Origin: an uncultured Caldithrix sp.
GTDB taxonomy: Bacteria; Electryoneota; AABM5-125-24; Hatepunaeales; Hatepunaeaceae
Length of the DNA stretch: 64,000 nucleotides
Assembly (NCBI GenBank): GCA_964355675.1
Contig: CAYHEC010000010.1
Location: 41,160 to 105,159 of the forward strand
Direction of reading: 5' to 3'
Position numbers and translations under genes: made by a program. The notes beneath the pieces were generated by a model. That model was not told the DNA's origin. It did no database searches and saw only the letters and a list, made by a program, of their open reading frames with translations. Shown piece after piece: positions 1 to 64,000 of this stretch. Within the stretch, counting starts at the first letter, position 1; every line of letters starts with the position of its first letter.

Positions 1-102
1 CAGAAGGCTTCCCTTTTGGGATAGGCATTGTCCGATTATTTCGAGACAATATTCGCAACCGTTTGGGGTACGCACGATTTCTGGAGCGGTAAAGATTGTC
101 AT

Positions 103-1554
103 TTAAGGAATAACATCCACGCGCTGTAATAGAATGTAATCTTTGTTCCATCCGCGTTCTAATTCGTTTTCGCTAACAGTAAGTGTCGGGGGACCATATA
201 CCGATGCTCTTGCCACAGGCTTATACAGGTGCGATAAAATTGTATCATTCAGTACTTCGCGATATTCAGTACCTACATTGAGATATGCCCAATGGGGGTG
301 GAGATTCCTAAGTATATCTGCGTTTGAATCATACCTATAATAATCCTTCCAGACTAACCCATGTCTGTCAAGAAGTATCGCCTTGCTGATAAAACCGAAT
401 ACGCCGACGTCAGACACACATACTGTGTCTGATGGGTGCACAAATGTTCGAGATATTTCTTGCACTTGTGGTATGAGATACTCAGTTTCCCCGGATTTTC
501 CGTCGCGGACGACTCTGTGGGTCCAATAGAGAATTGGTAAGAGCAGTACTATGGACAGAGCCGCAATTTTCCAAGTTCTCGCAAAATATTTCTCAATAAA
601 ATAGGCTATGCCAAACGCGATAACAGCCGATCTAACAAAAAAAAGAGGCAATCCATACCAAACCCATAATGGAGGTCTCATTACGATGTAAAATAATAGA
701 TAGACCAGCGACCAGATGGTTATAAAAGTAAATTCTCTGCTGAGACGAATCACGACCGGGAGAAATCCAATCATTGCCAATGTCATTACAATCCATGGCC
801 AAGAATTTTTTCCACCAGCCCAAAAAAAGAAAGCGAGTACTTGGTTGATTGTCAGTTTATTCTCAATGGACTTTGCGGCGACAGATTGCGGTATAACGCT
901 ACCGTAAATCCAGTAGATAAAGATTGCAGGGACAATTACTACAAGCGACGCCGCGACAATTTTGGGAATTCGGTTACTTTCTTTATGAAGAAGCAGATAA
1001 ATTCCTAATATTCCTGTTAAAAGAAATCCCTCAGGGCGCACCCAAATAGCCATACTGCTAATTATCAGTGCATTACCGATGCGTCCAGACGAAGCATAGA
1101 ATAAAGCTACAATCGTGATAACAAGAAAAAGGGGACTTTCCATTCCACCAATCACGTCTCTTGTGTAAACTCTATCCGCTAAAATAATCGCGCAGAATAT
1201 AACCCACCCACTGATCATATCCATTCGTTTGGCAATCAACCAAACAAAGAAGAGTAGCGTCAATTCTGATAGAAGAGCCAAGAGTAATGCAGCTGTTTCG
1301 ATAGGAACATGGAAGAATACAGGAACGGCTAAGAGCAACGCGTACAACGGCGAGGTTGTACCCAGCAAAGATTGGCCTATATTGAAGGTAAGACCATGTC
1401 CATCCACAAAATTCGAAGTGTGTCTAAACGTGATATATGCGTCATCAAAAAATGGAGTGACATATATTGCAAGCATTCTACTGCTTAGATAGACCAATAA
1501 GGTTGTCGCACACAATATATTGTTATTAAGAGATTTAATTGAATTAATGTTCAT
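103..1554 (-). CDS. Polytopic integral membrane protein, candidate GT-C-type (ArnT/PMT-like) glycosyltransferase
   Basis: 483-aa ORF, hydrophobic throughout with many predicted TM helices; acidic 'DDAYITFRH' motif near the N-terminus as in GT-C enzymes; lies in a glycan locus. Confidence 0.4.
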   Translation of the reverse strand: MNINSIKSLNNNILCATTLLVYLSSRMLAIYVTPFFDDAYITFRHTSNFVDGHGLTFNIGQSLLGTTSPLYALLLAVPVFFHVPIETAALLLALLSELTLLFFVWLIAKRMDMISGWVIFCAIILADRVYTRDVIGGMESPLFLVITIVALFYASSGRIGNALIISSMAIWVRPEGFLLTGILGIYLLLHKESNRIPKIVAASLVVIVPAIFIYWIYGSVIPQSVAAKSIENKLTINQVLAFFFWAGGKNSWPWIVMTLAMIGFLPVVIRLSREFTFITIWSLVYLLFYIVMRPPLWVWYGLPLFFVRSAVIAFGIAYFIEKYFARTWKIAALSIVLLLPILYWTHRVVRDGKSGETEYLIPQVQEISRTFVHPSDTVCVSDVGVFGFISKAILLDRHGLVWKDYYRYDSNADILRNLHPHWAYLNVGTEYREVLNDTILSHLYKPVARASVYGPPTLTVSENELERGWNKDYILLQRVDVIP

Positions 1555-1778
1555 TATTCTTCATTTTAAGTTGGGATTCCTTGTTCCTCGTTTTCTCTAA
1601 AGTCCTTAGAGGAGTTGATTGAATATTCGAATGGACGGTTGGTGAGGTGATGTCAGGTTATGGCTTAGAGTCGCTTCGACGATTGAAGAGCGGGCGTTTC
1701 GCTCCGATGCGAGGTTTAAAAAGCTCATTTGCGAACACTTCCGAATGAGCAATTTCGGTTTGGTAAAATTTCGGCCCA

Positions 1779-3422
1779 TTACTCGGTTAGTGCAACCTCA
1801 CTGTGTATGGCCGTAAACGGACCAAGAATAGTGAAATTTTCTTTCTGTTTGTTGTACATCATCCGCAAGTCAGACGAATATCCAAAAATACATATTGAAT
1901 TTTCAAAAGCATTATGCAAGGTAGAGTCATTGTCGATTGAGTTCAGATTTTTAACCTTCAGAACTGTGATGTTGGTTTGATTATTGTAAAATATCTGTCG
2001 ATTCTGTGTATAATGATTAGTTGTTAAATAGCCCATTCTATTTAGACATAAAGCCACACTTCCTCCAACGCCGGCACGAATAGCCATAATCGGATAGCCT
2101 TTTTCAATTCCGGTTTGGACAGCAGTCTCAATTTCCAAGTTCTGCTTCTTGACGAAATCTCGCCAATCACCACCGAATAGTGTGTAGAAATGTCCCCATA
2201 ACGGTCTGGGACCTTCAGACGTCGGTAATGCGCTCCCACTTTTTAATCCTAGCCGTATATACATTTCGGTTATAGAAACGGTATCCGCCCTTCTGACCTC
2301 AAAACCAGGTCCCCAAAGGGTTCTGGGTATATTAACCTGTAATCCGACGAACCAAGGGAGTACAAGCAGGAGCAGGAAGCCTGTTCGCCAAAGTAATTTG
2401 GATCGATCTCTATACCAGATCGTTCTGAAGCCAAAGTATGCAACCGCTATCCATAGAGGCCAGGCAGGTAAGAAAAACTTAGGCTCAGATGCGAAAGGAA
2501 GGGCGACAATTGTCGCTATGCACCACAGATATGCAGTTGGTCGGGAAGTTTGAAAAACTTGTATAATTCCAAACAAGAAAAGAAGAACAAATGCTGGAGT
2601 CAGAAATGAGGGGTATGATCTAAAGAAACCTTCAATTCGTTCCTGCAATCCAGGACCTATCGATTGGGATGAGTAAGTAAAAGCCAACCCTCCTTTGGCG
2701 ATATCATAAAGATCTGTTGGCCCGTAGCCTGATATTGCAAGAAAAAGAAATGTTGAGCAAAGTAATGCTATCATCCAATATGAAATGAACGCGAGGCTTC
2801 GCCGCCATTTGGCAAGTCCCATAATAAGTTGCATATCGAAGGCGATGACAGCGGCGTAAACGATCATGCTCCACCTGAATGATACCCCAAGACCAAACAT
2901 CAATGTCGCTAACGTCAACATCGTAATCTTTCTGCCATTCAGAACAACAGGATAATCGCTCTTTGCTGAATATTCTTCAAGTAATATCGACCTGAAGATA
3001 ATATGTGACCAAAGGATGAATGCCATCGAAACTATTGAAGGGTCATAAATAAGGCCTAAATATATAATTTCTGGAACAGAAAGCAGTAATACCATCGAGA
3101 ATACCAAACCATCTCTTTTTGTTGCCAAGCCGCTGATCGAAAGTGACAGCATCACGAGAAGCGTAGTAAAAAAGACTGCTGAGATCGCAGACAATCCAAC
3201 AGCCCATTTCCATAAAATTTCAGCTCTTGCGGGAAGGAATGACAGGATGTACTCAAACATGCTGTGATATTGAATCTGAAGCATCAGATCAGGATTTCGA
3301 CCGGACGTCTGAAATGCAATAGTAGTAGCGTCATCGCCTTCCACCACGCCAAGGGTTAGACTGCAACTATAGATAACTGCGAAAACTATTGCAATTAATA
3401 GAAATATACGCCAGGTTGACAT
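1779..3422 (-). CDS. Polytopic membrane protein, function unknown (possible GT-C-like glycan assembly protein)
   Basis: 547-aa ORF, N-terminal two thirds strongly hydrophobic with multiple TM segments, C-terminal ~150 aa soluble; no recognisable catalytic motif. Confidence 0.3.
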   Translation of the reverse strand: MSTWRIFLLIAIVFAVIYSCSLTLGVVEGDDATTIAFQTSGRNPDLMLQIQYHSMFEYILSFLPARAEILWKWAVGLSAISAVFFTTLLVMLSLSISGLATKRDGLVFSMVLLLSVPEIIYLGLIYDPSIVSMAFILWSHIIFRSILLEEYSAKSDYPVVLNGRKITMLTLATLMFGLGVSFRWSMIVYAAVIAFDMQLIMGLAKWRRSLAFISYWMIALLCSTFLFLAISGYGPTDLYDIAKGGLAFTYSSQSIGPGLQERIEGFFRSYPSFLTPAFVLLFLFGIIQVFQTSRPTAYLWCIATIVALPFASEPKFFLPAWPLWIAVAYFGFRTIWYRDRSKLLWRTGFLLLLVLPWFVGLQVNIPRTLWGPGFEVRRADTVSITEMYIRLGLKSGSALPTSEGPRPLWGHFYTLFGGDWRDFVKKQNLEIETAVQTGIEKGYPIMAIRAGVGGSVALCLNRMGYLTTNHYTQNRQIFYNNQTNITVLKVKNLNSIDNDSTLHNAFENSICIFGYSSDLRMMYNKQKENFTILGPFTAIHSEVALTE

Positions 3423-3731
3423 TAGAGTTTTTCTCTGATCGGTTTCAATAAAGTAGGTTTTCGGTTAATAGAAATATTTGGTGAAGCAGTGGTTATGGGA
3501 GGAATGGGCAAAATGGTGCACATTTGACTGTTTGTGAAGAGGGCTGAAATGAATGTATTTATCAACAGGGGATTTATATGAATTTGGATACACAAGCGAT
3601 CCACCTCTTTCATACCCGTAAGAAAACGAGCTGAAATTCAAGTTTAAGACCATTGTATAACCACACGGAGAGAATCACCCGTGCTGCCACCTCAACCTCT
3701 TCCTGACCCATTAATGGTTTAATGATAGGGA

Positions 3732-4712
3732 TCATGTCTTCACTTCTACCGTTTGTTCAGCTTTCCACCAATCCACAAGTTGTCGTAAGCCATCATGCAA
3801 CGAAACTTGAGCTTGAAAGCCAAGCAATTCCATAGCTTTGACGGTACCTGCCAATCTTCTGGTTACGGAATTGGTAAGGCGAGTCTCGCGATGCTCAACG
3901 GTAAGTCCCTTTGCTCCCATAACGGAGAGAAGTTCATTGGCAAGTTGAAGCAGGCTCGTCTCGGTTCCAGATGCAACATTAAAGACCTGGTCAGTGGCAT
4001 TCGATTTTGCCGCAAGGATATTGGAACGAGCAATGTCGTCGATATAAATGAAATCCATTGTTTGGAGCCCGTCACCGAAGATAAGCGGCGGCTGACCGGC
4101 GACGATCCGTTCCATCCAGCGGATTAAGACTTCGGTATATTTTCCATAAATGTCCATGCGGGGGCCATAGACGTTAAAGTAGCGAAGCGCAACATAATCA
4201 AGCCCATACATCGCGTGGAAGCTCCGCAACATTCCCTCGAGATAGACTTTAGCGGCTCCATAAATGGTGTCATTGGCGTATGGGTGATGATCTTCGAGAG
4301 TGGGAAATGCTTCCGCCAAGCCGTAAATGGAAGCGGAGGAGGCGGCGACGACTTTACGAACTTTAGCGTTCACAGCCGCTTCGAGTACGTTGTAAGTTCC
4401 TGTGGCGAGAACGTCATGGGCAAGCTGGGGTTGTTCGGCGCACTGAGTGATACGAATCGCCGCTTGATGAAAGAGAGTGTCGATCCCGGTGCAGATTTTC
4501 GCGAGAAGCTCTATGTCGCGAATATCTCCTTCGACAATGGTTACGTTGCCATTAGCGATTGCCCAAGACAGATTCTCCATTCGGCCACGTGTAAAGTTGT
4601 CGATGATGACAATTTCTGCCGCACCTTCTTTAACCAACAGGTCGGCGATATGCGATCCAACGAGACCAGCGCCGCCGGTGATTAAGTGGCGTTTGCCTAA
4701 AAGATTACTCAA
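3732..4712 (-). CDS. NAD-dependent nucleotide-sugar epimerase/dehydratase (extended SDR)
   Basis: N-terminal Rossmann motif 'ITGGAGLVGSH'; catalytic YxxxK 'YGAAK'; about 325 aa as in UDP-sugar 4-epimerase-like enzymes. Confidence 0.8.
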   Translation of the reverse strand: MSNLLGKRHLITGGAGLVGSHIADLLVKEGAAEIVIIDNFTRGRMENLSWAIANGNVTIVEGDIRDIELLAKICTGIDTLFHQAAIRITQCAEQPQLAHDVLATGTYNVLEAAVNAKVRKVVAASSASIYGLAEAFPTLEDHHPYANDTIYGAAKVYLEGMLRSFHAMYGLDYVALRYFNVYGPRMDIYGKYTEVLIRWMERIVAGQPPLIFGDGLQTMDFIYIDDIARSNILAAKSNATDQVFNVASGTETSLLQLANELLSVMGAKGLTVEHRETRLTNSVTRRLAGTVKAMELLGFQAQVSLHDGLRQLVDWWKAEQTVEVKT

Positions 4713-5668
4713 GTTTCCTCACGATTTATTTTGGATTCTTCCATTCCTACTTCCTCTTCGATTATGTATCTCGGCCGACCACGAGACTCATCGAGCGCAC
4801 GCCAAAGATATTCCCCCAAGACGCCCATCATCAGCATCTGCAAGCCTCCAATTACTAGCACCACGACCATCAGGGATGTCCAACCCTGCACCGGATTTCC
4901 TCCGGCAATAGCGTTATATATGATGAACGATGCATAAATAAATCCGATGAGGGCTAAAACAGCACCGACGATGGACATAAGACGGATAGGCAAAAAGCTG
5001 AAAGATATAACTGAATCGACGACAAGCTTGATCTTTTTGCTGACGCTCCACCCTGAACTGCCGTGAAGTCGAGCTTGTTTATCATATTGAATGCTGTCTT
5101 GACGGAAGCCCATCCAAGTGAGCAAAGGAATGAGGCTTATGTTTAGTTCCTTGAATCGACCAATCGAATCCACAACTTTCCGGTCGAGGAGAAAGAAATC
5201 TGCACCGGTGGGTGGTAAGCCTTTAACGCCGACGAATTTCCGCATGATCAAGTAGTATAATCTTGAAAACGCGCGAGTTGACATTGATTCGCCTTCGCGT
5301 TTTGCTCGCACTGCCCAGACAATTTGTGCTCCGCCATGCCATTTTTCTAAAAGTAATGGAATTGTTTCTGGGGGGTCTTGAAGATCTGCCGCGAGGACAA
5401 CAGCGCAATCACCTGTGGCATAGGTGAGTCCGCACATAATGGCACTAAAAGAGCCTATATTTCTCGAGAGTCTTATGCCCTTCAGTTTGAAATTATTTTT
5501 TGCAAGAGCTCGAACAATCTCGAAAGTCGCATCCGGCGAATGGTCATCAACAATGATCCATTCCCATTCGACATCCAAAGTTGACATTACGGTAAAAAGT
5601 CGTTGAGAAAGTACATTTAAATTATTGCTTTCGCGATAAGTGGGAACAATAATAGAAAGCTTGTCCAT
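4709..5668 (-). CDS. GT2 polyprenyl-phosphate sugar transferase (ArnC/GtrB/Dpm1-like)
   Basis: N-terminal 'LSIIVPTYRE...IIVDDHSPDAT' GT2 signature; two C-terminal TM helices typical of ArnC/GtrB family. Confidence 0.8.
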   Translation of the reverse strand: MDKLSIIVPTYRESNNLNVLSQRLFTVMSTLDVEWEWIIVDDHSPDATFEIVRALAKNNFKLKGIRLSRNIGSFSAIMCGLTYATGDCAVVLAADLQDPPETIPLLLEKWHGGAQIVWAVRAKREGESMSTRAFSRLYYLIMRKFVGVKGLPPTGADFFLLDRKVVDSIGRFKELNISLIPLLTWMGFRQDSIQYDKQARLHGSSGWSVSKKIKLVVDSVISFSFLPIRLMSIVGAVLALIGFIYASFIIYNAIAGGNPVQGWTSLMVVVLVIGGLQMLMMGVLGEYLWRALDESRGRPRYIIEEEVGMEESKINREET

Positions 5669-5674
5669 ACTACC

Positions 5675-6607
5675 TTACCAACCTTTAGAATGAGCTTCAG
5701 CGACTCTCTTGATTCCTTCACGTAAATTTACGCTGGGCATATAGTCAAGTAGATGTGTAGTCCTTTCAATCAACCCGATATGATTAGATCGAGGAGGATC
5801 TGGTAAATGATCAATAATAGGATCATTGAAAGTCACTTCTCCAATTAGATTCAATAGCTGTTTCAAAGATACCGATTCTAAACCAGCAAAATGAAACACA
5901 CCCTTTTCAGACGAATCGACCGTAGCAACAACCCCACGAGCCAAATCTTCAACCCAGACGGGATTCAGCATGAGGCCACTCTCGCCCTCGATTGTGACCT
6001 TCTTATGCTCCAATACATTGTGGATCAGCCGATTTACAAGGAACTGATCACCAAAAGGACCAAATGGATGAAAAAATCGTAGAACTGCAACCGAGAGTTC
6101 CTCGATGTAGGATTTTGCCAATATTTCTGAACAGGCTTTAGCGGCACCATAGAAACTCAAAGGTCGATACTCAACACTATCTTCGTATAAGGGATTCTTG
6201 CTCTCACCAATTGCGTCGCCTGAGGAGGCTATCGCCACTCGCTTGATTCCATTTTTCCAAGCCTGATCCAAAAGACGAAACGGCGCCGCGACACCCAATT
6301 CGAACATCGCTTTAACATTTCCGGGGAACTCTTTTAAGTCGGTTGGATTTGCCAAATGGATGATTGCATCAATTTCTTGCCAGTGAACTTCTGGGAGTGG
6401 TTCGCGCAAAGTATCCCATACAACCCATTTGAGGGAATTTGATATATGCAAATTCTCAAGTGGAATGTGGGTTGTAGCTGTTATACAGAAATTCTGCCGA
6501 AGCAATTCCAAGATCACTGCCCGACCAATGAATCCCGATCCTCCGGTGACCAGTACGTGTGGATTCCCGATCTGAAAAACGGAATCCGTGGCTACTCGCC
6601 GATTCAC
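5675..6607 (-). CDS. NAD-dependent epimerase/dehydratase family protein (SDR)
   Basis: 'VLVTGGSGFIGRA' Rossmann motif and 'YGAAKACSE' YxxxK motif. Confidence 0.7.
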   Translation of the reverse strand: MNRRVATDSVFQIGNPHVLVTGGSGFIGRAVILELLRQNFCITATTHIPLENLHISNSLKWVVWDTLREPLPEVHWQEIDAIIHLANPTDLKEFPGNVKAMFELGVAAPFRLLDQAWKNGIKRVAIASSGDAIGESKNPLYEDSVEYRPLSFYGAAKACSEILAKSYIEELSVAVLRFFHPFGPFGDQFLVNRLIHNVLEHKKVTIEGESGLMLNPVWVEDLARGVVATVDSSEKGVFHFAGLESVSLKQLLNLIGEVTFNDPIIDHLPDPPRSNHIGLIERTTHLLDYMPSVNLREGIKRVAEAHSKGW

Positions 6608-6728
6608 TTGAGTAATCGAAAATTGAGTTTACCGACTCTATGATAGATGACGGTGCCGAAATATTTTGCCGTTCGATAGCCTCGAATTGTTATGCCGAGG
6701 AAGAGTGTACCTATTGTTGGAGGCAATT

Positions 6729-7826
6729 CTATAGCGATCTCAAAAGGATTTGAATCACTTCATTAATCATCTCGCCGGTCAGTTCCGGGAACATTGGCAA
6801 CGACAGTTCCTCATCGCCAAGCTGTTCAGCGACCGGAAAATCACCTCGTTTGTAGCCAAGTTCGGCGAAGCAGCCGAGGAGGTGTATCGGAATCGGGTAG
6901 TGAATTCCAACTCCAACGCCCGCTTCCTGCAACTTCTTCAGTACACCATCCCGGTTCTTCACCCGGACTGCATAAACGTGGTTGACATGGCGGGCATAGT
7001 CCATCTCTTTGGGAGCAATAACTCCGGGGACGGCGTTCAATAATTCACAGTAAAGCTTGCCAGCCTTCCGGCGTCCTTCCGTCCATGATTCAATGTGGGC
7101 CATCTTGACGCCCAGCACTGCGCCCTGAATGCCTTCCATCCGGTAGTTATAGCCCTTCAGGTCGTGATAGTATTTCTTCTCGGCTCCCCAGTCGCGCAGA
7201 ATTTTGACGGTCTTGGCGAATTCTTCGTTGTTGGTAGTGACCGCACCGCCTTCGCCATACGCGCCAAGATTCTTGCCGGGGTAGAAGCTGAAACCGGCGA
7301 TGTCACCCATCGACCCGCAGCGCCGGCCTTTGTATTCAGCGCCGTGAGCTTGAGCGGCGTCTTCGATGACGATCAGGTTGTGTCGTTTGGCGATTTCGAG
7401 GATCGGGTCCATATCCGCTGACTGGCCGTAGAGGTGAACTGGCATGATAGCCTTGGTTCGAGGTGTAATGGCGGCTTCGATTTTGGCTGGATCGATAGTA
7501 TAACTTTCCGGATGAATGTCAACGCAGACGGGTTTGGCGCCGGTGTAATCCACTGCCATGGCCGTTGCTACGAAGGTCATTGCCGGGATAATAACTTCAT
7601 CGCCGCGCTTGATCCCAGCGGCAAGCAACGCCAGATGAAGAGCGCTGGTTCCGGAATTAACCGCCATGGCATGTTTACAGCCGGCGTAGGGTGCGAACTT
7701 GGCCTCGAAATCAGCTACGGCGGGTCCAAGGACAAATGAGGCGTTTTCAAGAACTTTGCCGATTGCGGCGTCGATCTCGGGTTTGATACTGCGATATTGA
7801 GCTTTCAGGTCCACAAAGGGTATCAT
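6729..7826 (-). CDS. DegT/DnrJ/EryC1/StrS-family PLP-dependent sugar aminotransferase (WbpE/ArnB-like)
   Basis: 'MIPFVDLKAQY' start, 'AVNSGTSALHLAL' and 'GDEVIIPAMTFVATA' motifs typical of the DegT family; canonical ATG at 7826. Confidence 0.9.
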   Translation of the reverse strand: MIPFVDLKAQYRSIKPEIDAAIGKVLENASFVLGPAVADFEAKFAPYAGCKHAMAVNSGTSALHLALLAAGIKRGDEVIIPAMTFVATAMAVDYTGAKPVCVDIHPESYTIDPAKIEAAITPRTKAIMPVHLYGQSADMDPILEIAKRHNLIVIEDAAQAHGAEYKGRRCGSMGDIAGFSFYPGKNLGAYGEGGAVTTNNEEFAKTVKILRDWGAEKKYYHDLKGYNYRMEGIQGAVLGVKMAHIESWTEGRRKAGKLYCELLNAVPGVIAPKEMDYARHVNHVYAVRVKNRDGVLKKLQEAGVGVGIHYPIPIHLLGCFAELGYKRGDFPVAEQLGDEELSLPMFPELTGEMINEVIQILLRSL

Positions 7827-7837
7827 TCGATAATCTC

Positions 7838-8851
7838 CTAATTGTTTAATTCGATAAGGCTGCCGCGCTGGCTCATAGACTCAGTGGCGGCTTCGAGAAT
7901 GCGGACAATTCGTAATCCGGAATCGGCATTGGTGATCGGTTTCTCGCCAGTTTGAATGCAGTGTAGAAAGTGTTTTGCCATCAAGCCTAATGCTTCACTG
8001 CCGTCCAGTTTAGGACACCACATATCACCAGAACGATAGCCGACTCTCATTTCATAGATATTCTTGGGATCATTGTCGAATGTAATCCCTTTATCATATA
8101 TTTTGATTTTTTCAGTTGGTTCGATGTCATCATAGAGGATCATCTTCTGACTGCCACCGATCAATGTCTGCCGCAGCTTTACGGGTGAGAGCCAATTCAC
8201 GTGGATGTGTGCGATGATCGGCTGTTCAAAAAAAAGTGTAAGATAGGCGACATTCTCCGGCTTGCCCGGGACATGCTTGATACCGGTCGCTGATACCGAA
8301 ACCGGCTTCTCTGTGAAGATAAAGTCGAGGATCGAAAGATCATGGACTGCCAGATCCCAGAGGACGTTCACATCATGTTGAAAAAGCCCAAGATTAACTC
8401 GGACAGAATCATAATAATAAATGTCGCCTAATTGACCGCTTGAAACCAGCTCCTGAATTTTCCTTACCGCGCCGGTAAAAGGAAAAGTGTGATCGACCAT
8501 GAGGATCAGATTGCGTCGAGACGCTTCTTCAATCAGTAGTTTTGCTTTCTTCGAAGAGTCTGATAGTGGTTTTTCGACCAGAACGTGCTTGCCTGCCAAG
8601 AGCGCCGCCATTGCCAGATCGAAGTGGGTAGATACAGGCGTTGCGATAGCAACCGCATCGACTTCTTTGCTGGTGAGTAACTCGTTGAAATTAGTAGTAG
8701 TTTTAATTGATGGATATCGATTTTTTACCTGAGCGAGTCGTGATTCGATCATGTCAGAAACCCAGGTGACCTGCGCTCCGGCCGACTCCATAAAATTGCG
8801 GACCAAATTAGGTCCCCAGTAACCGTAGCCGATGACTCCTATACGGAGCAT
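7838..8851 (-). CDS. Gfo/Idh/MocA-family NAD(P)-dependent sugar oxidoreductase (WbpB-like)
   Basis: N-terminal 'LRIGVIGYGYWGPN' Rossmann motif and 'EKP' motif characteristic of Gfo/Idh/MocA. Confidence 0.85.
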   Translation of the reverse strand: MLRIGVIGYGYWGPNLVRNFMESAGAQVTWVSDMIESRLAQVKNRYPSIKTTTNFNELLTSKEVDAVAIATPVSTHFDLAMAALLAGKHVLVEKPLSDSSKKAKLLIEEASRRNLILMVDHTFPFTGAVRKIQELVSSGQLGDIYYYDSVRVNLGLFQHDVNVLWDLAVHDLSILDFIFTEKPVSVSATGIKHVPGKPENVAYLTLFFEQPIIAHIHVNWLSPVKLRQTLIGGSQKMILYDDIEPTEKIKIYDKGITFDNDPKNIYEMRVGYRSGDMWCPKLDGSEALGLMAKHFLHCIQTGEKPITNADSGLRIVRILEAATESMSQRGSLIELNN

Positions 8852-8870
8852 AATTGTAATTCCTTCCTTT

Positions 8871-9266
8871 TTATGCGCGTGCGATGATAATTATTCCAGC
8901 CAATATGACGAGAATTCCGGTAGCTTTGATCATATTGAAAGACTCATGAAATAATGGTACTGCCCCGGCTGTTACCAAGACAAAAGTCATTCCAACAAGA
9001 ATCGGGTAACTGGTGCTGATCTCAGCAATGGATAAAACTTTAAACCAGACTAGAGAAGCGATTCCATAGCAAATTATCCCTAAAACGAACACAGGTTGTA
9101 AAGCAAGCCGGAGCGCCATTTCCCAGGCTCCCCCAGAGAGTGTAAAGCCGCCGACCTTCAGCAGACCGTAGCGCATGGTCAAGTTTGCGGCCACGGTCAA
9201 TAAGGCGCTTATTACAATCAGGACGAATATCTGAAGAGTCAACCTATTTCGCCCGGTTTCGAACAT
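8871..9266 (-). CDS. Small 4-TM membrane protein, EamA/SMR-like (ArnE/ArnF-like flippase subunit candidate)
   Basis: Track ORF 8871..9344 overlaps the upstream gene by 100 nt; an internal Met (9266) gives a ~130-aa hydrophobic protein; family assignment is by architecture only. Confidence 0.45.
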   Translation of the reverse strand: MFETGRNRLTLQIFVLIVISALLTVAANLTMRYGLLKVGGFTLSGGAWEMALRLALQPVFVLGIICYGIASLVWFKVLSIAEISTSYPILVGMTFVLVTAGAVPLFHESFNMIKATGILVILAGIIIIARA

Positions 9267-9777
9267 CCCCGCGCAAGCGCGCCGGGACGCCAGCGACAAC
9301 TGCATGAGCTTCGACACTTTTTGTGACGACGGCTCCTGCGCCAATCATTGCATTCTCTCCAATAGTAATGCCTGCCAGAATTACTGCTCCAGAGCCAATC
9401 GAAGCGCCTCTTTTAATTCTTGTGGGAATTACAACCCAGTCAGCCTCAGTCTGAAGTTGTCCCTCGGAAGTAGCGCGTGGAAAAAGATCGTTGATGAACA
9501 TAACTCCGTGTCCAACAAAGACATCATCTTCAATAGTTACTCCTTCGCAGACAAACGTGTGTGAGGATATCTTGCAACGGGCTCCGATAAAGGCGTTTTT
9601 TTGAATCTCGACAAAAGCACCAATTTTGGTTTCATCACCAATTTGGCATCCATATAGATTAACCAGCTCGGGTTGAAATATGCGAACGTCCTTTCCGAGT
9701 ATGACGTTGTTACTTACGGGCATAGATTGACTCCATTGGTTTATAATAAAGTGGTGCACATCTTGTGATGCGCTCAA
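9244..9777 (-). CDS. Hexapeptide-repeat (left-handed beta-helix) sugar N-acetyltransferase (WbpD/WlbB-like)
   Basis: Repeated [LIV]-G-x-x-x-x hexapeptides ('IGAGAVVTKSV', 'IGSGAVILAGITIGENAMIGAGAVV'); ~175 aa; adjacent to DegT and Gfo/Idh/MocA genes. Confidence 0.85.
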   Translation of the reverse strand: MSASQDVHHFIINQWSQSMPVSNNVILGKDVRIFQPELVNLYGCQIGDETKIGAFVEIQKNAFIGARCKISSHTFVCEGVTIEDDVFVGHGVMFINDLFPRATSEGQLQTEADWVVIPTRIKRGASIGSGAVILAGITIGENAMIGAGAVVTKSVEAHAVVAGVPARLRGDVRNRAK

Positions 9778-9784
9778 GAAAACA

Positions 9785-11002
9785 CTACGGATTTGAATAA
9801 GGATGCATTAATTCGATCAGCTGTTTTGTGGTAACTTCTACATTGAAATCGGTCATAACACGACGCCTGCCAGCCTCGCCGATTTGCTGTCTAAGTTCTT
9901 GGTTCTGAATCAACGATTCAATCGCGTCAGCCAATGCCTGGCTATCACGAGGAGGCACGAGTATTCCAGCTTCATCGTGTAACAATTCTAGTATTCCACC
10001 AGTTGTAGTCGAGATTACTGGTATGCCATAAGACATTGCTTCCATAAGCGCGACAGGTATTCCTTCATGCACGCCGAAATCTAATTCAATACTTGGGAGA
10101 ATTACTATATCTACGGAATTGCTCGAATAGCGATTCAGTAACTCTGCATGTTCAAGATGCCCCACAAATTCAACACAACCTCCTATTCCAAGGGTAGTCG
10201 TTAAGGCACGAAGCTCAGCCTCCAAGAATCCAAATCCAGCGAGGATCAATCTACAAAAAACATTTCGTTTGATTAATATAGCCAGAGCGTTAAATAAGTA
10301 AATATGACCTTTGACGGGATACAAATGTGCTGGACAAAATAAAATAATCTCTTCATTTAAATCAAGCAACTTTTGCTTAGATGTTGGGGGAATCCTTATT
10401 CCCATATGAATTACTTTGCAGGATTCGGGCATTTTTTCACGTTGAAGGGATTGACAGAGGTGCAATCCACTTAATGAAATAAACCGAGCAAAGACTGAAC
10501 TCTTCAGCTTCTTATTAAACATATTATTATCAACGATGTCCCACCGGTGTGCAGTGAAACTCCATGGTATTCCTGTCAGATTACTGGCAATCATTGCCAT
10601 GGTTGAAGTTGCAGAAGCCCATTGCGCATGAATATGGTTCACTTTATTTTGAATAGCTACTTGAGACAACCACAGCGCCTTAGGGAAAACCAACATGTTC
10701 TTCGTAAGATGAGTTAAAGAATTACTCTTTCGAATGATTAATAAAAATAGTGAAATTACGTTTATTGGATGTTTCAACAGAACTATAATAGAACTTAATA
10801 ATATCTGAAGCGAGAAGAGTGGTTGAAAAATACAGAATTCTTGTAGTTTCGTTGCACGGTCTTGGACCACCCGACGACTGTCTGGAGATCGTGGAATTAT
10901 CAGTAGGTCTATGTCTTGATTGATAAGTTCCAGCATTTCATCAAGAAAGAACTCCTCTCCCGACCCAAGCGGTGTTCGAACTGTAAGATAAATTAATCTC
11001 AT
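9785..11002 (-). CDS. GT4-family (GT-B fold) glycosyltransferase
   Basis: C-terminal 'EGIPVALMEAMSYGIPVISTTTGGILEL' motif (E-x7-E type) typical of GT4. Confidence 0.85.
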   Translation of the reverse strand: MRLIYLTVRTPLGSGEEFFLDEMLELINQDIDLLIIPRSPDSRRVVQDRATKLQEFCIFQPLFSLQILLSSIIVLLKHPINVISLFLLIIRKSNSLTHLTKNMLVFPKALWLSQVAIQNKVNHIHAQWASATSTMAMIASNLTGIPWSFTAHRWDIVDNNMFNKKLKSSVFARFISLSGLHLCQSLQREKMPESCKVIHMGIRIPPTSKQKLLDLNEEIILFCPAHLYPVKGHIYLFNALAILIKRNVFCRLILAGFGFLEAELRALTTTLGIGGCVEFVGHLEHAELLNRYSSNSVDIVILPSIELDFGVHEGIPVALMEAMSYGIPVISTTTGGILELLHDEAGILVPPRDSQALADAIESLIQNQELRQQIGEAGRRRVMTDFNVEVTTKQLIELMHPYSNP

Positions 11003-11071
11003 AATTCAATTGAATTTAATAATAACAAAAGAGGATTATCAATAAATATATTCTTGAACATAGGTTGAAAG

Positions 11072-12160
11072 TTAGGAAGCATTGGTCAGTAATTTTTGAT
11101 AGTAATCAAATAACTGATCTATAGTAATCGAGTAGTCGTATTCAGCCAAAACCTTATCCCGACCTCGTTTGCCAAAATCCAGGACAAGTTGTGGATTATG
11201 TATCAATTGAATTAGAAGCTCAACAAGACCGTGAACATCACCCGGCGAAAATAAAAAACCTGTAACACCATGCTCAACAAGAAGTGGTATATCGCCAACA
11301 GAAGTTGCAACGACCGCTCTGCCGACAGCCATGGCTTCCATCACGGCGTTGGGCATCCCTTCATCTAAAGATGGATGGACTAAAACAGACGACTTAGCTA
11401 TTTCATGGTGAATATCAAGTGAAATACCTTTCAGTTGTATTACATCAGCGGAATTGTGTTGCTCGATTAGGTCGGATAGGTTGCCGCGCTCAGGTCCATC
11501 TCCAAACATTTCCAAGGATACGGATTCCCCCAATTCCCTCAATGTAAGAACAGCTTGGATCAATGTTGACCAATTTTTGTTCACAAGCAACGATCCAACT
11601 CCTATAATACGAAATGGATCTGTATTTGGCACAGTGTATTCAGGAAGATCTGATTTGCTTAATCCATTTGGAAGAAAGTGAACATGTCGAGGTCGATAAC
11701 GGTGATCAATACAATTTGCTTCGTTTGCTACCGCCATGCTATTGTATGTCATATGCATGGGCCACTTAGCCGAGATTATTCCCTTGAAGGAGCCGGTGCA
11801 TGTTATGGAATGTGCAATACTTCCGCGGATCGAACCCACCGGTAAGGTGGAATTGCCTAAAGAAGCTAATTGAGCAATAAAATTTGTAAAAAACGACCAT
11901 GAGTGTAAAATATGGGGTTGATACGATTCGATTAATTCTCTAAGCCATAGAATTTTACGCCATGAAGGCCAAGCATAATTTGGTAGAAAGAGTGGAATTT
12001 TCGATTCATTTAATCTGCTTTGATAGACAGTATCAGGCGTAGAATTCCAAACAGCTACAGCAATTTGGTGTTTATTGCGATCTATATTATTAACTAATTC
12101 ATATAATTGACGTTCCGAGCCGCCATAACTCATCTGACCGATAAGATAAAGTACTCTCAT
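11072..12160 (-). CDS. GT4-family glycosyltransferase
   Basis: 'MRVLYLIGQMSYGGSERQ' N-terminus and C-terminal 'DEGMPNAVMEAMAVGRAVVATSVGDIPLLV' GT4 motif. Confidence 0.8.
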   Translation of the reverse strand: MRVLYLIGQMSYGGSERQLYELVNNIDRNKHQIAVAVWNSTPDTVYQSRLNESKIPLFLPNYAWPSWRKILWLRELIESYQPHILHSWSFFTNFIAQLASLGNSTLPVGSIRGSIAHSITCTGSFKGIISAKWPMHMTYNSMAVANEANCIDHRYRPRHVHFLPNGLSKSDLPEYTVPNTDPFRIIGVGSLLVNKNWSTLIQAVLTLRELGESVSLEMFGDGPERGNLSDLIEQHNSADVIQLKGISLDIHHEIAKSSVLVHPSLDEGMPNAVMEAMAVGRAVVATSVGDIPLLVEHGVTGFLFSPGDVHGLVELLIQLIHNPQLVLDFGKRGRDKVLAEYDYSITIDQLFDYYQKLLTNAS

Positions 12161-12190
12161 GGGGATTGGAATGTCATAAATTATTAACTT

Positions 12191-13702
12191 TTAAGCGACA
12201 ATAGTTTGTTTCTTATTAATCAATTTGGTAAATGAGTGTACTGGATTCCCTTTGAGATCAATACGTGCAGTCTTCGAGTATTTGACGGATAGCGCATACG
12301 ATTGAACCATATTATAACAAGCTATTGACGAGCCCATACTGAACCAGAGTAGTTTATCATAGCTGCCTTGTGTAGTCAAATTACCTAATAACAATATCAT
12401 GAAAATACTCTGCCATGCTCCGTTAATTGCGTTTAGATGCTTAAATCGGGTTTTATTGGCCACATAAAATAAATAGCCAGCACTCCCGAACATCAGCAAA
12501 TACAGTGCTAATCCAACCGAGCCGGTCTCTGCTAAAATAGAGATATAGCCATTATGTGCAACCAAGCGCAAGTGGCCCTGGTCGAGGGTAGTGGCGGCAT
12601 ATTTTGGTAATAGTGTTTGATAATTTCCAATTCCAACTCCGGCAATAGGGTTGTCCTTCCACATATTGATAGCAGCTTTCCATAGCTCAAATCTCAATCC
12701 TACCGTGTCAGTTTTATTCACAATCGAAGGGATCAGTTTCTCTTGCAAAAAATTCAAATATGCTGGCGGTATAATTACTGCCACAGTGATCAGCAGAATG
12801 GCAATCTTACTTAATACTGGTAAATGTAATATATTTCTATATATATATATATTCAATAGAATTGCTATTAGGAGTAGTAGTATACCGGTTCTCGAACCAG
12901 TGTAAACGGTTCCCATCACCAAAATTAATGCTGCAATCAGATAATGTATATTTTGGGTTCGTTTTGGTTGATTAACCCATAAGTAAATAACCATAATTAG
13001 CGCCACCACAAAATATCGGGCAGACGAGTTCGCTGCACTCATCAATCCGCCTGATCTGATAAACACATCCGTTGAGATTTCGCCAACGAGAATTGCTGCT
13101 ATGGCGGAAATACAGCACGATATTGTAAACCAAATAAATACGAATCGGTTTGAATCAATTGAATTTAGCATGCCTTTTACCATCCAAGCCATTGCGAGCA
13201 ATTGTAAGAAAGTAAGAGTCCAAATTCTACCACCTGTTGGTAACAAAGCTTCAAAATAGGTAATAGTGATCCAAACGGTAAGTAATAACCCATATAGCAA
13301 AGGATAACTATTAGTAAATTTTTTACTCGATTGCGGTAAGATAGTGGGTGATTTAACTATAATAAAAGAGATAATAGTTAAAAAGCCAATAATTAAGTAC
13401 AGTGATGATAAATATGGTATATCAGGAAGAAGATTCTCAATCGGTAATAATATCATTATAAATGCAAGTCCGATAAGTGGTTTTTTAGTAATAATTATTA
13501 TACTTGTTATTGTAAATATAGTCAATCCAATAATTGGGGCAAAGCTAAAAATTGATTTAAAAGACGAAATACCTACTGCTAATCCAGCCGAGAGCAATAA
13601 CGCAATCACCCTTCTGTTGTTCGAGACAGGTCTTGAGGTATCACGACGAATAGCATAAGGATTACGAGGAGCTACTCGTTGTTTTGCTATATTATACTGC
13701 AT
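12191..13702 (-). CDS. O-antigen ligase / polymerase family membrane protein (Wzy_C domain)
   Basis: About 12 TM segments; conserved 'HNGYISILAETGSVGLALYLLMF' motif of the O-antigen ligase/Wzy family; very AT-rich coding sequence. Confidence 0.75.
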   Translation of the reverse strand: MQYNIAKQRVAPRNPYAIRRDTSRPVSNNRRVIALLLSAGLAVGISSFKSIFSFAPIIGLTIFTITSIIIITKKPLIGLAFIMILLPIENLLPDIPYLSSLYLIIGFLTIISFIIVKSPTILPQSSKKFTNSYPLLYGLLLTVWITITYFEALLPTGGRIWTLTFLQLLAMAWMVKGMLNSIDSNRFVFIWFTISCCISAIAAILVGEISTDVFIRSGGLMSAANSSARYFVVALIMVIYLWVNQPKRTQNIHYLIAALILVMGTVYTGSRTGILLLLIAILLNIYIYRNILHLPVLSKIAILLITVAVIIPPAYLNFLQEKLIPSIVNKTDTVGLRFELWKAAINMWKDNPIAGVGIGNYQTLLPKYAATTLDQGHLRLVAHNGYISILAETGSVGLALYLLMFGSAGYLFYVANKTRFKHLNAINGAWQSIFMILLLGNLTTQGSYDKLLWFSMGSSIACYNMVQSYALSVKYSKTARIDLKGNPVHSFTKLINKKQTIVA

Positions 13703-13804
13703 AATTCTTGCATAATTAATCTGGTCACTTTATAGGGGTCTTTTAGGGCGGACAGGAATGTCCGTTCTCCAAGTGAAGTTAAAATATTCTGCCTCCCTTA
13801 ATAA

Positions 13805-14791
13805 TCATGGGTGATTTGGGATGCTTTTCCATCTCATGATGCCATTATATAATCCAAATAGTCCGCCGGTAAATCTCGCCCAACCCGCTACCTGAAAAGG
13901 TCTTCTGATAATATCCCAATAAATAGCGCGAATTAATTCAAGAGATGCAACTCGATACCACTCGCTACGGTAGCTTTTCAAATCGGTTGCCAGCCAGCGC
14001 ATAATATGAGCCCTGCCCCAAGTTTCGTTTACACCTTGCCTCCAACCATTAAGAGCATAAGATTTTGTTGATTTAATAATAGATGGATGGATCGCTAAAG
14101 GCTCATTTAGAAGAAAAAGTTTACCATATCTTCCTGCGGAGAAACTGATAATTGCATCTTCGCCGGTCACTTTAAATTTGAGATCAATAGCAATCAAATT
14201 ATTCAATGATCCGATTTTCTTAATAATGTTTGAGGGGTATGACATCCCACGGCCACTTAATCTATCGACCTCAATCATGTCACAATTATGATCGATATTT
14301 TTAAATAGTAATGACTGTCCGCCAGGAGTCACAATTGGTTTATCACTGATTTCAAATCCCAAATATTTGAGAGTCCAATTATTAGGAATTTCTGTTTCAT
14401 AGTCATACTCCTCGATCTTTACAGTCAAGCCTATTCCCGCAATATTTGTTCCATTTTCATAAAGTAATTCGTACGATTTGACCAATTTATCAATAGTATG
14501 ATCATTGAGTCGAATATCGTCGTCGATAAATAGTACAACGTCGCTAACTGAGTGCTTAAACGCCCATAAACGCTGGTAAGGTAATGATGAGCATTCAGAT
14601 TTTACATATCTAATCGTTAAAGAAGGATTTTCTGCGGCAAACTTATTAATCAGGTCTTCTGTCTCAGTACCAGCAGAGGAATCGCTTACGATTACCTCGT
14701 CCGGTAGTCTTGTTTGCGAGGCAATTGACTGAAGAGTAGGGGTGATTAGAAACGCTCGCTCATGGGTTGCGATACACACACTAATCGTCAT
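13805..14791 (-). CDS. GT2-family glycosyltransferase
   Basis: 'ISVCIATHER...VIVSDSS' and 'DDD' GT-A motifs near the N-terminus. Confidence 0.7.
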   Translation of the reverse strand: MTISVCIATHERAFLITPTLQSIASQTRLPDEVIVSDSSAGTETEDLINKFAAENPSLTIRYVKSECSSLPYQRLWAFKHSVSDVVLFIDDDIRLNDHTIDKLVKSYELLYENGTNIAGIGLTVKIEEYDYETEIPNNWTLKYLGFEISDKPIVTPGGQSLLFKNIDHNCDMIEVDRLSGRGMSYPSNIIKKIGSLNNLIAIDLKFKVTGEDAIISFSAGRYGKLFLLNEPLAIHPSIIKSTKSYALNGWRQGVNETWGRAHIMRWLATDLKSYRSEWYRVASLELIRAIYWDIIRRPFQVAGWARFTGGLFGLYNGIMRWKSIPNHP

Positions 14792-16056
14792 TTTGTAACC
14801 TTGTCATTTTGTATTGATTTATAAAATCTTTGGAAGCTATTAGGCGTGATTCTTTTTCTACTTTTACTCTTCCCAAGCCCGAACTGCTGGACACAATCAC
14901 TGTAATGTTGCTCCACTTGGTCAAGAATTTTAGAAACCGAAAATTGTGATTCGGCTTTTAACCTGCCTGCAAGTCCAAGTCTGGCGGCAAGTTCCTTATC
15001 ATTAAGAAGCTTGATAATTGCCTCGGCAATCTCATCAGGACTTTCAGGGCTAATTAAGAGACCATCCCTCCCATCATCAATTAACTCCTCTCCACTGGTG
15101 CTTCGAGAATAAATTGTTGGGCACTCACAAGTCATCGCCTCGAGCGCCGCCAGACTGAAAGCTTCTGCGAACGAGGGAAGAATTACAACTCCGGCCTGAG
15201 GCAGAACCTCTGATATCAATTGGGAGCGATCAACTGCGCCGTGCATAAAGACGTTGTTACTTTCAGTAGCGCCATATTGCCTCATCAGCATCTCACTCAT
15301 CTTTTCTCCTGATGGTAAGATGGTATCTTTACCAAAAACATGCAATTCGGCTTCGGGCGATTCAATCCTAACTTTAGCCCAGGCAATAACAAGAGATATT
15401 ATACCTTTCTTCTCGGTCATCGTCCCAAAGAAAACGACTTTCAGTGGATCTCTAACAATTGTTGACTTCTTCATAATTATTTCGGCTGGATTGTAAATGA
15501 CATGAATATAACGCTTGTCAAGTTCATAGATTTTATTGAATATTTTGGCTGTATATGCACTGACCGCAATCCTATAGTCTGCGCGATAAAAGGAAGAATA
15601 ATCCAAGAGCGCGGTGATTCGATCTAACTCTCGATTCAATATCGCAGCAAAATACGTGGAAGAGCCGTTACAACGCATAATTACCGGAATTGGTAAGTCG
15701 CCCCAAAATGCACACCAACCACCGTAATCTGGAACTTCGATGAGATCGATTTCGCCTGACAGCGCCCAATCACAAATTTGATGGAATAATTTCCAACGCA
15801 TTCCGATCCAACTAAATCGCATCGAAGGAGCACGTAACCGAAATACTTGTACGCCCTGATCGTTTTCCGAATCAGGAGCTGGGTAAGACTTTGGATAGAC
15901 TCCCACGACACGAACCTGATGGCCACGTCGTGCAAGTTCTCTGGCGAAAAGCTGGACCATCGTGCCTATACCACCATGTGGACCAGGAGGGTATTCGGAA
16001 CAGATAAAACAAATTTTCATTATTTTATTGTTACTCAAAAGACTGATCGATGACAT
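14788..16056 (-). CDS. GT4-family glycosyltransferase
   Basis: 'MKICFICSEYPPGPHGGIGT' N-terminus and C-terminal 'EAFSLAALEAMTCECPTIYS' motif; true start probably the internal Met. Confidence 0.8.
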   Translation of the reverse strand: MSSISLLSNNKIMKICFICSEYPPGPHGGIGTMVQLFARELARRGHQVRVVGVYPKSYPAPDSENDQGVQVFRLRAPSMRFSWIGMRWKLFHQICDWALSGEIDLIEVPDYGGWCAFWGDLPIPVIMRCNGSSTYFAAILNRELDRITALLDYSSFYRADYRIAVSAYTAKIFNKIYELDKRYIHVIYNPAEIIMKKSTIVRDPLKVVFFGTMTEKKGIISLVIAWAKVRIESPEAELHVFGKDTILPSGEKMSEMLMRQYGATESNNVFMHGAVDRSQLISEVLPQAGVVILPSFAEAFSLAALEAMTCECPTIYSRSTSGEELIDDGRDGLLISPESPDEIAEAIIKLLNDKELAARLGLAGRLKAESQFSVSKILDQVEQHYSDCVQQFGLGKSKSRKRITPNSFQRFYKSIQNDKVTK

Positions 16057-17422
16057 TGACTATCCGCTTGCCTGCTTCTCCATCAACTTGCCCACAAATT
16101 AAATCTCGAACGGCAACTCGTTCTTGACGTCTCTTTCCAGGCAGTAATATTGCTTCCTCAACAAATTCGATCAACTCAGAAATGTCATTGGCAGTTGGAG
16201 CGGCTCCGGAAGCATTTATAGGTTCATAATGATGACAATGACAAATATTGTTATAGAAATCATGCTCCTTGGACTCCCTATCAACGTGAAAACCAATATT
16301 TACAAAGGGACGATCCAAAACAGCACAATCGAGCGCTATTGAGGAAGTCATGCTGAATACAACGGTAGCATACCTGATACTATTCGTAAGTAAAGCCATT
16401 TCATATAATCCAGGTGAAGCCCAGATGTTTTGGAGAGATTGACTACTTGCCCAAGGTAAGGACAACGTTACTTCTGGATAGGTCTGAATCAGATTTTGCC
16501 ATCTTGCGAAATTGTCAAACGGGTGGAGACGTAATACCCACTTTATGTCTTTACCATTTTGTATTTTACGAGTATTTTCGATAATAAAGGCTAAATTCTC
16601 TGATTCACGTGGTGTTAAGCTTTGATGATTGGCACAATACAGGAAATATTCCTGGTTTGAGACTAAACCTAATTCACTAAGTGTGTGTTGCAAATCCCAT
16701 TGAAATTTTGGTAAAATATGATAATCAAATTGAGGTGTTCCGGTTATCGTTATTTTACTCTTTGATATATTATAGAATTCAATTAGCTCTTTGGTCATCA
16801 ATTCACTCCATGTCATGTAATGATCAAATTTCGACCAAGGTCGATAACCTGCACTGGTCAGATTGTCAAAAGATAAAATGTGGGTAACAGTTGGTATGCC
16901 GATTTTTTGAAGGGCGCGGAAAGTCAGCCATTCGGATATTGTGCGAAAATTTGTTGAGAATGCAAGTGATAGCTTCAATTTTTCAAGATCCCTAAGCATA
17001 CTTTTAGAAATTAAGGTATTAAATATCTTCTCTTCGAAATTCTTTATTAGTAAATAACCTTTTTCAAAATCAGCGATAGGCGACGCAAGTTTATAATAAT
17101 GTTGACTTAATCTATCATGCAATGATTTGGTATTTAACTGAAATTTATTTTTGACCAAACTGTCGCCAGTATTGATTTGATGGCGATTAAAAAATGATTT
17201 AGTAAGGGAATCCAAAGCTAATCTATGCAGTCTTTTTGACGGATAATCCTGCAATAACCATATCTCAGCTTGTTTCCCCATTGAATTTCGAAAGCTCTCC
17301 TCTGCTTGTGGCGGGATCCCCCAGATAACTTCATATTTTGATTTCAATGAATCAGCAATGCCAGAATTGATAACATTTCTATAAGAAAACGAACTCGGAA
17401 TACTTACCAATATTCTATTCAA
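16031..17422 (-). CDS. Hypothetical GT-B-like transferase (TagF/KpsS/polysialyltransferase-like architecture), candidate nonulosonic-acid transferase
   Basis: 463 aa; C-terminal 'LRLHPFDN ... ALLTNSIRYATVVFSMTSSIALDCAVLDRPFVNIGF' resembles the HP / donor-binding region of TagF- and KpsS-like enzymes; weak call. Confidence 0.3.
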   Translation of the reverse strand: MNRILVSIPSSFSYRNVINSGIADSLKSKYEVIWGIPPQAEESFRNSMGKQAEIWLLQDYPSKRLHRLALDSLTKSFFNRHQINTGDSLVKNKFQLNTKSLHDRLSQHYYKLASPIADFEKGYLLIKNFEEKIFNTLISKSMLRDLEKLKLSLAFSTNFRTISEWLTFRALQKIGIPTVTHILSFDNLTSAGYRPWSKFDHYMTWSELMTKELIEFYNISKSKITITGTPQFDYHILPKFQWDLQHTLSELGLVSNQEYFLYCANHQSLTPRESENLAFIIENTRKIQNGKDIKWVLRLHPFDNFARWQNLIQTYPEVTLSLPWASSQSLQNIWASPGLYEMALLTNSIRYATVVFSMTSSIALDCAVLDRPFVNIGFHVDRESKEHDFYNNICHCHHYEPINASGAAPTANDISELIEFVEEAILLPGKRRQERVAVRDLICGQVDGEAGKRIVNVIDQSFE

Positions 17423-17437
17423 GAAACGATCTCATTA

Positions 17438-19279
17438 TCAAAATTGTTTGTTTATAAACTGTCTGTGCCACAGCTCGACATTGATCCATTGCCAAATAAA
17501 AAAGGCATTGCTGTTATCACCTTTGCAATAACCATCAAATAGTCGCTTCACTTCAGAAACTTTAAAGTACCCTCTGTTTGCAAATTCTGAACTATTAATC
17601 AATTCGATAACCCAAGATCGCAATGGACCTAAAAACCACTCACGCTGTGGAGAGACTACTGCCCGTTTGCCCGACCAACAGAGTTGCCGAGGCAATTTTT
17701 CAGTCATCGTCCTGCGCAAAAGATATTTACCTAAACCATTCTTGATTCGTAAATGACCTGGTAAGCGAAACAAATACTCTACGATTCGATGATCTAAATA
17801 GGGTTCGCGCAATTCGCGGCTAAATGCCATCGATAACCGATCATTCATGCGCAAAACTCTTGGCAATTTTGTCCAACGCAGGTCACGAAATAATATTCTT
17901 CTTAACGAATCAGGGTATGAGCTATCGAAATTTGGCGCCACCATGCCGTGATCGGCTATATCATTACTTACTCCTTCTGGACGAAGGTGGTTTGTACCGT
18001 CTTGATACACATTTATCCAGCCACCATTGCTGAGGATGGATTTTGCCTGAGATAATTCAGTTTTCCAACTTTTACCCAAGCCACGAAGATTGGCATGAAG
18101 CTCCGCCCATATACGATTATGTATTAAATCTGCAAGATAATAGGGTCTCATATAATTATAGCCTGCCAGCATTTCATCGACTCCCTGTCCTTCGAGCAGT
18201 ACCGTAACTCCCATCTCTTTTGCTAATTTATGTTGATAATGATAGGCTATCGTCGAAACCCCACCGAACGGAGCTTCCTGATGCCACATAACCTCATCGG
18301 CAAGCTTTATCACATCGACTGGGGCGAGCCTTTGGTAATTCCTTTTCCAATTTGAATGAGTTATAATACTATCGGCAAATCCCTTTTCGTCATATTGTGG
18401 ATCATCATATCCGGCTGTAAATGTTTGTATTTCGCCATCTTTATCAATAATATCATCGACCGTAACAAGCAGACTTGCCGAATCCAGTCCTCCACTTAGA
18501 TTAACACCTACCGGGACATCACTTCGCAGGCGCAAACGAACCGAATCATTCAATAACCTACGAAATTCTTTCACGACCTCGTCCTCAGGAGCATTTACAA
18601 TATCTAAGGTTAAATCAGCCAAGTCCCAATATCGACAAATAGTGATTTCGCCATCGTTAACTGTCAGCGTACATCCGGGAGGGAGTACCTTTATCCCAGC
18701 GAAAAAGGTGTCGTCTGAATGATCAAAATAGCCATGTACAAGGTAATCTGCCCAAATTCGATGGTTTGGTTCGGCTTTGAAACCAGAGGCCAGAATTGCC
18801 TTGATTTCTGAGGCAAATAGGAACAAATTACTGTTAACTACATAGTGAAATGGCTTGATTCCAAGACGATCACGCGCGCAAAACAAGCAGTTTTTACGCG
18901 GGTCCCAAATTGCAAATGCAAACATGCCGATAAAGTGGTCAACACATTTTTCACCCCATCGATCGTAAGCGGCTAATACTACTTCTGTATCAGTTGCGCT
19001 TCGATAGGGGTAATCAAATAGTTCTTGTTTTAATTCAATATAATTATATATTTCACCATTCAGTACGATCCATCTTCCACTACGCGAATCTTCCATTGGT
19101 TGACTTCCAGAGGTCGAAAGATCGATGATGCTGAGTCGATTGTGACCCAAGCCAACCCGTCCGTCGTCAGAAATCCATGTTCCGTCTGAATCAGGACCGC
19201 GATGATGTTGAACTTTGACCATCGCCAACAAGTCCGGGAGCCGCCAACCCTTGCCGATTATCCCTGAGATGCCACACAT
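17438..19279 (-). CDS. Asparagine synthetase B-like glutamine amidotransferase (WbpS-like sugar amidotransferase)
   Basis: N-terminal nucleophile 'MCGISG' (class II GATase) plus PP-loop 'LSGGLDSAS'; 613 aa. Confidence 0.9.
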   Translation of the reverse strand: MCGISGIIGKGWRLPDLLAMVKVQHHRGPDSDGTWISDDGRVGLGHNRLSIIDLSTSGSQPMEDSRSGRWIVLNGEIYNYIELKQELFDYPYRSATDTEVVLAAYDRWGEKCVDHFIGMFAFAIWDPRKNCLFCARDRLGIKPFHYVVNSNLFLFASEIKAILASGFKAEPNHRIWADYLVHGYFDHSDDTFFAGIKVLPPGCTLTVNDGEITICRYWDLADLTLDIVNAPEDEVVKEFRRLLNDSVRLRLRSDVPVGVNLSGGLDSASLLVTVDDIIDKDGEIQTFTAGYDDPQYDEKGFADSIITHSNWKRNYQRLAPVDVIKLADEVMWHQEAPFGGVSTIAYHYQHKLAKEMGVTVLLEGQGVDEMLAGYNYMRPYYLADLIHNRIWAELHANLRGLGKSWKTELSQAKSILSNGGWINVYQDGTNHLRPEGVSNDIADHGMVAPNFDSSYPDSLRRILFRDLRWTKLPRVLRMNDRLSMAFSRELREPYLDHRIVEYLFRLPGHLRIKNGLGKYLLRRTMTEKLPRQLCWSGKRAVVSPQREWFLGPLRSWVIELINSSEFANRGYFKVSEVKRLFDGYCKGDNSNAFFIWQWINVELWHRQFINKQF

Positions 19280-19998
19280 TATTTATCTATTCCCAATTTT
19301 TTACGCATTAGGACTTCAACCATTGCCATATCGTTTTCGTCATCGACGCCTACAGAGCGTTCGGGAGGCATTATATAAGGAATAATCTTGTGACCCCAGA
19401 TTGAATTTTCTTCCAGTAGAACATCGCGCCGCGTAAGATAAATTGCACCATTCCGCATATACGCTGGGGGAGAGTAATCTTGTCTTCTTGTGCCCTCTTT
19501 TTCCTCAATACAAAATGGCTGAAGGTATCCTTCTTCGATCTTCTTCATTAACATAGGGTGAACCGAAAATACCTGGACTACGCTAATCACAGAGTCGCCA
19601 TTACCTTGTACACCAAGTTTTATGGCTTCCTCAATATCTTGCACTGTTCGGAAAGGTTCTGTTGGCTGTAAAAGGCATATCCAGTCAAGTCTTTGATTAT
19701 CACGCTGTTCAATGAAATGGGCTGAATGCTGGAGAACGGGTATCATGGGAACTTTATCATGGGACAGCTCTGGTGGCCTAATAAATGGAACAGTTGCCCC
19801 TGCTTCCCTCGATATTTGTGCTATCTCCTGATCATCAGTAGAAACAACAATATCGCAGAAAAGGTGCTTTGCGGCAAGAGCGGTTTCTATGGTATAAACG
19901 ATCATCGGTTTACCGCATACCTCGCGCACATTCTTCCGGTGAACGCCTTTTGATCCACCTCGTGCAGGGATAACTGCCAATATTCTTGGGTCTGCCAT
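19279..19998 (-). CDS. Acylneuraminate cytidylyltransferase family (CMP-nonulosonic acid synthetase, NeuA/LegF/PseF-like)
   Basis: 'ILAVIPARGGSKGVHRKN' signature; canonical ATG at 19998 overlapping the upstream stop (TAATG). Confidence 0.85.
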   Translation of the reverse strand: MADPRILAVIPARGGSKGVHRKNVREVCGKPMIVYTIETALAAKHLFCDIVVSTDDQEIAQISREAGATVPFIRPPELSHDKVPMIPVLQHSAHFIEQRDNQRLDWICLLQPTEPFRTVQDIEEAIKLGVQGNGDSVISVVQVFSVHPMLMKKIEEGYLQPFCIEEKEGTRRQDYSPPAYMRNGAIYLTRRDVLLEENSIWGHKIIPYIMPPERSVGVDDENDMAMVEVLMRKKLGIDK

Positions 19999-21149
19999 TA
20001 GTAGGTAAGTTTTTTGTCGATTTTTAATTCGATTGTAGATAGAATATCAGCGATTCGGTCTCCGGCACAGCCATCGCCGTATAGACTATCTGATGGGTAA
20101 TGTCCATGTGCAAGCTGGTGGGCAATTGCTTCTGTAATCTCTTGATGATCGTATCCGACATCCAACACATTCGAAGCGCGATCCCGACCACCCTGCCGAC
20201 TACCAATATTTACCACAGGAACTCCCAAGAAGGAAGATTCCCGTATTCCAACGCTTGAATTGCCAATTAGACAACGAGCTTGAGTGAGTAGATTCAGAAA
20301 ATCTTCAGGTGGTAAATTCTTATAAAAATATATATTACGAATATCATTTTGCTCGCGGAATAATCTCATCCCTTTAGAGATATGGTCAGAACCTGCGTCA
20401 ACATTGGGCCAGAACCAGAAAGTCGGCAGGTCAAGAGTTTTGACAGCCTTAAGGGTTTCGGTAATTTGAAAGAGCCCCTCATCGACTTCGGTCGTCACCG
20501 GATGTTGCATTACAATCAAATATCCGTTTTCAAGATTGAATGTGTGCCCAACTCCGCCATATTTGACCAAAGGGTTAAAATGCGAAATTGGATTCTTCTT
20601 GACTCGATCAGCCAAATCTATGGATGGACAACCGGTAATGAAAATCGTAGTAGGATCTTCCCCCATTTTTTCCACACGAACTTTGGCTTGAGAGTTAGAA
20701 ACGAAGTGAAAATTTGAGAGTTTGGTTACAGCATGCCGGACTTTCTCATCGATAGAGCCTGTTACTTCCCCGCCTTGAACGTGAGCAACGGTGATATTCA
20801 AATAGGATGCGGCTATAGCCGTTGCGATTGTCTCGTATCGATCTGCAACAGTTACAACAATATCAGGCTTGAGATTATCGAAAATCGTAGCAAGCTCAAC
20901 AACGCCTAATCCGGTTGATTTGGCGGCGGTGACAAGATTCTCACCCTCCAAAACCATATAGACAACGGCGTCGGGTGTAAAGCCATCACTCCGAATAACA
21001 TCGATGACAGGTCCATAACGCTCCAGGAGCGCCGAGGCGCCTACCACCAATTGTAATTTTAAATCCGGATGCAACTGCACAGCCTCCAGAACAGTCTTAA
21101 TACGAGAATAGCTTGGGCGCGCGGTTACAACGATACAGATATTTCGGAT
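19998..21149 (-). CDS. UDP-N-acetylglucosamine 2-epimerase, NeuC/WecB family; 5' end extended beyond the track ORF, candidate ATC start
   Basis: 'HVQGGEVTGSIDEKVRHAVTKLS' core motif; in-frame upstream codons encode 'RNICIVVTARPSYSRIKTVLEAV', which is the conserved NeuC/WecB N-terminus, with no ATG/GTG/TTG between the in-frame TAA TAA (21162-21167) and the GTG at 21080. Confidence 0.8.
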   Translation of the reverse strand: MRNICIVVTARPSYSRIKTVLEAVQLHPDLKLQLVVGASALLERYGPVIDVIRSDGFTPDAVVYMVLEGENLVTAAKSTGLGVVELATIFDNLKPDIVVTVADRYETIATAIAASYLNITVAHVQGGEVTGSIDEKVRHAVTKLSNFHFVSNSQAKVRVEKMGEDPTTIFITGCPSIDLADRVKKNPISHFNPLVKYGGVGHTFNLENGYLIVMQHPVTTEVDEGLFQITETLKAVKTLDLPTFWFWPNVDAGSDHISKGMRLFREQNDIRNIYFYKNLPPEDFLNLLTQARCLIGNSSVGIRESSFLGVPVVNIGSRQGGRDRASNVLDVGYDHQEITEAIAHQLAHGHYPSDSLYGDGCAGDRIADILSTIELKIDKKLTY

Positions 21150-22111
21150 AGTAAAATACCTTTATTAAAATTTGATGTTGAAATAAAAGACATTAGCTTT
21201 TCAGCCATAAATCGCTCTGTCGCATGCATCGACTGCCATGTTGCGCCACCGAGATGAGGTGTGATTAACAAATTCTCATTGGTTCTTGCATAATCGATCA
21301 GTATGTTCGAAGTATCAGTATTTGTTCTTTCCTCTGACAATACATCGAGTGCGGCGCCGGCTAAATGACCAGATTTCAGATGCTCAAGAAGTGCCGGATC
21401 ATCAATAATTGCTCCCCGCGAAGTATTTATCAATAATGATCCTTTGGGTAGCCAATCGAATTCTTCGGAACCGACCATCCCGGATGTATCTGCATTTAAA
21501 GGGACATGGATCGAAAGGACATCACAATTCTGAAAAAGCTCCTTCATGGTGTTATAGCGAACAAGACTGGGATGATTAAAATCCTCAATATCAAAATATC
21601 CAACCGACATCTTGAAAGCTTGCCCGAAACTTGCGACTTGTTTCCCCACTCGACCAAGACCAAGGATGCCAAGCCGTTTTCCAGCTAATTCAATTCCTTT
21701 AAAACGATCGCGATCCCACTGACCTTCACAAACAGAATTGAAGGCTTGAGGTATATTTCTCGCAAGTGAAAGTAATAGCGCCCAGGTATGCTCGGCAGTG
21801 GCGCGAATTGAAGAAAGAAACTCGTACTCACCACGAAGACTTAATACGGTAATCCCCAATTGCTTAGCAGAGTCCATGTCGATATGATCGACTCCGGTCG
21901 TTGGTGTGACTATCACTTTTAGTCTATGCCCTGAAGACATAAGTTCTTTATCAATATTGTGTTTCAGTCGTGTAATTAACACTTCGATAGACGGGATTTC
22001 GGTCAATAGCTCTTGTCTGGTCAGCTCTCCTTCACAATATTCACCCAACTTCTTATAAATATTCTGCGCTTCTGATGAGTAGTCAGACGGTTCAAGATTC
22101 CATATTCGCAC
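21125..22111 (-). CDS. D-isomer-specific 2-hydroxyacid dehydrogenase family (NAD-binding)
   Basis: 'GKRLGILGLGRVGKQVA' Rossmann motif and 'NTSRGAIID' / 'AALDV' catalytic region typical of D-2-hydroxyacid dehydrogenases. Confidence 0.8.
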   Translation of the reverse strand: MRIWNLEPSDYSSEAQNIYKKLGEYCEGELTRQELLTEIPSIEVLITRLKHNIDKELMSSGHRLKVIVTPTTGVDHIDMDSAKQLGITVLSLRGEYEFLSSIRATAEHTWALLLSLARNIPQAFNSVCEGQWDRDRFKGIELAGKRLGILGLGRVGKQVASFGQAFKMSVGYFDIEDFNHPSLVRYNTMKELFQNCDVLSIHVPLNADTSGMVGSEEFDWLPKGSLLINTSRGAIIDDPALLEHLKSGHLAGAALDVLSEERTNTDTSNILIDYARTNENLLITPHLGGATWQSMHATERFMAEKLMSFISTSNFNKGILLSEISVSL

Positions 22112-23118
22112 TATGCGAAGTCCTCTTCAGTTACCGGTCTGTTTTCGAGAACATCGTTCTTCAGTCTGCGTCCAATAATGGTTTCCAATTTGTCGAATCG
22201 CAAGCCTGCTCCGGCTTTCTTTAGAGTAACATCGTTCCTGGCTAAAACGCTCCCGGCTTTAAGATCATGAGAAGCAACCAGACTTTTTGCGAATATACTC
22301 CGAGTGGTTGAAAGCTCTTCGGCTATGGTATTTTTGGTCACGGGATTATTCTGGACCGTTTCGATAAACCTCACACCTGCCACCAAGTCTTTCAATTCCG
22401 AGGTAGTTATCGATGAGGAAACATCGGGGCCAAACATTTCTCGAGATAGGGTCACATGCACTTCAATTAGATCGACGCCGAGCATCGCAGAAGCAATCCC
22501 GGGATAGATTGTACCGCTGTGGTCGGAAAGCCCAACTTTACAACCGTAACGATTTTTATACAGCGGTATCAAATTCAATCCGACCTTTTCGGGAGGCGTA
22601 GGATACATCGATGTGCATTGTAATAAAGTAAGTTCATTCCCAAGAGTCTTGATGTACGATACAATTTCGTCTAATTCGGAAAGAGAACTCATTCCAGTAG
22701 AAATCCAAATTGGTAAAGCGGTGTCTGCCATCAATTGAAGTAGTGGCTTATTGGTGACTTCACCTGAGCCAACTTTCCATGCGGCGACACCGATTTTCGA
22801 GAGCATCTCGGCGGCTTCCATGGAAAAGGGAGAGCTTAAGAACAGCAAATTTTGTTCAACAGCATGTGCATTTAGCCCAAGCCACTGCTCCTGAGTGAAT
22901 TCCATTCGGCGCCAGTAATCATATCTGGTAGAGTCCTGATAACTGAATTTGACCCGCCATGGTTCGCTGGGAGTGCTTTCTGCCGCGGCAATATGCGTTT
23001 GAAACTTTATGCCATCAGCCCCGGTCCGTGCGACCGCATCGATGAAGGCATGGGCTTGGCCAAGACTGCCATCGTGGGTTTGGGAAACTTCGGCGATGAT
23101 CAGGATACTGTTTTTCAT
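22111..23118 (-). CDS. N-acetylneuraminate synthase family (NeuB/LegI/PseI-like nonulosonic acid synthase) with C-terminal SAF domain
   Basis: 'ILIIAEVSQTHDGSL' TIM-barrel start, 'GLSDHSG' metal-binding motif, C-terminal SAF/antifreeze-like domain. Confidence 0.9.
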   Translation of the reverse strand: MKNSILIIAEVSQTHDGSLGQAHAFIDAVARTGADGIKFQTHIAAAESTPSEPWRVKFSYQDSTRYDYWRRMEFTQEQWLGLNAHAVEQNLLFLSSPFSMEAAEMLSKIGVAAWKVGSGEVTNKPLLQLMADTALPIWISTGMSSLSELDEIVSYIKTLGNELTLLQCTSMYPTPPEKVGLNLIPLYKNRYGCKVGLSDHSGTIYPGIASAMLGVDLIEVHVTLSREMFGPDVSSSITTSELKDLVAGVRFIETVQNNPVTKNTIAEELSTTRSIFAKSLVASHDLKAGSVLARNDVTLKKAGAGLRFDKLETIIGRRLKNDVLENRPVTEEDFA

Positions 23119-23124
23119 CGAATA

Positions 23125-24180
23125 TTAATTTAAGCTATCTCTCAAATAACTTTCGAGTGTTTTCTCTATGTCCGGTCGATGCCGTATATTATAGTAATGG
23201 CGCATTTTCAATATCTTCAACTGAAGCGTACTCAAACTACTCAGGATCCGGTAGTGGGTCACAATATCGGCTGAAGCGCCGCTTTGTGCCATGTGGTTTA
23301 TTGCCAATTCAGCAGTCTGGCGAGAGTTCGCTAACAATTCCCATAATGCGATTTTTGCCCAGAACTGTTGACGTTCCCATGAATACTCGGGATTGAGGAT
23401 TTTCCTGATTAGCCACCTGAGCCTTGCTTTCCCTCTTACTTCCTTTATATTCGATACCCATTCCCCAGTTATCGGCTCTTTCTTATAATAGTCAGGAAAG
23501 TACTTTGCCCTTACTCGATTTCCTTCAATCTGTGTAGAGGTCATACTATTTGCTGATAAAGAAACAAGATATAAAGGCTCAGCTATTTCATAACCATTTG
23601 CAACTTGCAATATTCTTATCCAGAGCGGTACATCACCCATAGTAAAATCTGTATCATAACCACCGACGCTCAAAGCTACTTTCCGGTCGAAAATCACTGT
23701 AGCATCACCAAATCGGCGTCTTTTGAAAAATTGTCCAGTTAACATTTCGACACTAAGTTTTCTGGATTTAAATCTATTCTGAAAGACCTCTTCAAAAATA
23801 TGATTAAAAGGGGTTAAATACATAAAGCCAGTACCGACCATTTTATATTCGGGATTTTCTTTTAAGAATGACATTTGTTTTTCGATTCGGAGTGGGAAAC
23901 TAATATCATCAGCATCCATTCGTGCAATCCACTCCGTTGTAGCATTATCCAAACCCCATTGTAAAGCTCCCTGAAATCCAACGGGACCCAATTCAAATAC
24001 TTTTACACGGTGATCTGTTAAGAAAGTGCGGGCAATTTCGGCAGTGTTATCCGATGATCCGTTCTCTAAAACCCATAATTCAAAATCAGAGAAGGTCTGA
24101 TTAAGAATACTCCGAATCGCTGGGCGTATCGTGGATTCGGCATTATGGGCAGGAAGGAAAACTGTTAATGCAGAATTAAT
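23125..24180 (-). CDS. GT2-family glycosyltransferase; conserved N-terminus lies upstream of the track ORF, candidate ATT start
   Basis: Track ORF starts at TTG 23991 inside the domain ('RMDADD' follows); in-frame upstream codons encode 'LTVFLPAHNAESTIRPAIRSILNQTFSDFELWVLENGSSDNTAEI' (GT2 N-terminal motif) back to TAA at 24241-24243, with no ATG/GTG/TTG. Confidence 0.65.
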   Translation of the reverse strand: MNSALTVFLPAHNAESTIRPAIRSILNQTFSDFELWVLENGSSDNTAEIARTFLTDHRVKVFELGPVGFQGALQWGLDNATTEWIARMDADDISFPLRIEKQMSFLKENPEYKMVGTGFMYLTPFNHIFEEVFQNRFKSRKLSVEMLTGQFFKRRRFGDATVIFDRKVALSVGGYDTDFTMGDVPLWIRILQVANGYEIAEPLYLVSLSANSMTSTQIEGNRVRAKYFPDYYKKEPITGEWVSNIKEVRGKARLRWLIRKILNPEYSWERQQFWAKIALWELLANSRQTAELAINHMAQSGASADIVTHYRILSSLSTLQLKILKMRHYYNIRHRPDIEKTLESYLRDSLN

Positions 24181-24250
24181 TTCTAATTCTCTGACCGAAC
24201 GAGGTTCAAATTGAATATTCGAAGAACTGAATATGAAGCCTTAAAATCAA

Positions 24251-25306
24251 TTAATTTCCAAAGACACGAAGCGCTAAACGCTTACAAAAAAGTAAAGTTG
24301 AACGCGGCCATCCAGCAAGCAGAAAATAATACCAACTACTATTAGAATTTGGACTTATTTGGCGAAGCGCCGTTCTCGGATGACAAATTATTGAACGGAT
24401 AAAGTACAAACGAAACTCTGACAATTTGTGAATACTAAGTTTATCTCGCGCACATGCCATATATGCCGCAGCTTTGAACGACTTAATTTCAAAATCCTTA
24501 ATGCCCCATTTTTGCTTATCATTTTCCAATAATTGAGCGATTTTTAAAGTATCTCGTCCGAAGCCAACAACTGATGATGTTTTTGATGCCTGATGGAGTC
24601 GAAATAACGATAAAATCCGTGGTATAAATACGAAGCGCAAATCAGATAATTCTGTTATTAACCAATAATATAAATCCGCAGTCATGTCCATATCTTCGTT
24701 CAAGAATCCGACAGACTCGAAAGTCTGCCGCGTTATGAAAGTTGAAGGTTGGGCAATAGAATTGCCGCCGCGCTTGAGCGCATCAACAATGGGAGTATCT
24801 CGGCCAGAGAGTCCTACTGAGCGTCCCGTTTGGTCTATTATGACCGCTTGCCCATGAATTAAGCCAACATCAGGATTTTCTGCCCAGCAGGTGGCTACAA
24901 GGCGCATCGCCCCCAAACTGTATTGATCATCACTGTTTAGCCAGCCGATAAGATTGCCTGTCGAGATATTCCATCCTCTATTGACAGCAGGCAATTGTCC
25001 ATTGTCTTTCTCACTCACCCACTGGGTTAACCAAGGTTCGTATTTTCTGATAATATCGACGCTGTCGTCGTTGCTACCTCCATCCATAACAAAATACTCA
25101 AGATCTGGATATCCTTGTAATAAGACGGATCGAATCGTTTCTTCGATAAATTCGCCCTGATTATAGGATGGAGTACTGACACTGATTCTTGGCCAGTTAC
25201 GTCCATCAGGCATCGTGTCAGGTAACTGAGCGCTTTCCTCGTTCCATGGCCAGCCGTTTTTTCCCGTGGGCGGGGATGGCAACTCACTCAATGTAGGGCA
25301 ACGCAA
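24251..25306 (-). CDS. GT2-family glycosyltransferase
   Basis: 'ISVSTPSYNQGEFIEETIRSVLLQGYPDLEYFVMDGGSND' GT-A signature; true start probably internal Met. Confidence 0.75.
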   Translation of the reverse strand: MRCPTLSELPSPPTGKNGWPWNEESAQLPDTMPDGRNWPRISVSTPSYNQGEFIEETIRSVLLQGYPDLEYFVMDGGSNDDSVDIIRKYEPWLTQWVSEKDNGQLPAVNRGWNISTGNLIGWLNSDDQYSLGAMRLVATCWAENPDVGLIHGQAVIIDQTGRSVGLSGRDTPIVDALKRGGNSIAQPSTFITRQTFESVGFLNEDMDMTADLYYWLITELSDLRFVFIPRILSLFRLHQASKTSSVVGFGRDTLKIAQLLENDKQKWGIKDFEIKSFKAAAYMACARDKLSIHKLSEFRLYFIRSIICHPRTALRQISPNSNSSWYYFLLAGWPRSTLLFCKRLALRVFGN

Positions 25307-25389
25307 TTCTAATTTCCCCTGAACAAAATATTCCAGCTAATTCGGCAAGAAATCATAATAGTGCCCTAAGCTTAGCGAAACATAACACG

Positions 25390-26409
25390 TCATCTCCCAC
25401 GGTAAATGTTTTCGCTTTTTCCGTGTAGCTCCAAATCAAGAATCGCGATATCAGCATCAACCATCAGTTTGACCAGTTGATCAAATCGTATTTTTGGTTC
25501 CCAACCAAAATCTCGCTTTGCTTTCGACGCATCGCCGCATAGCAAATCAACTTCTGTCGGGCGAAAATAATTTGAGTCCACTTCCACGTAGTCCTTCCAA
25601 TCTAAATCGACATGGGAAAATGCCGCGTCCAAGAACTCCCTGATCGTGTGGGTTTCTCCGGTTGCACATATATAGTCGCCCGGATTATCTTGTTGCAGCA
25701 TCATCCACATCGCTTCGACATACTCAGGCGTATAACCCCAATCCCTTTTGGCGTCGAGATTGCCTAAATATAATTTTTTATCAAGTCCAGCCATGATTCG
25801 AGCCAGAGCTCGAGTGATTTTTCGCGTTACAAACGTTGGACCTCGTCGAGGAGACTCGTGGTTGAATAAAATGCCATTGCTGGCAAATATTCCGTATGCT
25901 TCGCGGTAATTCACCGTCATCCAATAGGCGTAAACTTTGGCAATTCCGTAGGGACTGCGTGGATAAAATGGGGTCGTTTCCTTCTGAGGAGTCTCGACCA
26001 CCTTACCAAACATCTCCGAGCTTGAGGCTTGATAAAAACGACATTTTAGGTTTGTCTCACGAATTGCTTCGAGTAGTCGGATAGTTCCCAGAGCGGTGAT
26101 ATCTCCAGTGTATTCAGGGATTTCAAAGCTAACCTTGACATGGCTTTGAGCGCCTAAATGATAGATTTCATCGGGTGAAAAGCGATACAAAAGTTTGATG
26201 AGACTGGTGGAATCGCTTAAATCAGCATAGTGGAGGAATAACTTGACGCCATTGATATGCGGGTCCCGGTAGAGATGATCGATGCGCTGAGTATTGAAGG
26301 TGCTGGCTCGACGGATGATTCCATGAACTTCATATCCCTTGTTGAGGAGGAACTCCGCGAGGTACGATCCGTCCTGTCCAGTGATTCCGGTGATTAAGGC
26401 TGTTTTCAT
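25390..26409 (-). CDS. gmd: GDP-mannose 4,6-dehydratase
   Basis: '[34 protein letters not shown]' is the classic Gmd N-terminus; 339 aa. Confidence 0.95.
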
Positions 26410-26410
26410 A

Positions 26411-27604
26411 TTAAGGCAATGGCTGAGTTTGTGGTTTGTGGTGCAATCCAGAATTTATAATTGCTTGTTTTAACTCTCTCGCAATCATGTCTGGATCGAT
26501 TTCTTGGATACAGCGCGTTGTATCATATTTGCATTTCCAACTGCAGTTGTAACAATCCATTTTATGATTAGCTACCCTATTTATTTTTGGATTACCCCAT
26601 GGGTAGAATCGCCCAAAGTGGCCGCCACCCATTATCCCAACAGTAGGTTTACGCAATGCAACACCGGCATGGAGACCGGCAGATTCGACGCTTAAAACAG
26701 CATCCGAGGATTCTATGGCGCTGATGAATTCCCTTGTTGATGTTTTGCCGCAATGACTAGCGGCAGACTTAACATTAGCACAGGAATCAAGATACTTCAA
26801 TATCTGTTCTCCTATTATTCTGTCCTCTGGAGCCCCTAAGATATTGATGCTGAAGCGAAATTCGCTCAGCTTTTCGAGCACGAGTCTGTACTTCTCTGCA
26901 GGGTAAACTCTTGTTTGAACTGCGGCGCCCGGACAAAGGGTAAGCTTAATGCAATCAGGCTTGGCAGTAATTCTTTCCGTTGCCCATTCCTTATCTGAAC
27001 CATTGAGCCAGAATTCAGGCCAAATGTCAATCGGCTCAACTTGCATGCCCAGCATGTTGAGAAACCTTGCTGTCACCACTAATTCATGAATAAGTTCTTC
27101 ATCTTTTGTCAACTTCAATTGGGTCGAATAATACGGGGCGGCAAACTCATCCTCATGTAATGATTGATTGCAATAATCGCCTGAAATTCCGTATTTGAGC
27201 GGTGATCTAATCGACTTGAGCAACGAATGATGACCGTTTATCTTTCCGGTTGGCGAGCGAACTGGTAAAATAAGTAAATCGCATTTATATTTTCTGTTGA
27301 TACTTCTTCTGATCAGCATTCTCAAAGTATCGCTACGATAGAGCCTCCAAACTCCTTTGGAATTCTGAAACGGCAGAGTCAATAAATCTTCCCATAGAAT
27401 TATCTTATCGACGTATGGACACAATTCAATTAAATTGCGAATTCGTTCTTTAACACATATTGTGATTTCTGCATTTGGATAGAAATTCCGAATGTGCCGT
27501 AATGCACCAGAGAAAAGAATTACGTCGCCAAGGTTATCAGGACGTAATATTAAAATTCGTTTAATTATATGACTATACGATGTTAAATTGGGATTCACAT
27601 GCAT
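26411..27604 (-). CDS. GT9-family glycosyltransferase (heptosyltransferase-like)
   Basis: '[23 protein letters not shown]' N-terminal motif typical of GT9 (RfaF/RfaC-like). Confidence 0.65.
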
Positions 27605-27611
27605 TAATTAA

Positions 27612-29699
27612 TTATCTAAATAGTAGCGAATCTATTTTTTGCGGTATCCTCCGGATACGCTTATATAATTTTCCATGTCTAATAGAACCATATGATAAAC
27701 CAAACCCTATATATTTCTGCGCAGGCACGCCGATCTTGTTGGATATTTTAGCATAATTTAAAATTGCCGTCGCGTGTTCTGCTAAACCTACCGACCACTT
27801 TCCGCCATCCCATTTAAGGTCTGTGCGGCAACCTTTTTGTTCAAATGCATTTGCCAGCTTGGGTTCGCGATTAATGTAGTACGAGATAACATATTCGAAA
27901 CTTTCCGGGTTCAGCCAAATATTGGGAGGTACATTACTCAAATCATTTAGTTCCTTGGCTAATTTCTCAGTAATTTGCCAATCTGATATAAACCGATAAT
28001 AACTCCTGCCTTTATTGTTATCGAGAATGTCGCGCTTTTTCTGCAAAGGTATTGTGCTTAAAATCGACTCATTTACAGTCGCAACCAATTGCAAGGCGGA
28101 AATAATTGATGTCTTAGTTAATTCCTCCAGTATGCGGTATTTGTTTTCGTCCATCGTAAACCATTCTTGCCTCAAGTTATCCACGAGAGCCGACGAATGT
28201 TCATGTTTATTTTCTACCGAAATACCAGACCGTTCAGCAAGTGAATAAGTGTATTTAAGACTATTTAACATACAAAGAAGGACTCGAATCCGGACGGGAC
28301 TACTATACGCAATCCAAATTATGTCATGCGGTATTTTTACTAATAAGTAATCTACCAACATACCGAAAAAGGCGCCTTGCGAAACTGACGACGATGAAAC
28401 ATCGCCTAAGTCTATTCCAGAAAGAAGCCTATAATTAAATATAGGAAATAGCTTTGGGAGTATTCCAATAGCACCTTCCGTGCAGACGTATGGTGGATGC
28501 GTCATGAGTAATCGAACCCATTGAGGAAAGTTTTCAGGCTTGTAATTTTGCCAGGTCAATTTCACATCGTCTGGGTACACAATCAAATAATCAAGGTCGG
28601 AAATGCCAGGTGCACCAACTTGTCCAATTTGATATATTGCAATCGGTTTTGGGGCAAGTGAGTTCCAGAATTTCGTTACAAGTTCAGTCGTTTCTTGATA
28701 ACGTTGGTCTTGAATTTGAAGAGGTAGATCAGTTACCGGGCGAGAGAAAACACGTGGACCAGGTTCCTTGGGAGCGACATCTCGTATTTTTGTTTGCATG
28801 CTATGGAGTAATGCAAGTACACGTCGCGGGAAATCTTCTCCTAAAACATTTTGAACATCGATGACTTGCTTACTATTTCGAGAATTCCGTCTTGCAATCT
28901 TTTGTAATAACGATGGACGATGAATTTGGAGCGCAAACCAAACTAATATCCGTGATGGCTTATGTCGCGGCCCAAGAGTTGCCCTTAAATTTGTCGCTAA
29001 TACTATTGGTTCCCATTCTTCTTTCGTGAAGTATTTTTCTGCGATAGGGAATGTGTCCCTTTTGTATCTAAATTCTCCTGTCATACGTTGGAGAAATAAG
29101 GCTGGTAAAATCATCAGATTCCCCAAGCAGTGTTCCACATCGTAATAATCTCTCATCATAAATGGTTTCGAACTCCAAGCATTGAAGTAACCAGAAAACA
29201 TTACAAGCATGGAATCTGTAATTTCGTTGGAAGGTACGACCATCACTTCGATTGGATCATTGGATTCAAAAAGATCAACGCCATAATTAAAGAGTATCAG
29301 TGGAAATTTCGCTTCTGGATAAGAGGACAACTCGCTTTGCATTAGATAATAGGGTTCATGATGCATAAAAGGATCGAAGGCATAAGTTAAGGCAAGAATC
29401 TCGCTACGAAGCTTATTATACTTACTCTGCATTCGCGTATCTGTTAAAGTCGAATCCTTCACAATAAACGTCAAATCTAAGTCGCTAAATCCTTCAACAT
29501 CATCAAGTGTCGCGACACTTCCATGAATAATCGCCCGTAAAAACAGATCTTTGTTTTGGTTTGCCAATTTATGCAACTTCCATACGGGCCAATATTTTGA
29601 CTGGCTGCCACCTCTGTCAAGCCATGATTGATAATTTGTGCCAGATGGAACTTGATGGATCATAATCTGTTTATCAGACTTATTCAACTTGCTTGCCAT
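27612..29699 (-). CDS. Uncharacterised protein with two Pol-beta-like nucleotidyltransferase-fold motifs
   Basis: 695 aa; 'HGSVATLDDVEGFSDLDLTFIV' and 'IGQVGAPGISDLDYLIVYPDD' both fit the G[GS]-x(9-13)-D-h-D-h nucleotidyltransferase signature; no closer family recognised. Confidence 0.4.
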   Translation of the reverse strand: MASKLNKSDKQIMIHQVPSGTNYQSWLDRGGSQSKYWPVWKLHKLANQNKDLFLRAIIHGSVATLDDVEGFSDLDLTFIVKDSTLTDTRMQSKYNKLRSEILALTYAFDPFMHHEPYYLMQSELSSYPEAKFPLILFNYGVDLFESNDPIEVMVVPSNEITDSMLVMFSGYFNAWSSKPFMMRDYYDVEHCLGNLMILPALFLQRMTGEFRYKRDTFPIAEKYFTKEEWEPIVLATNLRATLGPRHKPSRILVWFALQIHRPSLLQKIARRNSRNSKQVIDVQNVLGEDFPRRVLALLHSMQTKIRDVAPKEPGPRVFSRPVTDLPLQIQDQRYQETTELVTKFWNSLAPKPIAIYQIGQVGAPGISDLDYLIVYPDDVKLTWQNYKPENFPQWVRLLMTHPPYVCTEGAIGILPKLFPIFNYRLLSGIDLGDVSSSSVSQGAFFGMLVDYLLVKIPHDIIWIAYSSPVRIRVLLCMLNSLKYTYSLAERSGISVENKHEHSSALVDNLRQEWFTMDENKYRILEELTKTSIISALQLVATVNESILSTIPLQKKRDILDNNKGRSYYRFISDWQITEKLAKELNDLSNVPPNIWLNPESFEYVISYYINREPKLANAFEQKGCRTDLKWDGGKWSVGLAEHATAILNYAKISNKIGVPAQKYIGFGLSYGSIRHGKLYKRIRRIPQKIDSLLFR

Positions 29700-30921
29700 A
29701 TTTTAAAATGAGCCACATCTTAATTATGAACTTTTCAATAATGAGTGGGAAGTAAGTCAAAACAATAAAGCGCAAAGCCACACTTTCAGGCATATATCGA
29801 CGTGCCTGACGCAGTTCGTCTCTGGCAAGGGTTTGATAGCCAGCGAGTCTTAATGCATTACCCCACTTCAAATGGAATTTAGACGCACTCACCTTAGCTT
29901 CTTGAAGCTCACTCTCTGGAAGTTGAACAGGTTGACGACCTCGAACGGGGTTTCTTTCTAATTGCTCAAAGATCGAATTCAATCGAATTAGCCAGGTGTG
30001 ATCTTTCAGACATCTTTCTCTGCCGCGTCTGGCAATTTGCTCTCTTTCTTCGTCATGCGATAGATAGTATTCGATCTTTCGGCGAGCCTCATCTGGATCT
30101 CTGAAGCAAACTACTTCCTGATCCAACACAAAACAATCTTCCAATCCGTCGGTGTATTCGGTAAGCAAAAATCCACCGCACATACAAACCTCAAAGACAC
30201 GTGCTTTGAGTGTCTTGATATTTTTGTTATGCACATCTTTTGCAAAATCCAGGTTAATTTTGCTGACATTAAAAACCCTGACCATCTCATCAAAAGGCAG
30301 GAAGCGATTCCAACCTCCGCCAAACTTTTCGATCTTCAGATCCGTCGTTTCTATGGCTGTCATAAACGCCTCGCGGTCAGCTATCTTGGTCCCAACAAAG
30401 GAAACATCATATTCATAGGTAACATTAATCTTCTTAAATAATTCTGGAGATGCGGCGGGGGGAACATAAAAATAGGGGATTTTCAACGACTGGTATTTTT
30501 CTATCACTGATGGTGCTACGGTAACACAATAATCCAGATGAGGGATATAGAGCTTGGTAAAACTATCAAAAGCGGAGTGATCGTCCCAAAACCAACAAAT
30601 TACGATGCAACCTTGCGACCTTATAAAATCAAAAGTCTCTTCCATAACTTCAAATCCCCAGCGTTGGGCGAGCCACAAGACGTATTTAGGTCGCTCCCTT
30701 TTAACCAAATCAATAATTTCTTGGTTGGTTTTCTTCATCCCAACATCGAAATATCTTTTGAACCAATCGTAGCGAACAAATTTTGAAAATACTTGAGGTA
30801 GCGCTTCTGAAAAAGGTCGGTCCTTATCAAAACGCACCAACCCTATAATGCCGTTTTTTCCGGCTAAAGGGTGCTGGCTATAATCGCTGTTGGTCAGCAA
30901 TAATATCTTAGCGTCGATCAT
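29680..30921 (-). CDS. CgeB-like glycosyltransferase (Glyco_trans_1_2 / DUF3880-type)
   Basis: 'KARVFEVCMCGGFLLTEYTDGLEDCF' matches the CgeB-family C-terminal motif. Confidence 0.55.
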   Translation of the reverse strand: MIDAKILLLTNSDYSQHPLAGKNGIIGLVRFDKDRPFSEALPQVFSKFVRYDWFKRYFDVGMKKTNQEIIDLVKRERPKYVLWLAQRWGFEVMEETFDFIRSQGCIVICWFWDDHSAFDSFTKLYIPHLDYCVTVAPSVIEKYQSLKIPYFYVPPAASPELFKKINVTYEYDVSFVGTKIADREAFMTAIETTDLKIEKFGGGWNRFLPFDEMVRVFNVSKINLDFAKDVHNKNIKTLKARVFEVCMCGGFLLTEYTDGLEDCFVLDQEVVCFRDPDEARRKIEYYLSHDEEREQIARRGRERCLKDHTWLIRLNSIFEQLERNPVRGRQPVQLPESELQEAKVSASKFHLKWGNALRLAGYQTLARDELRQARRYMPESVALRFIVLTYFPLIIEKFIIKMWLILKYGKQVE

Positions 30922-30969
30922 ACGGCGTCGCCTTTAACAGGGATTTCAGGTCGTGCTGGTTCTGTGTCC

Positions 30970-32124
30970 TTAGAAGAAATTATCCATAATGCCTTCAAGT
31001 ATGGTAAGCCTCCCATCGTTGACGGACTGATTGTTGCCTATATAGAAGGCGTTGGTGTGTAGGAAATCTGCGTTTTTAAATCCTTCGGCGTTATAGTGTT
31101 TCTTCAGGAAAGGTTGGCGCAGGAGGTTTCCGGCAACGAGTGGGCGGGACTCGATGCCAGCATCGGCAATAATCTTCTGAAACCTTTTCTTTTGTTCACA
31201 GTCCTTAAACAGAAATTGAAGAACAAAAGAGGATATCCCTTCGGATTCCGCTACAATAAGGGCGTCGCTATATTTCTTACATATCTCAACAAAACGGCTA
31301 TAGTTGCGATTCCTTATTTCAATGAATTGGTCTAATTTGTCAAGTTGTGTTAGACCCAAAACCGCGTGGAGTTCAGTGTTTCGAACATTGAACCCGTCGG
31401 TAAGAAATAGAAATTGAAAATCAATGTACGGATACTTAGTTTTGATGTCGTCATGGTATTCAATCGGCAGTTCGCGAGCCAGTCCATGCGACCTTTTCAA
31501 CAACAACAACCGGTATAATTCTTCGTTGTTGGTGCAGACCATGCCGCCTTCGACTGTAGTCATGTGGTGACCCCAGTAAAAGCTGAAGGTGCTGCCTATT
31601 CCGAAGTTCCCAACCTTTACCTTGTCAATAGTGGCTCCATTTGCTTCACAGCAATCCTCCATGATCAAAATGCCACGATCGCCGATGATTTTCTTGATGC
31701 GGGAAATGTTAGCTGGAAACCCGATCAGGTGAGTAATAAATATCGCTTTTGTTCTGTCGGTGATGCATTTCTGAAGCTGATCGTAATCAAAGGAGAAATC
31801 CTGAAGATTGACGTCAACAAAGACAGGTTTCAACCCGCTCTGCATTACCGGGGTAACATTGGTTGTCCATGTAACGGCGGGTACGACAACTTCATCGCCA
31901 TCATTCAAGCCATACATCTCCTTCAAAGCATTGATTAATACCAGATTGGCTGAACTGCCCGAATTGACAAACACGCTATACTTACATCCCTGCCATTTGG
32001 AATAGCGGTTCTCAAATTCTTTTACTTTTGAAAATTGAGTAAATCTGGTTGTTTCCCTGATAAAGGAGACAAGAGTGCTAAGGTCATCTTGACTCAATAT
32101 ATCTTCTTGTAGTTTCCAGAGCAA
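30970..32124 (-). CDS. DegT-family PLP/PMP-dependent sugar 3-dehydratase (ColD / E1-like)
   Basis: DegT-family motifs 'VNSGSSANLVL', 'GDEVVVPAVTWTTN'; the usual Schiff-base Lys is replaced by His in 'GSTFSFYWGHHMTTVEGG', the hallmark of ColD/E1 3-dehydratases. Confidence 0.75.
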   Translation of the reverse strand: MLWKLQEDILSQDDLSTLVSFIRETTRFTQFSKVKEFENRYSKWQGCKYSVFVNSGSSANLVLINALKEMYGLNDGDEVVVPAVTWTTNVTPVMQSGLKPVFVDVNLQDFSFDYDQLQKCITDRTKAIFITHLIGFPANISRIKKIIGDRGILIMEDCCEANGATIDKVKVGNFGIGSTFSFYWGHHMTTVEGGMVCTNNEELYRLLLLKRSHGLARELPIEYHDDIKTKYPYIDFQFLFLTDGFNVRNTELHAVLGLTQLDKLDQFIEIRNRNYSRFVEICKKYSDALIVAESEGISSFVLQFLFKDCEQKKRFQKIIADAGIESRPLVAGNLLRQPFLKKHYNAEGFKNADFLHTNAFYIGNNQSVNDGRLTILEGIMDNFF

Positions 32125-32186
32125 TTTATAAATTCCCCATGGTTGTTTTGCCCGATTTGATCAGTATTCCAGTTTGAAAGTCCATT

Positions 32187-33137
32187 TCAAACCCTGATAT
32201 ATGGGTAATTGGCTACAAACCAATTAATGGTATTTTCAATTCCTTGTTCTATCTTAGTGTATTCGAAATTAGGAAGATATTTCGCCAATTTGGAAGTGTC
32301 GGCAGGTTTGCGGTATTGTCCATCAGACTTGGATGTATCCCAAATCACCTTACCCATAAATCCGATTTTTTCGACTATAGTTTCAATCAGATATTTTATC
32401 GTTACTTCTTCTCCAGTGGAGAAATTAATTGGGGTTTCTTCTTCGTAATATTTCAGTGCCCAAACGGCCAATTTGGCGGCGTCATCAGATAACAAAAACT
32501 CCCTTAATGGCGTCCCGCTCCCCCAGACAATAAAGTCCGTATTATTCTTTTTGGCTAAATAACACTTGTGAATTAGTGATGGAATAGCATGTCCATCTTC
32601 CAGATTCCAGTTATCATTTGGCCCGTACATGTTTGTTGGTATGGCAGTAATGAAATTGCAACCCCATTCGTTCCGGTATGCCCGACTCTGCACATCTAAC
32701 ATCCTTTTTGCATAGGAGTATCCATAATTAGACGGGTGGGGTTGACCGTCATGGATCGCCTCTTCTTTTAACGGGAAGGCAATATTATCGGGATAAACAC
32801 ATGTCGATAGAAAAGACATTAATTTATTTACCTTGATTAGGCGAGAGCATTCTAATACATTAGTATTTATCAATATATTGCTTCTATAGAATTCACCGAG
32901 ATGTGCCATATTTCCGCCCAATCCACCGACTCGAGCCGCCAAATGAATCACGCCTTCGGGATGGATATCCTTAATTATTTTTAAGGTTTCATCAAATTTC
33001 GTAAGGTCGGCATCCTTATGTGTGATAAATACAAAATTCGGGAGATTTAACCTCTGGATGGCGTGACCAACCAATCCATCTCCACCGGTCACTAAAATTC
33101 TACTCATTGATTGCTCCCTGATTGAGATTCCACTCAA
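32187..33137 (-). CDS. GDP-L-fucose synthase-like 3,5-epimerase/4-reductase (Fcl / ColC family)
   Basis: 'RILVTGGDGLVGHAI', 'LAARVGG', 'PTNMYGPNDNW', 'VWGSGTPLREFL' closely match the Fcl family. Confidence 0.8.
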   Translation of the reverse strand: MSGISIREQSMSRILVTGGDGLVGHAIQRLNLPNFVFITHKDADLTKFDETLKIIKDIHPEGVIHLAARVGGLGGNMAHLGEFYRSNILINTNVLECSRLIKVNKLMSFLSTCVYPDNIAFPLKEEAIHDGQPHPSNYGYSYAKRMLDVQSRAYRNEWGCNFITAIPTNMYGPNDNWNLEDGHAIPSLIHKCYLAKKNNTDFIVWGSGTPLREFLLSDDAAKLAVWALKYYEEETPINFSTGEEVTIKYLIETIVEKIGFMGKVIWDTSKSDGQYRKPADTSKLAKYLPNFEYTKIEQGIENTINWFVANYPYIRV

Positions 33138-34116
33138 TCGTTCGTTGTAAACCGTCTTTAAAAGAAATAAACTGCTTTATTTTAAATTCATTACACACTT
33201 TGCTTACGTCAAGCTTTACGATGCCCGGGGCATCCTTCATCATCTTTCCCGTGCCAGCTTCGCACGTTGCTCCATATACTTCAGCAATTAACTGGGCCAT
33301 TTCGTAAATAGATACGGTTTCTGTTGCCCCGACGTTATATAGTAACTCTTTTCCTTCAAGCATTATCTTGAACATCATAAATAGTGCGTCTGAAATATAA
33401 CAATACGAACGAAGATCTTTTCCTTCATCCATTAGTTTGATGTGCTTATCAATAAAGGCTTTTTTCATAAAGTTGCCCATCGCCCGTTCATCATGGATTG
33501 AAAGACCAGGTCCATAGACTAAGGCTACGCGTGCGATCTTGGCATCTACACCAAACTTTCGATTATAGATAAAGCACAGCGCTTCCCCGACTTTTTTAGA
33601 CTCAATATAAGAGGCTCTGCCACTTGAAGTCAGGGAATTTCCTGGATATGATTCCTTCGTCGGTATTTCATTCGGAGGCGGGTTTCCATAAACTTCACTG
33701 GTGCTAAGGAGAAGAAATTTTGCGTTATTTGCCTTGCTGATATCTAATAGGTCTTTGGTAGCGTTTACATTCAGTGAGATAGTTTTTAGTTCATCCCCCA
33801 AGAACATTTTTGGCCCGCTATAACAGGCGGAATGAATTACGAAATCAACAGGATGTGAAAATGAGAAGGGTTGTGAAAGGTCATGAGTGATATAATTAAA
33901 TCTATCATCCTTCCATACCGGAGGATTCTTACTGACACAATGTGCCATAATATTCGCATTATAATATTCATTAGCAGTACTTAACAAGTTCACTATGTAA
34001 TTTCCAATAAGTCCGTTACTGCCTGTTACGAGAAAACGTTTATCGAACAGTGCTTCGAAGTTGCCAAAATTCGTTAGCAGGTTTCGGCAATCTTCTCTAA
34101 TCAAGGTTGAATTCAT
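33100..34116 (-). CDS. NAD-dependent epimerase/dehydratase (UDP-glucuronate decarboxylase-like SDR)
   Basis: 'FLVTGSNGLIGNYI' Rossmann motif and 'YIESKKVGE' YxxxK motif; start taken at internal Met 34116, giving an ATGA stop/start overlap with the upstream gene. Confidence 0.7.
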   Translation of the reverse strand: MNSTLIREDCRNLLTNFGNFEALFDKRFLVTGSNGLIGNYIVNLLSTANEYYNANIMAHCVSKNPPVWKDDRFNYITHDLSQPFSFSHPVDFVIHSACYSGPKMFLGDELKTISLNVNATKDLLDISKANNAKFLLLSTSEVYGNPPPNEIPTKESYPGNSLTSSGRASYIESKKVGEALCFIYNRKFGVDAKIARVALVYGPGLSIHDERAMGNFMKKAFIDKHIKLMDEGKDLRSYCYISDALFMMFKIMLEGKELLYNVGATETVSIYEMAQLIAEVYGATCEAGTGKMMKDAPGIVKLDVSKVCNEFKIKQFISFKDGLQRTIEWNLNQGAINE

Positions 34117-35006
34117 ATTAGCCGTTCGATTTTGTTTTTTATTCCTGGCGCATCCAAGCCCAAGGCAGAACAATGCTGCTCATAGCTTCCATAGTTTGTC
34201 AGGAATTTGTCTTCTATCCCCAAACGAAACTGCCGGACATTTTCAAGACCTTCAAGCGCTCTGGACACTTCATCACCAAGTCCCCCGATAATGTTATGTT
34301 CTTCGATGGTTAGCACCTTGCCAGTTTTAATAGCGCTTTGCCTTATAAGCTCAATGTCCAGTGGTTTGATCGTATGAATGTAAATAATTTCTGCATCCAT
34401 TAATTTCGCTACTGTGATAACATCTTTAAGTTGAGGCCCCGTAACAATGATCGAAAGAGATTTACCTTCTTTAATCTTAATGCCTTCGCCAACCTTTATC
34501 TGGATCGAATCAAATTGAACGCCATGTTTTACCGCGGGTAATCTAAAATAGGTTGGATTGCAATTATTGTAAGTTTGTTTAAAAAGTTCATCGAACTCAA
34601 GCTCGGAGGTTGGATATACAATTTGCATCCCAGACAAGGGTTTTAAAATGGCAAAATCCTCATAACAGTGATGAGTACATCCGAGCGAAGCGTAATCAAA
34701 TGCTGAACCGACGCTAATTATGCTGGCGCCTAACTTTTGATAGCAAAGATCTACTTTGATTTGTTCATAACATCTTTCGAGAATGAAAGGCGCAATGCTG
34801 TGCACTACAGGATACATGCCAGTTGCCGATAAACCAGCCGCCATGCTGATAATTGTTTGCTCGCAAATTCCCAAGTTGTAAAATCGTTCGGGATGTTTAT
34901 TTTGAAAATTCCGTAATAGAAATACACTGATATCGCCCATCAATACGACTAATTTTTCGTCAAAATCGCCGACAGCTTCAATTGTCCGAGAAAATTGATT
35001 TCTCAC
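34113..35006 (-). CDS. Transketolase, C-terminal (pyrimidine-binding) subunit of a split transketolase
   Basis: Pyrimidine-binding and C-terminal regions recognisable; ~300-aa size typical of split TktB-type subunits. Confidence 0.8.
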   Translation of the reverse strand: MRNQFSRTIEAVGDFDEKLVVLMGDISVFLLRNFQNKHPERFYNLGICEQTIISMAAGLSATGMYPVVHSIAPFILERCYEQIKVDLCYQKLGASIISVGSAFDYASLGCTHHCYEDFAILKPLSGMQIVYPTSELEFDELFKQTYNNCNPTYFRLPAVKHGVQFDSIQIKVGEGIKIKEGKSLSIIVTGPQLKDVITVAKLMDAEIIYIHTIKPLDIELIRQSAIKTGKVLTIEEHNIIGGLGDEVSRALEGLENVRQFRLGIEDKFLTNYGSYEQHCSALGLDAPGIKNKIERLI

Positions 35007-35827
35007 TCCAATTCCTTCAGGATGACCTTTAATTCTTCCTCAGTTGGGCTCCTGTGGTGCCAAGTGAAGCCGTTGTTTTCCAAAGTCTTCGATCCTTTCC
35101 CTTTTACCGTGCGAGCGATTACCATTGAAGGTCTATCCGTTTTACAGTTTGAAATAGTTCTAAAGGTTTGTTTCAGCTCATTGATATCATGGCCGTTGAC
35201 ATCATAGACTTTCCAGCCAAACGCTGACCATTTTTCGACCGGGTTAGTAATTGGCAAGCACCTGCTGGTTGATTCATTCAAATCTAAAATTCCAATAAAA
35301 TTATTCAATTTACAATTTGCGGCAACCATAGCGGTTTCCCAGATAGTTCCTTCGTTACACTCTCCATCACCGATCAGAGAATAAACATAATTGGGTTTAC
35401 ATTTTATTTTCATGCTTAACGCGATACCGGCAGCGAATGGAAAACCGTGTCCGAGGGATCCAGTGGAAGCCTCGACTCCCGGAACTTTGTTTCTATCGGG
35501 GTGTCCGCCGAGTGGGCTGTCATATTTACCGAAAGTGATAAGATCATTCTCGGAAATATATCCTGCCTTTTGTAATACCGCATACAAAGCAACGGAAGCA
35601 TGACCTTTACTGAGAATAAAATAATCTCTATCCTCCCAATCCGGGTTTTCCGGGTGATATTTCAGCACATCCTTATAGAGAACAGTCAGTATATCCACGA
35701 TCGAGAAAGAGCTGGGGATATGACCTTCTTTTGCTTCAAAACACAATTTCAGAATTGATTTTCTGATTTCGATTGGATTTATCATTTTAGAGCAATATTT
35801 GGAAAACCGTGAGCGTTTACGGACCAT
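35003..35827 (-). CDS. Transketolase, N-terminal TPP-binding subunit
   Basis: 'GHASVALYAVL' and TPP-binding 'GDGECNEG' motif; overlaps partner subunit by 4 nt. Confidence 0.85.
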   Translation of the reverse strand: MVRKRSRFSKYCSKMINPIEIRKSILKLCFEAKEGHIPSSFSIVDILTVLYKDVLKYHPENPDWEDRDYFILSKGHASVALYAVLQKAGYISENDLITFGKYDSPLGGHPDRNKVPGVEASTGSLGHGFPFAAGIALSMKIKCKPNYVYSLIGDGECNEGTIWETAMVAANCKLNNFIGILDLNESTSRCLPITNPVEKWSAFGWKVYDVNGHDINELKQTFRTISNCKTDRPSMVIARTVKGKGSKTLENNGFTWHHRSPTEEELKVILKELE

Positions 35828-35839
35828 CTCTTGAAATAC

Positions 35840-36657
35840 TTAAGATAATTTGCTTTTAAATCTTTCCATTTCAATAAATATTGAATCTCTACCATTATCA
35901 TAAACCATTAAATAATTTAAGCTTGATAAGTAATTATTGATATTATGATAGTTATAATGGACCGTCTCCACAATCAGAAGACTTGGACGGTATTTTCCCC
36001 AATCATTACTCTTCAATACTTCTAATTCATATCCTTCAACATCTATTGACATAAAATCAATAGTGTCAGATGGTTTCAAGTATTTTTCTAAAATATTAGA
36101 TAAAGGTGCCACTTCGACTTCTATTGTTTTTATGGCGGAAGCTTTATGCCAGATAAATGATTTTCTGCCATTTTATTATTGAAAGAAGATCCGTTACTAA
36201 ATCCTTCTATCATATAAAAATCAGCTTTGCCCAACATTGGACCAATGCCAATGTTCAGATTAATATCTTCTGGCCTAGCCTCAACTAGTTTATTAAAAGG
36301 ACTTAATTGTGGTTCAATGTTAATTCCTCGCCAGCCTTTTAAGTAGAACCTAGTAGCATGAGAAGGAAACTCGTTGGGATCATTGGCTCCTATCTCAACA
36401 TAATACCCATGACTCTTAAAATCTAGGAGAAAATCTATCAACAGATCCTCATGATCATAACCATCATAAGATCCGAAAACCTTATGTATGAATTTTTTGC
36501 CTCTCCCAGAAAAGTCATTATAGTTCGGATCATTGCATTCCTCAGCGTTTTTTGCCAGAATGTTTTTTGCCAGAATAGACTTTATTTTCCTCAAGATTCT
36601 GACAATTAGAGGTGGTATAAAATCTAATAGTGTAATGTGTTTGTTAAAGATCTTCAT
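35840..36657 (-). pseudogene. FkbM-family methyltransferase interrupted by a frameshift (two ORFs 36130..36657 and 35840..36112)
   Basis: Upstream ORF carries 'YYVEIGANDPNEF' (SAM-binding), downstream ORF carries 'IDFMSIDVEGYELEVL' (FkbM C-terminal motif); the two are in different frames, junction near the A5 run around 36127-36131. Confidence 0.55.
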
Positions 36658-36792
36658 GAAAGGTAGTTCCTTGTTGTTTCATGTGAGTATGTGAAAAGGT
36701 TATCTGTTATTTTGTTGCTTCGATTGTCCGTGTCAAAAGCAATATTGTATTTCATGACTCTATGTCATTAAATTTTATGTTGTTCAAAATGA

Positions 36793-38067
36793 TTATTTTA
36801 AACTTAAGCTCCAATTTGTCCCACCCAGAACACAGCTAAAATGCCTCGCTACTGCGCCATAGCGTGCCATTGTGGAACCGGTTTCTATGATGTTAAAACT
36901 TGAAACATTTTTACGTGTATCAATGCTTAGCTTGTTTGGATTGTGTGCAGAAATATAAACAGTATACATGTCAGGGACAAGAAAGTTCTCCCTTATCCGA
37001 ATGGTTGCTTGATACAAACCGGGCTTAAGTTCCACAAACGCCTTATTATTTCCATCAGATAAACTACTAAATAATACATTAACATCATTAGAATTAGATA
37101 ACATAAAAGTGATTTCAGTATCTGTAGTGTGGCGCAATACTCTGAATTCAAGTCCAATCATAAACGGATTCAGAACATCTATATCCGCGCTCAGATTACC
37201 TTGATGGTCAGTTATCCAAACTTTTGTAAAGGATACGTTGGCGTCCAATTGAGGAACCAACGTAACAACTTTAGTTGTTTCTACTCTTTTATCAGTTATA
37301 TACTGGCTTATAATATCAGATACTACTCCAGTACCAGATATTCTGCCATTATCAAGTAATATCGCTTGAGTACACAATGACCGTACCGCTCCCATATTAT
37401 GACTCACAAACAGCACCGTCCGACCCTCGTGCGCGACTTCTCCCATTTTCCCAAGGCATTTTTTCTGAAACTCAACATCGCCAACGGCGAGTACTTCGTC
37501 AATAACAAGTATCTCCGGGTCCAGATGCGCCGCCACCGCGAATGCCAGGCGCACCTTCATGCCCGACGAATACCGCTTGACAGGAGTATCGATAAATTGC
37601 TCAACGCCGGAAAAGTCAACAATCTCATCGAACTTTCTGGTCACTTCAGCTTTTGTCATTCCAAGGATCGCGCCATTCAGAAATACATTCTCCCTACCCG
37701 TCAATTCCGGGTGAAATCCAGTCCCGACCTCAAGCAAAGCCCCGATTCGTCCTTTTATCTTGATCTCACCTGAGGTTGGCGCAGTTATATGTGAGATGAT
37801 TTTTAATAATGTTGACTTACCAGAACCATTCTTGCCGATAATGCCGAGTACCTCACCTTGATTAACTTCAAAGTTTATATCGCGCAACGCCCAGATGTAT
37901 TCGCCGCTCTTGTTGCCATGATCCATCTCGCCGATTTTTAGCAGTGGGTCAGGTTTGCCTCTCGCTCTCGCCCACCAGCGACTAAGGTCTCCTGACAATG
38001 TACCTCCCCCGATAAGTCCCAATTTATAGAACTTAGAGAGGTTTTCGACCTTGATAACGACACTCAT
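36793..38067 (-). CDS. ABC transporter ATP-binding protein for glycan export (Wzt/TagH/KpsT-like) with C-terminal extra domain
   Basis: Walker A 'GKNGSGKST', signature 'YSSGMKVRLAFA', Walker B 'ILVIDEV'; ~180-aa C-terminal extension as in Wzt carbohydrate-binding domains. Confidence 0.9.
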   Translation of the reverse strand: MSVVIKVENLSKFYKLGLIGGGTLSGDLSRWWARARGKPDPLLKIGEMDHGNKSGEYIWALRDINFEVNQGEVLGIIGKNGSGKSTLLKIISHITAPTSGEIKIKGRIGALLEVGTGFHPELTGRENVFLNGAILGMTKAEVTRKFDEIVDFSGVEQFIDTPVKRYSSGMKVRLAFAVAAHLDPEILVIDEVLAVGDVEFQKKCLGKMGEVAHEGRTVLFVSHNMGAVRSLCTQAILLDNGRISGTGVVSDIISQYITDKRVETTKVVTLVPQLDANVSFTKVWITDHQGNLSADIDVLNPFMIGLEFRVLRHTTDTEITFMLSNSNDVNVLFSSLSDGNNKAFVELKPGLYQATIRIRENFLVPDMYTVYISAHNPNKLSIDTRKNVSSFNIIETGSTMARYGAVARHFSCVLGGTNWSLSLK

Positions 38068-38107
38068 TGCGCGCTCAACAGGTCGATGATTGCAGTTACT
38101 ATGCCGC

Positions 38108-38959
38108 TCAAATTGTGTCCTCGAAAGTCCGTTCGACGCGGTTAAACAACGAGATTCCGATCAGAAGGATAGTGATAGACATCACAGCGCTATAGGAAAG
38201 ATAAATTAAATCAGCTTTACCGGCTCCTAAGAAGGCATAACGGAAAGTCTCGATCACTGGCGCCATCGGGTTGGCAACAACAATCCACTTGTATCGTTCG
38301 GGAATGCTCGACACCGGATAAATCACTGGCGTCGCATACATGAACAGGTGAATTCCAAAAGTCACCAAAAATCTTAAATCGCGGTAACGAATCGTCAACG
38401 AGGAGACGATTATGCCTAAGCCCAATCCGAGACTACCCATGATGATCAGAAGAACGGGAGTAAGTAAAATCCAAATATTCGGAGATACGCTGGCTCCGTT
38501 GATCAGAAAATAGATGAGAAAACCAATGAAAAAAAGGAACTGAATTCCGAAGGCTATAATATTAGAAATTACAATACTTACAGGCATTACGAGCCGTGGG
38601 AAATATACTTTGCCGAAGATGGCGGAATTTGCAAGAAATGTTTCCGCTGATTTGGTGATAACATTTGAGAAGTATGTCCAGGCGACCGTGCCAGACATAT
38701 AGAAAAGGAAGGGCGGCAGTCCATCAGTGGATAACTTCGCAACCTTGCCGAATATAATAGTGAACACTACGGACGTCAACAACGGCTGAATTATGTGCCA
38801 GAGCGGGCCGAGAATTGTCTGTTTGTACTGCGCCACAAAGTCGCGCCGCACAAATAGCGATACCAAATCTCTGTAGCGCCACAATTCTTTAAGACGAAGA
38901 TCAAACCACTTGCCCCGTGGCTGAATTACCGTCGTCCACTCAGTCTGGGTTTCCATCAT
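38108..38959 (-). CDS. ABC-2 type permease for glycan export (Wzm/TagG/KpsM-like)
   Basis: 283 aa, six hydrophobic segments, 'RDFVAQYKQTILGPLWHIIQP' N-terminal motif typical of ABC-2 permeases; adjacent to the ATPase. Confidence 0.85.
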   Translation of the reverse strand: MMETQTEWTTVIQPRGKWFDLRLKELWRYRDLVSLFVRRDFVAQYKQTILGPLWHIIQPLLTSVVFTIIFGKVAKLSTDGLPPFLFYMSGTVAWTYFSNVITKSAETFLANSAIFGKVYFPRLVMPVSIVISNIIAFGIQFLFFIGFLIYFLINGASVSPNIWILLTPVLLIIMGSLGLGLGIIVSSLTIRYRDLRFLVTFGIHLFMYATPVIYPVSSIPERYKWIVVANPMAPVIETFRYAFLGAGKADLIYLSYSAVMSITILLIGISLFNRVERTFEDTI

Positions 38960-39088
38960 TTAGTTAATGTCGTGATTATGTCGTTTTCGAGATCCGAACC
39001 AATTTCATCGATTTTGTTCGCCCGGAAAACAGGCATCGTTATCTCGTGATTAGAACGCAAATTATGATTTCCTCCGATGCTATGCAAA

Positions 39089-39970
39089 TTAGTTTTCCAC
39101 ATCATAAGTACTCAGTATATTTTCTAATTCTGATAGAAGTTGTCGTAATGAATCGAGAGAGTCATAACGAAGACTTATGCGGTTTTTAAAGATGTGGACA
39201 GAATCATTAGCTTTGGCGAATTGTTTTAGTTCGGGCAGGACATCCCATTTCTCGTTTGGGTTCCTCTTTTGTTTGCGACGGATAATTTCGTCATCGATCA
39301 ATTGCTTGAATTGCTCCAAGTCAAGGCTGGCGCCTCTCAAGATCAGCTTTGCCCTAAGGCGCTCAATAGGAATCTTCGATAATGCCAGCGCTTTCTTCAA
39401 TGAAAGGGTCTTGTCGGCGATTGCCTTTTTCAGGTCCGCTGGTAGAAGCAAGAGTGATAAGCGATCATTCACAAAAGACGCAGACTTACCGATTTTGGTG
39501 GCAATATCCCGGTAGGTTAATCCAAGTTGTTCGATTAATTGCTTGATGGCTCTGGCTTCCTCCATCGGTTCCAAGTCAGAGCGTTGCAAGTTCTCTATCA
39601 GGGAATATAGAAGGAAATCTTCTTGTGACAGATCTAACACAATACAAGGAACAGCTGTCAATTCTGCGCGCTTGGCCGCTTCCAATCTACGGTGACCAGC
39701 AATCAGAATATAGTGCTTGCGACCTTTGCGAATAACCAGCAAAGGCTCAAGGACCCCAACGTCTTTTATTGAGGCGGTGAGCTCATCAAGCGAGCGTTGG
39801 TCGTTCTCAACCCGTAGTGGAAATGAATTGGGGTAAAGAAATCCAATCGGCATCAGTTGGGCGTTCTGAAGAGGTTCAGGTTTGTTCGATGGAAGAGTTT
39901 GACCGAACGCTTCATGAAGTTCAGGCGCCTGCAGACCTATTGCAGGATTGTTATCAGGGTCGTAAGGCAA
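39089..39970 (-). CDS. ParB/Spo0J-family protein (ParB N-terminal CTP-binding domain + HTH), orphan
   Basis: 'LEPLLVIRKGRKHYILIAGHRRLEAAKRA' (GxRR box) and HTH-like 'LTYRDIATKIGKSASFVNDRLSLL'; no ParA gene in the window. Confidence 0.8.
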   Translation of the reverse strand: MPYDPDNNPAIGLQAPELHEAFGQTLPSNKPEPLQNAQLMPIGFLYPNSFPLRVENDQRSLDELTASIKDVGVLEPLLVIRKGRKHYILIAGHRRLEAAKRAELTAVPCIVLDLSQEDFLLYSLIENLQRSDLEPMEEARAIKQLIEQLGLTYRDIATKIGKSASFVNDRLSLLLLPADLKKAIADKTLSLKKALALSKIPIERLRAKLILRGASLDLEQFKQLIDDEIIRRKQKRNPNEKWDVLPELKQFAKANDSVHIFKNRISLRYDSLDSLRQLLSELENILSTYDVEN

Positions 39971-40302
39971 CGTTTTTGATCAGTCCGAAAGTCGATTGTG
40001 AAATCCAACTGTTTCATTGCTACAAATATCACATACTTATCGTTTGAATAAATATGTATCACAATGATGCAGTTTTCAAAAGTGCGAACACTCAAAGTAA
40101 CTATTTTCATTGTTAAAGTCAAGATTAGCATGGAAATTGTAAGATGTGGCGTCTTTTTTGATTGGTCTATCCTTGATAGATGTCTGTTGAAAAAGTCCTC
40201 GCAAGACCAAGCGGACGCGGATGTCCGCTTGAACACATCCGAGTGAATATCGATGATTTAAAGAACCGATACTAACGAAGTCGAAATTTTGTGCCTTACT
40301 AA

Positions 40303-40331
40303 TTGACATGTACTTGACATTAAGGAATATA
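40303..40331 (+). promoter_or_regulatory. Candidate sigma70-like promoter upstream of the giant gene
   Basis: TTGACA (40303-40308), 17-nt spacer, AATATA (40326-40331); about 90 nt upstream of the ATG at 40419; consensus of this lineage unknown. Confidence 0.2.
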
Positions 40332-40418
40332 GAGACTAACTTGAATATGCCGTCACAAAGTAGCCATAAACCAATTCTATTATAAGTTTTACGAAACAGT
40401 CACCATAAGGTCAAACTA

Positions 40419-43400
40419 ATGAAAACGATCACTGGAATGCTACTCGCAGTAGTTCTTGTTTTGGTGGTGCCGCAGTTCGGTTTCGCCAGAATAATCAACG
40501 TCCCCGAAGAAAATCAGACTATTCAGGCGGCTATTAATACTGCAGAAGCAGGAGATACCGTTCTGGTTCAGCCGGGAATATACGGTGAAAATATTCTTTT
40601 TAACGGAATCGATATTGTCGTTGGCAGTCTGCTCCTGACGACCGGCGATCATGCTTATATCGACTCGACAATTATTGATGGAAACGCCAGCGCATCGGTT
40701 GTTAGAATCCGTACTGGTGAAACTGATGCTACTGTATTAACAGGCTTTACGATTATTAACGGCAGAGCAAATTATGGCGGCGGAGTTTATATTAACGCCG
40801 CCAGCCCGACACTCGATCATCTCATTATAACTCGAAATCACGCGATCAGAGACGGCGGCGGGATTTACTGCACGCATAACGCCAATCCCATTTTTAAACA
40901 TTTGACCGTGTCAGCCGATACTGCCGAACGGAGTAACGGCGGTCTGTTTACCTTTGATAATTCTTCAGCCACTATAATCAACTCCATCTTCAGGAGTAAC
41001 ATCCCTATCGGAACTCCTGCAGGACAAACGATTACCTTTTCCAACATTCAAAATGGTTACGCCGGACAGGGCAATATAAACAGTAATCCCCTCTTCGTCG
41101 ATCCGGGAAATGGTAACTTCCATCTGCAAGAAAATTCGCCGTGTATCGACGCTGGCGATCCGAATTCGCCTCCCGATCAAGATGAGTCTCGCGCTGATAT
41201 AGGGGCTTTTTATTTTGACCAGACTCCCTATCCGCGTATAGTTGCCTCGCATGACTCATTGGACTTCGGAGGCGTTCTTCCCGGTGCAGAACTTGCCAGA
41301 ATAATTACAATTATTAATCAAGGCGACGCCGACCTAATCGTTCAGCATCCCACGACCGACGGCGAACCTTTCCATGCCGATCCGGAGGATTGGGAGTCCG
41401 TTACTCTCGAACCGTTAGATACGCTCGAAGCCGAAGTTTTTTTCGCTCCAACCGAAATCGGGGATTTCGTGGGGCATTTCATCATCGAATCAAATGACCC
41501 TGATAACGAGACTCTTGATATAATACTCATCGGAAGTGGTGCTGTCCCGATCATAGCCGTAGCTTCTGATTCGCTTGATTTTGGTGTTGTTTTAATTGAT
41601 AATAGCTCCGAACTGCCTCTCGTCGTGAGCAATAATGGGGGAGCCGATCTGACAATAAGCGACGCCAGCGTTCAAGGAGATAACTACTCGATTGATTTTG
41701 GTGGTGAGTTTACCGTTCATCCCGATGAATCTGCTGAGATAATTGTCACATTTTCCCCGTCAGAAGCAGGCGGCTTCGATGGGGAAGTCACGATCACTTC
41801 TGATGATCCAGAGAATGCCGAAATGACTGTGGCCCTGGTCGGAGTCGGCAGAGAGCGAACCATCACAGAATTAGGGGCAATCGATACGCCGGGACAAGCG
41901 CTGGGAGTTGCTATCGTTGGATCTCTTGCACTCTTGTCCGACGGTCAGGGCGGTCTTCGAATAATCGATTATTCCGATCCTGCTAATCCTGCCGAAATTA
42001 GCTCCATCGAAACGCCGGGCAACGCCAGAGATATTGTTGTAGTAAATGGTTTAGCTTTTATCGCTGATGAGGAAAGCGGGCTGAGGATGATTGATTTCTC
42101 CGATCCCGAGCATCCTGCCGAAGTCTGGACGTTCGACACGCCCGGTCGGGCTTATGGAGTTGCGGTTGTTGGTTCGTTTGCTTATGTAGCCGATTACGAG
42201 GGAGGGCTCCGTATCGTAGATATTTCTGACCCCGAATCTCCCCATGAAGTAGGGGCATCCGAAACGAACGGCAATGCTCGAGCGGTAGCCATACTCGGTG
42301 ATTATGCGTACATAGCCGCGGAAGAGGGTGGCTTGGAAATAATCGATATTTCTGATCCGGAAAGTCCCCACCGAATTGGTTCTGTCGAAACTCCGGGGAG
42401 TGCCTATGGAATTATAGCTCGGGGAGGTTATGTTTATGTGGCCGATGGAGATAATGGTCTTTGTGTGATCGATGTTTCCACACCTGCTAACCCATCAGTA
42501 ATTACCAGCTACAACACGCCGGGGATTGCGTCCAACGTCACATCGACAGGTGAATTGATCTACGTTGCTGATTCGACCACTGGTATTCAAGTGATTAATA
42601 TAGCTGATCTTGAAAATATTGAAACGGTTGGTACATTCAACACGCATGCCGAAGCTTGTGATATTGCCATTCTTGGCGACTACTGTTTCGTCGCCGATGG
42701 AGAAAGCGGACTTCATGTATTGGACGTCTCGGAGATTGCTCAATACCCGGTTGTTTCCGTCACCCCAGAGGCGCTGAGGTTTCAGCGTACCGTTACCGGC
42801 TATAGTTCAGATATCACGTTGACAATCCATAATCGCGGTAATTGTACGTTGAATATTTTCGCGGTAGCGGTCGAGGGAAATTACTTCGAAAGTGAAATCG
42901 CAAATCCGGTGGCGATTGAGCCAATGGAGAGCTATGATTTGGCAGTTACTTTCACTCCGGAAGAAGCCGGCGATTTTGCTGGAACGCTAACAATTATTTC
43001 GGATGATCCATACCAACCTCACAAGCAAATCTCGTTGTCGGGAAGCGGGCTGGTCTTTGATCTTATCGAAGAGACCGGTTCACTCTTAGAGTTTTTCGCC
43101 GGAACTGAAGATGGATGCGCGTATGACAACTGGGTAAGCCATATCTCCGAGGGGGTTGCCCGAGACGGTTACAACGAATACTGTCCTCCGGAACTTGACC
43201 GGCAGACGAACGGCTTCGGCTCATTTACGATAATCGATAGTCTCGAAAATCCGGACGAAATAACCGCGAGTTGGTATGAGATATTTTCCAGCCTGTATCA
43301 TGGGGACATCGAAACCGCACGCGTAACCCTTGCTCTATCAAGTTTCAGCGATAAGTATCAGATAGTTCGTCTCGAAGATGGTGAGAAGAACTATGTAATC

Positions 43401-46400
43401 TTGAGAGAAAACCTGAATAATGAATACTTTGATGACAATGGTACTCAGGACGCCGCCGATGACGTTCGCGGGTCGTTCGACTTGGGATGGGGGTTGTTTG
43501 TCTTCGATCTTGACCCTTTCACGCCGGATGTTATCATCGAAGTACCTCACCCGGAAGACGATTTTCTTGCTCCTCCATCTGGGATCGATGCATTTTTTAC
43601 GATTGGCGCGAGAGCGCTCTTCGTAGCAGGAGCCGGTCGTGAAGTCAGCTGGACCGGTGAGGGAAACTATACAAATCTGAAGTCATTTTCAGATCCTACA
43701 CGCATTGAGGGTAGTGCTTTCAATCAAGCACATAAAGCGGGGGTGGACTTGATTGATCAGGAATTTGTCATCCAGATTCACAGTTACGACAGCGAATCGC
43801 ATCCCACTTTGATGCCCGCCGAACTTTCCACACGGCTCGACTACTATCCTAATCGCCCAGTTCTGGATTTTGAGAATCACTTCGATATCGTAAGTCTCAC
43901 GCCGGAGATTCCGGTTCCCGCCAATTCAACTGGACATGAAAACCACGATTCGCTACGGGTCGATGATTTCTATGCTGTCTGGTATGATATCGACGTCTTA
44001 GGTACTTATCGCTATCACAATCGCTTGGATATATCGAACGACGTGGTGATGTTCGCATCGAGCATGAATGAACAGATGCTTTACTCGATGGCTGGCCATG
44101 ATACTCTGCGGGACGATGAAAAATGGCTTCATGTCGAACAGGACGAATTTCCAAATGTCATTACTGAGGATATTCTAAACTATTATAGCGCTGGCGGAGC
44201 TATGACCTACCATAATTTCAGCCCAGCAGTTCAGTTTTACCGCCCGGTGTACACGGCGGTAAGAAACTATTACCATCATAGAACCCTGCATAACGTTCCT
44301 GATGATTATCAGACAATCCAGGCCGCTGTTGACGCTTCAGTCAGTGGAGACACAGTGCTGGTTCAGCCCGGGACTTACGTTGAAACCGTCAACTTCAAGG
44401 GCAAAGACATCACGGTGGGAAGCCTCTTCCTGAACACCGGAGACCAAGCCTACATAGAATCAACTATCATAGATGGCAACCGCAACGGCAGTGTGGTGAG
44501 ATTTGACAGTGGTGAGACCAATAATGCCTTGTTGACCGGATTCACTATTCGAAACGGTTCCGGTTCCATCGATGCTGAAAATGACATCAGCGGCGGGGGG
44601 ATACATTGCCACAACGCATCGCCCCGTCTGAATTATCTCAAAATTGTTAACAATAATGCCTGGTATGCCGCGGGTATTTATTGCGAATTAGGTTCCGATG
44701 CGATTATCGATCATTGTCTGATTACTAACAACGTCGCCGCTATTGCTGGTGGTGGTATGGATTGCTATGCCGCCAGCCCCACCATGAGCAACTGTACCAT
44801 TGCGGATAATCAGGCAATCAGGGGAGGCGGGCTCTACCTATTCGATGGCTGTAATCTGACTATTACGAACAGTATCTTCTGGAATAACGCTCCGCAAGAA
44901 CTTCTTTATTCACTTAGCGGAGTTCCCGATACGGTTATATTTCAGTACACTGACATTATGGGTGGTGAGCGTCGAGTCAACACTCACCGTAACGGCGCTG
45001 TCATCTGGGGAGAAGGCAACATCGATCAGGATCCCCGATTTGTTGCCCCTGAGGAGGGTGACTACTCTCTAAGCGAAGGAAGCCCCTGCCAAGACGCCGG
45101 AAATCCTGGCGATACACGTGATCCCGATGACACGTGGATCGATATGGGAGCGCTCTATTCTCCTTATGAGCGAGACAATCAGCCGCGCATGGTTGTTAAT
45201 TCTAATAGATTTGGCTTCGGAACTGTCGAAGTCGGGCAGAACCTTCACTTGATATTGCAGATTCACAACACGGGCTATGCCGCTCTTACGGTTTCAGAGA
45301 TGAGGCTATCAGGAGATCATCCCGACGACTTCAGCGCAGACTTCGGACAGGAGTTAACGGTCGATCCCGGTCAGATTCGCAACGTCACATTGACATTTGC
45401 CCCCGGCGATGCAGGTCGTCGAGAAGCCAATATGGTCGCCACAAGTAATGATCCGGTGCAGGCAGAGACTCAAATGGCACTTGGTGGATTCGGATTAATC
45501 CGTGGAGATCGTCATTTATGGATTGTTCCGGATGACCTTGAAAGAATTCAGGAAGCTATTGATATATCAGTCGATGGCGATACTATTCTCGTTAGATCGG
45601 GTGTTTACCAGGAGAATATCGATTTTTCGGGCAAAGCGCTTGTAGTAGGTAGCTTCTTCCTGACCGATCGTGACCCGGAATTGATCACAAATACCGTTAT
45701 CCGAGGCGACAACAGCGGCGGAGTGGTTTCTTTCATCAGCGGAGAGGATACGAACTCTGTATTATCAGGATTCACAATAACGGGTGGGCAAGATGGAGTT
45801 TACAGCGCGTCTTCAAATCCAACTATAAGTTATTGTGTTATAAATAGTAACGCGGCAGTGAACACCGGCGGCGCGGGATTGTACTGCCGCGGTGGCGCTT
45901 CGCCAAGCCTTCTTAACTGTACTTTGGTTGATAATTCAGCTCGATGGGGCGGTGGTATGTACATTCGAGAAGGAAGTGGCGTCACCTTGACCAACTGTAT
46001 TGTTTGGGCAAATGATCCAAACACAGTTTACTCATCGGGTAACGGCGTAAGAAATCGACTTTCGGTGGATCACTCGAATATTGAGGGTGATCGACAGGGG
46101 GTTGTTACCAACAATAATTGTCAGGTCACCTGGGGCGAAGGCAATATCAACACAGATCCTCTGTTTGTTGATTTGGGTAATGGAGACTTCCGTCTGGGAG
46201 CCAACAGTCCCTGCGTCGATGCAGGCAATGCCAATTCGCCGCTCGATGCCGACAGCACCCGCGCCGATCTTGGCGCTCTTTACTATGACCATCGGACGCC
46301 TCGTATCGCTGTGGAGCCTGCCGAGCTCGATTTTGAACTGACAAGAATAGGCGAATTGTCAGAGAAAGAGATAGTTATCTTTAACAGGGGTGTTGCTGAC

Positions 46401-48908
46401 CTGACCGTTACAAATCTCCCCATAGAAGGCGAATACTTCTCTTGCGATTTCAGGCAGGAACTCGTGATCCACCCGGATGACTCTACCGTTGTCACTGTAG
46501 CCTTCATACCTGAGGTGCAAGGCGATTTCGAAGCTGTTCTGACGATTTTGTCCGATGACCCTAACAATTGGGCGATTCCTGTTCGTCTTCATGGTGTTAG
46601 TGGGAGCCAACCACCGGAAATCATCAGCGAGATAGGAGATCTGTCCTACCCAGAAGACTCTGGTCCCTGGACAATCGCCGATCTCGATACGGTCTTCAAT
46701 GATCCGGAGGGAGATAACCTGACTTTCAGCGCTATAGCGCCTGACCCGTTGACGGTGTTAATTGGGAACGAAGATCATGTCTTGGTTCTTGAAGCGCCCG
46801 CCAACTTTAACACCGAAGGACTCGAAATTCAAGTTACCGCATCGGATAGTATTGGCGGAAGACGGGTGATGATAATAAGGACTTTACGCGGAACCGCTAA
46901 TCAAATGGTACGGCTTACAGATTTAGGCTCAGTACAGCCGAAAGATGTCGGCAGTACCAATGAAGGAATTAATTCCTCATCGACCCCATTCAAAATTCAC
47001 CAGATCAGTCGCGATGGATCAGCAGAGGATATATTTACGCTTGTTATAGAACCAATCAACGATGAACCAGTGTGGGTGAATTACCCGCAAGAGATCATCC
47101 GAGTCGAGAGTGGTGGCGTTATCGAGTTTGTAGTAGTAACGGAAGACGTCGATGGTGATCGGTTGAATTTGAGGATGATTGGCAACGATCTCCCGGATGA
47201 AGTCCAGTTTGTCGTAACTGAAAATGGCCGAGGTCGCTTAAATTGGCAAACCACAATTGAAACGGTTGGTCATTTTGAAGTAGTCCTGTCGGTTTCTGAC
47301 GGTGCGGTTTCGTCGGAGATCACTGTAAACGTGATTGTCATCCACCCGCCTCAGCACTTCACGGAATTTGACCAGACAGAGCAAAGCCACAATTTGCATG
47401 TAACAGGCGTCTCAATCAACGGTGACCCGGTCTCTGCTGGCTGGGAAGTCGGCGTCTTTACGCCTGCCGGTGTTTTGGCAGGTGGGGACGCTTGGACGGA
47501 AGTTGAGATGGATCTGCCAGTCTGGGGCGCTGATGACAACCATCAGGATTATTTCCACGAAGGCGAGACAATGAGTCTCAAGTTGTGGGACTACCAAGCT
47601 GATGCGGAGTGGGATGGTGGGGCAGTGGTCGAAGAAGGTGAAATGAATTGGGTGAATAACGGCAATACCGTTCTTACTGTCGAAAGCAACAGCCTAAAAA
47701 CATTGGAAGTAGCCATGCGTCTGGGCTGGAAACTGATTTCGGTCAACGTGATCCCATCCGATCAGGATTTCTGGGCTGGCGACCCCGGTCCTGAAATTGT
47801 TCCGATGATGTCCCAGCTCCGCCGTCCGAACAACGGAGCACATCATCTAATTCTGATGAAGGATGAGCGTGGGCGGTTCTATATACCGGAACGTGGTTTC
47901 GGCAATATGTCTTATTGGAATCTCGCAGAGAGCTATCAGGTTCGTATCGACTCCGCTATGTCGGCATTCTGGACAGGAACGCCGATCAATCCACAAGCCG
48001 ATGTTCCGATTACCCGTGGTTGGAATTATATTGCTTACTTTCCGGATTATCAACTTTCTGCGTACAGCAGAGATGGTTGCTATGTGTTATCGCCGATCAT
48101 CGATCACGTTCTCCTAGCCAAGGACGGCCTTGGTAACTTTATGATCCCGTCACGCGGATTCTTCAGCAATATGCCGCCATGGCGGGAAGGACAGGGCTAC
48201 CAGATCAATGTCGATCAAGATGTTGTCCTGAATTACCCACAAGCACAGAATCAGGCCGCGGCATTGTCAGTCGATCCTGAGTCTGTCAAGGGTCGTTGGG
48301 CCGATGTACCTTCGACCGGTGCAAACATGAGCGTGTTGGTCACCAAGGTATCGGGCGTCGATCTTTCGACTTCCGACCAGGTTGCCGCGTTCAGCCCGTC
48401 CGGTCTTATGGTTGGCGTAGGCCGAGTAATCGATGGACAGATTGGTATTGCAGTCTGGGGCGACGACGCCTCAACCCAAGCGGTGGACGGCCTGAAAGAC
48501 GGCGAAGCGTTCACGCTGAAGTTGTGGAATGCCGCTGAAGACGTAGTTGTCGATCTTAGTTCGCGGGTTATCGAAGGCGACCGCCTTGTCTATTTGACAG
48601 ACGGTTTCACGGTAATCGACGCGTCTGTAACGACAGCACTTCCGACCGAGTTCTATCTCAGTCAGAACTACCCGAACCCGTTCAATGCAGTGACTCGTGT
48701 AGCCTTCGGCTTGCCGGAAGCATCACGTGTGACGGTTCGCGTGTTCGATCTGTCTGGACGTGAAGTATCGACGTTGGTGAGTGGTGAGCTTCAGGCTGGC
48801 CATCACAGTGTCGTGTTGGATGGCGAATCGATGGTATCGGGCGTTTACATCGTCAAGATGGAAGCGACGAACTTCAGCGCCGTTCGTAAAGTAATGCTCG
48901 TGAAGTAA
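40419..48908 (+). CDS. Giant secreted multidomain surface protein: signal peptide, three parallel beta-helix (Pmp/pectin-lyase-like) modules, Ig-like domains, LVIVD beta-propeller, T9SS C-terminal sorting domain
   Basis: 2829-aa uninterrupted ORF; signal peptide 'MKTITGMLLAVVLVLVVPQFGFA'; module 'VP..QTIQAA...GDTVLVQPG.Y.E...F.G.DI.VGS' occurs three times; GGG[IV]Y / F..N repeats; C-terminal 'NYPNPFNAVTRVAFGLPEASRVTVRVFDLSGREV...SGVYIVKMEATNFSAVRKVMLVK'. Confidence 0.85.
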   Translation: MKTITGMLLAVVLVLVVPQFGFARIINVPEENQTIQAAINTAEAGDTVLVQPGIYGENILFNGIDIVVGSLLLTTGDHAYIDSTIIDGNASASVVRIRTGETDATVLTGFTIINGRANYGGGVYINAASPTLDHLIITRNHAIRDGGGIYCTHNANPIFKHLTVSADTAERSNGGLFTFDNSSATIINSIFRSNIPIGTPAGQTITFSNIQNGYAGQGNINSNPLFVDPGNGNFHLQENSPCIDAGDPNSPPDQDESRADIGAFYFDQTPYPRIVASHDSLDFGGVLPGAELARIITIINQGDADLIVQHPTTDGEPFHADPEDWESVTLEPLDTLEAEVFFAPTEIGDFVGHFIIESNDPDNETLDIILIGSGAVPIIAVASDSLDFGVVLIDNSSELPLVVSNNGGADLTISDASVQGDNYSIDFGGEFTVHPDESAEIIVTFSPSEAGGFDGEVTITSDDPENAEMTVALVGVGRERTITELGAIDTPGQALGVAIVGSLALLSDGQGGLRIIDYSDPANPAEISSIETPGNARDIVVVNGLAFIADEESGLRMIDFSDPEHPAEVWTFDTPGRAYGVAVVGSFAYVADYEGGLRIVDISDPESPHEVGASETNGNARAVAILGDYAYIAAEEGGLEIIDISDPESPHRIGSVETPGSAYGIIARGGYVYVADGDNGLCVIDVSTPANPSVITSYNTPGIASNVTSTGELIYVADSTTGIQVINIADLENIETVGTFNTHAEACDIAILGDYCFVADGESGLHVLDVSEIAQYPVVSVTPEALRFQRTVTGYSSDITLTIHNRGNCTLNIFAVAVEGNYFESEIANPVAIEPMESYDLAVTFTPEEAGDFAGTLTIISDDPYQPHKQISLSGSGLVFDLIEETGSLLEFFAGTEDGCAYDNWVSHISEGVARDGYNEYCPPELDRQTNGFGSFTIIDSLENPDEITASWYEIFSSLYHGDIETARVTLALSSFSDKYQIVRLEDGEKNYVILRENLNNEYFDDNGTQDAADDVRGSFDLGWGLFVFDLDPFTPDVIIEVPHPEDDFLAPPSGIDAFFTIGARALFVAGAGREVSWTGEGNYTNLKSFSDPTRIEGSAFNQAHKAGVDLIDQEFVIQIHSYDSESHPTLMPAELSTRLDYYPNRPVLDFENHFDIVSLTPEIPVPANSTGHENHDSLRVDDFYAVWYDIDVLGTYRYHNRLDISNDVVMFASSMNEQMLYSMAGHDTLRDDEKWLHVEQDEFPNVITEDILNYYSAGGAMTYHNFSPAVQFYRPVYTAVRNYYHHRTLHNVPDDYQTIQAAVDASVSGDTVLVQPGTYVETVNFKGKDITVGSLFLNTGDQAYIESTIIDGNRNGSVVRFDSGETNNALLTGFTIRNGSGSIDAENDISGGGIHCHNASPRLNYLKIVNNNAWYAAGIYCELGSDAIIDHCLITNNVAAIAGGGMDCYAASPTMSNCTIADNQAIRGGGLYLFDGCNLTITNSIFWNNAPQELLYSLSGVPDTVIFQYTDIMGGERRVNTHRNGAVIWGEGNIDQDPRFVAPEEGDYSLSEGSPCQDAGNPGDTRDPDDTWIDMGALYSPYERDNQPRMVVNSNRFGFGTVEVGQNLHLILQIHNTGYAALTVSEMRLSGDHPDDFSADFGQELTVDPGQIRNVTLTFAPGDAGRREANMVATSNDPVQAETQMALGGFGLIRGDRHLWIVPDDLERIQEAIDISVDGDTILVRSGVYQENIDFSGKALVVGSFFLTDRDPELITNTVIRGDNSGGVVSFISGEDTNSVLSGFTITGGQDGVYSASSNPTISYCVINSNAAVNTGGAGLYCRGGASPSLLNCTLVDNSARWGGGMYIREGSGVTLTNCIVWANDPNTVYSSGNGVRNRLSVDHSNIEGDRQGVVTNNNCQVTWGEGNINTDPLFVDLGNGDFRLGANSPCVDAGNANSPLDADSTRADLGALYYDHRTPRIAVEPAELDFELTRIGELSEKEIVIFNRGVADLTVTNLPIEGEYFSCDFRQELVIHPDDSTVVTVAFIPEVQGDFEAVLTILSDDPNNWAIPVRLHGVSGSQPPEIISEIGDLSYPEDSGPWTIADLDTVFNDPEGDNLTFSAIAPDPLTVLIGNEDHVLVLEAPANFNTEGLEIQVTASDSIGGRRVMIIRTLRGTANQMVRLTDLGSVQPKDVGSTNEGINSSSTPFKIHQISRDGSAEDIFTLVIEPINDEPVWVNYPQEIIRVESGGVIEFVVVTEDVDGDRLNLRMIGNDLPDEVQFVVTENGRGRLNWQTTIETVGHFEVVLSVSDGAVSSEITVNVIVIHPPQHFTEFDQTEQSHNLHVTGVSINGDPVSAGWEVGVFTPAGVLAGGDAWTEVEMDLPVWGADDNHQDYFHEGETMSLKLWDYQADAEWDGGAVVEEGEMNWVNNGNTVLTVESNSLKTLEVAMRLGWKLISVNVIPSDQDFWAGDPGPEIVPMMSQLRRPNNGAHHLILMKDERGRFYIPERGFGNMSYWNLAESYQVRIDSAMSAFWTGTPINPQADVPITRGWNYIAYFPDYQLSAYSRDGCYVLSPIIDHVLLAKDGLGNFMIPSRGFFSNMPPWREGQGYQINVDQDVVLNYPQAQNQAAALSVDPESVKGRWADVPSTGANMSVLVTKVSGVDLSTSDQVAAFSPSGLMVGVGRVIDGQIGIAVWGDDASTQAVDGLKDGEAFTLKLWNAAEDVVVDLSSRVIEGDRLVYLTDGFTVIDASVTTALPTEFYLSQNYPNPFNAVTRVAFGLPEASRVTVRVFDLSGREVSTLVSGELQAGHHSVVLDGESMVSGVYIVKMEATNFSAVRKVMLVK
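41880..42735 (+). repeat. Seven tandem LVIVD-type repeats (beta-propeller) within the giant protein
   Basis: Recurring ~40-aa unit 'TPG.A.GVA..G..AY.AD...GL.I.D.SDP..P' seen seven times. Confidence 0.7.
48651..48905 (+). other. T9SS (Por secretion system) C-terminal sorting domain of the giant protein
   Basis: Final ~85 aa begin 'FYLSQNYPNPFNAVT' and end 'KVMLVK', matching the conserved type-A CTD pattern. Confidence 0.8.
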
Positions 48909-48929
48909 AGAAGTAGTAGCTCAAGCAGT

Positions 48930-48951
48930 GGGGCGGATTGCAATCCGCCCC
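48930..48951. terminator. GC-rich hairpin between convergent genes (candidate bidirectional terminator)
   Basis: GGGGCGGAT-TGCA-ATCCGCCCC, 9-bp perfect stem with 4-nt loop, 22 nt after the giant gene stop; no clean U-tract. Confidence 0.4.
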
Positions 48952-48988
48952 TACGGCAATTCAATATTCTATCGAATTCAACTTAATA

Positions 48989-50485
48989 TTAGAAATTATG
49001 GGAAATCATTAGCTGGTGAAATCCGCCTCCATAGGGAGCGCTGGCTCCTCGAGTCGTTGGCGCAGGCGACGCCGCGGGTAAACTGCGACGCCAGGTTTTT
49101 ACCGGGATTAATTGTGTGAATTGGTAGCTGACCCCTAATCCAATTAGAGTAGTGGAAATCTCAAGCTGTGGAATGCATCCCAAAATTCGGCGAACCGGAA
49201 GTTCGGAGTGTTGCAAATCATCTTGACCGAAGATCAGGAATTCAGGTCGCCAATGTTCGAGCGTAGCTTTTGGCCGAACATCGAACAGATGCGTTCCGAA
49301 CGACCATCTGAAAATATCGTTGCCTGCTTCAGATTTAAATCTGCTGAAGTGGGCTAAATAAAGTCTCCAAAGCGTCCCTTCAGAAGAGGTAATGAAGTAT
49401 CGCCTCATGCCGAGTAAATCAATAAATCCACTGGTGAAGGGCCAGAACTCTATGTGTCCCCGGCTTGCCGCGTCCCATTGAAAATACTCCAGTTCACCCT
49501 TCATCGACCGCGACGCCAATTTAGATAACTCACTATCAAACCCGGCAAAAATAGTTCGGACGTCAGTATCGAAACGGGTGATCTTGGCAAAGGATGACCC
49601 TCCCTCCAGTCCGCGAGCCTGAAGGCGCGACACATGCCCGCGACTCCCGACCCAAAACAAGTGACCTTCCTTCCCATATTCGATTGCCGCCCGATAATTT
49701 TTCACGATTCCAGTCGGTTCAAAGTTTGGAATAGGGGACATTTTATCAGGTGATCGAAGGCTACTCTGACTATATGAGGCGACGGCTTTAAAACCTCTCA
49801 GCTTGGGTGTGCGCAGAGAAATGCCATAAGTATCGTAGGATAGTGGTAGCTCGACTGCGGCGTTCTCTTCCTGCCAATCTCCTGACAGCCTCCATAAATC
49901 ACTCTGCCGCCGCCACCTGAATGTTACCCCACCGTCGCGATATGCCAACAACCTGCCGGCAATATCGAAACCAGCCGGATTGCTATAATTGTTGACGTCG
50001 GACTTTAACGTGACGTCTGCTTCCGCTCGGACAGCTAACTTCGACGTGGCAACACTGCCAGCAATCCCAAGCTTGGCTCCTTCAATATCGATGTGAATGA
50101 TTTGCTGAGCGAGACGTTGTTGGAGTTTCATCGACGTTCGGCTTGCAGAAGTTCCGACTTCGAGAGTCCAATCTGCCATCCCTTTTCTGCTGACAAACGC
50201 CTTCCCAAGAACCCTTCTGCCGAAGGATGCGCTCGGCCTCTCGATAGCGCCTTGACGGTAATAATCTGAATAGGTCGAAAAGAGAGAGAACCCTCCGGTC
50301 AGCCGCGAGCGGCCAACCGGAGGGTCTGTGACATTTGAATTGGGAAGACGATGCAACTCTGCCTCTGTCATCCATACGGATTCGTGTGTGGTCAGCAGGT
50401 AGTCGATGAAGGGATCAATCGTCAATGCTGACAAATTGCTCGCGGTCAAAAGCACCGCACCAAGCGCAATAATCAGCAGTGGCAA
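48989..50485 (-). CDS. Secreted protein, probable outer-membrane beta-barrel, function unknown
   Basis: N-terminal signal-peptide-like 'MPLLIIALGAVLLTASNLSA'; alternating amphipathic strands with many aromatic residues; no catalytic motif. Confidence 0.4.
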   Translation of the reverse strand: MPLLIIALGAVLLTASNLSALTIDPFIDYLLTTHESVWMTEAELHRLPNSNVTDPPVGRSRLTGGFSLFSTYSDYYRQGAIERPSASFGRRVLGKAFVSRKGMADWTLEVGTSASRTSMKLQQRLAQQIIHIDIEGAKLGIAGSVATSKLAVRAEADVTLKSDVNNYSNPAGFDIAGRLLAYRDGGVTFRWRRQSDLWRLSGDWQEENAAVELPLSYDTYGISLRTPKLRGFKAVASYSQSSLRSPDKMSPIPNFEPTGIVKNYRAAIEYGKEGHLFWVGSRGHVSRLQARGLEGGSSFAKITRFDTDVRTIFAGFDSELSKLASRSMKGELEYFQWDAASRGHIEFWPFTSGFIDLLGMRRYFITSSEGTLWRLYLAHFSRFKSEAGNDIFRWSFGTHLFDVRPKATLEHWRPEFLIFGQDDLQHSELPVRRILGCIPQLEISTTLIGLGVSYQFTQLIPVKTWRRSLPAASPAPTTRGASAPYGGGFHQLMISHNF

Positions 50486-50498
50486 TGCCTTAAACAGA

Positions 50499-52118
50499 TC
50501 AGTTTCCCATGCCGAAATCTTTCTGCCAATCTTCCTCAGTAAAACCCATAATCCGCTTCAAACGGCTGTCGGTCATACCGGGCAGAAGTCCACCTACCGT
50601 CGGGTTGGGAAAAATCCACTCAGCATAGCTATTAGCCTGCCAGGTGATATGCGGCGAATACCTCCACTTGGTTGACTCATTATATTGGCAACTTATGTTA
50701 GCCATCACATTTTGAACGCCAGCATCCAACCACCAGCCGTTAAAACTAATACGGATATAGGCATTGGATTTAGAGCTGTATTGCGCCACCCAACGGTCGA
50801 ATTCTATATCCCATGCCGGTGCGGGGAATGATTTTTCCTCACGGTATTCCTGCAATTGACCATTGTCATAATAAGCATAGCGACTCCAATAGTAAACGCC
50901 CGATGTGGGAATTTCTACTCCTGCCACTACCTGAGAGTCGATATAGTGATACTCCGTCTCTGACTCCACCGTGTCGAGGGTGACGCTGTAAGCGGGTAAC
51001 AGGGACTTCAAATCATTGACCGGGTGGTTGAACATTGCCGAAAGAGCGATAGCAAGGTCTTCGTCACCATCGCCAAAATCAACCTTGAATGTCTCTTGTC
51101 CCGTCAGAGCGCGCCGTACACGCGGGATGTAGGCTTTCAGAGAGTCAAGATCGGCGTCGTTATCGTGGTCCAATTTAATCAGGTCATTGTCTTGATCATC
51201 GGTTTCGCTCTCAAGGAAAGCGACGCCGCTTTCTACACTGTTCGCCGCGTCGAGCCAGGCTTGCCCGGCGGCTCCCATACGGATTGCCCCACTGGAGCGA
51301 AGCGCCATAAACGGCGAACCTTGGGTCAGCGCGACCCGCATTGCATTGCCGGTCCAGTCGCCCATATCATAGCTGTAGGCACAAAACTGGTTCAACAGCG
51401 CGAGCTGTACATCGACAGCAGTGATGGCGGCATAGATCTCGGTCAGGTCGAGCTCCAATGCATCTTCGTTGGGATCGCCCTGCATGCGTGGGGTAATCAT
51501 GAACTTGAAGTCAGGATGAGAAGTGATTTTTTTCAGCCTCGCAACGGCCCACTCAAGACGCGGAATCAGTTCGCTTGCCAGCAGATCCTGAAACTCCCCG
51601 ATGGTCGGATCACCCGCGGCGGCCGCTCGACTCATATTGGTTTCCATTCTCAGTACAGCAGAGATGGGCAGAACCGTCTCGGTAAGCCGGAGCGATAGTC
51701 CTGGGCCTGGTCTGGGAGCTCCCGCCATACCCGGTACTTCGAAGAAGGCGCCGCTATCCATAAAAGTCTTGGCGCGATCGAAGAAATCTTGAAAATCATG
51801 ATCCTGACTGATCATAATGATTTCCAGCACCCCTGCTCCAAAGTTGGCGGCTGGATTGGAGTCATCTGCTTCGAGGGCTTTCATATAAGCACTGTAAGGA
51901 CCGGTCAAGTCAACATCATCAGGCTTTTCCGGATTCTGGCCGTTGATTAGATCCATAAGGACGGCTTCAAGCTGAGTGTTGCCAGTCCCGACCCATGCAT
52001 TTGCGGCGGTGGTATCAGTCGGCGTTGAGACAGTTGGATTATCTTCGCCGCATCCAATAGTTAAAGCCATCCCGACGAAGAATACGATTGCGATTGATAA
52101 ACGAGTTATTGCAGACAT
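50499..52118 (-). CDS. Lipoprotein, function unknown
   Basis: Internal Met at 52118 gives 'MSAITRLSIAIVFFVGMALTIGCGEDNP' with lipobox L-T-I-G-C; track ORF extends 52 codons further upstream. Confidence 0.5.
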   Translation of the reverse strand: MSAITRLSIAIVFFVGMALTIGCGEDNPTVSTPTDTTAANAWVGTGNTQLEAVLMDLINGQNPEKPDDVDLTGPYSAYMKALEADDSNPAANFGAGVLEIIMISQDHDFQDFFDRAKTFMDSGAFFEVPGMAGAPRPGPGLSLRLTETVLPISAVLRMETNMSRAAAAGDPTIGEFQDLLASELIPRLEWAVARLKKITSHPDFKFMITPRMQGDPNEDALELDLTEIYAAITAVDVQLALLNQFCAYSYDMGDWTGNAMRVALTQGSPFMALRSSGAIRMGAAGQAWLDAANSVESGVAFLESETDDQDNDLIKLDHDNDADLDSLKAYIPRVRRALTGQETFKVDFGDGDEDLAIALSAMFNHPVNDLKSLLPAYSVTLDTVESETEYHYIDSQVVAGVEIPTSGVYYWSRYAYYDNGQLQEYREEKSFPAPAWDIEFDRWVAQYSSKSNAYIRISFNGWWLDAGVQNVMANISCQYNESTKWRYSPHITWQANSYAEWIFPNPTVGGLLPGMTDSRLKRIMGFTEEDWQKDFGMGN

Positions 52119-52326
52119 TGTTACCTCATGTAATAATTTGCACAAGATTGAGGTGTTTCTGTGATTGGATGTGCGACCAATTTCACAAGATTGCCTATAA
52201 AGGCCACCTCCGACGTTTAATATAAATACAATAGTTGAGGAACTCAAGTTGAAATCAAAAGAATCTAAAAACAAGTTAGTTAAGTGGCGCGATTTATAGT
52301 AATGATCAGGTCAAATTAGTGTAGTA

Positions 52327-52359
52327 CTAGGCGAGCGGCTTGAAAAGTCGCTCGCCTAG
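52327..52359. terminator. Strong palindromic hairpin downstream of the minus-strand glycosyltransferase gene ending at 52379
   Basis: CTAGGCGAGCG-(GCTTGAAAAGT)-CGCTCGCCTAG, perfect 11-bp stem; no adjacent U-tract on either strand. Confidence 0.35.
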
Positions 52360-52378
52360 AGACCGAAACAATACAAAC

Positions 52379-54610
52379 TCATTTAATTAATTCTACGTAA
52401 AGATTTATAATCTTCGACGCATCCTCTTCAATTCCCTTTACTGGTTTTATATTCTGACGAAAGGTATCGATAATCTTCTGATTATCTAATACATACGTCA
52501 TCTTCTCAGCAAGATCTTCCATGTTCCCTGCTTCGAAGAGCAATCCATTCGAGCCATCCTCGATTAATTCAGGCAAGCCTCCTACGTTCGACGCGATTAT
52601 TGGAACACCGGCATGAAGCGCTTCGCGAGCCGTGGTCGGGTAGGTTTCAAAGCGAGAGGGAATAATGAGAACGTCATATTTCGACAGTATTTCAGGCAGA
52701 TCTTCCGGGCCGTATGAACCGCGGTAACGGACTTCGTGGTTATCGGAGAGTGATCTGAAATTGTCTTCGAGGATCTCCGGATTACGAATTTTACCGTAAA
52801 TATCAAGACTTGCCTTTGATGGATCGACCTTCGAAAAGGCCTGCAAGAGAATGTCCAATCCTTTAACAGGGGCAATGTTCCCGATAAACAAAAAACGAAC
52901 TCTATCGCTACCCTTATGGAAGATCTGGGGCTGGAAGAGGTTCATTCCAAGCGTGGAATGAATTGTTGCAGGATTTTCAAAACCATTTGCGCGTAAACGA
53001 TTAATCAGATCGAGGGAAGGAACCAACACTTTATGGAATTTCTGGTAAATTTCGCGATGTCGTCGAAGCCGGTGTGACATATATGCTTCGACATTTTCAT
53101 ACTTCTCGGCCGATGGGTTAAGCTGGCGATTCATGTAACATGTTGCACAATTCATTATAGAGGATGGTTCTTTCACACAATTATCAACACCTTCAAATTG
53201 CATGTGAATCTGGTCGCAGATCAGAAATGTATCGTGCAGGGTCAACACAAGAGGAATGCCTTTGGCGGCCACGGCATCGACGGCGGAGGTTGTCCAAAAC
53301 AACAAGTGCTGGAAATGAACGAGGTCAAAGTGATTGGCATCCAGCCACAACGAAAGCAACTGCCCCACATCAGGATAATCGACGTTATGACTTAATCTAT
53401 GCTTGGGCGGTAAGTTTAAGCCAACGGTAGTAACATTGTCATAAGTTCCCTTAGTTGCGTTTCCCACCGGTCTTGATGAATCGAATTCCGGATAGAGAAT
53501 TGTCACCTCTACACCTTTTTTCGAGATCGTACGGGCAAGATTAAGTGTGTAGAGTTCCGTTCCCGCAACTGATCGTACCAGAAAATCGTGAACTATAAAT
53601 AACACCTTGGGAAGACTATCGACGGTGCGAGAAGGCTTCACCCCACTCTCCATTGGCTCCATAATTAATTTGTTCTCGATTTCCAAGATCAATTGACTTA
53701 ATTGTTTATCGGGGTTAATTTTAAAGCAAATATTGAGATACTTCAATCCCCCTCTAAGATCACCCAAGCTGATCAACCTTATTGCAACAGTTATCAAAGC
53801 CTTTGCCTCTGAGCTTTGATTGCTGTTCCGATCCCAATCAATTTCGGGCGTTAATTCTCGTAGAGGATGACGCGCCAGTAATCCATTGACAACCAGAGCT
53901 TGGAAAGAAGTGACAACTTTTTCTTCGTTAGGGGACAGAATATCCTTGTTTCCGCGACACTTGACGACGGGGCGGGGGAGCAGTTTACAACGAATGAGTG
54001 AGGCAATGCGACTGCACCATTCATAATTGTGAGAGTGACGGAATGACTCGTCGTAATAACCGTAGGTGGCGTAACACGCTCGTTTAACCAGAGATCCAGA
54101 AAGGGGAAGGGGATCTTCAAGAAGAAACTTGGCAAGCAGTCCGGGGGAATCTGTGTACCAGTCTTTATAATTTATTTTATTAATAACATTAAGGTTGACA
54201 TCCGTTACAAACAAATTCCCATAGTAGAGCGATGCATCGGGGAATTCTGTGATTTTATCTGAGTAGCTCTGGAGTACGCCCTTTAACAACACATCACCCG
54301 AATCGAGCCAAAGAATGTATTCCCCTTTCGACTCGATAATTCCTCTGTTGCGTGCGGCTGGGGCGCAAAAATAATTCTGACGGAAGTAGCTCAGCCTTGG
54401 ATTAGAAAATCGATTGAACATTTCCGCGGTCTCATCCGTCGAACCATCATCGACAATAACCACTTCAACGGCAGGATAATCCTGCATTAGCGCGCTGTCG
54501 ATAGTTTCGGCGAGGATTTTGGCTCGATTGTGAGTCACAATGACAATGCTGATCAAAGGAGCAATCTTATGCTCCCTGATTGGTAGAGGATTTTCTTTAA
54601 ATGGGTCCAT
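52379..54610 (-). CDS. Bifunctional glycosyltransferase (N-terminal GT2 + C-terminal GT4 domain)
   Basis: N-terminal 'ISIVIVTHNRAKIL...VVIVDDGSTDET' (GT2); C-terminal 'IPSRFETYPTTAREALHAGVPIIASNVGGLPELI' (GT4 E-x7-E). Confidence 0.8.
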   Translation of the reverse strand: MDPFKENPLPIREHKIAPLISIVIVTHNRAKILAETIDSALMQDYPAVEVVIVDDGSTDETAEMFNRFSNPRLSYFRQNYFCAPAARNRGIIESKGEYILWLDSGDVLLKGVLQSYSDKITEFPDASLYYGNLFVTDVNLNVINKINYKDWYTDSPGLLAKFLLEDPLPLSGSLVKRACYATYGYYDESFRHSHNYEWCSRIASLIRCKLLPRPVVKCRGNKDILSPNEEKVVTSFQALVVNGLLARHPLRELTPEIDWDRNSNQSSEAKALITVAIRLISLGDLRGGLKYLNICFKINPDKQLSQLILEIENKLIMEPMESGVKPSRTVDSLPKVLFIVHDFLVRSVAGTELYTLNLARTISKKGVEVTILYPEFDSSRPVGNATKGTYDNVTTVGLNLPPKHRLSHNVDYPDVGQLLSLWLDANHFDLVHFQHLLFWTTSAVDAVAAKGIPLVLTLHDTFLICDQIHMQFEGVDNCVKEPSSIMNCATCYMNRQLNPSAEKYENVEAYMSHRLRRHREIYQKFHKVLVPSLDLINRLRANGFENPATIHSTLGMNLFQPQIFHKGSDRVRFLFIGNIAPVKGLDILLQAFSKVDPSKASLDIYGKIRNPEILEDNFRSLSDNHEVRYRGSYGPEDLPEILSKYDVLIIPSRFETYPTTAREALHAGVPIIASNVGGLPELIEDGSNGLLFEAGNMEDLAEKMTYVLDNQKIIDTFRQNIKPVKGIEEDASKIINLYVELIK

Positions 54611-56046
54611 TATTGGAGATTTTGACCCGAGAGAATTTCAATGCGTGGATTCATCTGAGCTTCCAGACTAAATATCCTTCGAAATGCCAGTTGCCCCTGC
54701 CGACTTAATAAAACGAGTTTGTCTGGATTGATCCGGTAGTCGTCAACAACGTCAGCAATATCTCCCGGCTCGCGTGATATTATGCGAATCTCTTCACCAT
54801 CAATCAAAGCTGAATTGAGAGAGAGTTCATCAGTACAAAACAATGCTACGCCACAAAGCCCTGCTTCGATGCAGGCTCCGGTCGGGAACCCATCAAATGC
54901 TCCGGGGCTCAACACAAATGGCACGTTGGGCGATAAGATAGCATCCATCCGGTTGTAAAATTCAGAGAAGAAATCGGTCTTTTGTGTTCCATAAAAGCGA
55001 ATCCGTTCAGCGAAGTCACTTACCTCGATATCGCTTGAGTCGAACGATCCGACAACATGGAAGCTGTAGTTACGACTCCTTTTAAGCAACTCCCTTGCGG
55101 TTTGTATGAAAACGTCATATCCCTTGTCGATGCCCTGTTCCATGTATTTATTTGCCACGAAGCAGACGTCGAATGTTTTTTTATTCGTCCCGTAATGTTT
55201 CCGCTCCGTTGGAAATGCCGATAGCTGGTTCGAGGGTAAGACACCGCCGTAAATGAACTCGATTATTTCTGGATCGCAGTACCCTTTCGATAAAAGGTAA
55301 TCACGGGTTACTCTCTGCGTTGTGATGATTTTTTTTAAGTACTTGGATGAACAGACTCGTTTCAGTTTCTCATCAGAAATATCTTGATCGAGTGCGAATC
55401 CTCCACCCGGATATAGGGTAAAGATAAAAGGAATGCCACTTCGCTCAATATCTGCAAGGAAATAATCCGCGTTATTCAAAAATATCATATAGACAAGCTC
55501 TCCCGCCAAATTTGATCCTTGCCTGTATTTGACAACGCGATTCCGGTATTGGGGGTAGTATCCAAGGTACTCCTCACGCACTTCCTCGAAAGTGCGTGAT
55601 TCGTTGATGGCTGGAAAGGTAGAGGCTGTAGATTGGACTTCCGCATCAGGGAATTCGTCAAGGAATGCATTGAATTCGGCAACGCGGAATGCAGATAACA
55701 GGTGCGGAAAGATGTCATCCAGAATTATGAGAGATTTATGGGGCTTACCGCTGATACTATTGGCACGAGGCGAGAAGTCCGAATCTTTCTTAAGAAACTC
55801 TTCAATTTTCTTTGACAGCTCCGTCAGTCTGGCAATCACGCGGGCATTTTCGACAAACCCGGGGGGAAGAGCATTAGCCAGATTCATCGACCGCTCCAAT
55901 AGTGGCGCAACAATGTCGATCTCTCCAGCCTCAATAAGGCGATCAGCCGCGTCGCATATCAAGAGAATCTTTTGGATGCTGTCCTGAATCATCGAATGAT
56001 CATATAAATCAATCTGTATTTCGAGACATTGACTTTGCTTCGGCAA
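54610..56046 (-). CDS. GT-B fold (GT4-like) glycosyltransferase
   Basis: C-terminal 'FDGFPTGACIEAGLCGVALFCTD' donor-binding-like motif; 5' end overlaps upstream gene so true start probably internal. Confidence 0.55.
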   Translation of the reverse strand: MPKQSQCLEIQIDLYDHSMIQDSIQKILLICDAADRLIEAGEIDIVAPLLERSMNLANALPPGFVENARVIARLTELSKKIEEFLKKDSDFSPRANSISGKPHKSLIILDDIFPHLLSAFRVAEFNAFLDEFPDAEVQSTASTFPAINESRTFEEVREEYLGYYPQYRNRVVKYRQGSNLAGELVYMIFLNNADYFLADIERSGIPFIFTLYPGGGFALDQDISDEKLKRVCSSKYLKKIITTQRVTRDYLLSKGYCDPEIIEFIYGGVLPSNQLSAFPTERKHYGTNKKTFDVCFVANKYMEQGIDKGYDVFIQTARELLKRSRNYSFHVVGSFDSSDIEVSDFAERIRFYGTQKTDFFSEFYNRMDAILSPNVPFVLSPGAFDGFPTGACIEAGLCGVALFCTDELSLNSALIDGEEIRIISREPGDIADVVDDYRINPDKLVLLSRQGQLAFRRIFSLEAQMNPRIEILSGQNLQ

Positions 56047-57238
56047 TAATCGAGCGAAGGGTGGTGCAAATCCGGAATATCTCGGTTTCGCCCATCGATG
56101 TGCCAGTTGGGAGGGAGATGACCCTTTCGGTCAATTTCTCCGTCACTGTCAGGAGGAGGCCGGCGTTGGGGAAATAGGAGCGATACGGTTCCATCTTGTG
56201 GCAACCCGGGTGAAAGTATCGTCTGCAGAGGATGTTCAGATCGTGCATCTTACGAACGATTTCATCACGCGAAACGCCAGTTATCTGTTCATCGATGTCC
56301 AGGATGATGTATTGGTAATTATTGCTTTCGTGCGCGGGATGTTCGACAAGATGTATCCCGGGAATTTCCGAGAGAGCGGTACGATAAAGATCGTAGTTAC
56401 ACTTGTTTACGTCGATGAATTCGTCTATGCTTTCGAGGTTTGTAAGTCCCATTATGGCAGAAATTTCGGACATTTTGCCATTAGTGCCGATGTAGATAAC
56501 ATTGTCGTAACCACTGAATCCGAAATTCTGCATTAGTCTGGTTTTCTCAGCAACTTCGTCGCTATTGGTCAATACTGCTCCTCCTTCGAAGGAGTTGAGA
56601 AATTTTGTGGCGTGGAAGCTAAGCACCTCTGCATCTCCAAAACGACCGATCATTCTGCCTTTGTAGGTACAACTGAGTGCATGTGCCGCATCGTAGATCA
56701 CTTTCAAGTTGTGTTCTTGGGCAATTTCGGCTATTTCATCGACCGGGCAGGCATGTCCCCAGATATGAACGCCGATAATGCCGGTTGTTCGCGGCGTTAT
56801 GAGCCTGCGAATCTGCGCAGGATCGATGGTATGAGTAATCGGATCAATATCGCAGAAGACCGGTGTAATTTCCTGCCATTGCAGTGCGTGCGCAGTTGCA
56901 ACAAAAGTGAATGACGGGACGATCACCTCGCCTTTCATCTCCAGTGCCCTGATTATAATCTCGAGCGCAATAGTGCCATTGCACATGGCAATGCAATGCT
57001 TTACCTGACAATATTCTGCCAGACGTGCTTCGAACTCACGCAGGAACGGCCCTCGATTGGTCAACCACCGGTTGTCGAGCATTTCATTGATGCGTTCGAA
57101 CAACCGTTTTCTATCGCCAATGTTAGGTTTGCCAACGTGTAGTGGTTCAAGATGCGCATCACTCTGATAGGAAGAAACCAGGTCGGTAGTGAATGTCTTG
57201 GTTGTATTTGCTGGAAGAGAGAAATTCCTTGCAACCAT
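56009..57238 (-). CDS. DegT/DnrJ/EryC1/StrS-family PLP-dependent sugar aminotransferase
   Basis: 'CNGTIALEIIIRAL', 'GEVIVPSFTFVATA' and lysine-containing 'SFHATKFLNSFEGG' motif. Confidence 0.9.
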   Translation of the reverse strand: MVARNFSLPANTTKTFTTDLVSSYQSDAHLEPLHVGKPNIGDRKRLFERINEMLDNRWLTNRGPFLREFEARLAEYCQVKHCIAMCNGTIALEIIIRALEMKGEVIVPSFTFVATAHALQWQEITPVFCDIDPITHTIDPAQIRRLITPRTTGIIGVHIWGHACPVDEIAEIAQEHNLKVIYDAAHALSCTYKGRMIGRFGDAEVLSFHATKFLNSFEGGAVLTNSDEVAEKTRLMQNFGFSGYDNVIYIGTNGKMSEISAIMGLTNLESIDEFIDVNKCNYDLYRTALSEIPGIHLVEHPAHESNNYQYIILDIDEQITGVSRDEIVRKMHDLNILCRRYFHPGCHKMEPYRSYFPNAGLLLTVTEKLTERVISLPTGTSMGETEIFRICTTLRSIIAEAKSMSRNTD

Positions 57239-57405
57239 AGGATCGCCTCGGATTATTAAGGTTTGATGTTAAAAAAAATCGAACGAATGCAATACTGTAT
57301 TTAGGGAAAATTTGGAATAATAATGTCATCTGTAAATACTAAAATAGGTGTCTCTATGCGAGGACGAGTTCTTCGAATTATTCTGAATTTGCGCCGACAT
57401 GTCCA

Positions 57406-57433
57406 CGCGGACGCCCTCGTCCGCGCTTTTTTT
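57406..57433 (+). terminator. Intrinsic-terminator-like hairpin with T7 tract on the plus strand
   Basis: CGCGGACG-CCCT-CGTCCGCG (8-bp stem) followed by C + TTTTTTT (57427-57433); a second interrupted hairpin + T5 at 57448-57479; both flanking genes are minus-strand. Confidence 0.45.
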
Positions 57434-57502
57434 GTGCTCGAATGTTCGGCGGCCGTAGGCGTCCGCCTGGACACTTTTTGGCATAAAGTTCGTCTGTGAA
57501 TA

Positions 57503-60259
57503 CTAACATCTGTGCTTCATTGTGAAGACGTTCTGCGGCAGGAAATCATCCCGTTTTGCTTGCTTCAACTTTTTTAACTTTTGCATGAGGGTATTCGTAT
57601 CCTCGGAAGGAACAAGTTCATAACTTCTGGCTATCACCTCGAGCGCCGCCGTTACATCATTCGATTGTAAAAATTGTTCTGCCGCTAAAAGTAAGGCAGA
57701 AGCTTTGGCTTCTTTTTCAGGTAGAGTCTTCCACTGAATTTCCGGGAAAACATCCATCAGCGAATGAGCGCCTAACAATATTTTTAATACCCGAACCCGC
57801 GATGCTGTATCCAGTTGATTGCTTTCGGACCCAGGCTTGTCGTTGAGAATTTTGCAAATCGGAAACCCAATGTGTTTGATTTTCAACGATCCGATATTTT
57901 GCGCCCAGAACTTGTGATCGAATTGAAAAGTTCCTGTGTCTTCACCCCTCTTCAGTTCGCTAAGGCGACGTCTTCTTATCATCAAACCGGAGGACGGCAA
58001 GCAATCCCCTGATCTTAGTTTGGCGACGAGGAGCCTTTCACGATTATACCAATCCTCGTACCTTTTAGCCGATTTGACTCGCATGTTTTCATCTACAAGC
58101 ATAGAATCGCCGTACAGCACGTCGGCCGTGGGGATGATAGAATGTGCCTTTACCAAATTGTCTATCGCGTGAGGAAGCAGAACGCTGTCTCGATCAAGCC
58201 AGACGAGAAATTCCCCCTTTACCTCCGAAGTACCTGATCGAAAAATTGTGTCGAAGGCATCTTCGGTTACACTCTGCACGCGGTTATCCAAAACATAGGC
58301 ATCGCCCGATTGATCTACCAGAAAAACATCGAAGAAGGGATAATTTTGTGACAGAACACTATGCAGAGATTGCTCAAATAATGCTGATTCACGATTCGCG
58401 AACAATACTACCGTAATGTGCGGAGTAGGATCGATCTCATCGATTGTCCCGGCAATAGGAGCTGAATCGAAGACGATCTGTTTAAATTGATTAATCTCGG
58501 AATCGAGATTGAAGCGCTCCTCGACGAAATTTCTATATTCAATCGGTTGATGGTCATCTGAAAGAATCAGTTGGGCGGCCTCTTCAGGAGTGTCGAAGAT
58601 ATATTTGGTGTCGAACGACTCGCCTTGATTACCCAAATAATTATGAATAATGGGCTTCAGCCCAAGAGCCATGCCTTCGATAATTTCAAAGTGGTTGTTT
58701 TCGACTATACTGGTCGAAAGGATAAAATCCTTGTCACTCAACCACTCAATCATATTTTCGACCTGACCGTCGTAAGTAAAGTTCTGCTCGATTTTCAATT
58801 TCTTAATAACATCGATTATATAGCGATGCAGGGTTAAGTCTCTTATTCGACCGGCCATAAACAGATGATAGGACGGATCATTTTTCACAATCTGATTAAG
58901 TATCAAAGGCATTAGGGCTGGATTCATTTCACTATGGAAGTCGGACAAATAGGCAATTCGCTTTTCGCAACCCCTCTCGATCATATTAAATTCTCTTAAA
59001 TCAATGCCGTACGGAATTACATGAACTTGAGTATTTTGATCGATGTTACCTTGCAGTAATTGTTCGAAAAGTGCCCTGATCGATTTGCTCACGAAAATGA
59101 GATGGTCGATATTTTGCCAGTTGATCTGGCTTGGGGCTGGGGAGAATACTTCGGTGTTATGGAGCCGGCAAATCATTTTGCACACTTTGGGCATTCTTGA
59201 TGCCGGGATTACCGGGCCATTAGCCCATTCGAACCAGGAGACGTCGCTCCATTTCATCTGTTCGTGAAGCGTTTGCAAGGACAAATCAGTCGATTCAATA
59301 ACACGTACTTCACAGCCATCTAATCTCAATAAAGATGTGAATTCATTGATATATTTAAAATTATTATTGTCACCTGCAAAAAAAGCAAATTTGAAGGAGC
59401 TTGAAGCTCGAAGCACAGATTTTGGCGCGGAATTAACAATGGAGCGTGGTTGGAGCGTGGTTTTTGAGTTTGGGTCAGCAGATTTTAGTTTTGAAATCTC
59501 GGCCTGTCTCGATTCAATATTCGGAAGTATAATTTTGGAATACTTTCCCTTAAAATGGTCATTTACCTTAACATACATATCGATATCAACTTCACATTGT
59601 CGAATTCGCGAAAGAGACGTCCACATACCCGCGGTGTGGATTCGGTAATTTGCCATTATTTCATTAATATATCCGATTTTACCATGCTCTGCGTTCATAA
59701 TGTGGAGCGGCCAGTCACCCATCAATGTGGTTAAATACCATTCTGGAAAATCTTTTATTAATCCATTTCGGAACATTACCGAACATGTGGGGATGAAATT
59801 TCCGTGAAGAAGATCCTCAAGAGTTGAGATCGGTTTCTGGTTTCTTTGACAGTACTCCCAAGGCTGTTTACTGCCATCTTCGTAAAAACAGATGATGTTG
59901 TGAAATGAAATTGCTAATTCAGGATTTGCATCAAGCATATCCACTTGCTTCTGAAGCTTGTCCGGCGATATCCAGTAATCATCTCCCTCCAACATGGCGA
60001 TATACTCGCCTTGGCATGAGGCGAGAACTGATAAAAAATTCTTCGATGCGCCGAGATTCTTCTGTCGTAAAATGGGTCTGATCTTTTCGGGATTCTTGAT
60101 CGCCAATTCACGAATGATTTCCTGGGTTCGATCAGTCGAACAGTCATCACCAATAACAATTTCGTAGTCGAAATCTGTTAGTTGGAAAAGAGCGCTCTTC
60201 ACGGCCTGCGCGATAAACTTCTCATGATTGTAGGTTAGCATGATGATGCTAACTTTCAT
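57503..60259 (-). CDS. Large multidomain glycosyltransferase (GT2 - GT-B - GT2), WbdA-like polymerising transferase candidate
   Basis: N-terminal 'VSIIMLTYNHEKFI...IVIGDDCSTDRT' (GT2); second GT2-like 'ITVVLFANRESALFEQSLHSVLSQNY...DVFLVDQSGD' near residue 620; intervening GT-B-like region; 918 aa. Confidence 0.75.
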   Translation of the reverse strand: MKVSIIMLTYNHEKFIAQAVKSALFQLTDFDYEIVIGDDCSTDRTQEIIRELAIKNPEKIRPILRQKNLGASKNFLSVLASCQGEYIAMLEGDDYWISPDKLQKQVDMLDANPELAISFHNIICFYEDGSKQPWEYCQRNQKPISTLEDLLHGNFIPTCSVMFRNGLIKDFPEWYLTTLMGDWPLHIMNAEHGKIGYINEIMANYRIHTAGMWTSLSRIRQCEVDIDMYVKVNDHFKGKYSKIILPNIESRQAEISKLKSADPNSKTTLQPRSIVNSAPKSVLRASSSFKFAFFAGDNNNFKYINEFTSLLRLDGCEVRVIESTDLSLQTLHEQMKWSDVSWFEWANGPVIPASRMPKVCKMICRLHNTEVFSPAPSQINWQNIDHLIFVSKSIRALFEQLLQGNIDQNTQVHVIPYGIDLREFNMIERGCEKRIAYLSDFHSEMNPALMPLILNQIVKNDPSYHLFMAGRIRDLTLHRYIIDVIKKLKIEQNFTYDGQVENMIEWLSDKDFILSTSIVENNHFEIIEGMALGLKPIIHNYLGNQGESFDTKYIFDTPEEAAQLILSDDHQPIEYRNFVEERFNLDSEINQFKQIVFDSAPIAGTIDEIDPTPHITVVLFANRESALFEQSLHSVLSQNYPFFDVFLVDQSGDAYVLDNRVQSVTEDAFDTIFRSGTSEVKGEFLVWLDRDSVLLPHAIDNLVKAHSIIPTADVLYGDSMLVDENMRVKSAKRYEDWYNRERLLVAKLRSGDCLPSSGLMIRRRRLSELKRGEDTGTFQFDHKFWAQNIGSLKIKHIGFPICKILNDKPGSESNQLDTASRVRVLKILLGAHSLMDVFPEIQWKTLPEKEAKASALLLAAEQFLQSNDVTAALEVIARSYELVPSEDTNTLMQKLKKLKQAKRDDFLPQNVFTMKHRC

Positions 60260-60752
60260 CTTATGTTCCTTGCGTTGATGGATAGGATGGACAGAGTAGT
60301 CCAGAGACCGAGCTTTAGCTTGGATTGAGCAAACCCAATGCCATAGGAATTAATGGAAAGATAGGTGGAGGAGTTGAAATTCGAGAGGCAGTTATTGCTG
60401 AAAGGGATTCCCAACAGAGACAAATGGGAAAATATTGCCGATGTGTTTATACTATTGAGTCGGTTGAAAAACTCCCCGTCTTACCGAGTAAAATGTTCAA
60501 CCTCCTGACTTTTTCAGCAGACTCATAATGTCATTCTTCAATTTAGATTGATACTGCATAGAGATCAATCCGCTGTATTGCGGCAGATTGTGTCTTAACC
60601 CAAAACAAAATGCTTATTGGCACGAAGCGGTTTGACGACCGCTTCGGCCTCTAAGCGAAATGGGCGTATAGAGAGATACATCTTGATGAGCCCAACCTAC
60701 TGATATTCGTGGGCAGATATACATGAGTTTTTCTGAACAACTCACGGCACGA

Positions 60753-61415
60753 TCAGCCATCGCTCATATGCCACCCCTTCTCCATGGCCTTCACAGCCTT
60801 CCCAGGGCAACCAACAACAGTCGTGTTAGGCTCCACTGGATTGATTATGGTGCTACCAGCCCCAATGCGCGACCACTCGCCGATAGGGAGTTTCTCGAGT
60901 ATATTTGCTCCTGTTCCGATGAATGCTCCCTCATTGATACTCACATTTCCCGAAATGTGACATCCAGGTGAGACGGTAACAAAATCCGCGATTGTTGAAT
61001 CGTGCCCGATGGTACAGTCCAAATTGACATGAACATGCTTCCCGATCGTTATGTTCGTCGTGAGAATGCACCCGGCAGTGATGATACTTCCCTCACCAAT
61101 TACCACGCGACGAGTCACTATCGCCCGCGGATGCACGATGGAGCAGTACTTTGCCCCAAGAGTCTCCAACCGCTTGATCATACGATATCTGAGGTCAGGT
61201 GTACCTATCGCGCACGTCAACTCAACCCTGTTGACGTTTTTGGCGATCCACCTTGTATCTCCGAGGATTGGCAGTCCATTTATCAGTGTTCCCGGCGTTC
61301 CATATTGTCCATCAACTATGAACCCGATGCACTCCACCGAATTATCTCTCTCTTGGATGGCTTCGACAACATCAAGGACCTCGCGCGCGAAGCCGCCAGC
61401 GCCAATGATTGCAAT
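60753..61415 (-). CDS. NeuD/PglD-family sugar N-acyltransferase (hexapeptide repeat); N-terminus upstream of track ORF, candidate ATT start
   Basis: Hexapeptide repeats 'IGEGSIITAGCIL', 'IGTGANILEKLPIGEWSRIGAGSTI'; in-frame upstream codons encode 'KQIAIIGAGGFAREVLDVVEAIQ' (NeuD/PglD N-terminal motif) with no ATG/GTG/TTG back to TAG at 61515-61517. Confidence 0.7.
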   Translation of the reverse strand: MAIIGAGGFAREVLDVVEAIQERDNSVECIGFIVDGQYGTPGTLINGLPILGDTRWIAKNVNRVELTCAIGTPDLRYRMIKRLETLGAKYCSIVHPRAIVTRRVVIGEGSIITAGCILTTNITIGKHVHVNLDCTIGHDSTIADFVTVSPGCHISGNVSINEGAFIGTGANILEKLPIGEWSRIGAGSTIINPVEPNTTVVGCPGKAVKAMEKGWHMSDG

Positions 61416-62134
61416 TTGTTTTGGTTTGTTCGTTTTTAATCCATTTGTTTGGTAAACTTCGCAAGTCTGGCATGTTACGCTACATGCTGATTTCTCTGTC
61501 GCAAGGGAAAACTAAAACTCGTTTTTTCATATCAGTAATAATTTGCCATTTAGGTTTTTATTTGCTACTGTCTCGAAGATTATTTTTCGCAAGCTGAATC
61601 TGTTGACAGCAAAATAAGATACACCTGTATTTAGAAAAATCGATTTATAATCAGGTTTTTCGATTTACGAAATTTATTTAGGGTCTGCTGAAAAAGTCTA
61701 GCGACATTCAGGGAGTTGCCCTCGTCTGCTATTCCAGCGTACTTGACCAAACGGCTGACAAGGACATCCGAATGAACTCCATGTGCCGTCACGCGACAGC
61801 TTGGCCCGCCCAGCTATGCTGTGCGGGCTACTCGCCACGATTTTTATCATTTGGAATTTGGGCAATAGCCCCTCTTAGTCTTGCAATAGCATTGCTGATT
61901 CACTATCCTTGACATTGGTGAGGATGAATATTATCTTTGCAGTTTATATGAAGGTTGCGTGATTCTTGGCGACCTGGCAGAATAAGCATCCCGCTTACTT
62001 TCGCAATTGCCGTAAAACAATCTCAGTTAAGACCTGCCAAGAATAGGGTACGGCTTAAATGTAAGAGGAGTTTCCCAACTTATGGAGTTGCAGAAGGAAA
62101 GTAGAAGCCTCGAATCGGTTGAAGCACATTAGGC

Positions 62135-63340
62135 GTGAGAAAGCCGTTCGGGTTGCCATATCTGAAAATCAAAGGAATCCTATTCGATGAGCATCGCATC
62201 TATATGAGCGAATTTCTAACGAGTCTTCCACAAAAAGGGAGATTCACTGTCCGACTGCTTCTCTTCTGCTTGCTTTTTCTACTGATCTCTGAGATGGGGA
62301 TTCGTGTCTTTATCCCTACTTCAGATCCCCTCGCTTCAATCGCAGACAGTCACTATCTGATCAAACGCTATGATCCATCACAATACCACGAGGGAAGGTG
62401 GGTCTCAGGAAACCTTGCGCAGATCATTGGTCGATGGCGAGTCAACAACCTCGGCTACTTGTCTGAAATCGACTTTTCCCCCGATTCAATCCGCGTCAAA
62501 CCGGCGATTGGGTTGATCGGTGATTCCCATGTCGAGGCGTTTCAAGTTGATTTTAACAGACAGATGTCAGCGTTCCTTCAGAGTGAATTCGGCGATTCAA
62601 TTCTGGTTTATCGATATGGTAGATCGGGGTGGGCGTTTTCCCAATATCTCCACCAGACTCGCGTCGCGATGGCGGAAGTCTCATTAGATGCAATAATTTA
62701 TCTTTGTGCTCCAGAAGATATTTGGAATAGCGATTATTCAATAAATCACACACCATTTAATGTTCTGTTGAAGATAACCCCGACCGGAATTCAAGAAACC
62801 ACGCCAGTGATCGAGCAGAGATCGACGCTTGAACTGAGATTAATGCATAGTGCTATTCTACGGTACTTGGTATGGAACCGCAAATTCGACTTCGCCACTG
62901 GGTTGCATAGAAAGTCGGTAAAACTGATCCAAAATTCGGCCCCCCCTACAAATCATTCAAGTTATGACGACGAACAGAAGATGCGCATGATTACCGACTA
63001 CATCGTCGGATCACTTCGGCGAGAATTTCTCGGCACGCCGATTCTGTTCGTTATTAAACCTGAAAATGATCGTGCTCCTGAAGAGGAGGCAATTCTCCGG
63101 ATGATTGTGAGAGCGGCGGCTACGAATAACTGCGGGTACCTCGATTTGACAAGCGCTTTTAAGACTGCCAGTGAACAAGGCATTAAAGTTCGATTCGAAG
63201 GAGATTCTCATTTTACGGAGGCAGGGCATCAAGTTGCGGCAAAGGCGATCAAAGATTATCTCAGTTCATGGGAAGAATTCAGATCCAACTTCCGTCTCTC
63301 GCCAGACCCACTGTTTGATCGGCAAGAGTCTGCCCGATGA
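62135..63340 (+). CDS. SGNH/GDSL-type hydrolase-like protein (AlgX/AlgJ/PatB-like O-acetyltransferase partner)
   Basis: N-terminal signal anchor, 'GLIGDSHVEAF' GDS(H) block, C-terminal 'GDSHFTEAGH'; directly precedes an MBOAT gene with ATGA overlap. Confidence 0.55.
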   Translation: MRKPFGLPYLKIKGILFDEHRIYMSEFLTSLPQKGRFTVRLLLFCLLFLLISEMGIRVFIPTSDPLASIADSHYLIKRYDPSQYHEGRWVSGNLAQIIGRWRVNNLGYLSEIDFSPDSIRVKPAIGLIGDSHVEAFQVDFNRQMSAFLQSEFGDSILVYRYGRSGWAFSQYLHQTRVAMAEVSLDAIIYLCAPEDIWNSDYSINHTPFNVLLKITPTGIQETTPVIEQRSTLELRLMHSAILRYLVWNRKFDFATGLHRKSVKLIQNSAPPTNHSSYDDEQKMRMITDYIVGSLRREFLGTPILFVIKPENDRAPEEEAILRMIVRAAATNNCGYLDLTSAFKTASEQGIKVRFEGDSHFTEAGHQVAAKAIKDYLSSWEEFRSNFRLSPDPLFDRQESAR

Positions 63341-64000
63341 ACTTCACATCCACAATATTCTATCTGTTTTTCCCATTGGTGTTGGCGGCTTATTATCTGA
63401 TGGGAGTCGAAAAGCGTTTGCAGAACGGCATATTACTTATAGCGAGCGCAGTTTTCTATTGCTGGTTTGATTGGCGTATCTACGGATTGCTCATCGTGAG
63501 CGCTACGCTCGATTTTCTTATTGCGCGGATGATCTCCATACAATCCAGTCAGACTCAAAAGCGTGGATGGTTTATTGTCAGCATATTGGTTAACTTGCTT
63601 CCTTTGATATTTCTAAAGTATGCAACACTTTTGTTAGGGTCTTTAACCAGCGTAGCAGTCGCCATCGGCTTCAAGGACGGTTACAGGCTTGCTCCATTGA
63701 TGATACCTCTCGGGATCAGTTACTTCACCTTCGTGAAAATCAGCTACATGTCGGACATCTATCGAGGTAATCGTTCTCCTGAACGGAACTACCTTGATTT
63801 CATTGCCTTTATAACGTTCTTTCCAACCATCATTGCCGGCCCTATCGAACGATCCAAAACTCTACTCGATCAGTTGAAGGTGAAACGACTATTCGACGAT
63901 CAAAGGATGAGAACCGGATTGCGAATGATTTTATGCGGGTTTTTCAAGAAGTTGGTGATTGCAGATAATCTGGAACCGGTTATAAGCCGGGTATTCGCAA
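63337..64000 (+). CDS. MBOAT-family membrane-bound O-acyltransferase (AlgI/DltB/PatA-like), 3' end beyond window
   Basis: ATG at 63337; translation contains 'GISYFTF' and 'FFPTIIAGPIER' conserved MBOAT motifs; ORF runs to the window end and is therefore absent from the track. Confidence 0.85.
   Translation, partial: MNFTSTIFYLFFPLVLAAYYLMGVEKRLQNGILLIASAVFYCWFDWRIYGLLIVSATLDFLIARMISIQSSQTQKRGWFIVSILVNLLPLIFLKYATLLLGSLTSVAVAIGFKDGYRLAPLMIPLGISYFTFVKISYMSDIYRGNRSPERNYLDFIAFITFFPTIIAGPIERSKTLLDQLKVKRLFDDQRMRTGLRMILCGFFKKLVIADNLEPVISRVFA

Follow-up and report, generated by a model that had tools for sequence, protein, structure and literature searches.

The locus and its acetyltransferase gene

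The window (the whole stretch of 64,000 nucleotides that was analysed) contains a locus in which genes for DegT aminotransferases and for NeuB- and NeuC-like proteins cluster with an acetyltransferase gene. A NeuB-like synthase and a CMP-transferase adjoin the NeuC-like gene, with NeuB-like and PseF-like scores that lie below the equivalog cutoffs, and T9SS cargo proteins are encoded on the flanks of the locus. The best named SelA match is from Calditrichaeota, and the host is a bacterium of the FCB group with few Shine-Dalgarno sites. A tRNA scan of the window found none. The features of the acetyltransferase gene are the following.

60753..61433, minus strand: acetyltransferase coding sequence at its maximal plausible extent, from ACG 61433 to the stop 60755-60753
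61512..61514, minus strand: in-frame TAG that closes the acetyltransferase frame upstream, read from the sequence
61335..61337, minus strand: GTG, first canonical start codon, at which the public call P0001 (194 aa) begins
61338..61412, minus strand: start-less coding segment from ATT 61415 to GTG 61337, encoding what remains of beta1 together with the GAGG loop and alpha1

The acetyltransferase frame, which ends at the stop at 60753 on the minus strand, is open upstream as far as TAG 61512-61514, a position 3 nucleotides away from the 61515-61517 given in the preliminary description. As that description had claimed, the minus-strand translation contains no ATG, GTG or TTG codon in the interval between this TAG and GTG 61337, which spans 58 codons. 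The translation of 60753-61640 reads (stop)FSLATEKSACSVTCQTCEVYQTNGLKTNKPKQIAIIGAGGFAREVLDVVEAIQERDNS-V(GTG 61337)ECIGF, and the 194-aa ORF that runs from GTG 61337 to the stop at 60753 lies in the same frame as the upstream peptide, where the NeuD/PglD N-terminal motif quoted earlier was indeed found. The product would have 226 aa if started at ACG 61433 and 220 aa if started at ATT 61415. Because ATG, GTG and TTG together account for 5.4% of the in-frame codons in the window, chance alone would produce 58 start-less codons in a row about 4% of the time, and the run becomes meaningful because homology extends across it. As a crude control, four unrelated 20-kb loci showed start-less runs of at most 35 codons in every real gene; in these control loci, the genes with the longest start-less runs then have an ATG.

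The product matched the TIGR03570 profile (NeuD/PglB/VioB family) with 201.7 bits against a cutoff of 160.8, covering profile positions 2-202 of 202 from the Ile encoded by ATT 61415, and this full-length match above the cutoff was obtained only when the start-less upstream segment was included. The match to the Pfam domain PF17836 (PglD_N) covers profile 1-78 from Gln 61418 onward, which places the start of the family profiles 26-27 codons 5' of GTG 61337. Hexapep was also present, and the earlier assignment of the gene to the NeuD/PglD-type two-domain acetyltransferases agrees with all of these matches. An AF2 model of the full-length protein (pLDDT 86) has a beta1-alpha1-beta2 architecture followed by a left-handed beta-helix, with beta1 at residues 5-10, alpha1 at residues 14-29 and the GTG codon as the first residue of beta2. 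When compared by Foldseek with the solved PerB, PglB-ATD, VioB and PglD structures, the model gave TM values of 0.82-0.94 (TMt 0.94 for 7txp, VioB; 0.90-0.91 for 4ea7/4eaa, PerB; 0.90 for 4m98, PglB-ATD; and 0.84-0.88 for PglD). The protein thus shares TIGR03570, PF17836 plus left-handed beta-helix and the same domain order with PglD, PerB, VioB, PglB-ATD and WeeI, but its identity to the solved members is 22-32% and its start codon is non-canonical. The catalytic-region His and the GxGG loop are invariant among the homologues; in a set of 29 of them, G11 and G13 never vary, and A12 and G14 reach at least 90% conservation. The gene is, on these family and fold matches, one that encodes a complete two-domain nucleotide-sugar N-acetyltransferase of the PglD/PerB/VioB/LegH type, acetylation itself being predicted.

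The closest homologue of the acetyltransferase, P0002, has 73% identity and starts with ATG. A search of 5.8 billion proteins revealed no acetyltransferase homologue between 99% (the gene itself) and 73% identity, and only homologues of 30-32% identity were found in a scan of species-representative genomes, a collection that does not contain this genome itself. Against the P0002 gene, the start-less segment showed 73% aa identity, a pN of 0.153 and a pS of 0.684, and the rest of the gene 73% aa identity, a pN of 0.183 and a pS of 0.754; of the positions conserved in at least 90% of the 29 homologues, the 11 that fall in the segment are all kept. This comparison, which is blind to a very recent start loss, indicates that purifying selection acts on the start-less segment as strongly as on the remaining gene. 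Relaxed selection or a second lesion in the acetyltransferase gene was looked for and was absent (no internal stop, no frameshift). The region 61300-61640 is identical in three other assemblies, one of which carries 3 SNPs elsewhere and represents a slightly different population, and the assembly error that had been put forward as a possible refutation is therefore unlikely as a one-off event.

Two further start-less genes

The acetyltransferase had been described as the third such case in the window, and a GT2 gene (83 codons) and a NeuC-like gene (27 codons) were found to be the other two.

23125..24180, minus strand: GT2 glycosyltransferase, second case; likely start ATT 24180-24178, first canonical codon TTG 23991
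19998..21149, minus strand: NeuC/LegG-like hydrolysing 2-epimerase, third case; likely start ATC 21149-21147, first canonical codon GTG 21080

The GT2 open frame (23125-24240, minus strand) contains 83 start-less codons; counted from the beginning of this frame, its Pfam domain, PF00535, starts at residue 26, which is 58 codons ahead of the first TTG. The Met residues of 16 GT2 homologues align to residues 19-21, residue 21 being ATT 24180. The public call for this gene, P0127, is a truncated protein of 275 aa without any Pfam match. The nearest GT2 homologues show 45-59% identity, and none above 59% was found in the search of 5.8 billion proteins.

The NeuC-like open frame (19998-21161, minus strand) has 27 start-less codons and neither an internal stop nor a frameshift. 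It matched TIGR03568 with 369.8 bits against a cutoff of 235.9, and profile position 2 corresponds to residue 7, which falls 21 codons upstream of the first GTG. Since residue 3 of PDB 5zlr aligns with this residue 7, Met1 of 5zlr would correspond to Ile5, that is, to ATC 21149, a codon from which translation would overlap the upstream gene by 25 nt (stop codon TAA 21127-21125). The likeness to LegG extends from residue 3 onward in the matches to 5zlr and 5xvs (E = 1e-54), and the PglD-type acetyltransferase would be the expected LegH-like partner, in a putative legionaminic-acid assignment drawn from family matches alone.

Taken together, the start-less pattern was present in 3 of about 43 window genes and in none of about 11 flanking genes, the latter taken from about 16-18 kb beyond the window, which brings the total to three in about 54 genes. 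None of the genes examined showed a frameshift or an internal stop, and the remaining genes (about 51) look intact. A supposedly frameshifted hexapeptide acetyltransferase at 9244-9777 was rejected as a candidate, its protein being complete and the neighbouring 157-aa ORF lacking a family match.

Candidate start codons and the leader of the acetyltransferase gene

61413..61415, minus strand: ATT (Ile), near-cognate start candidate 1, to which TIGR03570 profile position 2 maps
61431..61433, minus strand: ACG (Thr), near-cognate start candidate 2, which aligns with Met1 of P0002
61372..61473, minus strand: 33-codon ORF in another frame, from ATG 61473 to TGA 61372, overlapping the candidate starts

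ATT 61415 had been named as the only Ile or near-cognate codon close to the expected start, a claim that has to be widened, as ACG 61433 and two further Ile codons, ATC 61409 and ATT 61406, are also in frame. The N-terminal alignment at ACG 61433 sets MKEKKQIVIVGAGG against TNKPKQIAIIGAGG from the Met of P0002, and a start at this codon would give a Met-to-GAGG distance of 10, which is shared by 8 of 121 homologues. A start at ATT 61415 would give M-A-I-I-G-A-G-G with a Met-to-GAGG distance of 4; the minimum in the 121 homologues is 7, so this N-terminus would be 3 residues short of the shortest of them. The N-terminal peptides expected from the candidate starts are (f)M-NKPKQIAIIGAGGFAR or M-AIIGAGGFAR. 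The alignments suggest that a near-cognate codon is present where the homologues have Met1, with ACG 61433 corresponding to Met1 of P0002 and ATT 61415 lying 6 codons further on.

A makes up 60-70% of the leader around ACG and ATT, compared with about 40% at 25 confident ATG starts, and this leader is less structured than typical starts. ACG 61433 is its least structured spot (unpaired probability 0.79), and the 20 nt located 5' of ATT 61415 are 70% A and weakly structured. The leader lacks a Shine-Dalgarno sequence, and such an A-rich, open leader agrees with an organism that has few Shine-Dalgarno sites. A start-site position-weight matrix constructed from the 25 confident ATG starts was poorly discriminating in this small gene set, with leave-one-out scores that barely exceed background, and the GT2 and NeuC-like candidate starts received no support from it. 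Local RNA accessibility, for which the values of real starts (0.50 +/- 0.12) and internal sites (0.45 +/- 0.10) overlap, favours the acetyltransferase leader but not the GT2 or NeuC-like candidates. An Rfam scan of the leader and its surroundings detected no riboswitch or leader family, and scans for sigma-70 promoters and terminators, and for the Bacteroidia -7 motif TAnnTTTG, yielded matches at chance level or frequency, so that no transcription start was placed by either of them. ATG 61473, the start of the overlapping 33-codon ORF, belongs to the 3' arm of the hairpin formed by 61468-61489 and has a more structured context (unpaired probability 0.38).

Proposed near-cognate initiation and its alternatives

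The explanation that we favour, with a probability of about 0.58, is that the acetyltransferase, GT2 and NeuC-like genes are intact and are initiated at near-cognate codons. All three glycan genes are probably translated weakly from ATT, ATC or ACG, codons that escape gene finders; because these programs are restricted to ATG, GTG and TTG, their gene calls would be truncated at the N-terminus. In the acetyltransferase gene, the initiator fMet-tRNA would read AUU 61415 or ACG 61433 in an A-rich, poorly structured leader, with an output that is likely to be a few percent or less of the AUG level, and the same mode of initiation would operate in the GT2 gene (ATT 24180) and in the NeuC/LegG-like epimerase gene (ATC 21149). 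The codon probably derives from an ancestral ATG through one substitution, and it may have been tolerated or even favoured as a low-expression allele. The choice of codon, the occurrence of initiation and the amount of protein are what we infer here. In E. coli, AUA, AUC, AUU and CUG support initiation at about 1-2% of the AUG level, near-cognate codons overall reach 0.02-3% of AUG output, ACG is a poorer initiator than AUU, and GFP initiated at ACG bore an N-terminal Met (bioRxiv 10.1101/063800). Several facts count against near-cognate initiation: the N-terminus that would start at ATT 61415 is shorter than those of all 121 homologues, ACG is the weaker initiator in E. coli, the selection comparison does not see a recent start loss, the start-site measures lend no support to the GT2 and NeuC-like candidates, and AUG-to-AUU switches are extremely rare among annotated genes, 1 in 61,358 (PMC5622118).

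Genes with near-cognate starts are already known (AUU in infC and pcnB, ATA in Flavobacterium infC), and what is unusual here is their clustering, observed in silico only. E. coli infC and pcnB are likewise functional genes without a canonical start, whose AUU is read by the initiator tRNA (bioRxiv 10.1101/063800; PMC7797042) and gives a deliberately low or regulated output. In contrast to the present genes, which encode glycan-biosynthesis enzymes and are known from sequence alone, the AUU codon of those two genes is experimentally proven and conserved, and that of infC is tied to IF3 autoregulation; moreover, three cases lie here within about 41 kb, whereas two have been confirmed in the whole E. 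coli genome. Another parallel is Flavobacterium johnsoniae infC, which starts at ATA and had been annotated 57 codons short (PMC7797042). It also belongs to a Shine-Dalgarno-poor bacterium of the FCB group, with a conserved N-terminus upstream of the annotated start and an ATH start that was overlooked by gene finders (PMC7797042), but it differs in that mass spectrometry and mutagenesis located its start codon and that its product is the initiation factor itself, and that study reported no comparable cluster of ATH-start biosynthetic genes.

Among the alternatives, a recent start loss is the one that survives best, although we consider it unlikely, at somewhat better than one chance in five. 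The acetyltransferase gene would then be a pseudogene or an 'off' allele that has lost its ancestral ATG, in the simplest case through a change of the codon at 61433 to the present ACG, and is effectively silent, and the GT2 and NeuC-like genes would have been silenced likewise, perhaps with the nonulosonic-acid branch switched off or dispensable. A single transition separates ACG 61433 from ATG, this codon lies exactly at the Met of P0002, near-cognate output in E. coli is low, and a selection comparison does not see recent events, all of which suits a start loss. Furthermore, the acetyltransferase and the NeuC-like protein probably carry out LegH-like and LegG-like steps of one pathway, and a correlated loss after a first hit is conceivable for this reason. 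Nevertheless, no second lesion is present in any of the three genes, and under neutral decay the start codon would be the sole lesion in all three with a probability of about 0.10 x 0.04 x 0.05 = 2e-4, in which indels are uncounted and which would be lower if they were counted. The acetyltransferase and NeuC-like products match curated profiles over their full length above the cutoffs, with conserved N-terminal residues intact, the pN/pS of the start-less segment is not above that of the rest of the gene, and the intact appearance of the other genes, about 51 in number, also argues against decay. In addition, the replacement is in each case a near-cognate codon that keeps some initiation rather than a random triplet.

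Far less probable is that GTG 61337 is the true start and that the public 194-aa protein is the functional product. GTG 61337 is the first canonical codon, it was chosen by the gene callers (P0001), and the purine-rich stretch AGAGAGAGA lies just 5' of it. However, such a product would begin at beta2, and everything before it (beta1, the invariant GxGG loop and alpha1) would be absent; among the best 120 homologues, PglD_N is missing only from P0001, which is the truncated call of the same gene, and is kept by all the other 119. The coding-type constraint on the upstream 26 codons would also go unexplained if they were untranslated. A functional GTG product, which the preliminary description had offered as a refutation, is thus judged unlikely, since the modelled beta1 and alpha1 would be missing.

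Recoding or a sequence error (initiation at ATG 61473 with a +1 shift on ATT-AAA-AAC at 61439-61431, or an indel error in that A-run that hides an in-frame ATG) is the least probable explanation. In its favour, the 33-codon ORF overlaps the region one base out of frame, and an A5 run is found at the site of a +1 slip that could bring the two frames together. Against it, most homologues have nothing that corresponds to the 19-residue extension that would result, and ATG 61473 lies within a hairpin and in a poor context. Known slippage sites have longer runs than A5, four short-read assemblies agree in this sequence, and the other two start-less genes would be left unexplained.

A broader and doubtful proposal, to which we give about one chance in five, is that the host may tolerate or exploit initiation at AUU and AUC (possibly ACG) 1-2 orders of magnitude above model bacteria, in about 5% of the examined genes. 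In one version, start discrimination by IF3 and the 30S subunit would be relaxed throughout the lineage, with A-rich leaders taking the place of Shine-Dalgarno sites. In the other, the LegH-like acetyltransferase, the LegG-like epimerase and the GT2 glycosyltransferase would form a small translational regulon that couples surface-glycan decoration to the IF3 level or growth state, in an infC-like manner. Nothing specific was found in the literature on lineages rich in ATT starts.

Should the near-cognate starts be real, the public calls of 194, 275 and 358 aa are truncated, one of them without any recognisable domain, and a pathway reconstruction of the glycan locus from public annotation would be wrong or incomplete. 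Profile scans of stop-to-stop frames, the approach used for this window, would reveal such cases across metagenomes. If the three genes are silenced alleles instead, they would represent an unusual, start-codon-specific way to switch off a glycan pathway. If, on the other hand, near-cognate initiation is true, three such starts in about 54 genes would point to relaxed fidelity in the lineage or to a deliberate throttling of the surface-glycan branch.

Upstream segment and candidate start codons of the acetyltransferase gene

On the minus strand, the frame of the NeuD-family acetyltransferase gene (case A) was found to be open from just after TAG 61514-61512, a stop codon placed three bases off in the preliminary description, to the stop codon at 60755-60753. 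No ATG, GTG or TTG occurs in this frame until GTG 61337; the 58 start-less codons before it translate as FSLATEKSACSVTCQTCEVYQTNGLKTNKPKQIAIIGAGGFAREVLDVVEAIQERDNS. The peptide described upstream of GTG 61337 and the codon ATT 61415 are both present in the translated frame, but ATT 61415 is not the only near-cognate codon, as had been claimed, because ACG 61433, ATC 61409 and ATT 61406 are in frame too; the earlier interpretation was thus largely right, and incomplete in having missed ACG 61433. A start-less run of 58 codons has a probability of about 4% by chance in the coding sequence of the window, and it is the homology covering this part, rather than its length, that makes the run significant.

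The extended frame matched positions 2-202 of 202 of the NCBIfam profile TIGR03570 (NeuD/PglB/VioB sugar acetyltransferase) with 201.7 bits (curated cutoff, 160.8 bits), starting at Ile 61415, and Pfam detected PglD_N (1-78 of 78) from Gln 61418, together with hexapeptide repeats. In an AlphaFold model built with 29 homologues as input (mean pLDDT 86; TM 0.82-0.94 against PerB, the PglB acetyltransferase domain, VioB, WeeI and PglD), strand beta1 (residues 5-10, KQIAII) is followed by the GAGG loop and helix alpha1 (residues 14-29), and beta2 begins exactly at the GTG 61337 codon. The alignments of solved homologues begin at their residues 2-5, opposite K/Q/I at 61421-61413. According to the model, initiation at GTG 61337 would leave the sugar-nucleotide-binding domain without its central strand, glycine loop and first helix. 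PglD_N was absent from only 1 of the 120 best database homologues, P0001, which is the public truncated call (194 aa) of the case A gene itself. Two ORFs of 145 and 134 aa at 61002-61455 on the plus strand, opposite the acetyltransferase gene, were unsupported and probably represent shadow frames of it.

The reference for counting substitutions was the P0002 gene (locus L007), the closest homologue at 73% identity, which has an ATG start and an upstream GGGGAG Shine-Dalgarno site.

Substitutions in the case A gene relative to the P0002 gene
ATT 61415 to the codon before GTG 61337: 26 codons, amino acid identity 73%, pN 0.153, pS 0.684
GTG 61337 to stop: 192 codons, amino acid identity 73%, pN 0.183, pS 0.754

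Because pN and pS resembled those of the rest of the gene and all 11 upstream-segment positions with at least 90% conservation in 29 homologues are kept, the upstream segment has evolved as protein-coding sequence, a comparison of sequences that is blind to a very recent loss of translation.

Met1 lies at a distance of at least 7 from the first Gly of GAGG in each of 121 homologues, and the mode is 7-8. With ATT 61415 as the start codon this distance would be 4, below that of all 121, and the product, beginning M-A-I-I-G-A-G-G, would still have four of the six residues of beta1, whereas a start at ACG 61433 gives a distance of 10, the same as in eight homologues, and coincides with Met1 of P0002 (MKEKKQIVIVGAGG versus TNKPKQIAIIGAGG). 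The 20 nt upstream of either codon contain 60-70% A, versus about 40% at 25 confident ATG starts, and few window genes have a Shine-Dalgarno site. This leader has unusually little structure: the unpaired probability was 0.79 at ACG 61433 and 0.56 at ATT 61415 (real starts, 0.50; internal sites, 0.45). Either codon would give a complete N-domain. In E. coli, AUU, AUC, AUA and CUG initiate at about 1-2% of the AUG level and other codons, including ACG, at about 0.1-1%, and a protein initiated at ACG had an N-terminal Met (bioRxiv 10.1101/063800).

Two further genes and agreement between assemblies

When every long frame was translated stop to stop and about 43 window genes were scanned with Pfam or NCBIfam, the family profile began well upstream of any canonical start in exactly three of them, which bears out the earlier statement that case A was the third in the window.

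Genes with start-less codons (in-frame codons without ATG, GTG or TTG after the upstream stop)
Case A, NeuD-family acetyltransferase: 60753-61511, minus strand; 58 start-less codons; first canonical start GTG 61337; likely start ATT 61415 or ACG 61433
Case B, GT2 glycosyltransferase: 23125-24240, minus strand; 83 start-less codons; first canonical start TTG 23991; likely start ATT 24180
Case C, NeuC/LegG-like hydrolysing 2-epimerase: 19998-21161, minus strand; 27 start-less codons; first canonical start GTG 21080; likely start ATC 21149

In case B, PF00535 starts at residue 26 of the open frame, and in 16 homologues the Met falls opposite residues 19-21, of which residue 21 is ATT 24180; the public call (275 aa) has no domain match. 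Case C scored 369.8 bits against TIGR03568 (cutoff 235.9); residue 7 of the open frame aligns with profile position 2, and residue 5, encoded by ATC 21149, is the counterpart of Met1 in the LegG structure 5zlr. This ATC is located 25 nt inside the upstream gene. The three genes span about 41 kb of one glycan locus, and the roughly 11 additional genes in the 16-18 kb of sequence obtained beside the window showed no similar pattern. The probability of at least three cases in 55 genes is about 0.01 if the background is as high as 1 in 120 genes, and below 1e-3 at more realistic rates.

Two ENA assemblies and one Logan assembly carry the same 341 bases around the case A site as the window, all four assemblies compared being short-read. 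One of the ENA assemblies, ERZ4201063, differs from the window at only three positions over about 6.2 kb (62399, 62438 and 62455), all in the neighbouring AlgX-like gene, and is therefore not a copy of the same consensus; the regions of cases B and C are also identical in it. A contig from the unrelated run SRR24858484 was 100% identical over 61834-64000. The same error in the A5 run would be needed in every assembly, and cases B and C would still be unexplained.

The glycan locus and its organism

The window holds a large glycan-biosynthesis locus, nearly all on the minus strand, with many GT1, GT2 and GT4 transferases, a Wzy-like polymerase, a Wzm/Wzt ABC exporter, DegT aminotransferases, epimerases, dehydratases, a NeuB-like synthase, a CMP-transferase and an AsnB-like amidotransferase. 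The case A gene is the first in its transcription direction and faces a divergent O-acetylation pair (AlgX-like and MBOAT).

Other features of the window
19279-23118 and 56009-57238, minus strand: NeuB-like synthase (below the equivalog cutoff), D-2-hydroxyacid dehydrogenase, NeuC/LegG-like epimerase, PseF-like CMP-transferase, AsnB-like amidotransferase and DegT aminotransferases
34113-35827, minus strand: split transketolase inside the glycan cluster (N-terminal subunit 35003-35827, C-terminal subunit 34113-35006)
39089-39970, minus strand: ParB-like gene (ParB_N and HTH_ParB) at the edge of the locus, adjoining the Wzm/Wzt exporter genes
40419-48908, plus strand: 2829-aa protein with LVIVD repeats, many HYDIN/ASH-type Ig-like domains and a C-terminal Por_Secre_tail
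8852-9243: about 390 nt between a hexapeptide acetyltransferase (9244-9777) and a GFO/IDH/MocA oxidoreductase (7838-8851), containing only an overlapping 157-aa ORF with no Pfam match; an 82-aa gene is called there in one public assembly

The first gene set suggests a legionaminic- or pseudaminic-type nonulosonic-acid pathway, which would include two of the three start-less genes. The transketolase genes overlap as GTGA, and a similar TTGA overlap at 4709-4712 was observed; both suggest translational coupling with non-ATG starts. The 2829-aa protein looks like type IX secretion cargo, and the last 300 nt or so of its gene share 80% identity with the tail of another giant protein (2237 aa) just outside the window (L009 20389-20688).

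Type IX secretion sorting-domain proteins in and beside the window and the best named SelA homologue (52% identity, a Calditrichaeota MAG) indicate that the source is an uncultured FCB-group bacterium; a scan of species-representative genomes found no close sequenced relative. SelA and a SelD-like gene with AIRS domains lie just outside, beyond the window end (L011 15473-16915 and L013 911-2263), so the organism probably makes selenoproteins, and UGA-Sec genes would be a further class cut short by standard gene finders.

Probable low-level translation and its alternatives

The best-supported reading is that near-cognate codons, which probably derived from ATG by single substitutions, would serve for low-level translation of cases A, B and C. 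Genes of this kind are already known: E. coli infC and pcnB are established cases of near-cognate initiation (bioRxiv 10.1101/063800; PMC7797042), and infC of F. johnsoniae, also of the FCB group, has an ATA start and was formerly annotated 57 codons too short (PMC7797042). AUG-to-AUU switches are almost absent from the annotated genes of closely related genomes (1 in 61,358; PMC5622118), a count that inherits the blindness of gene finders to near-cognate starts. What is unusual here, as documented in silico, is that three candidates of this kind occur in about 41 kb of a single glycan locus.

That the three genes are instead silenced alleles, switched off by loss of the start codon, is a less likely reading that nevertheless has appreciable weight, at roughly one chance in five. 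Near-cognate codons initiate weakly, a single transition separates ACG from ATG, the genes of cases A and C probably serve the same nonulosonic-acid branch, and no close relative was found in which the near-cognate codons could be seen to persist. On the other hand, start codons account for 0.10, 0.04 and 0.05 of the disabling point substitutions in the three genes, and loss of the start alone by neutral decay is unlikely because the product is 2e-4, with indels uncounted; neither a stop nor a frameshift was seen in any gene of the locus. Low translation and silencing grade into one another, a near-cognate start being a strong down-mutation, not a null. A functional product from GTG 61337 is unlikely, the beginning of beta2 at that codon and the absence of PglD_N from the 194-aa call being structural and comparative evidence against it. 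Translation from the out-of-frame ATG 61473 with a +1 shift into the case A frame is also unlikely, since this ATG is buried in a hairpin and a 19-residue extension would be added.

For the organism, low-level translation from near-cognate codons may, as a tentative idea to which we give rather long odds, reflect a lineage-wide relaxation of start-codon selection during initiation or an IF3-sensitive glycan regulon.
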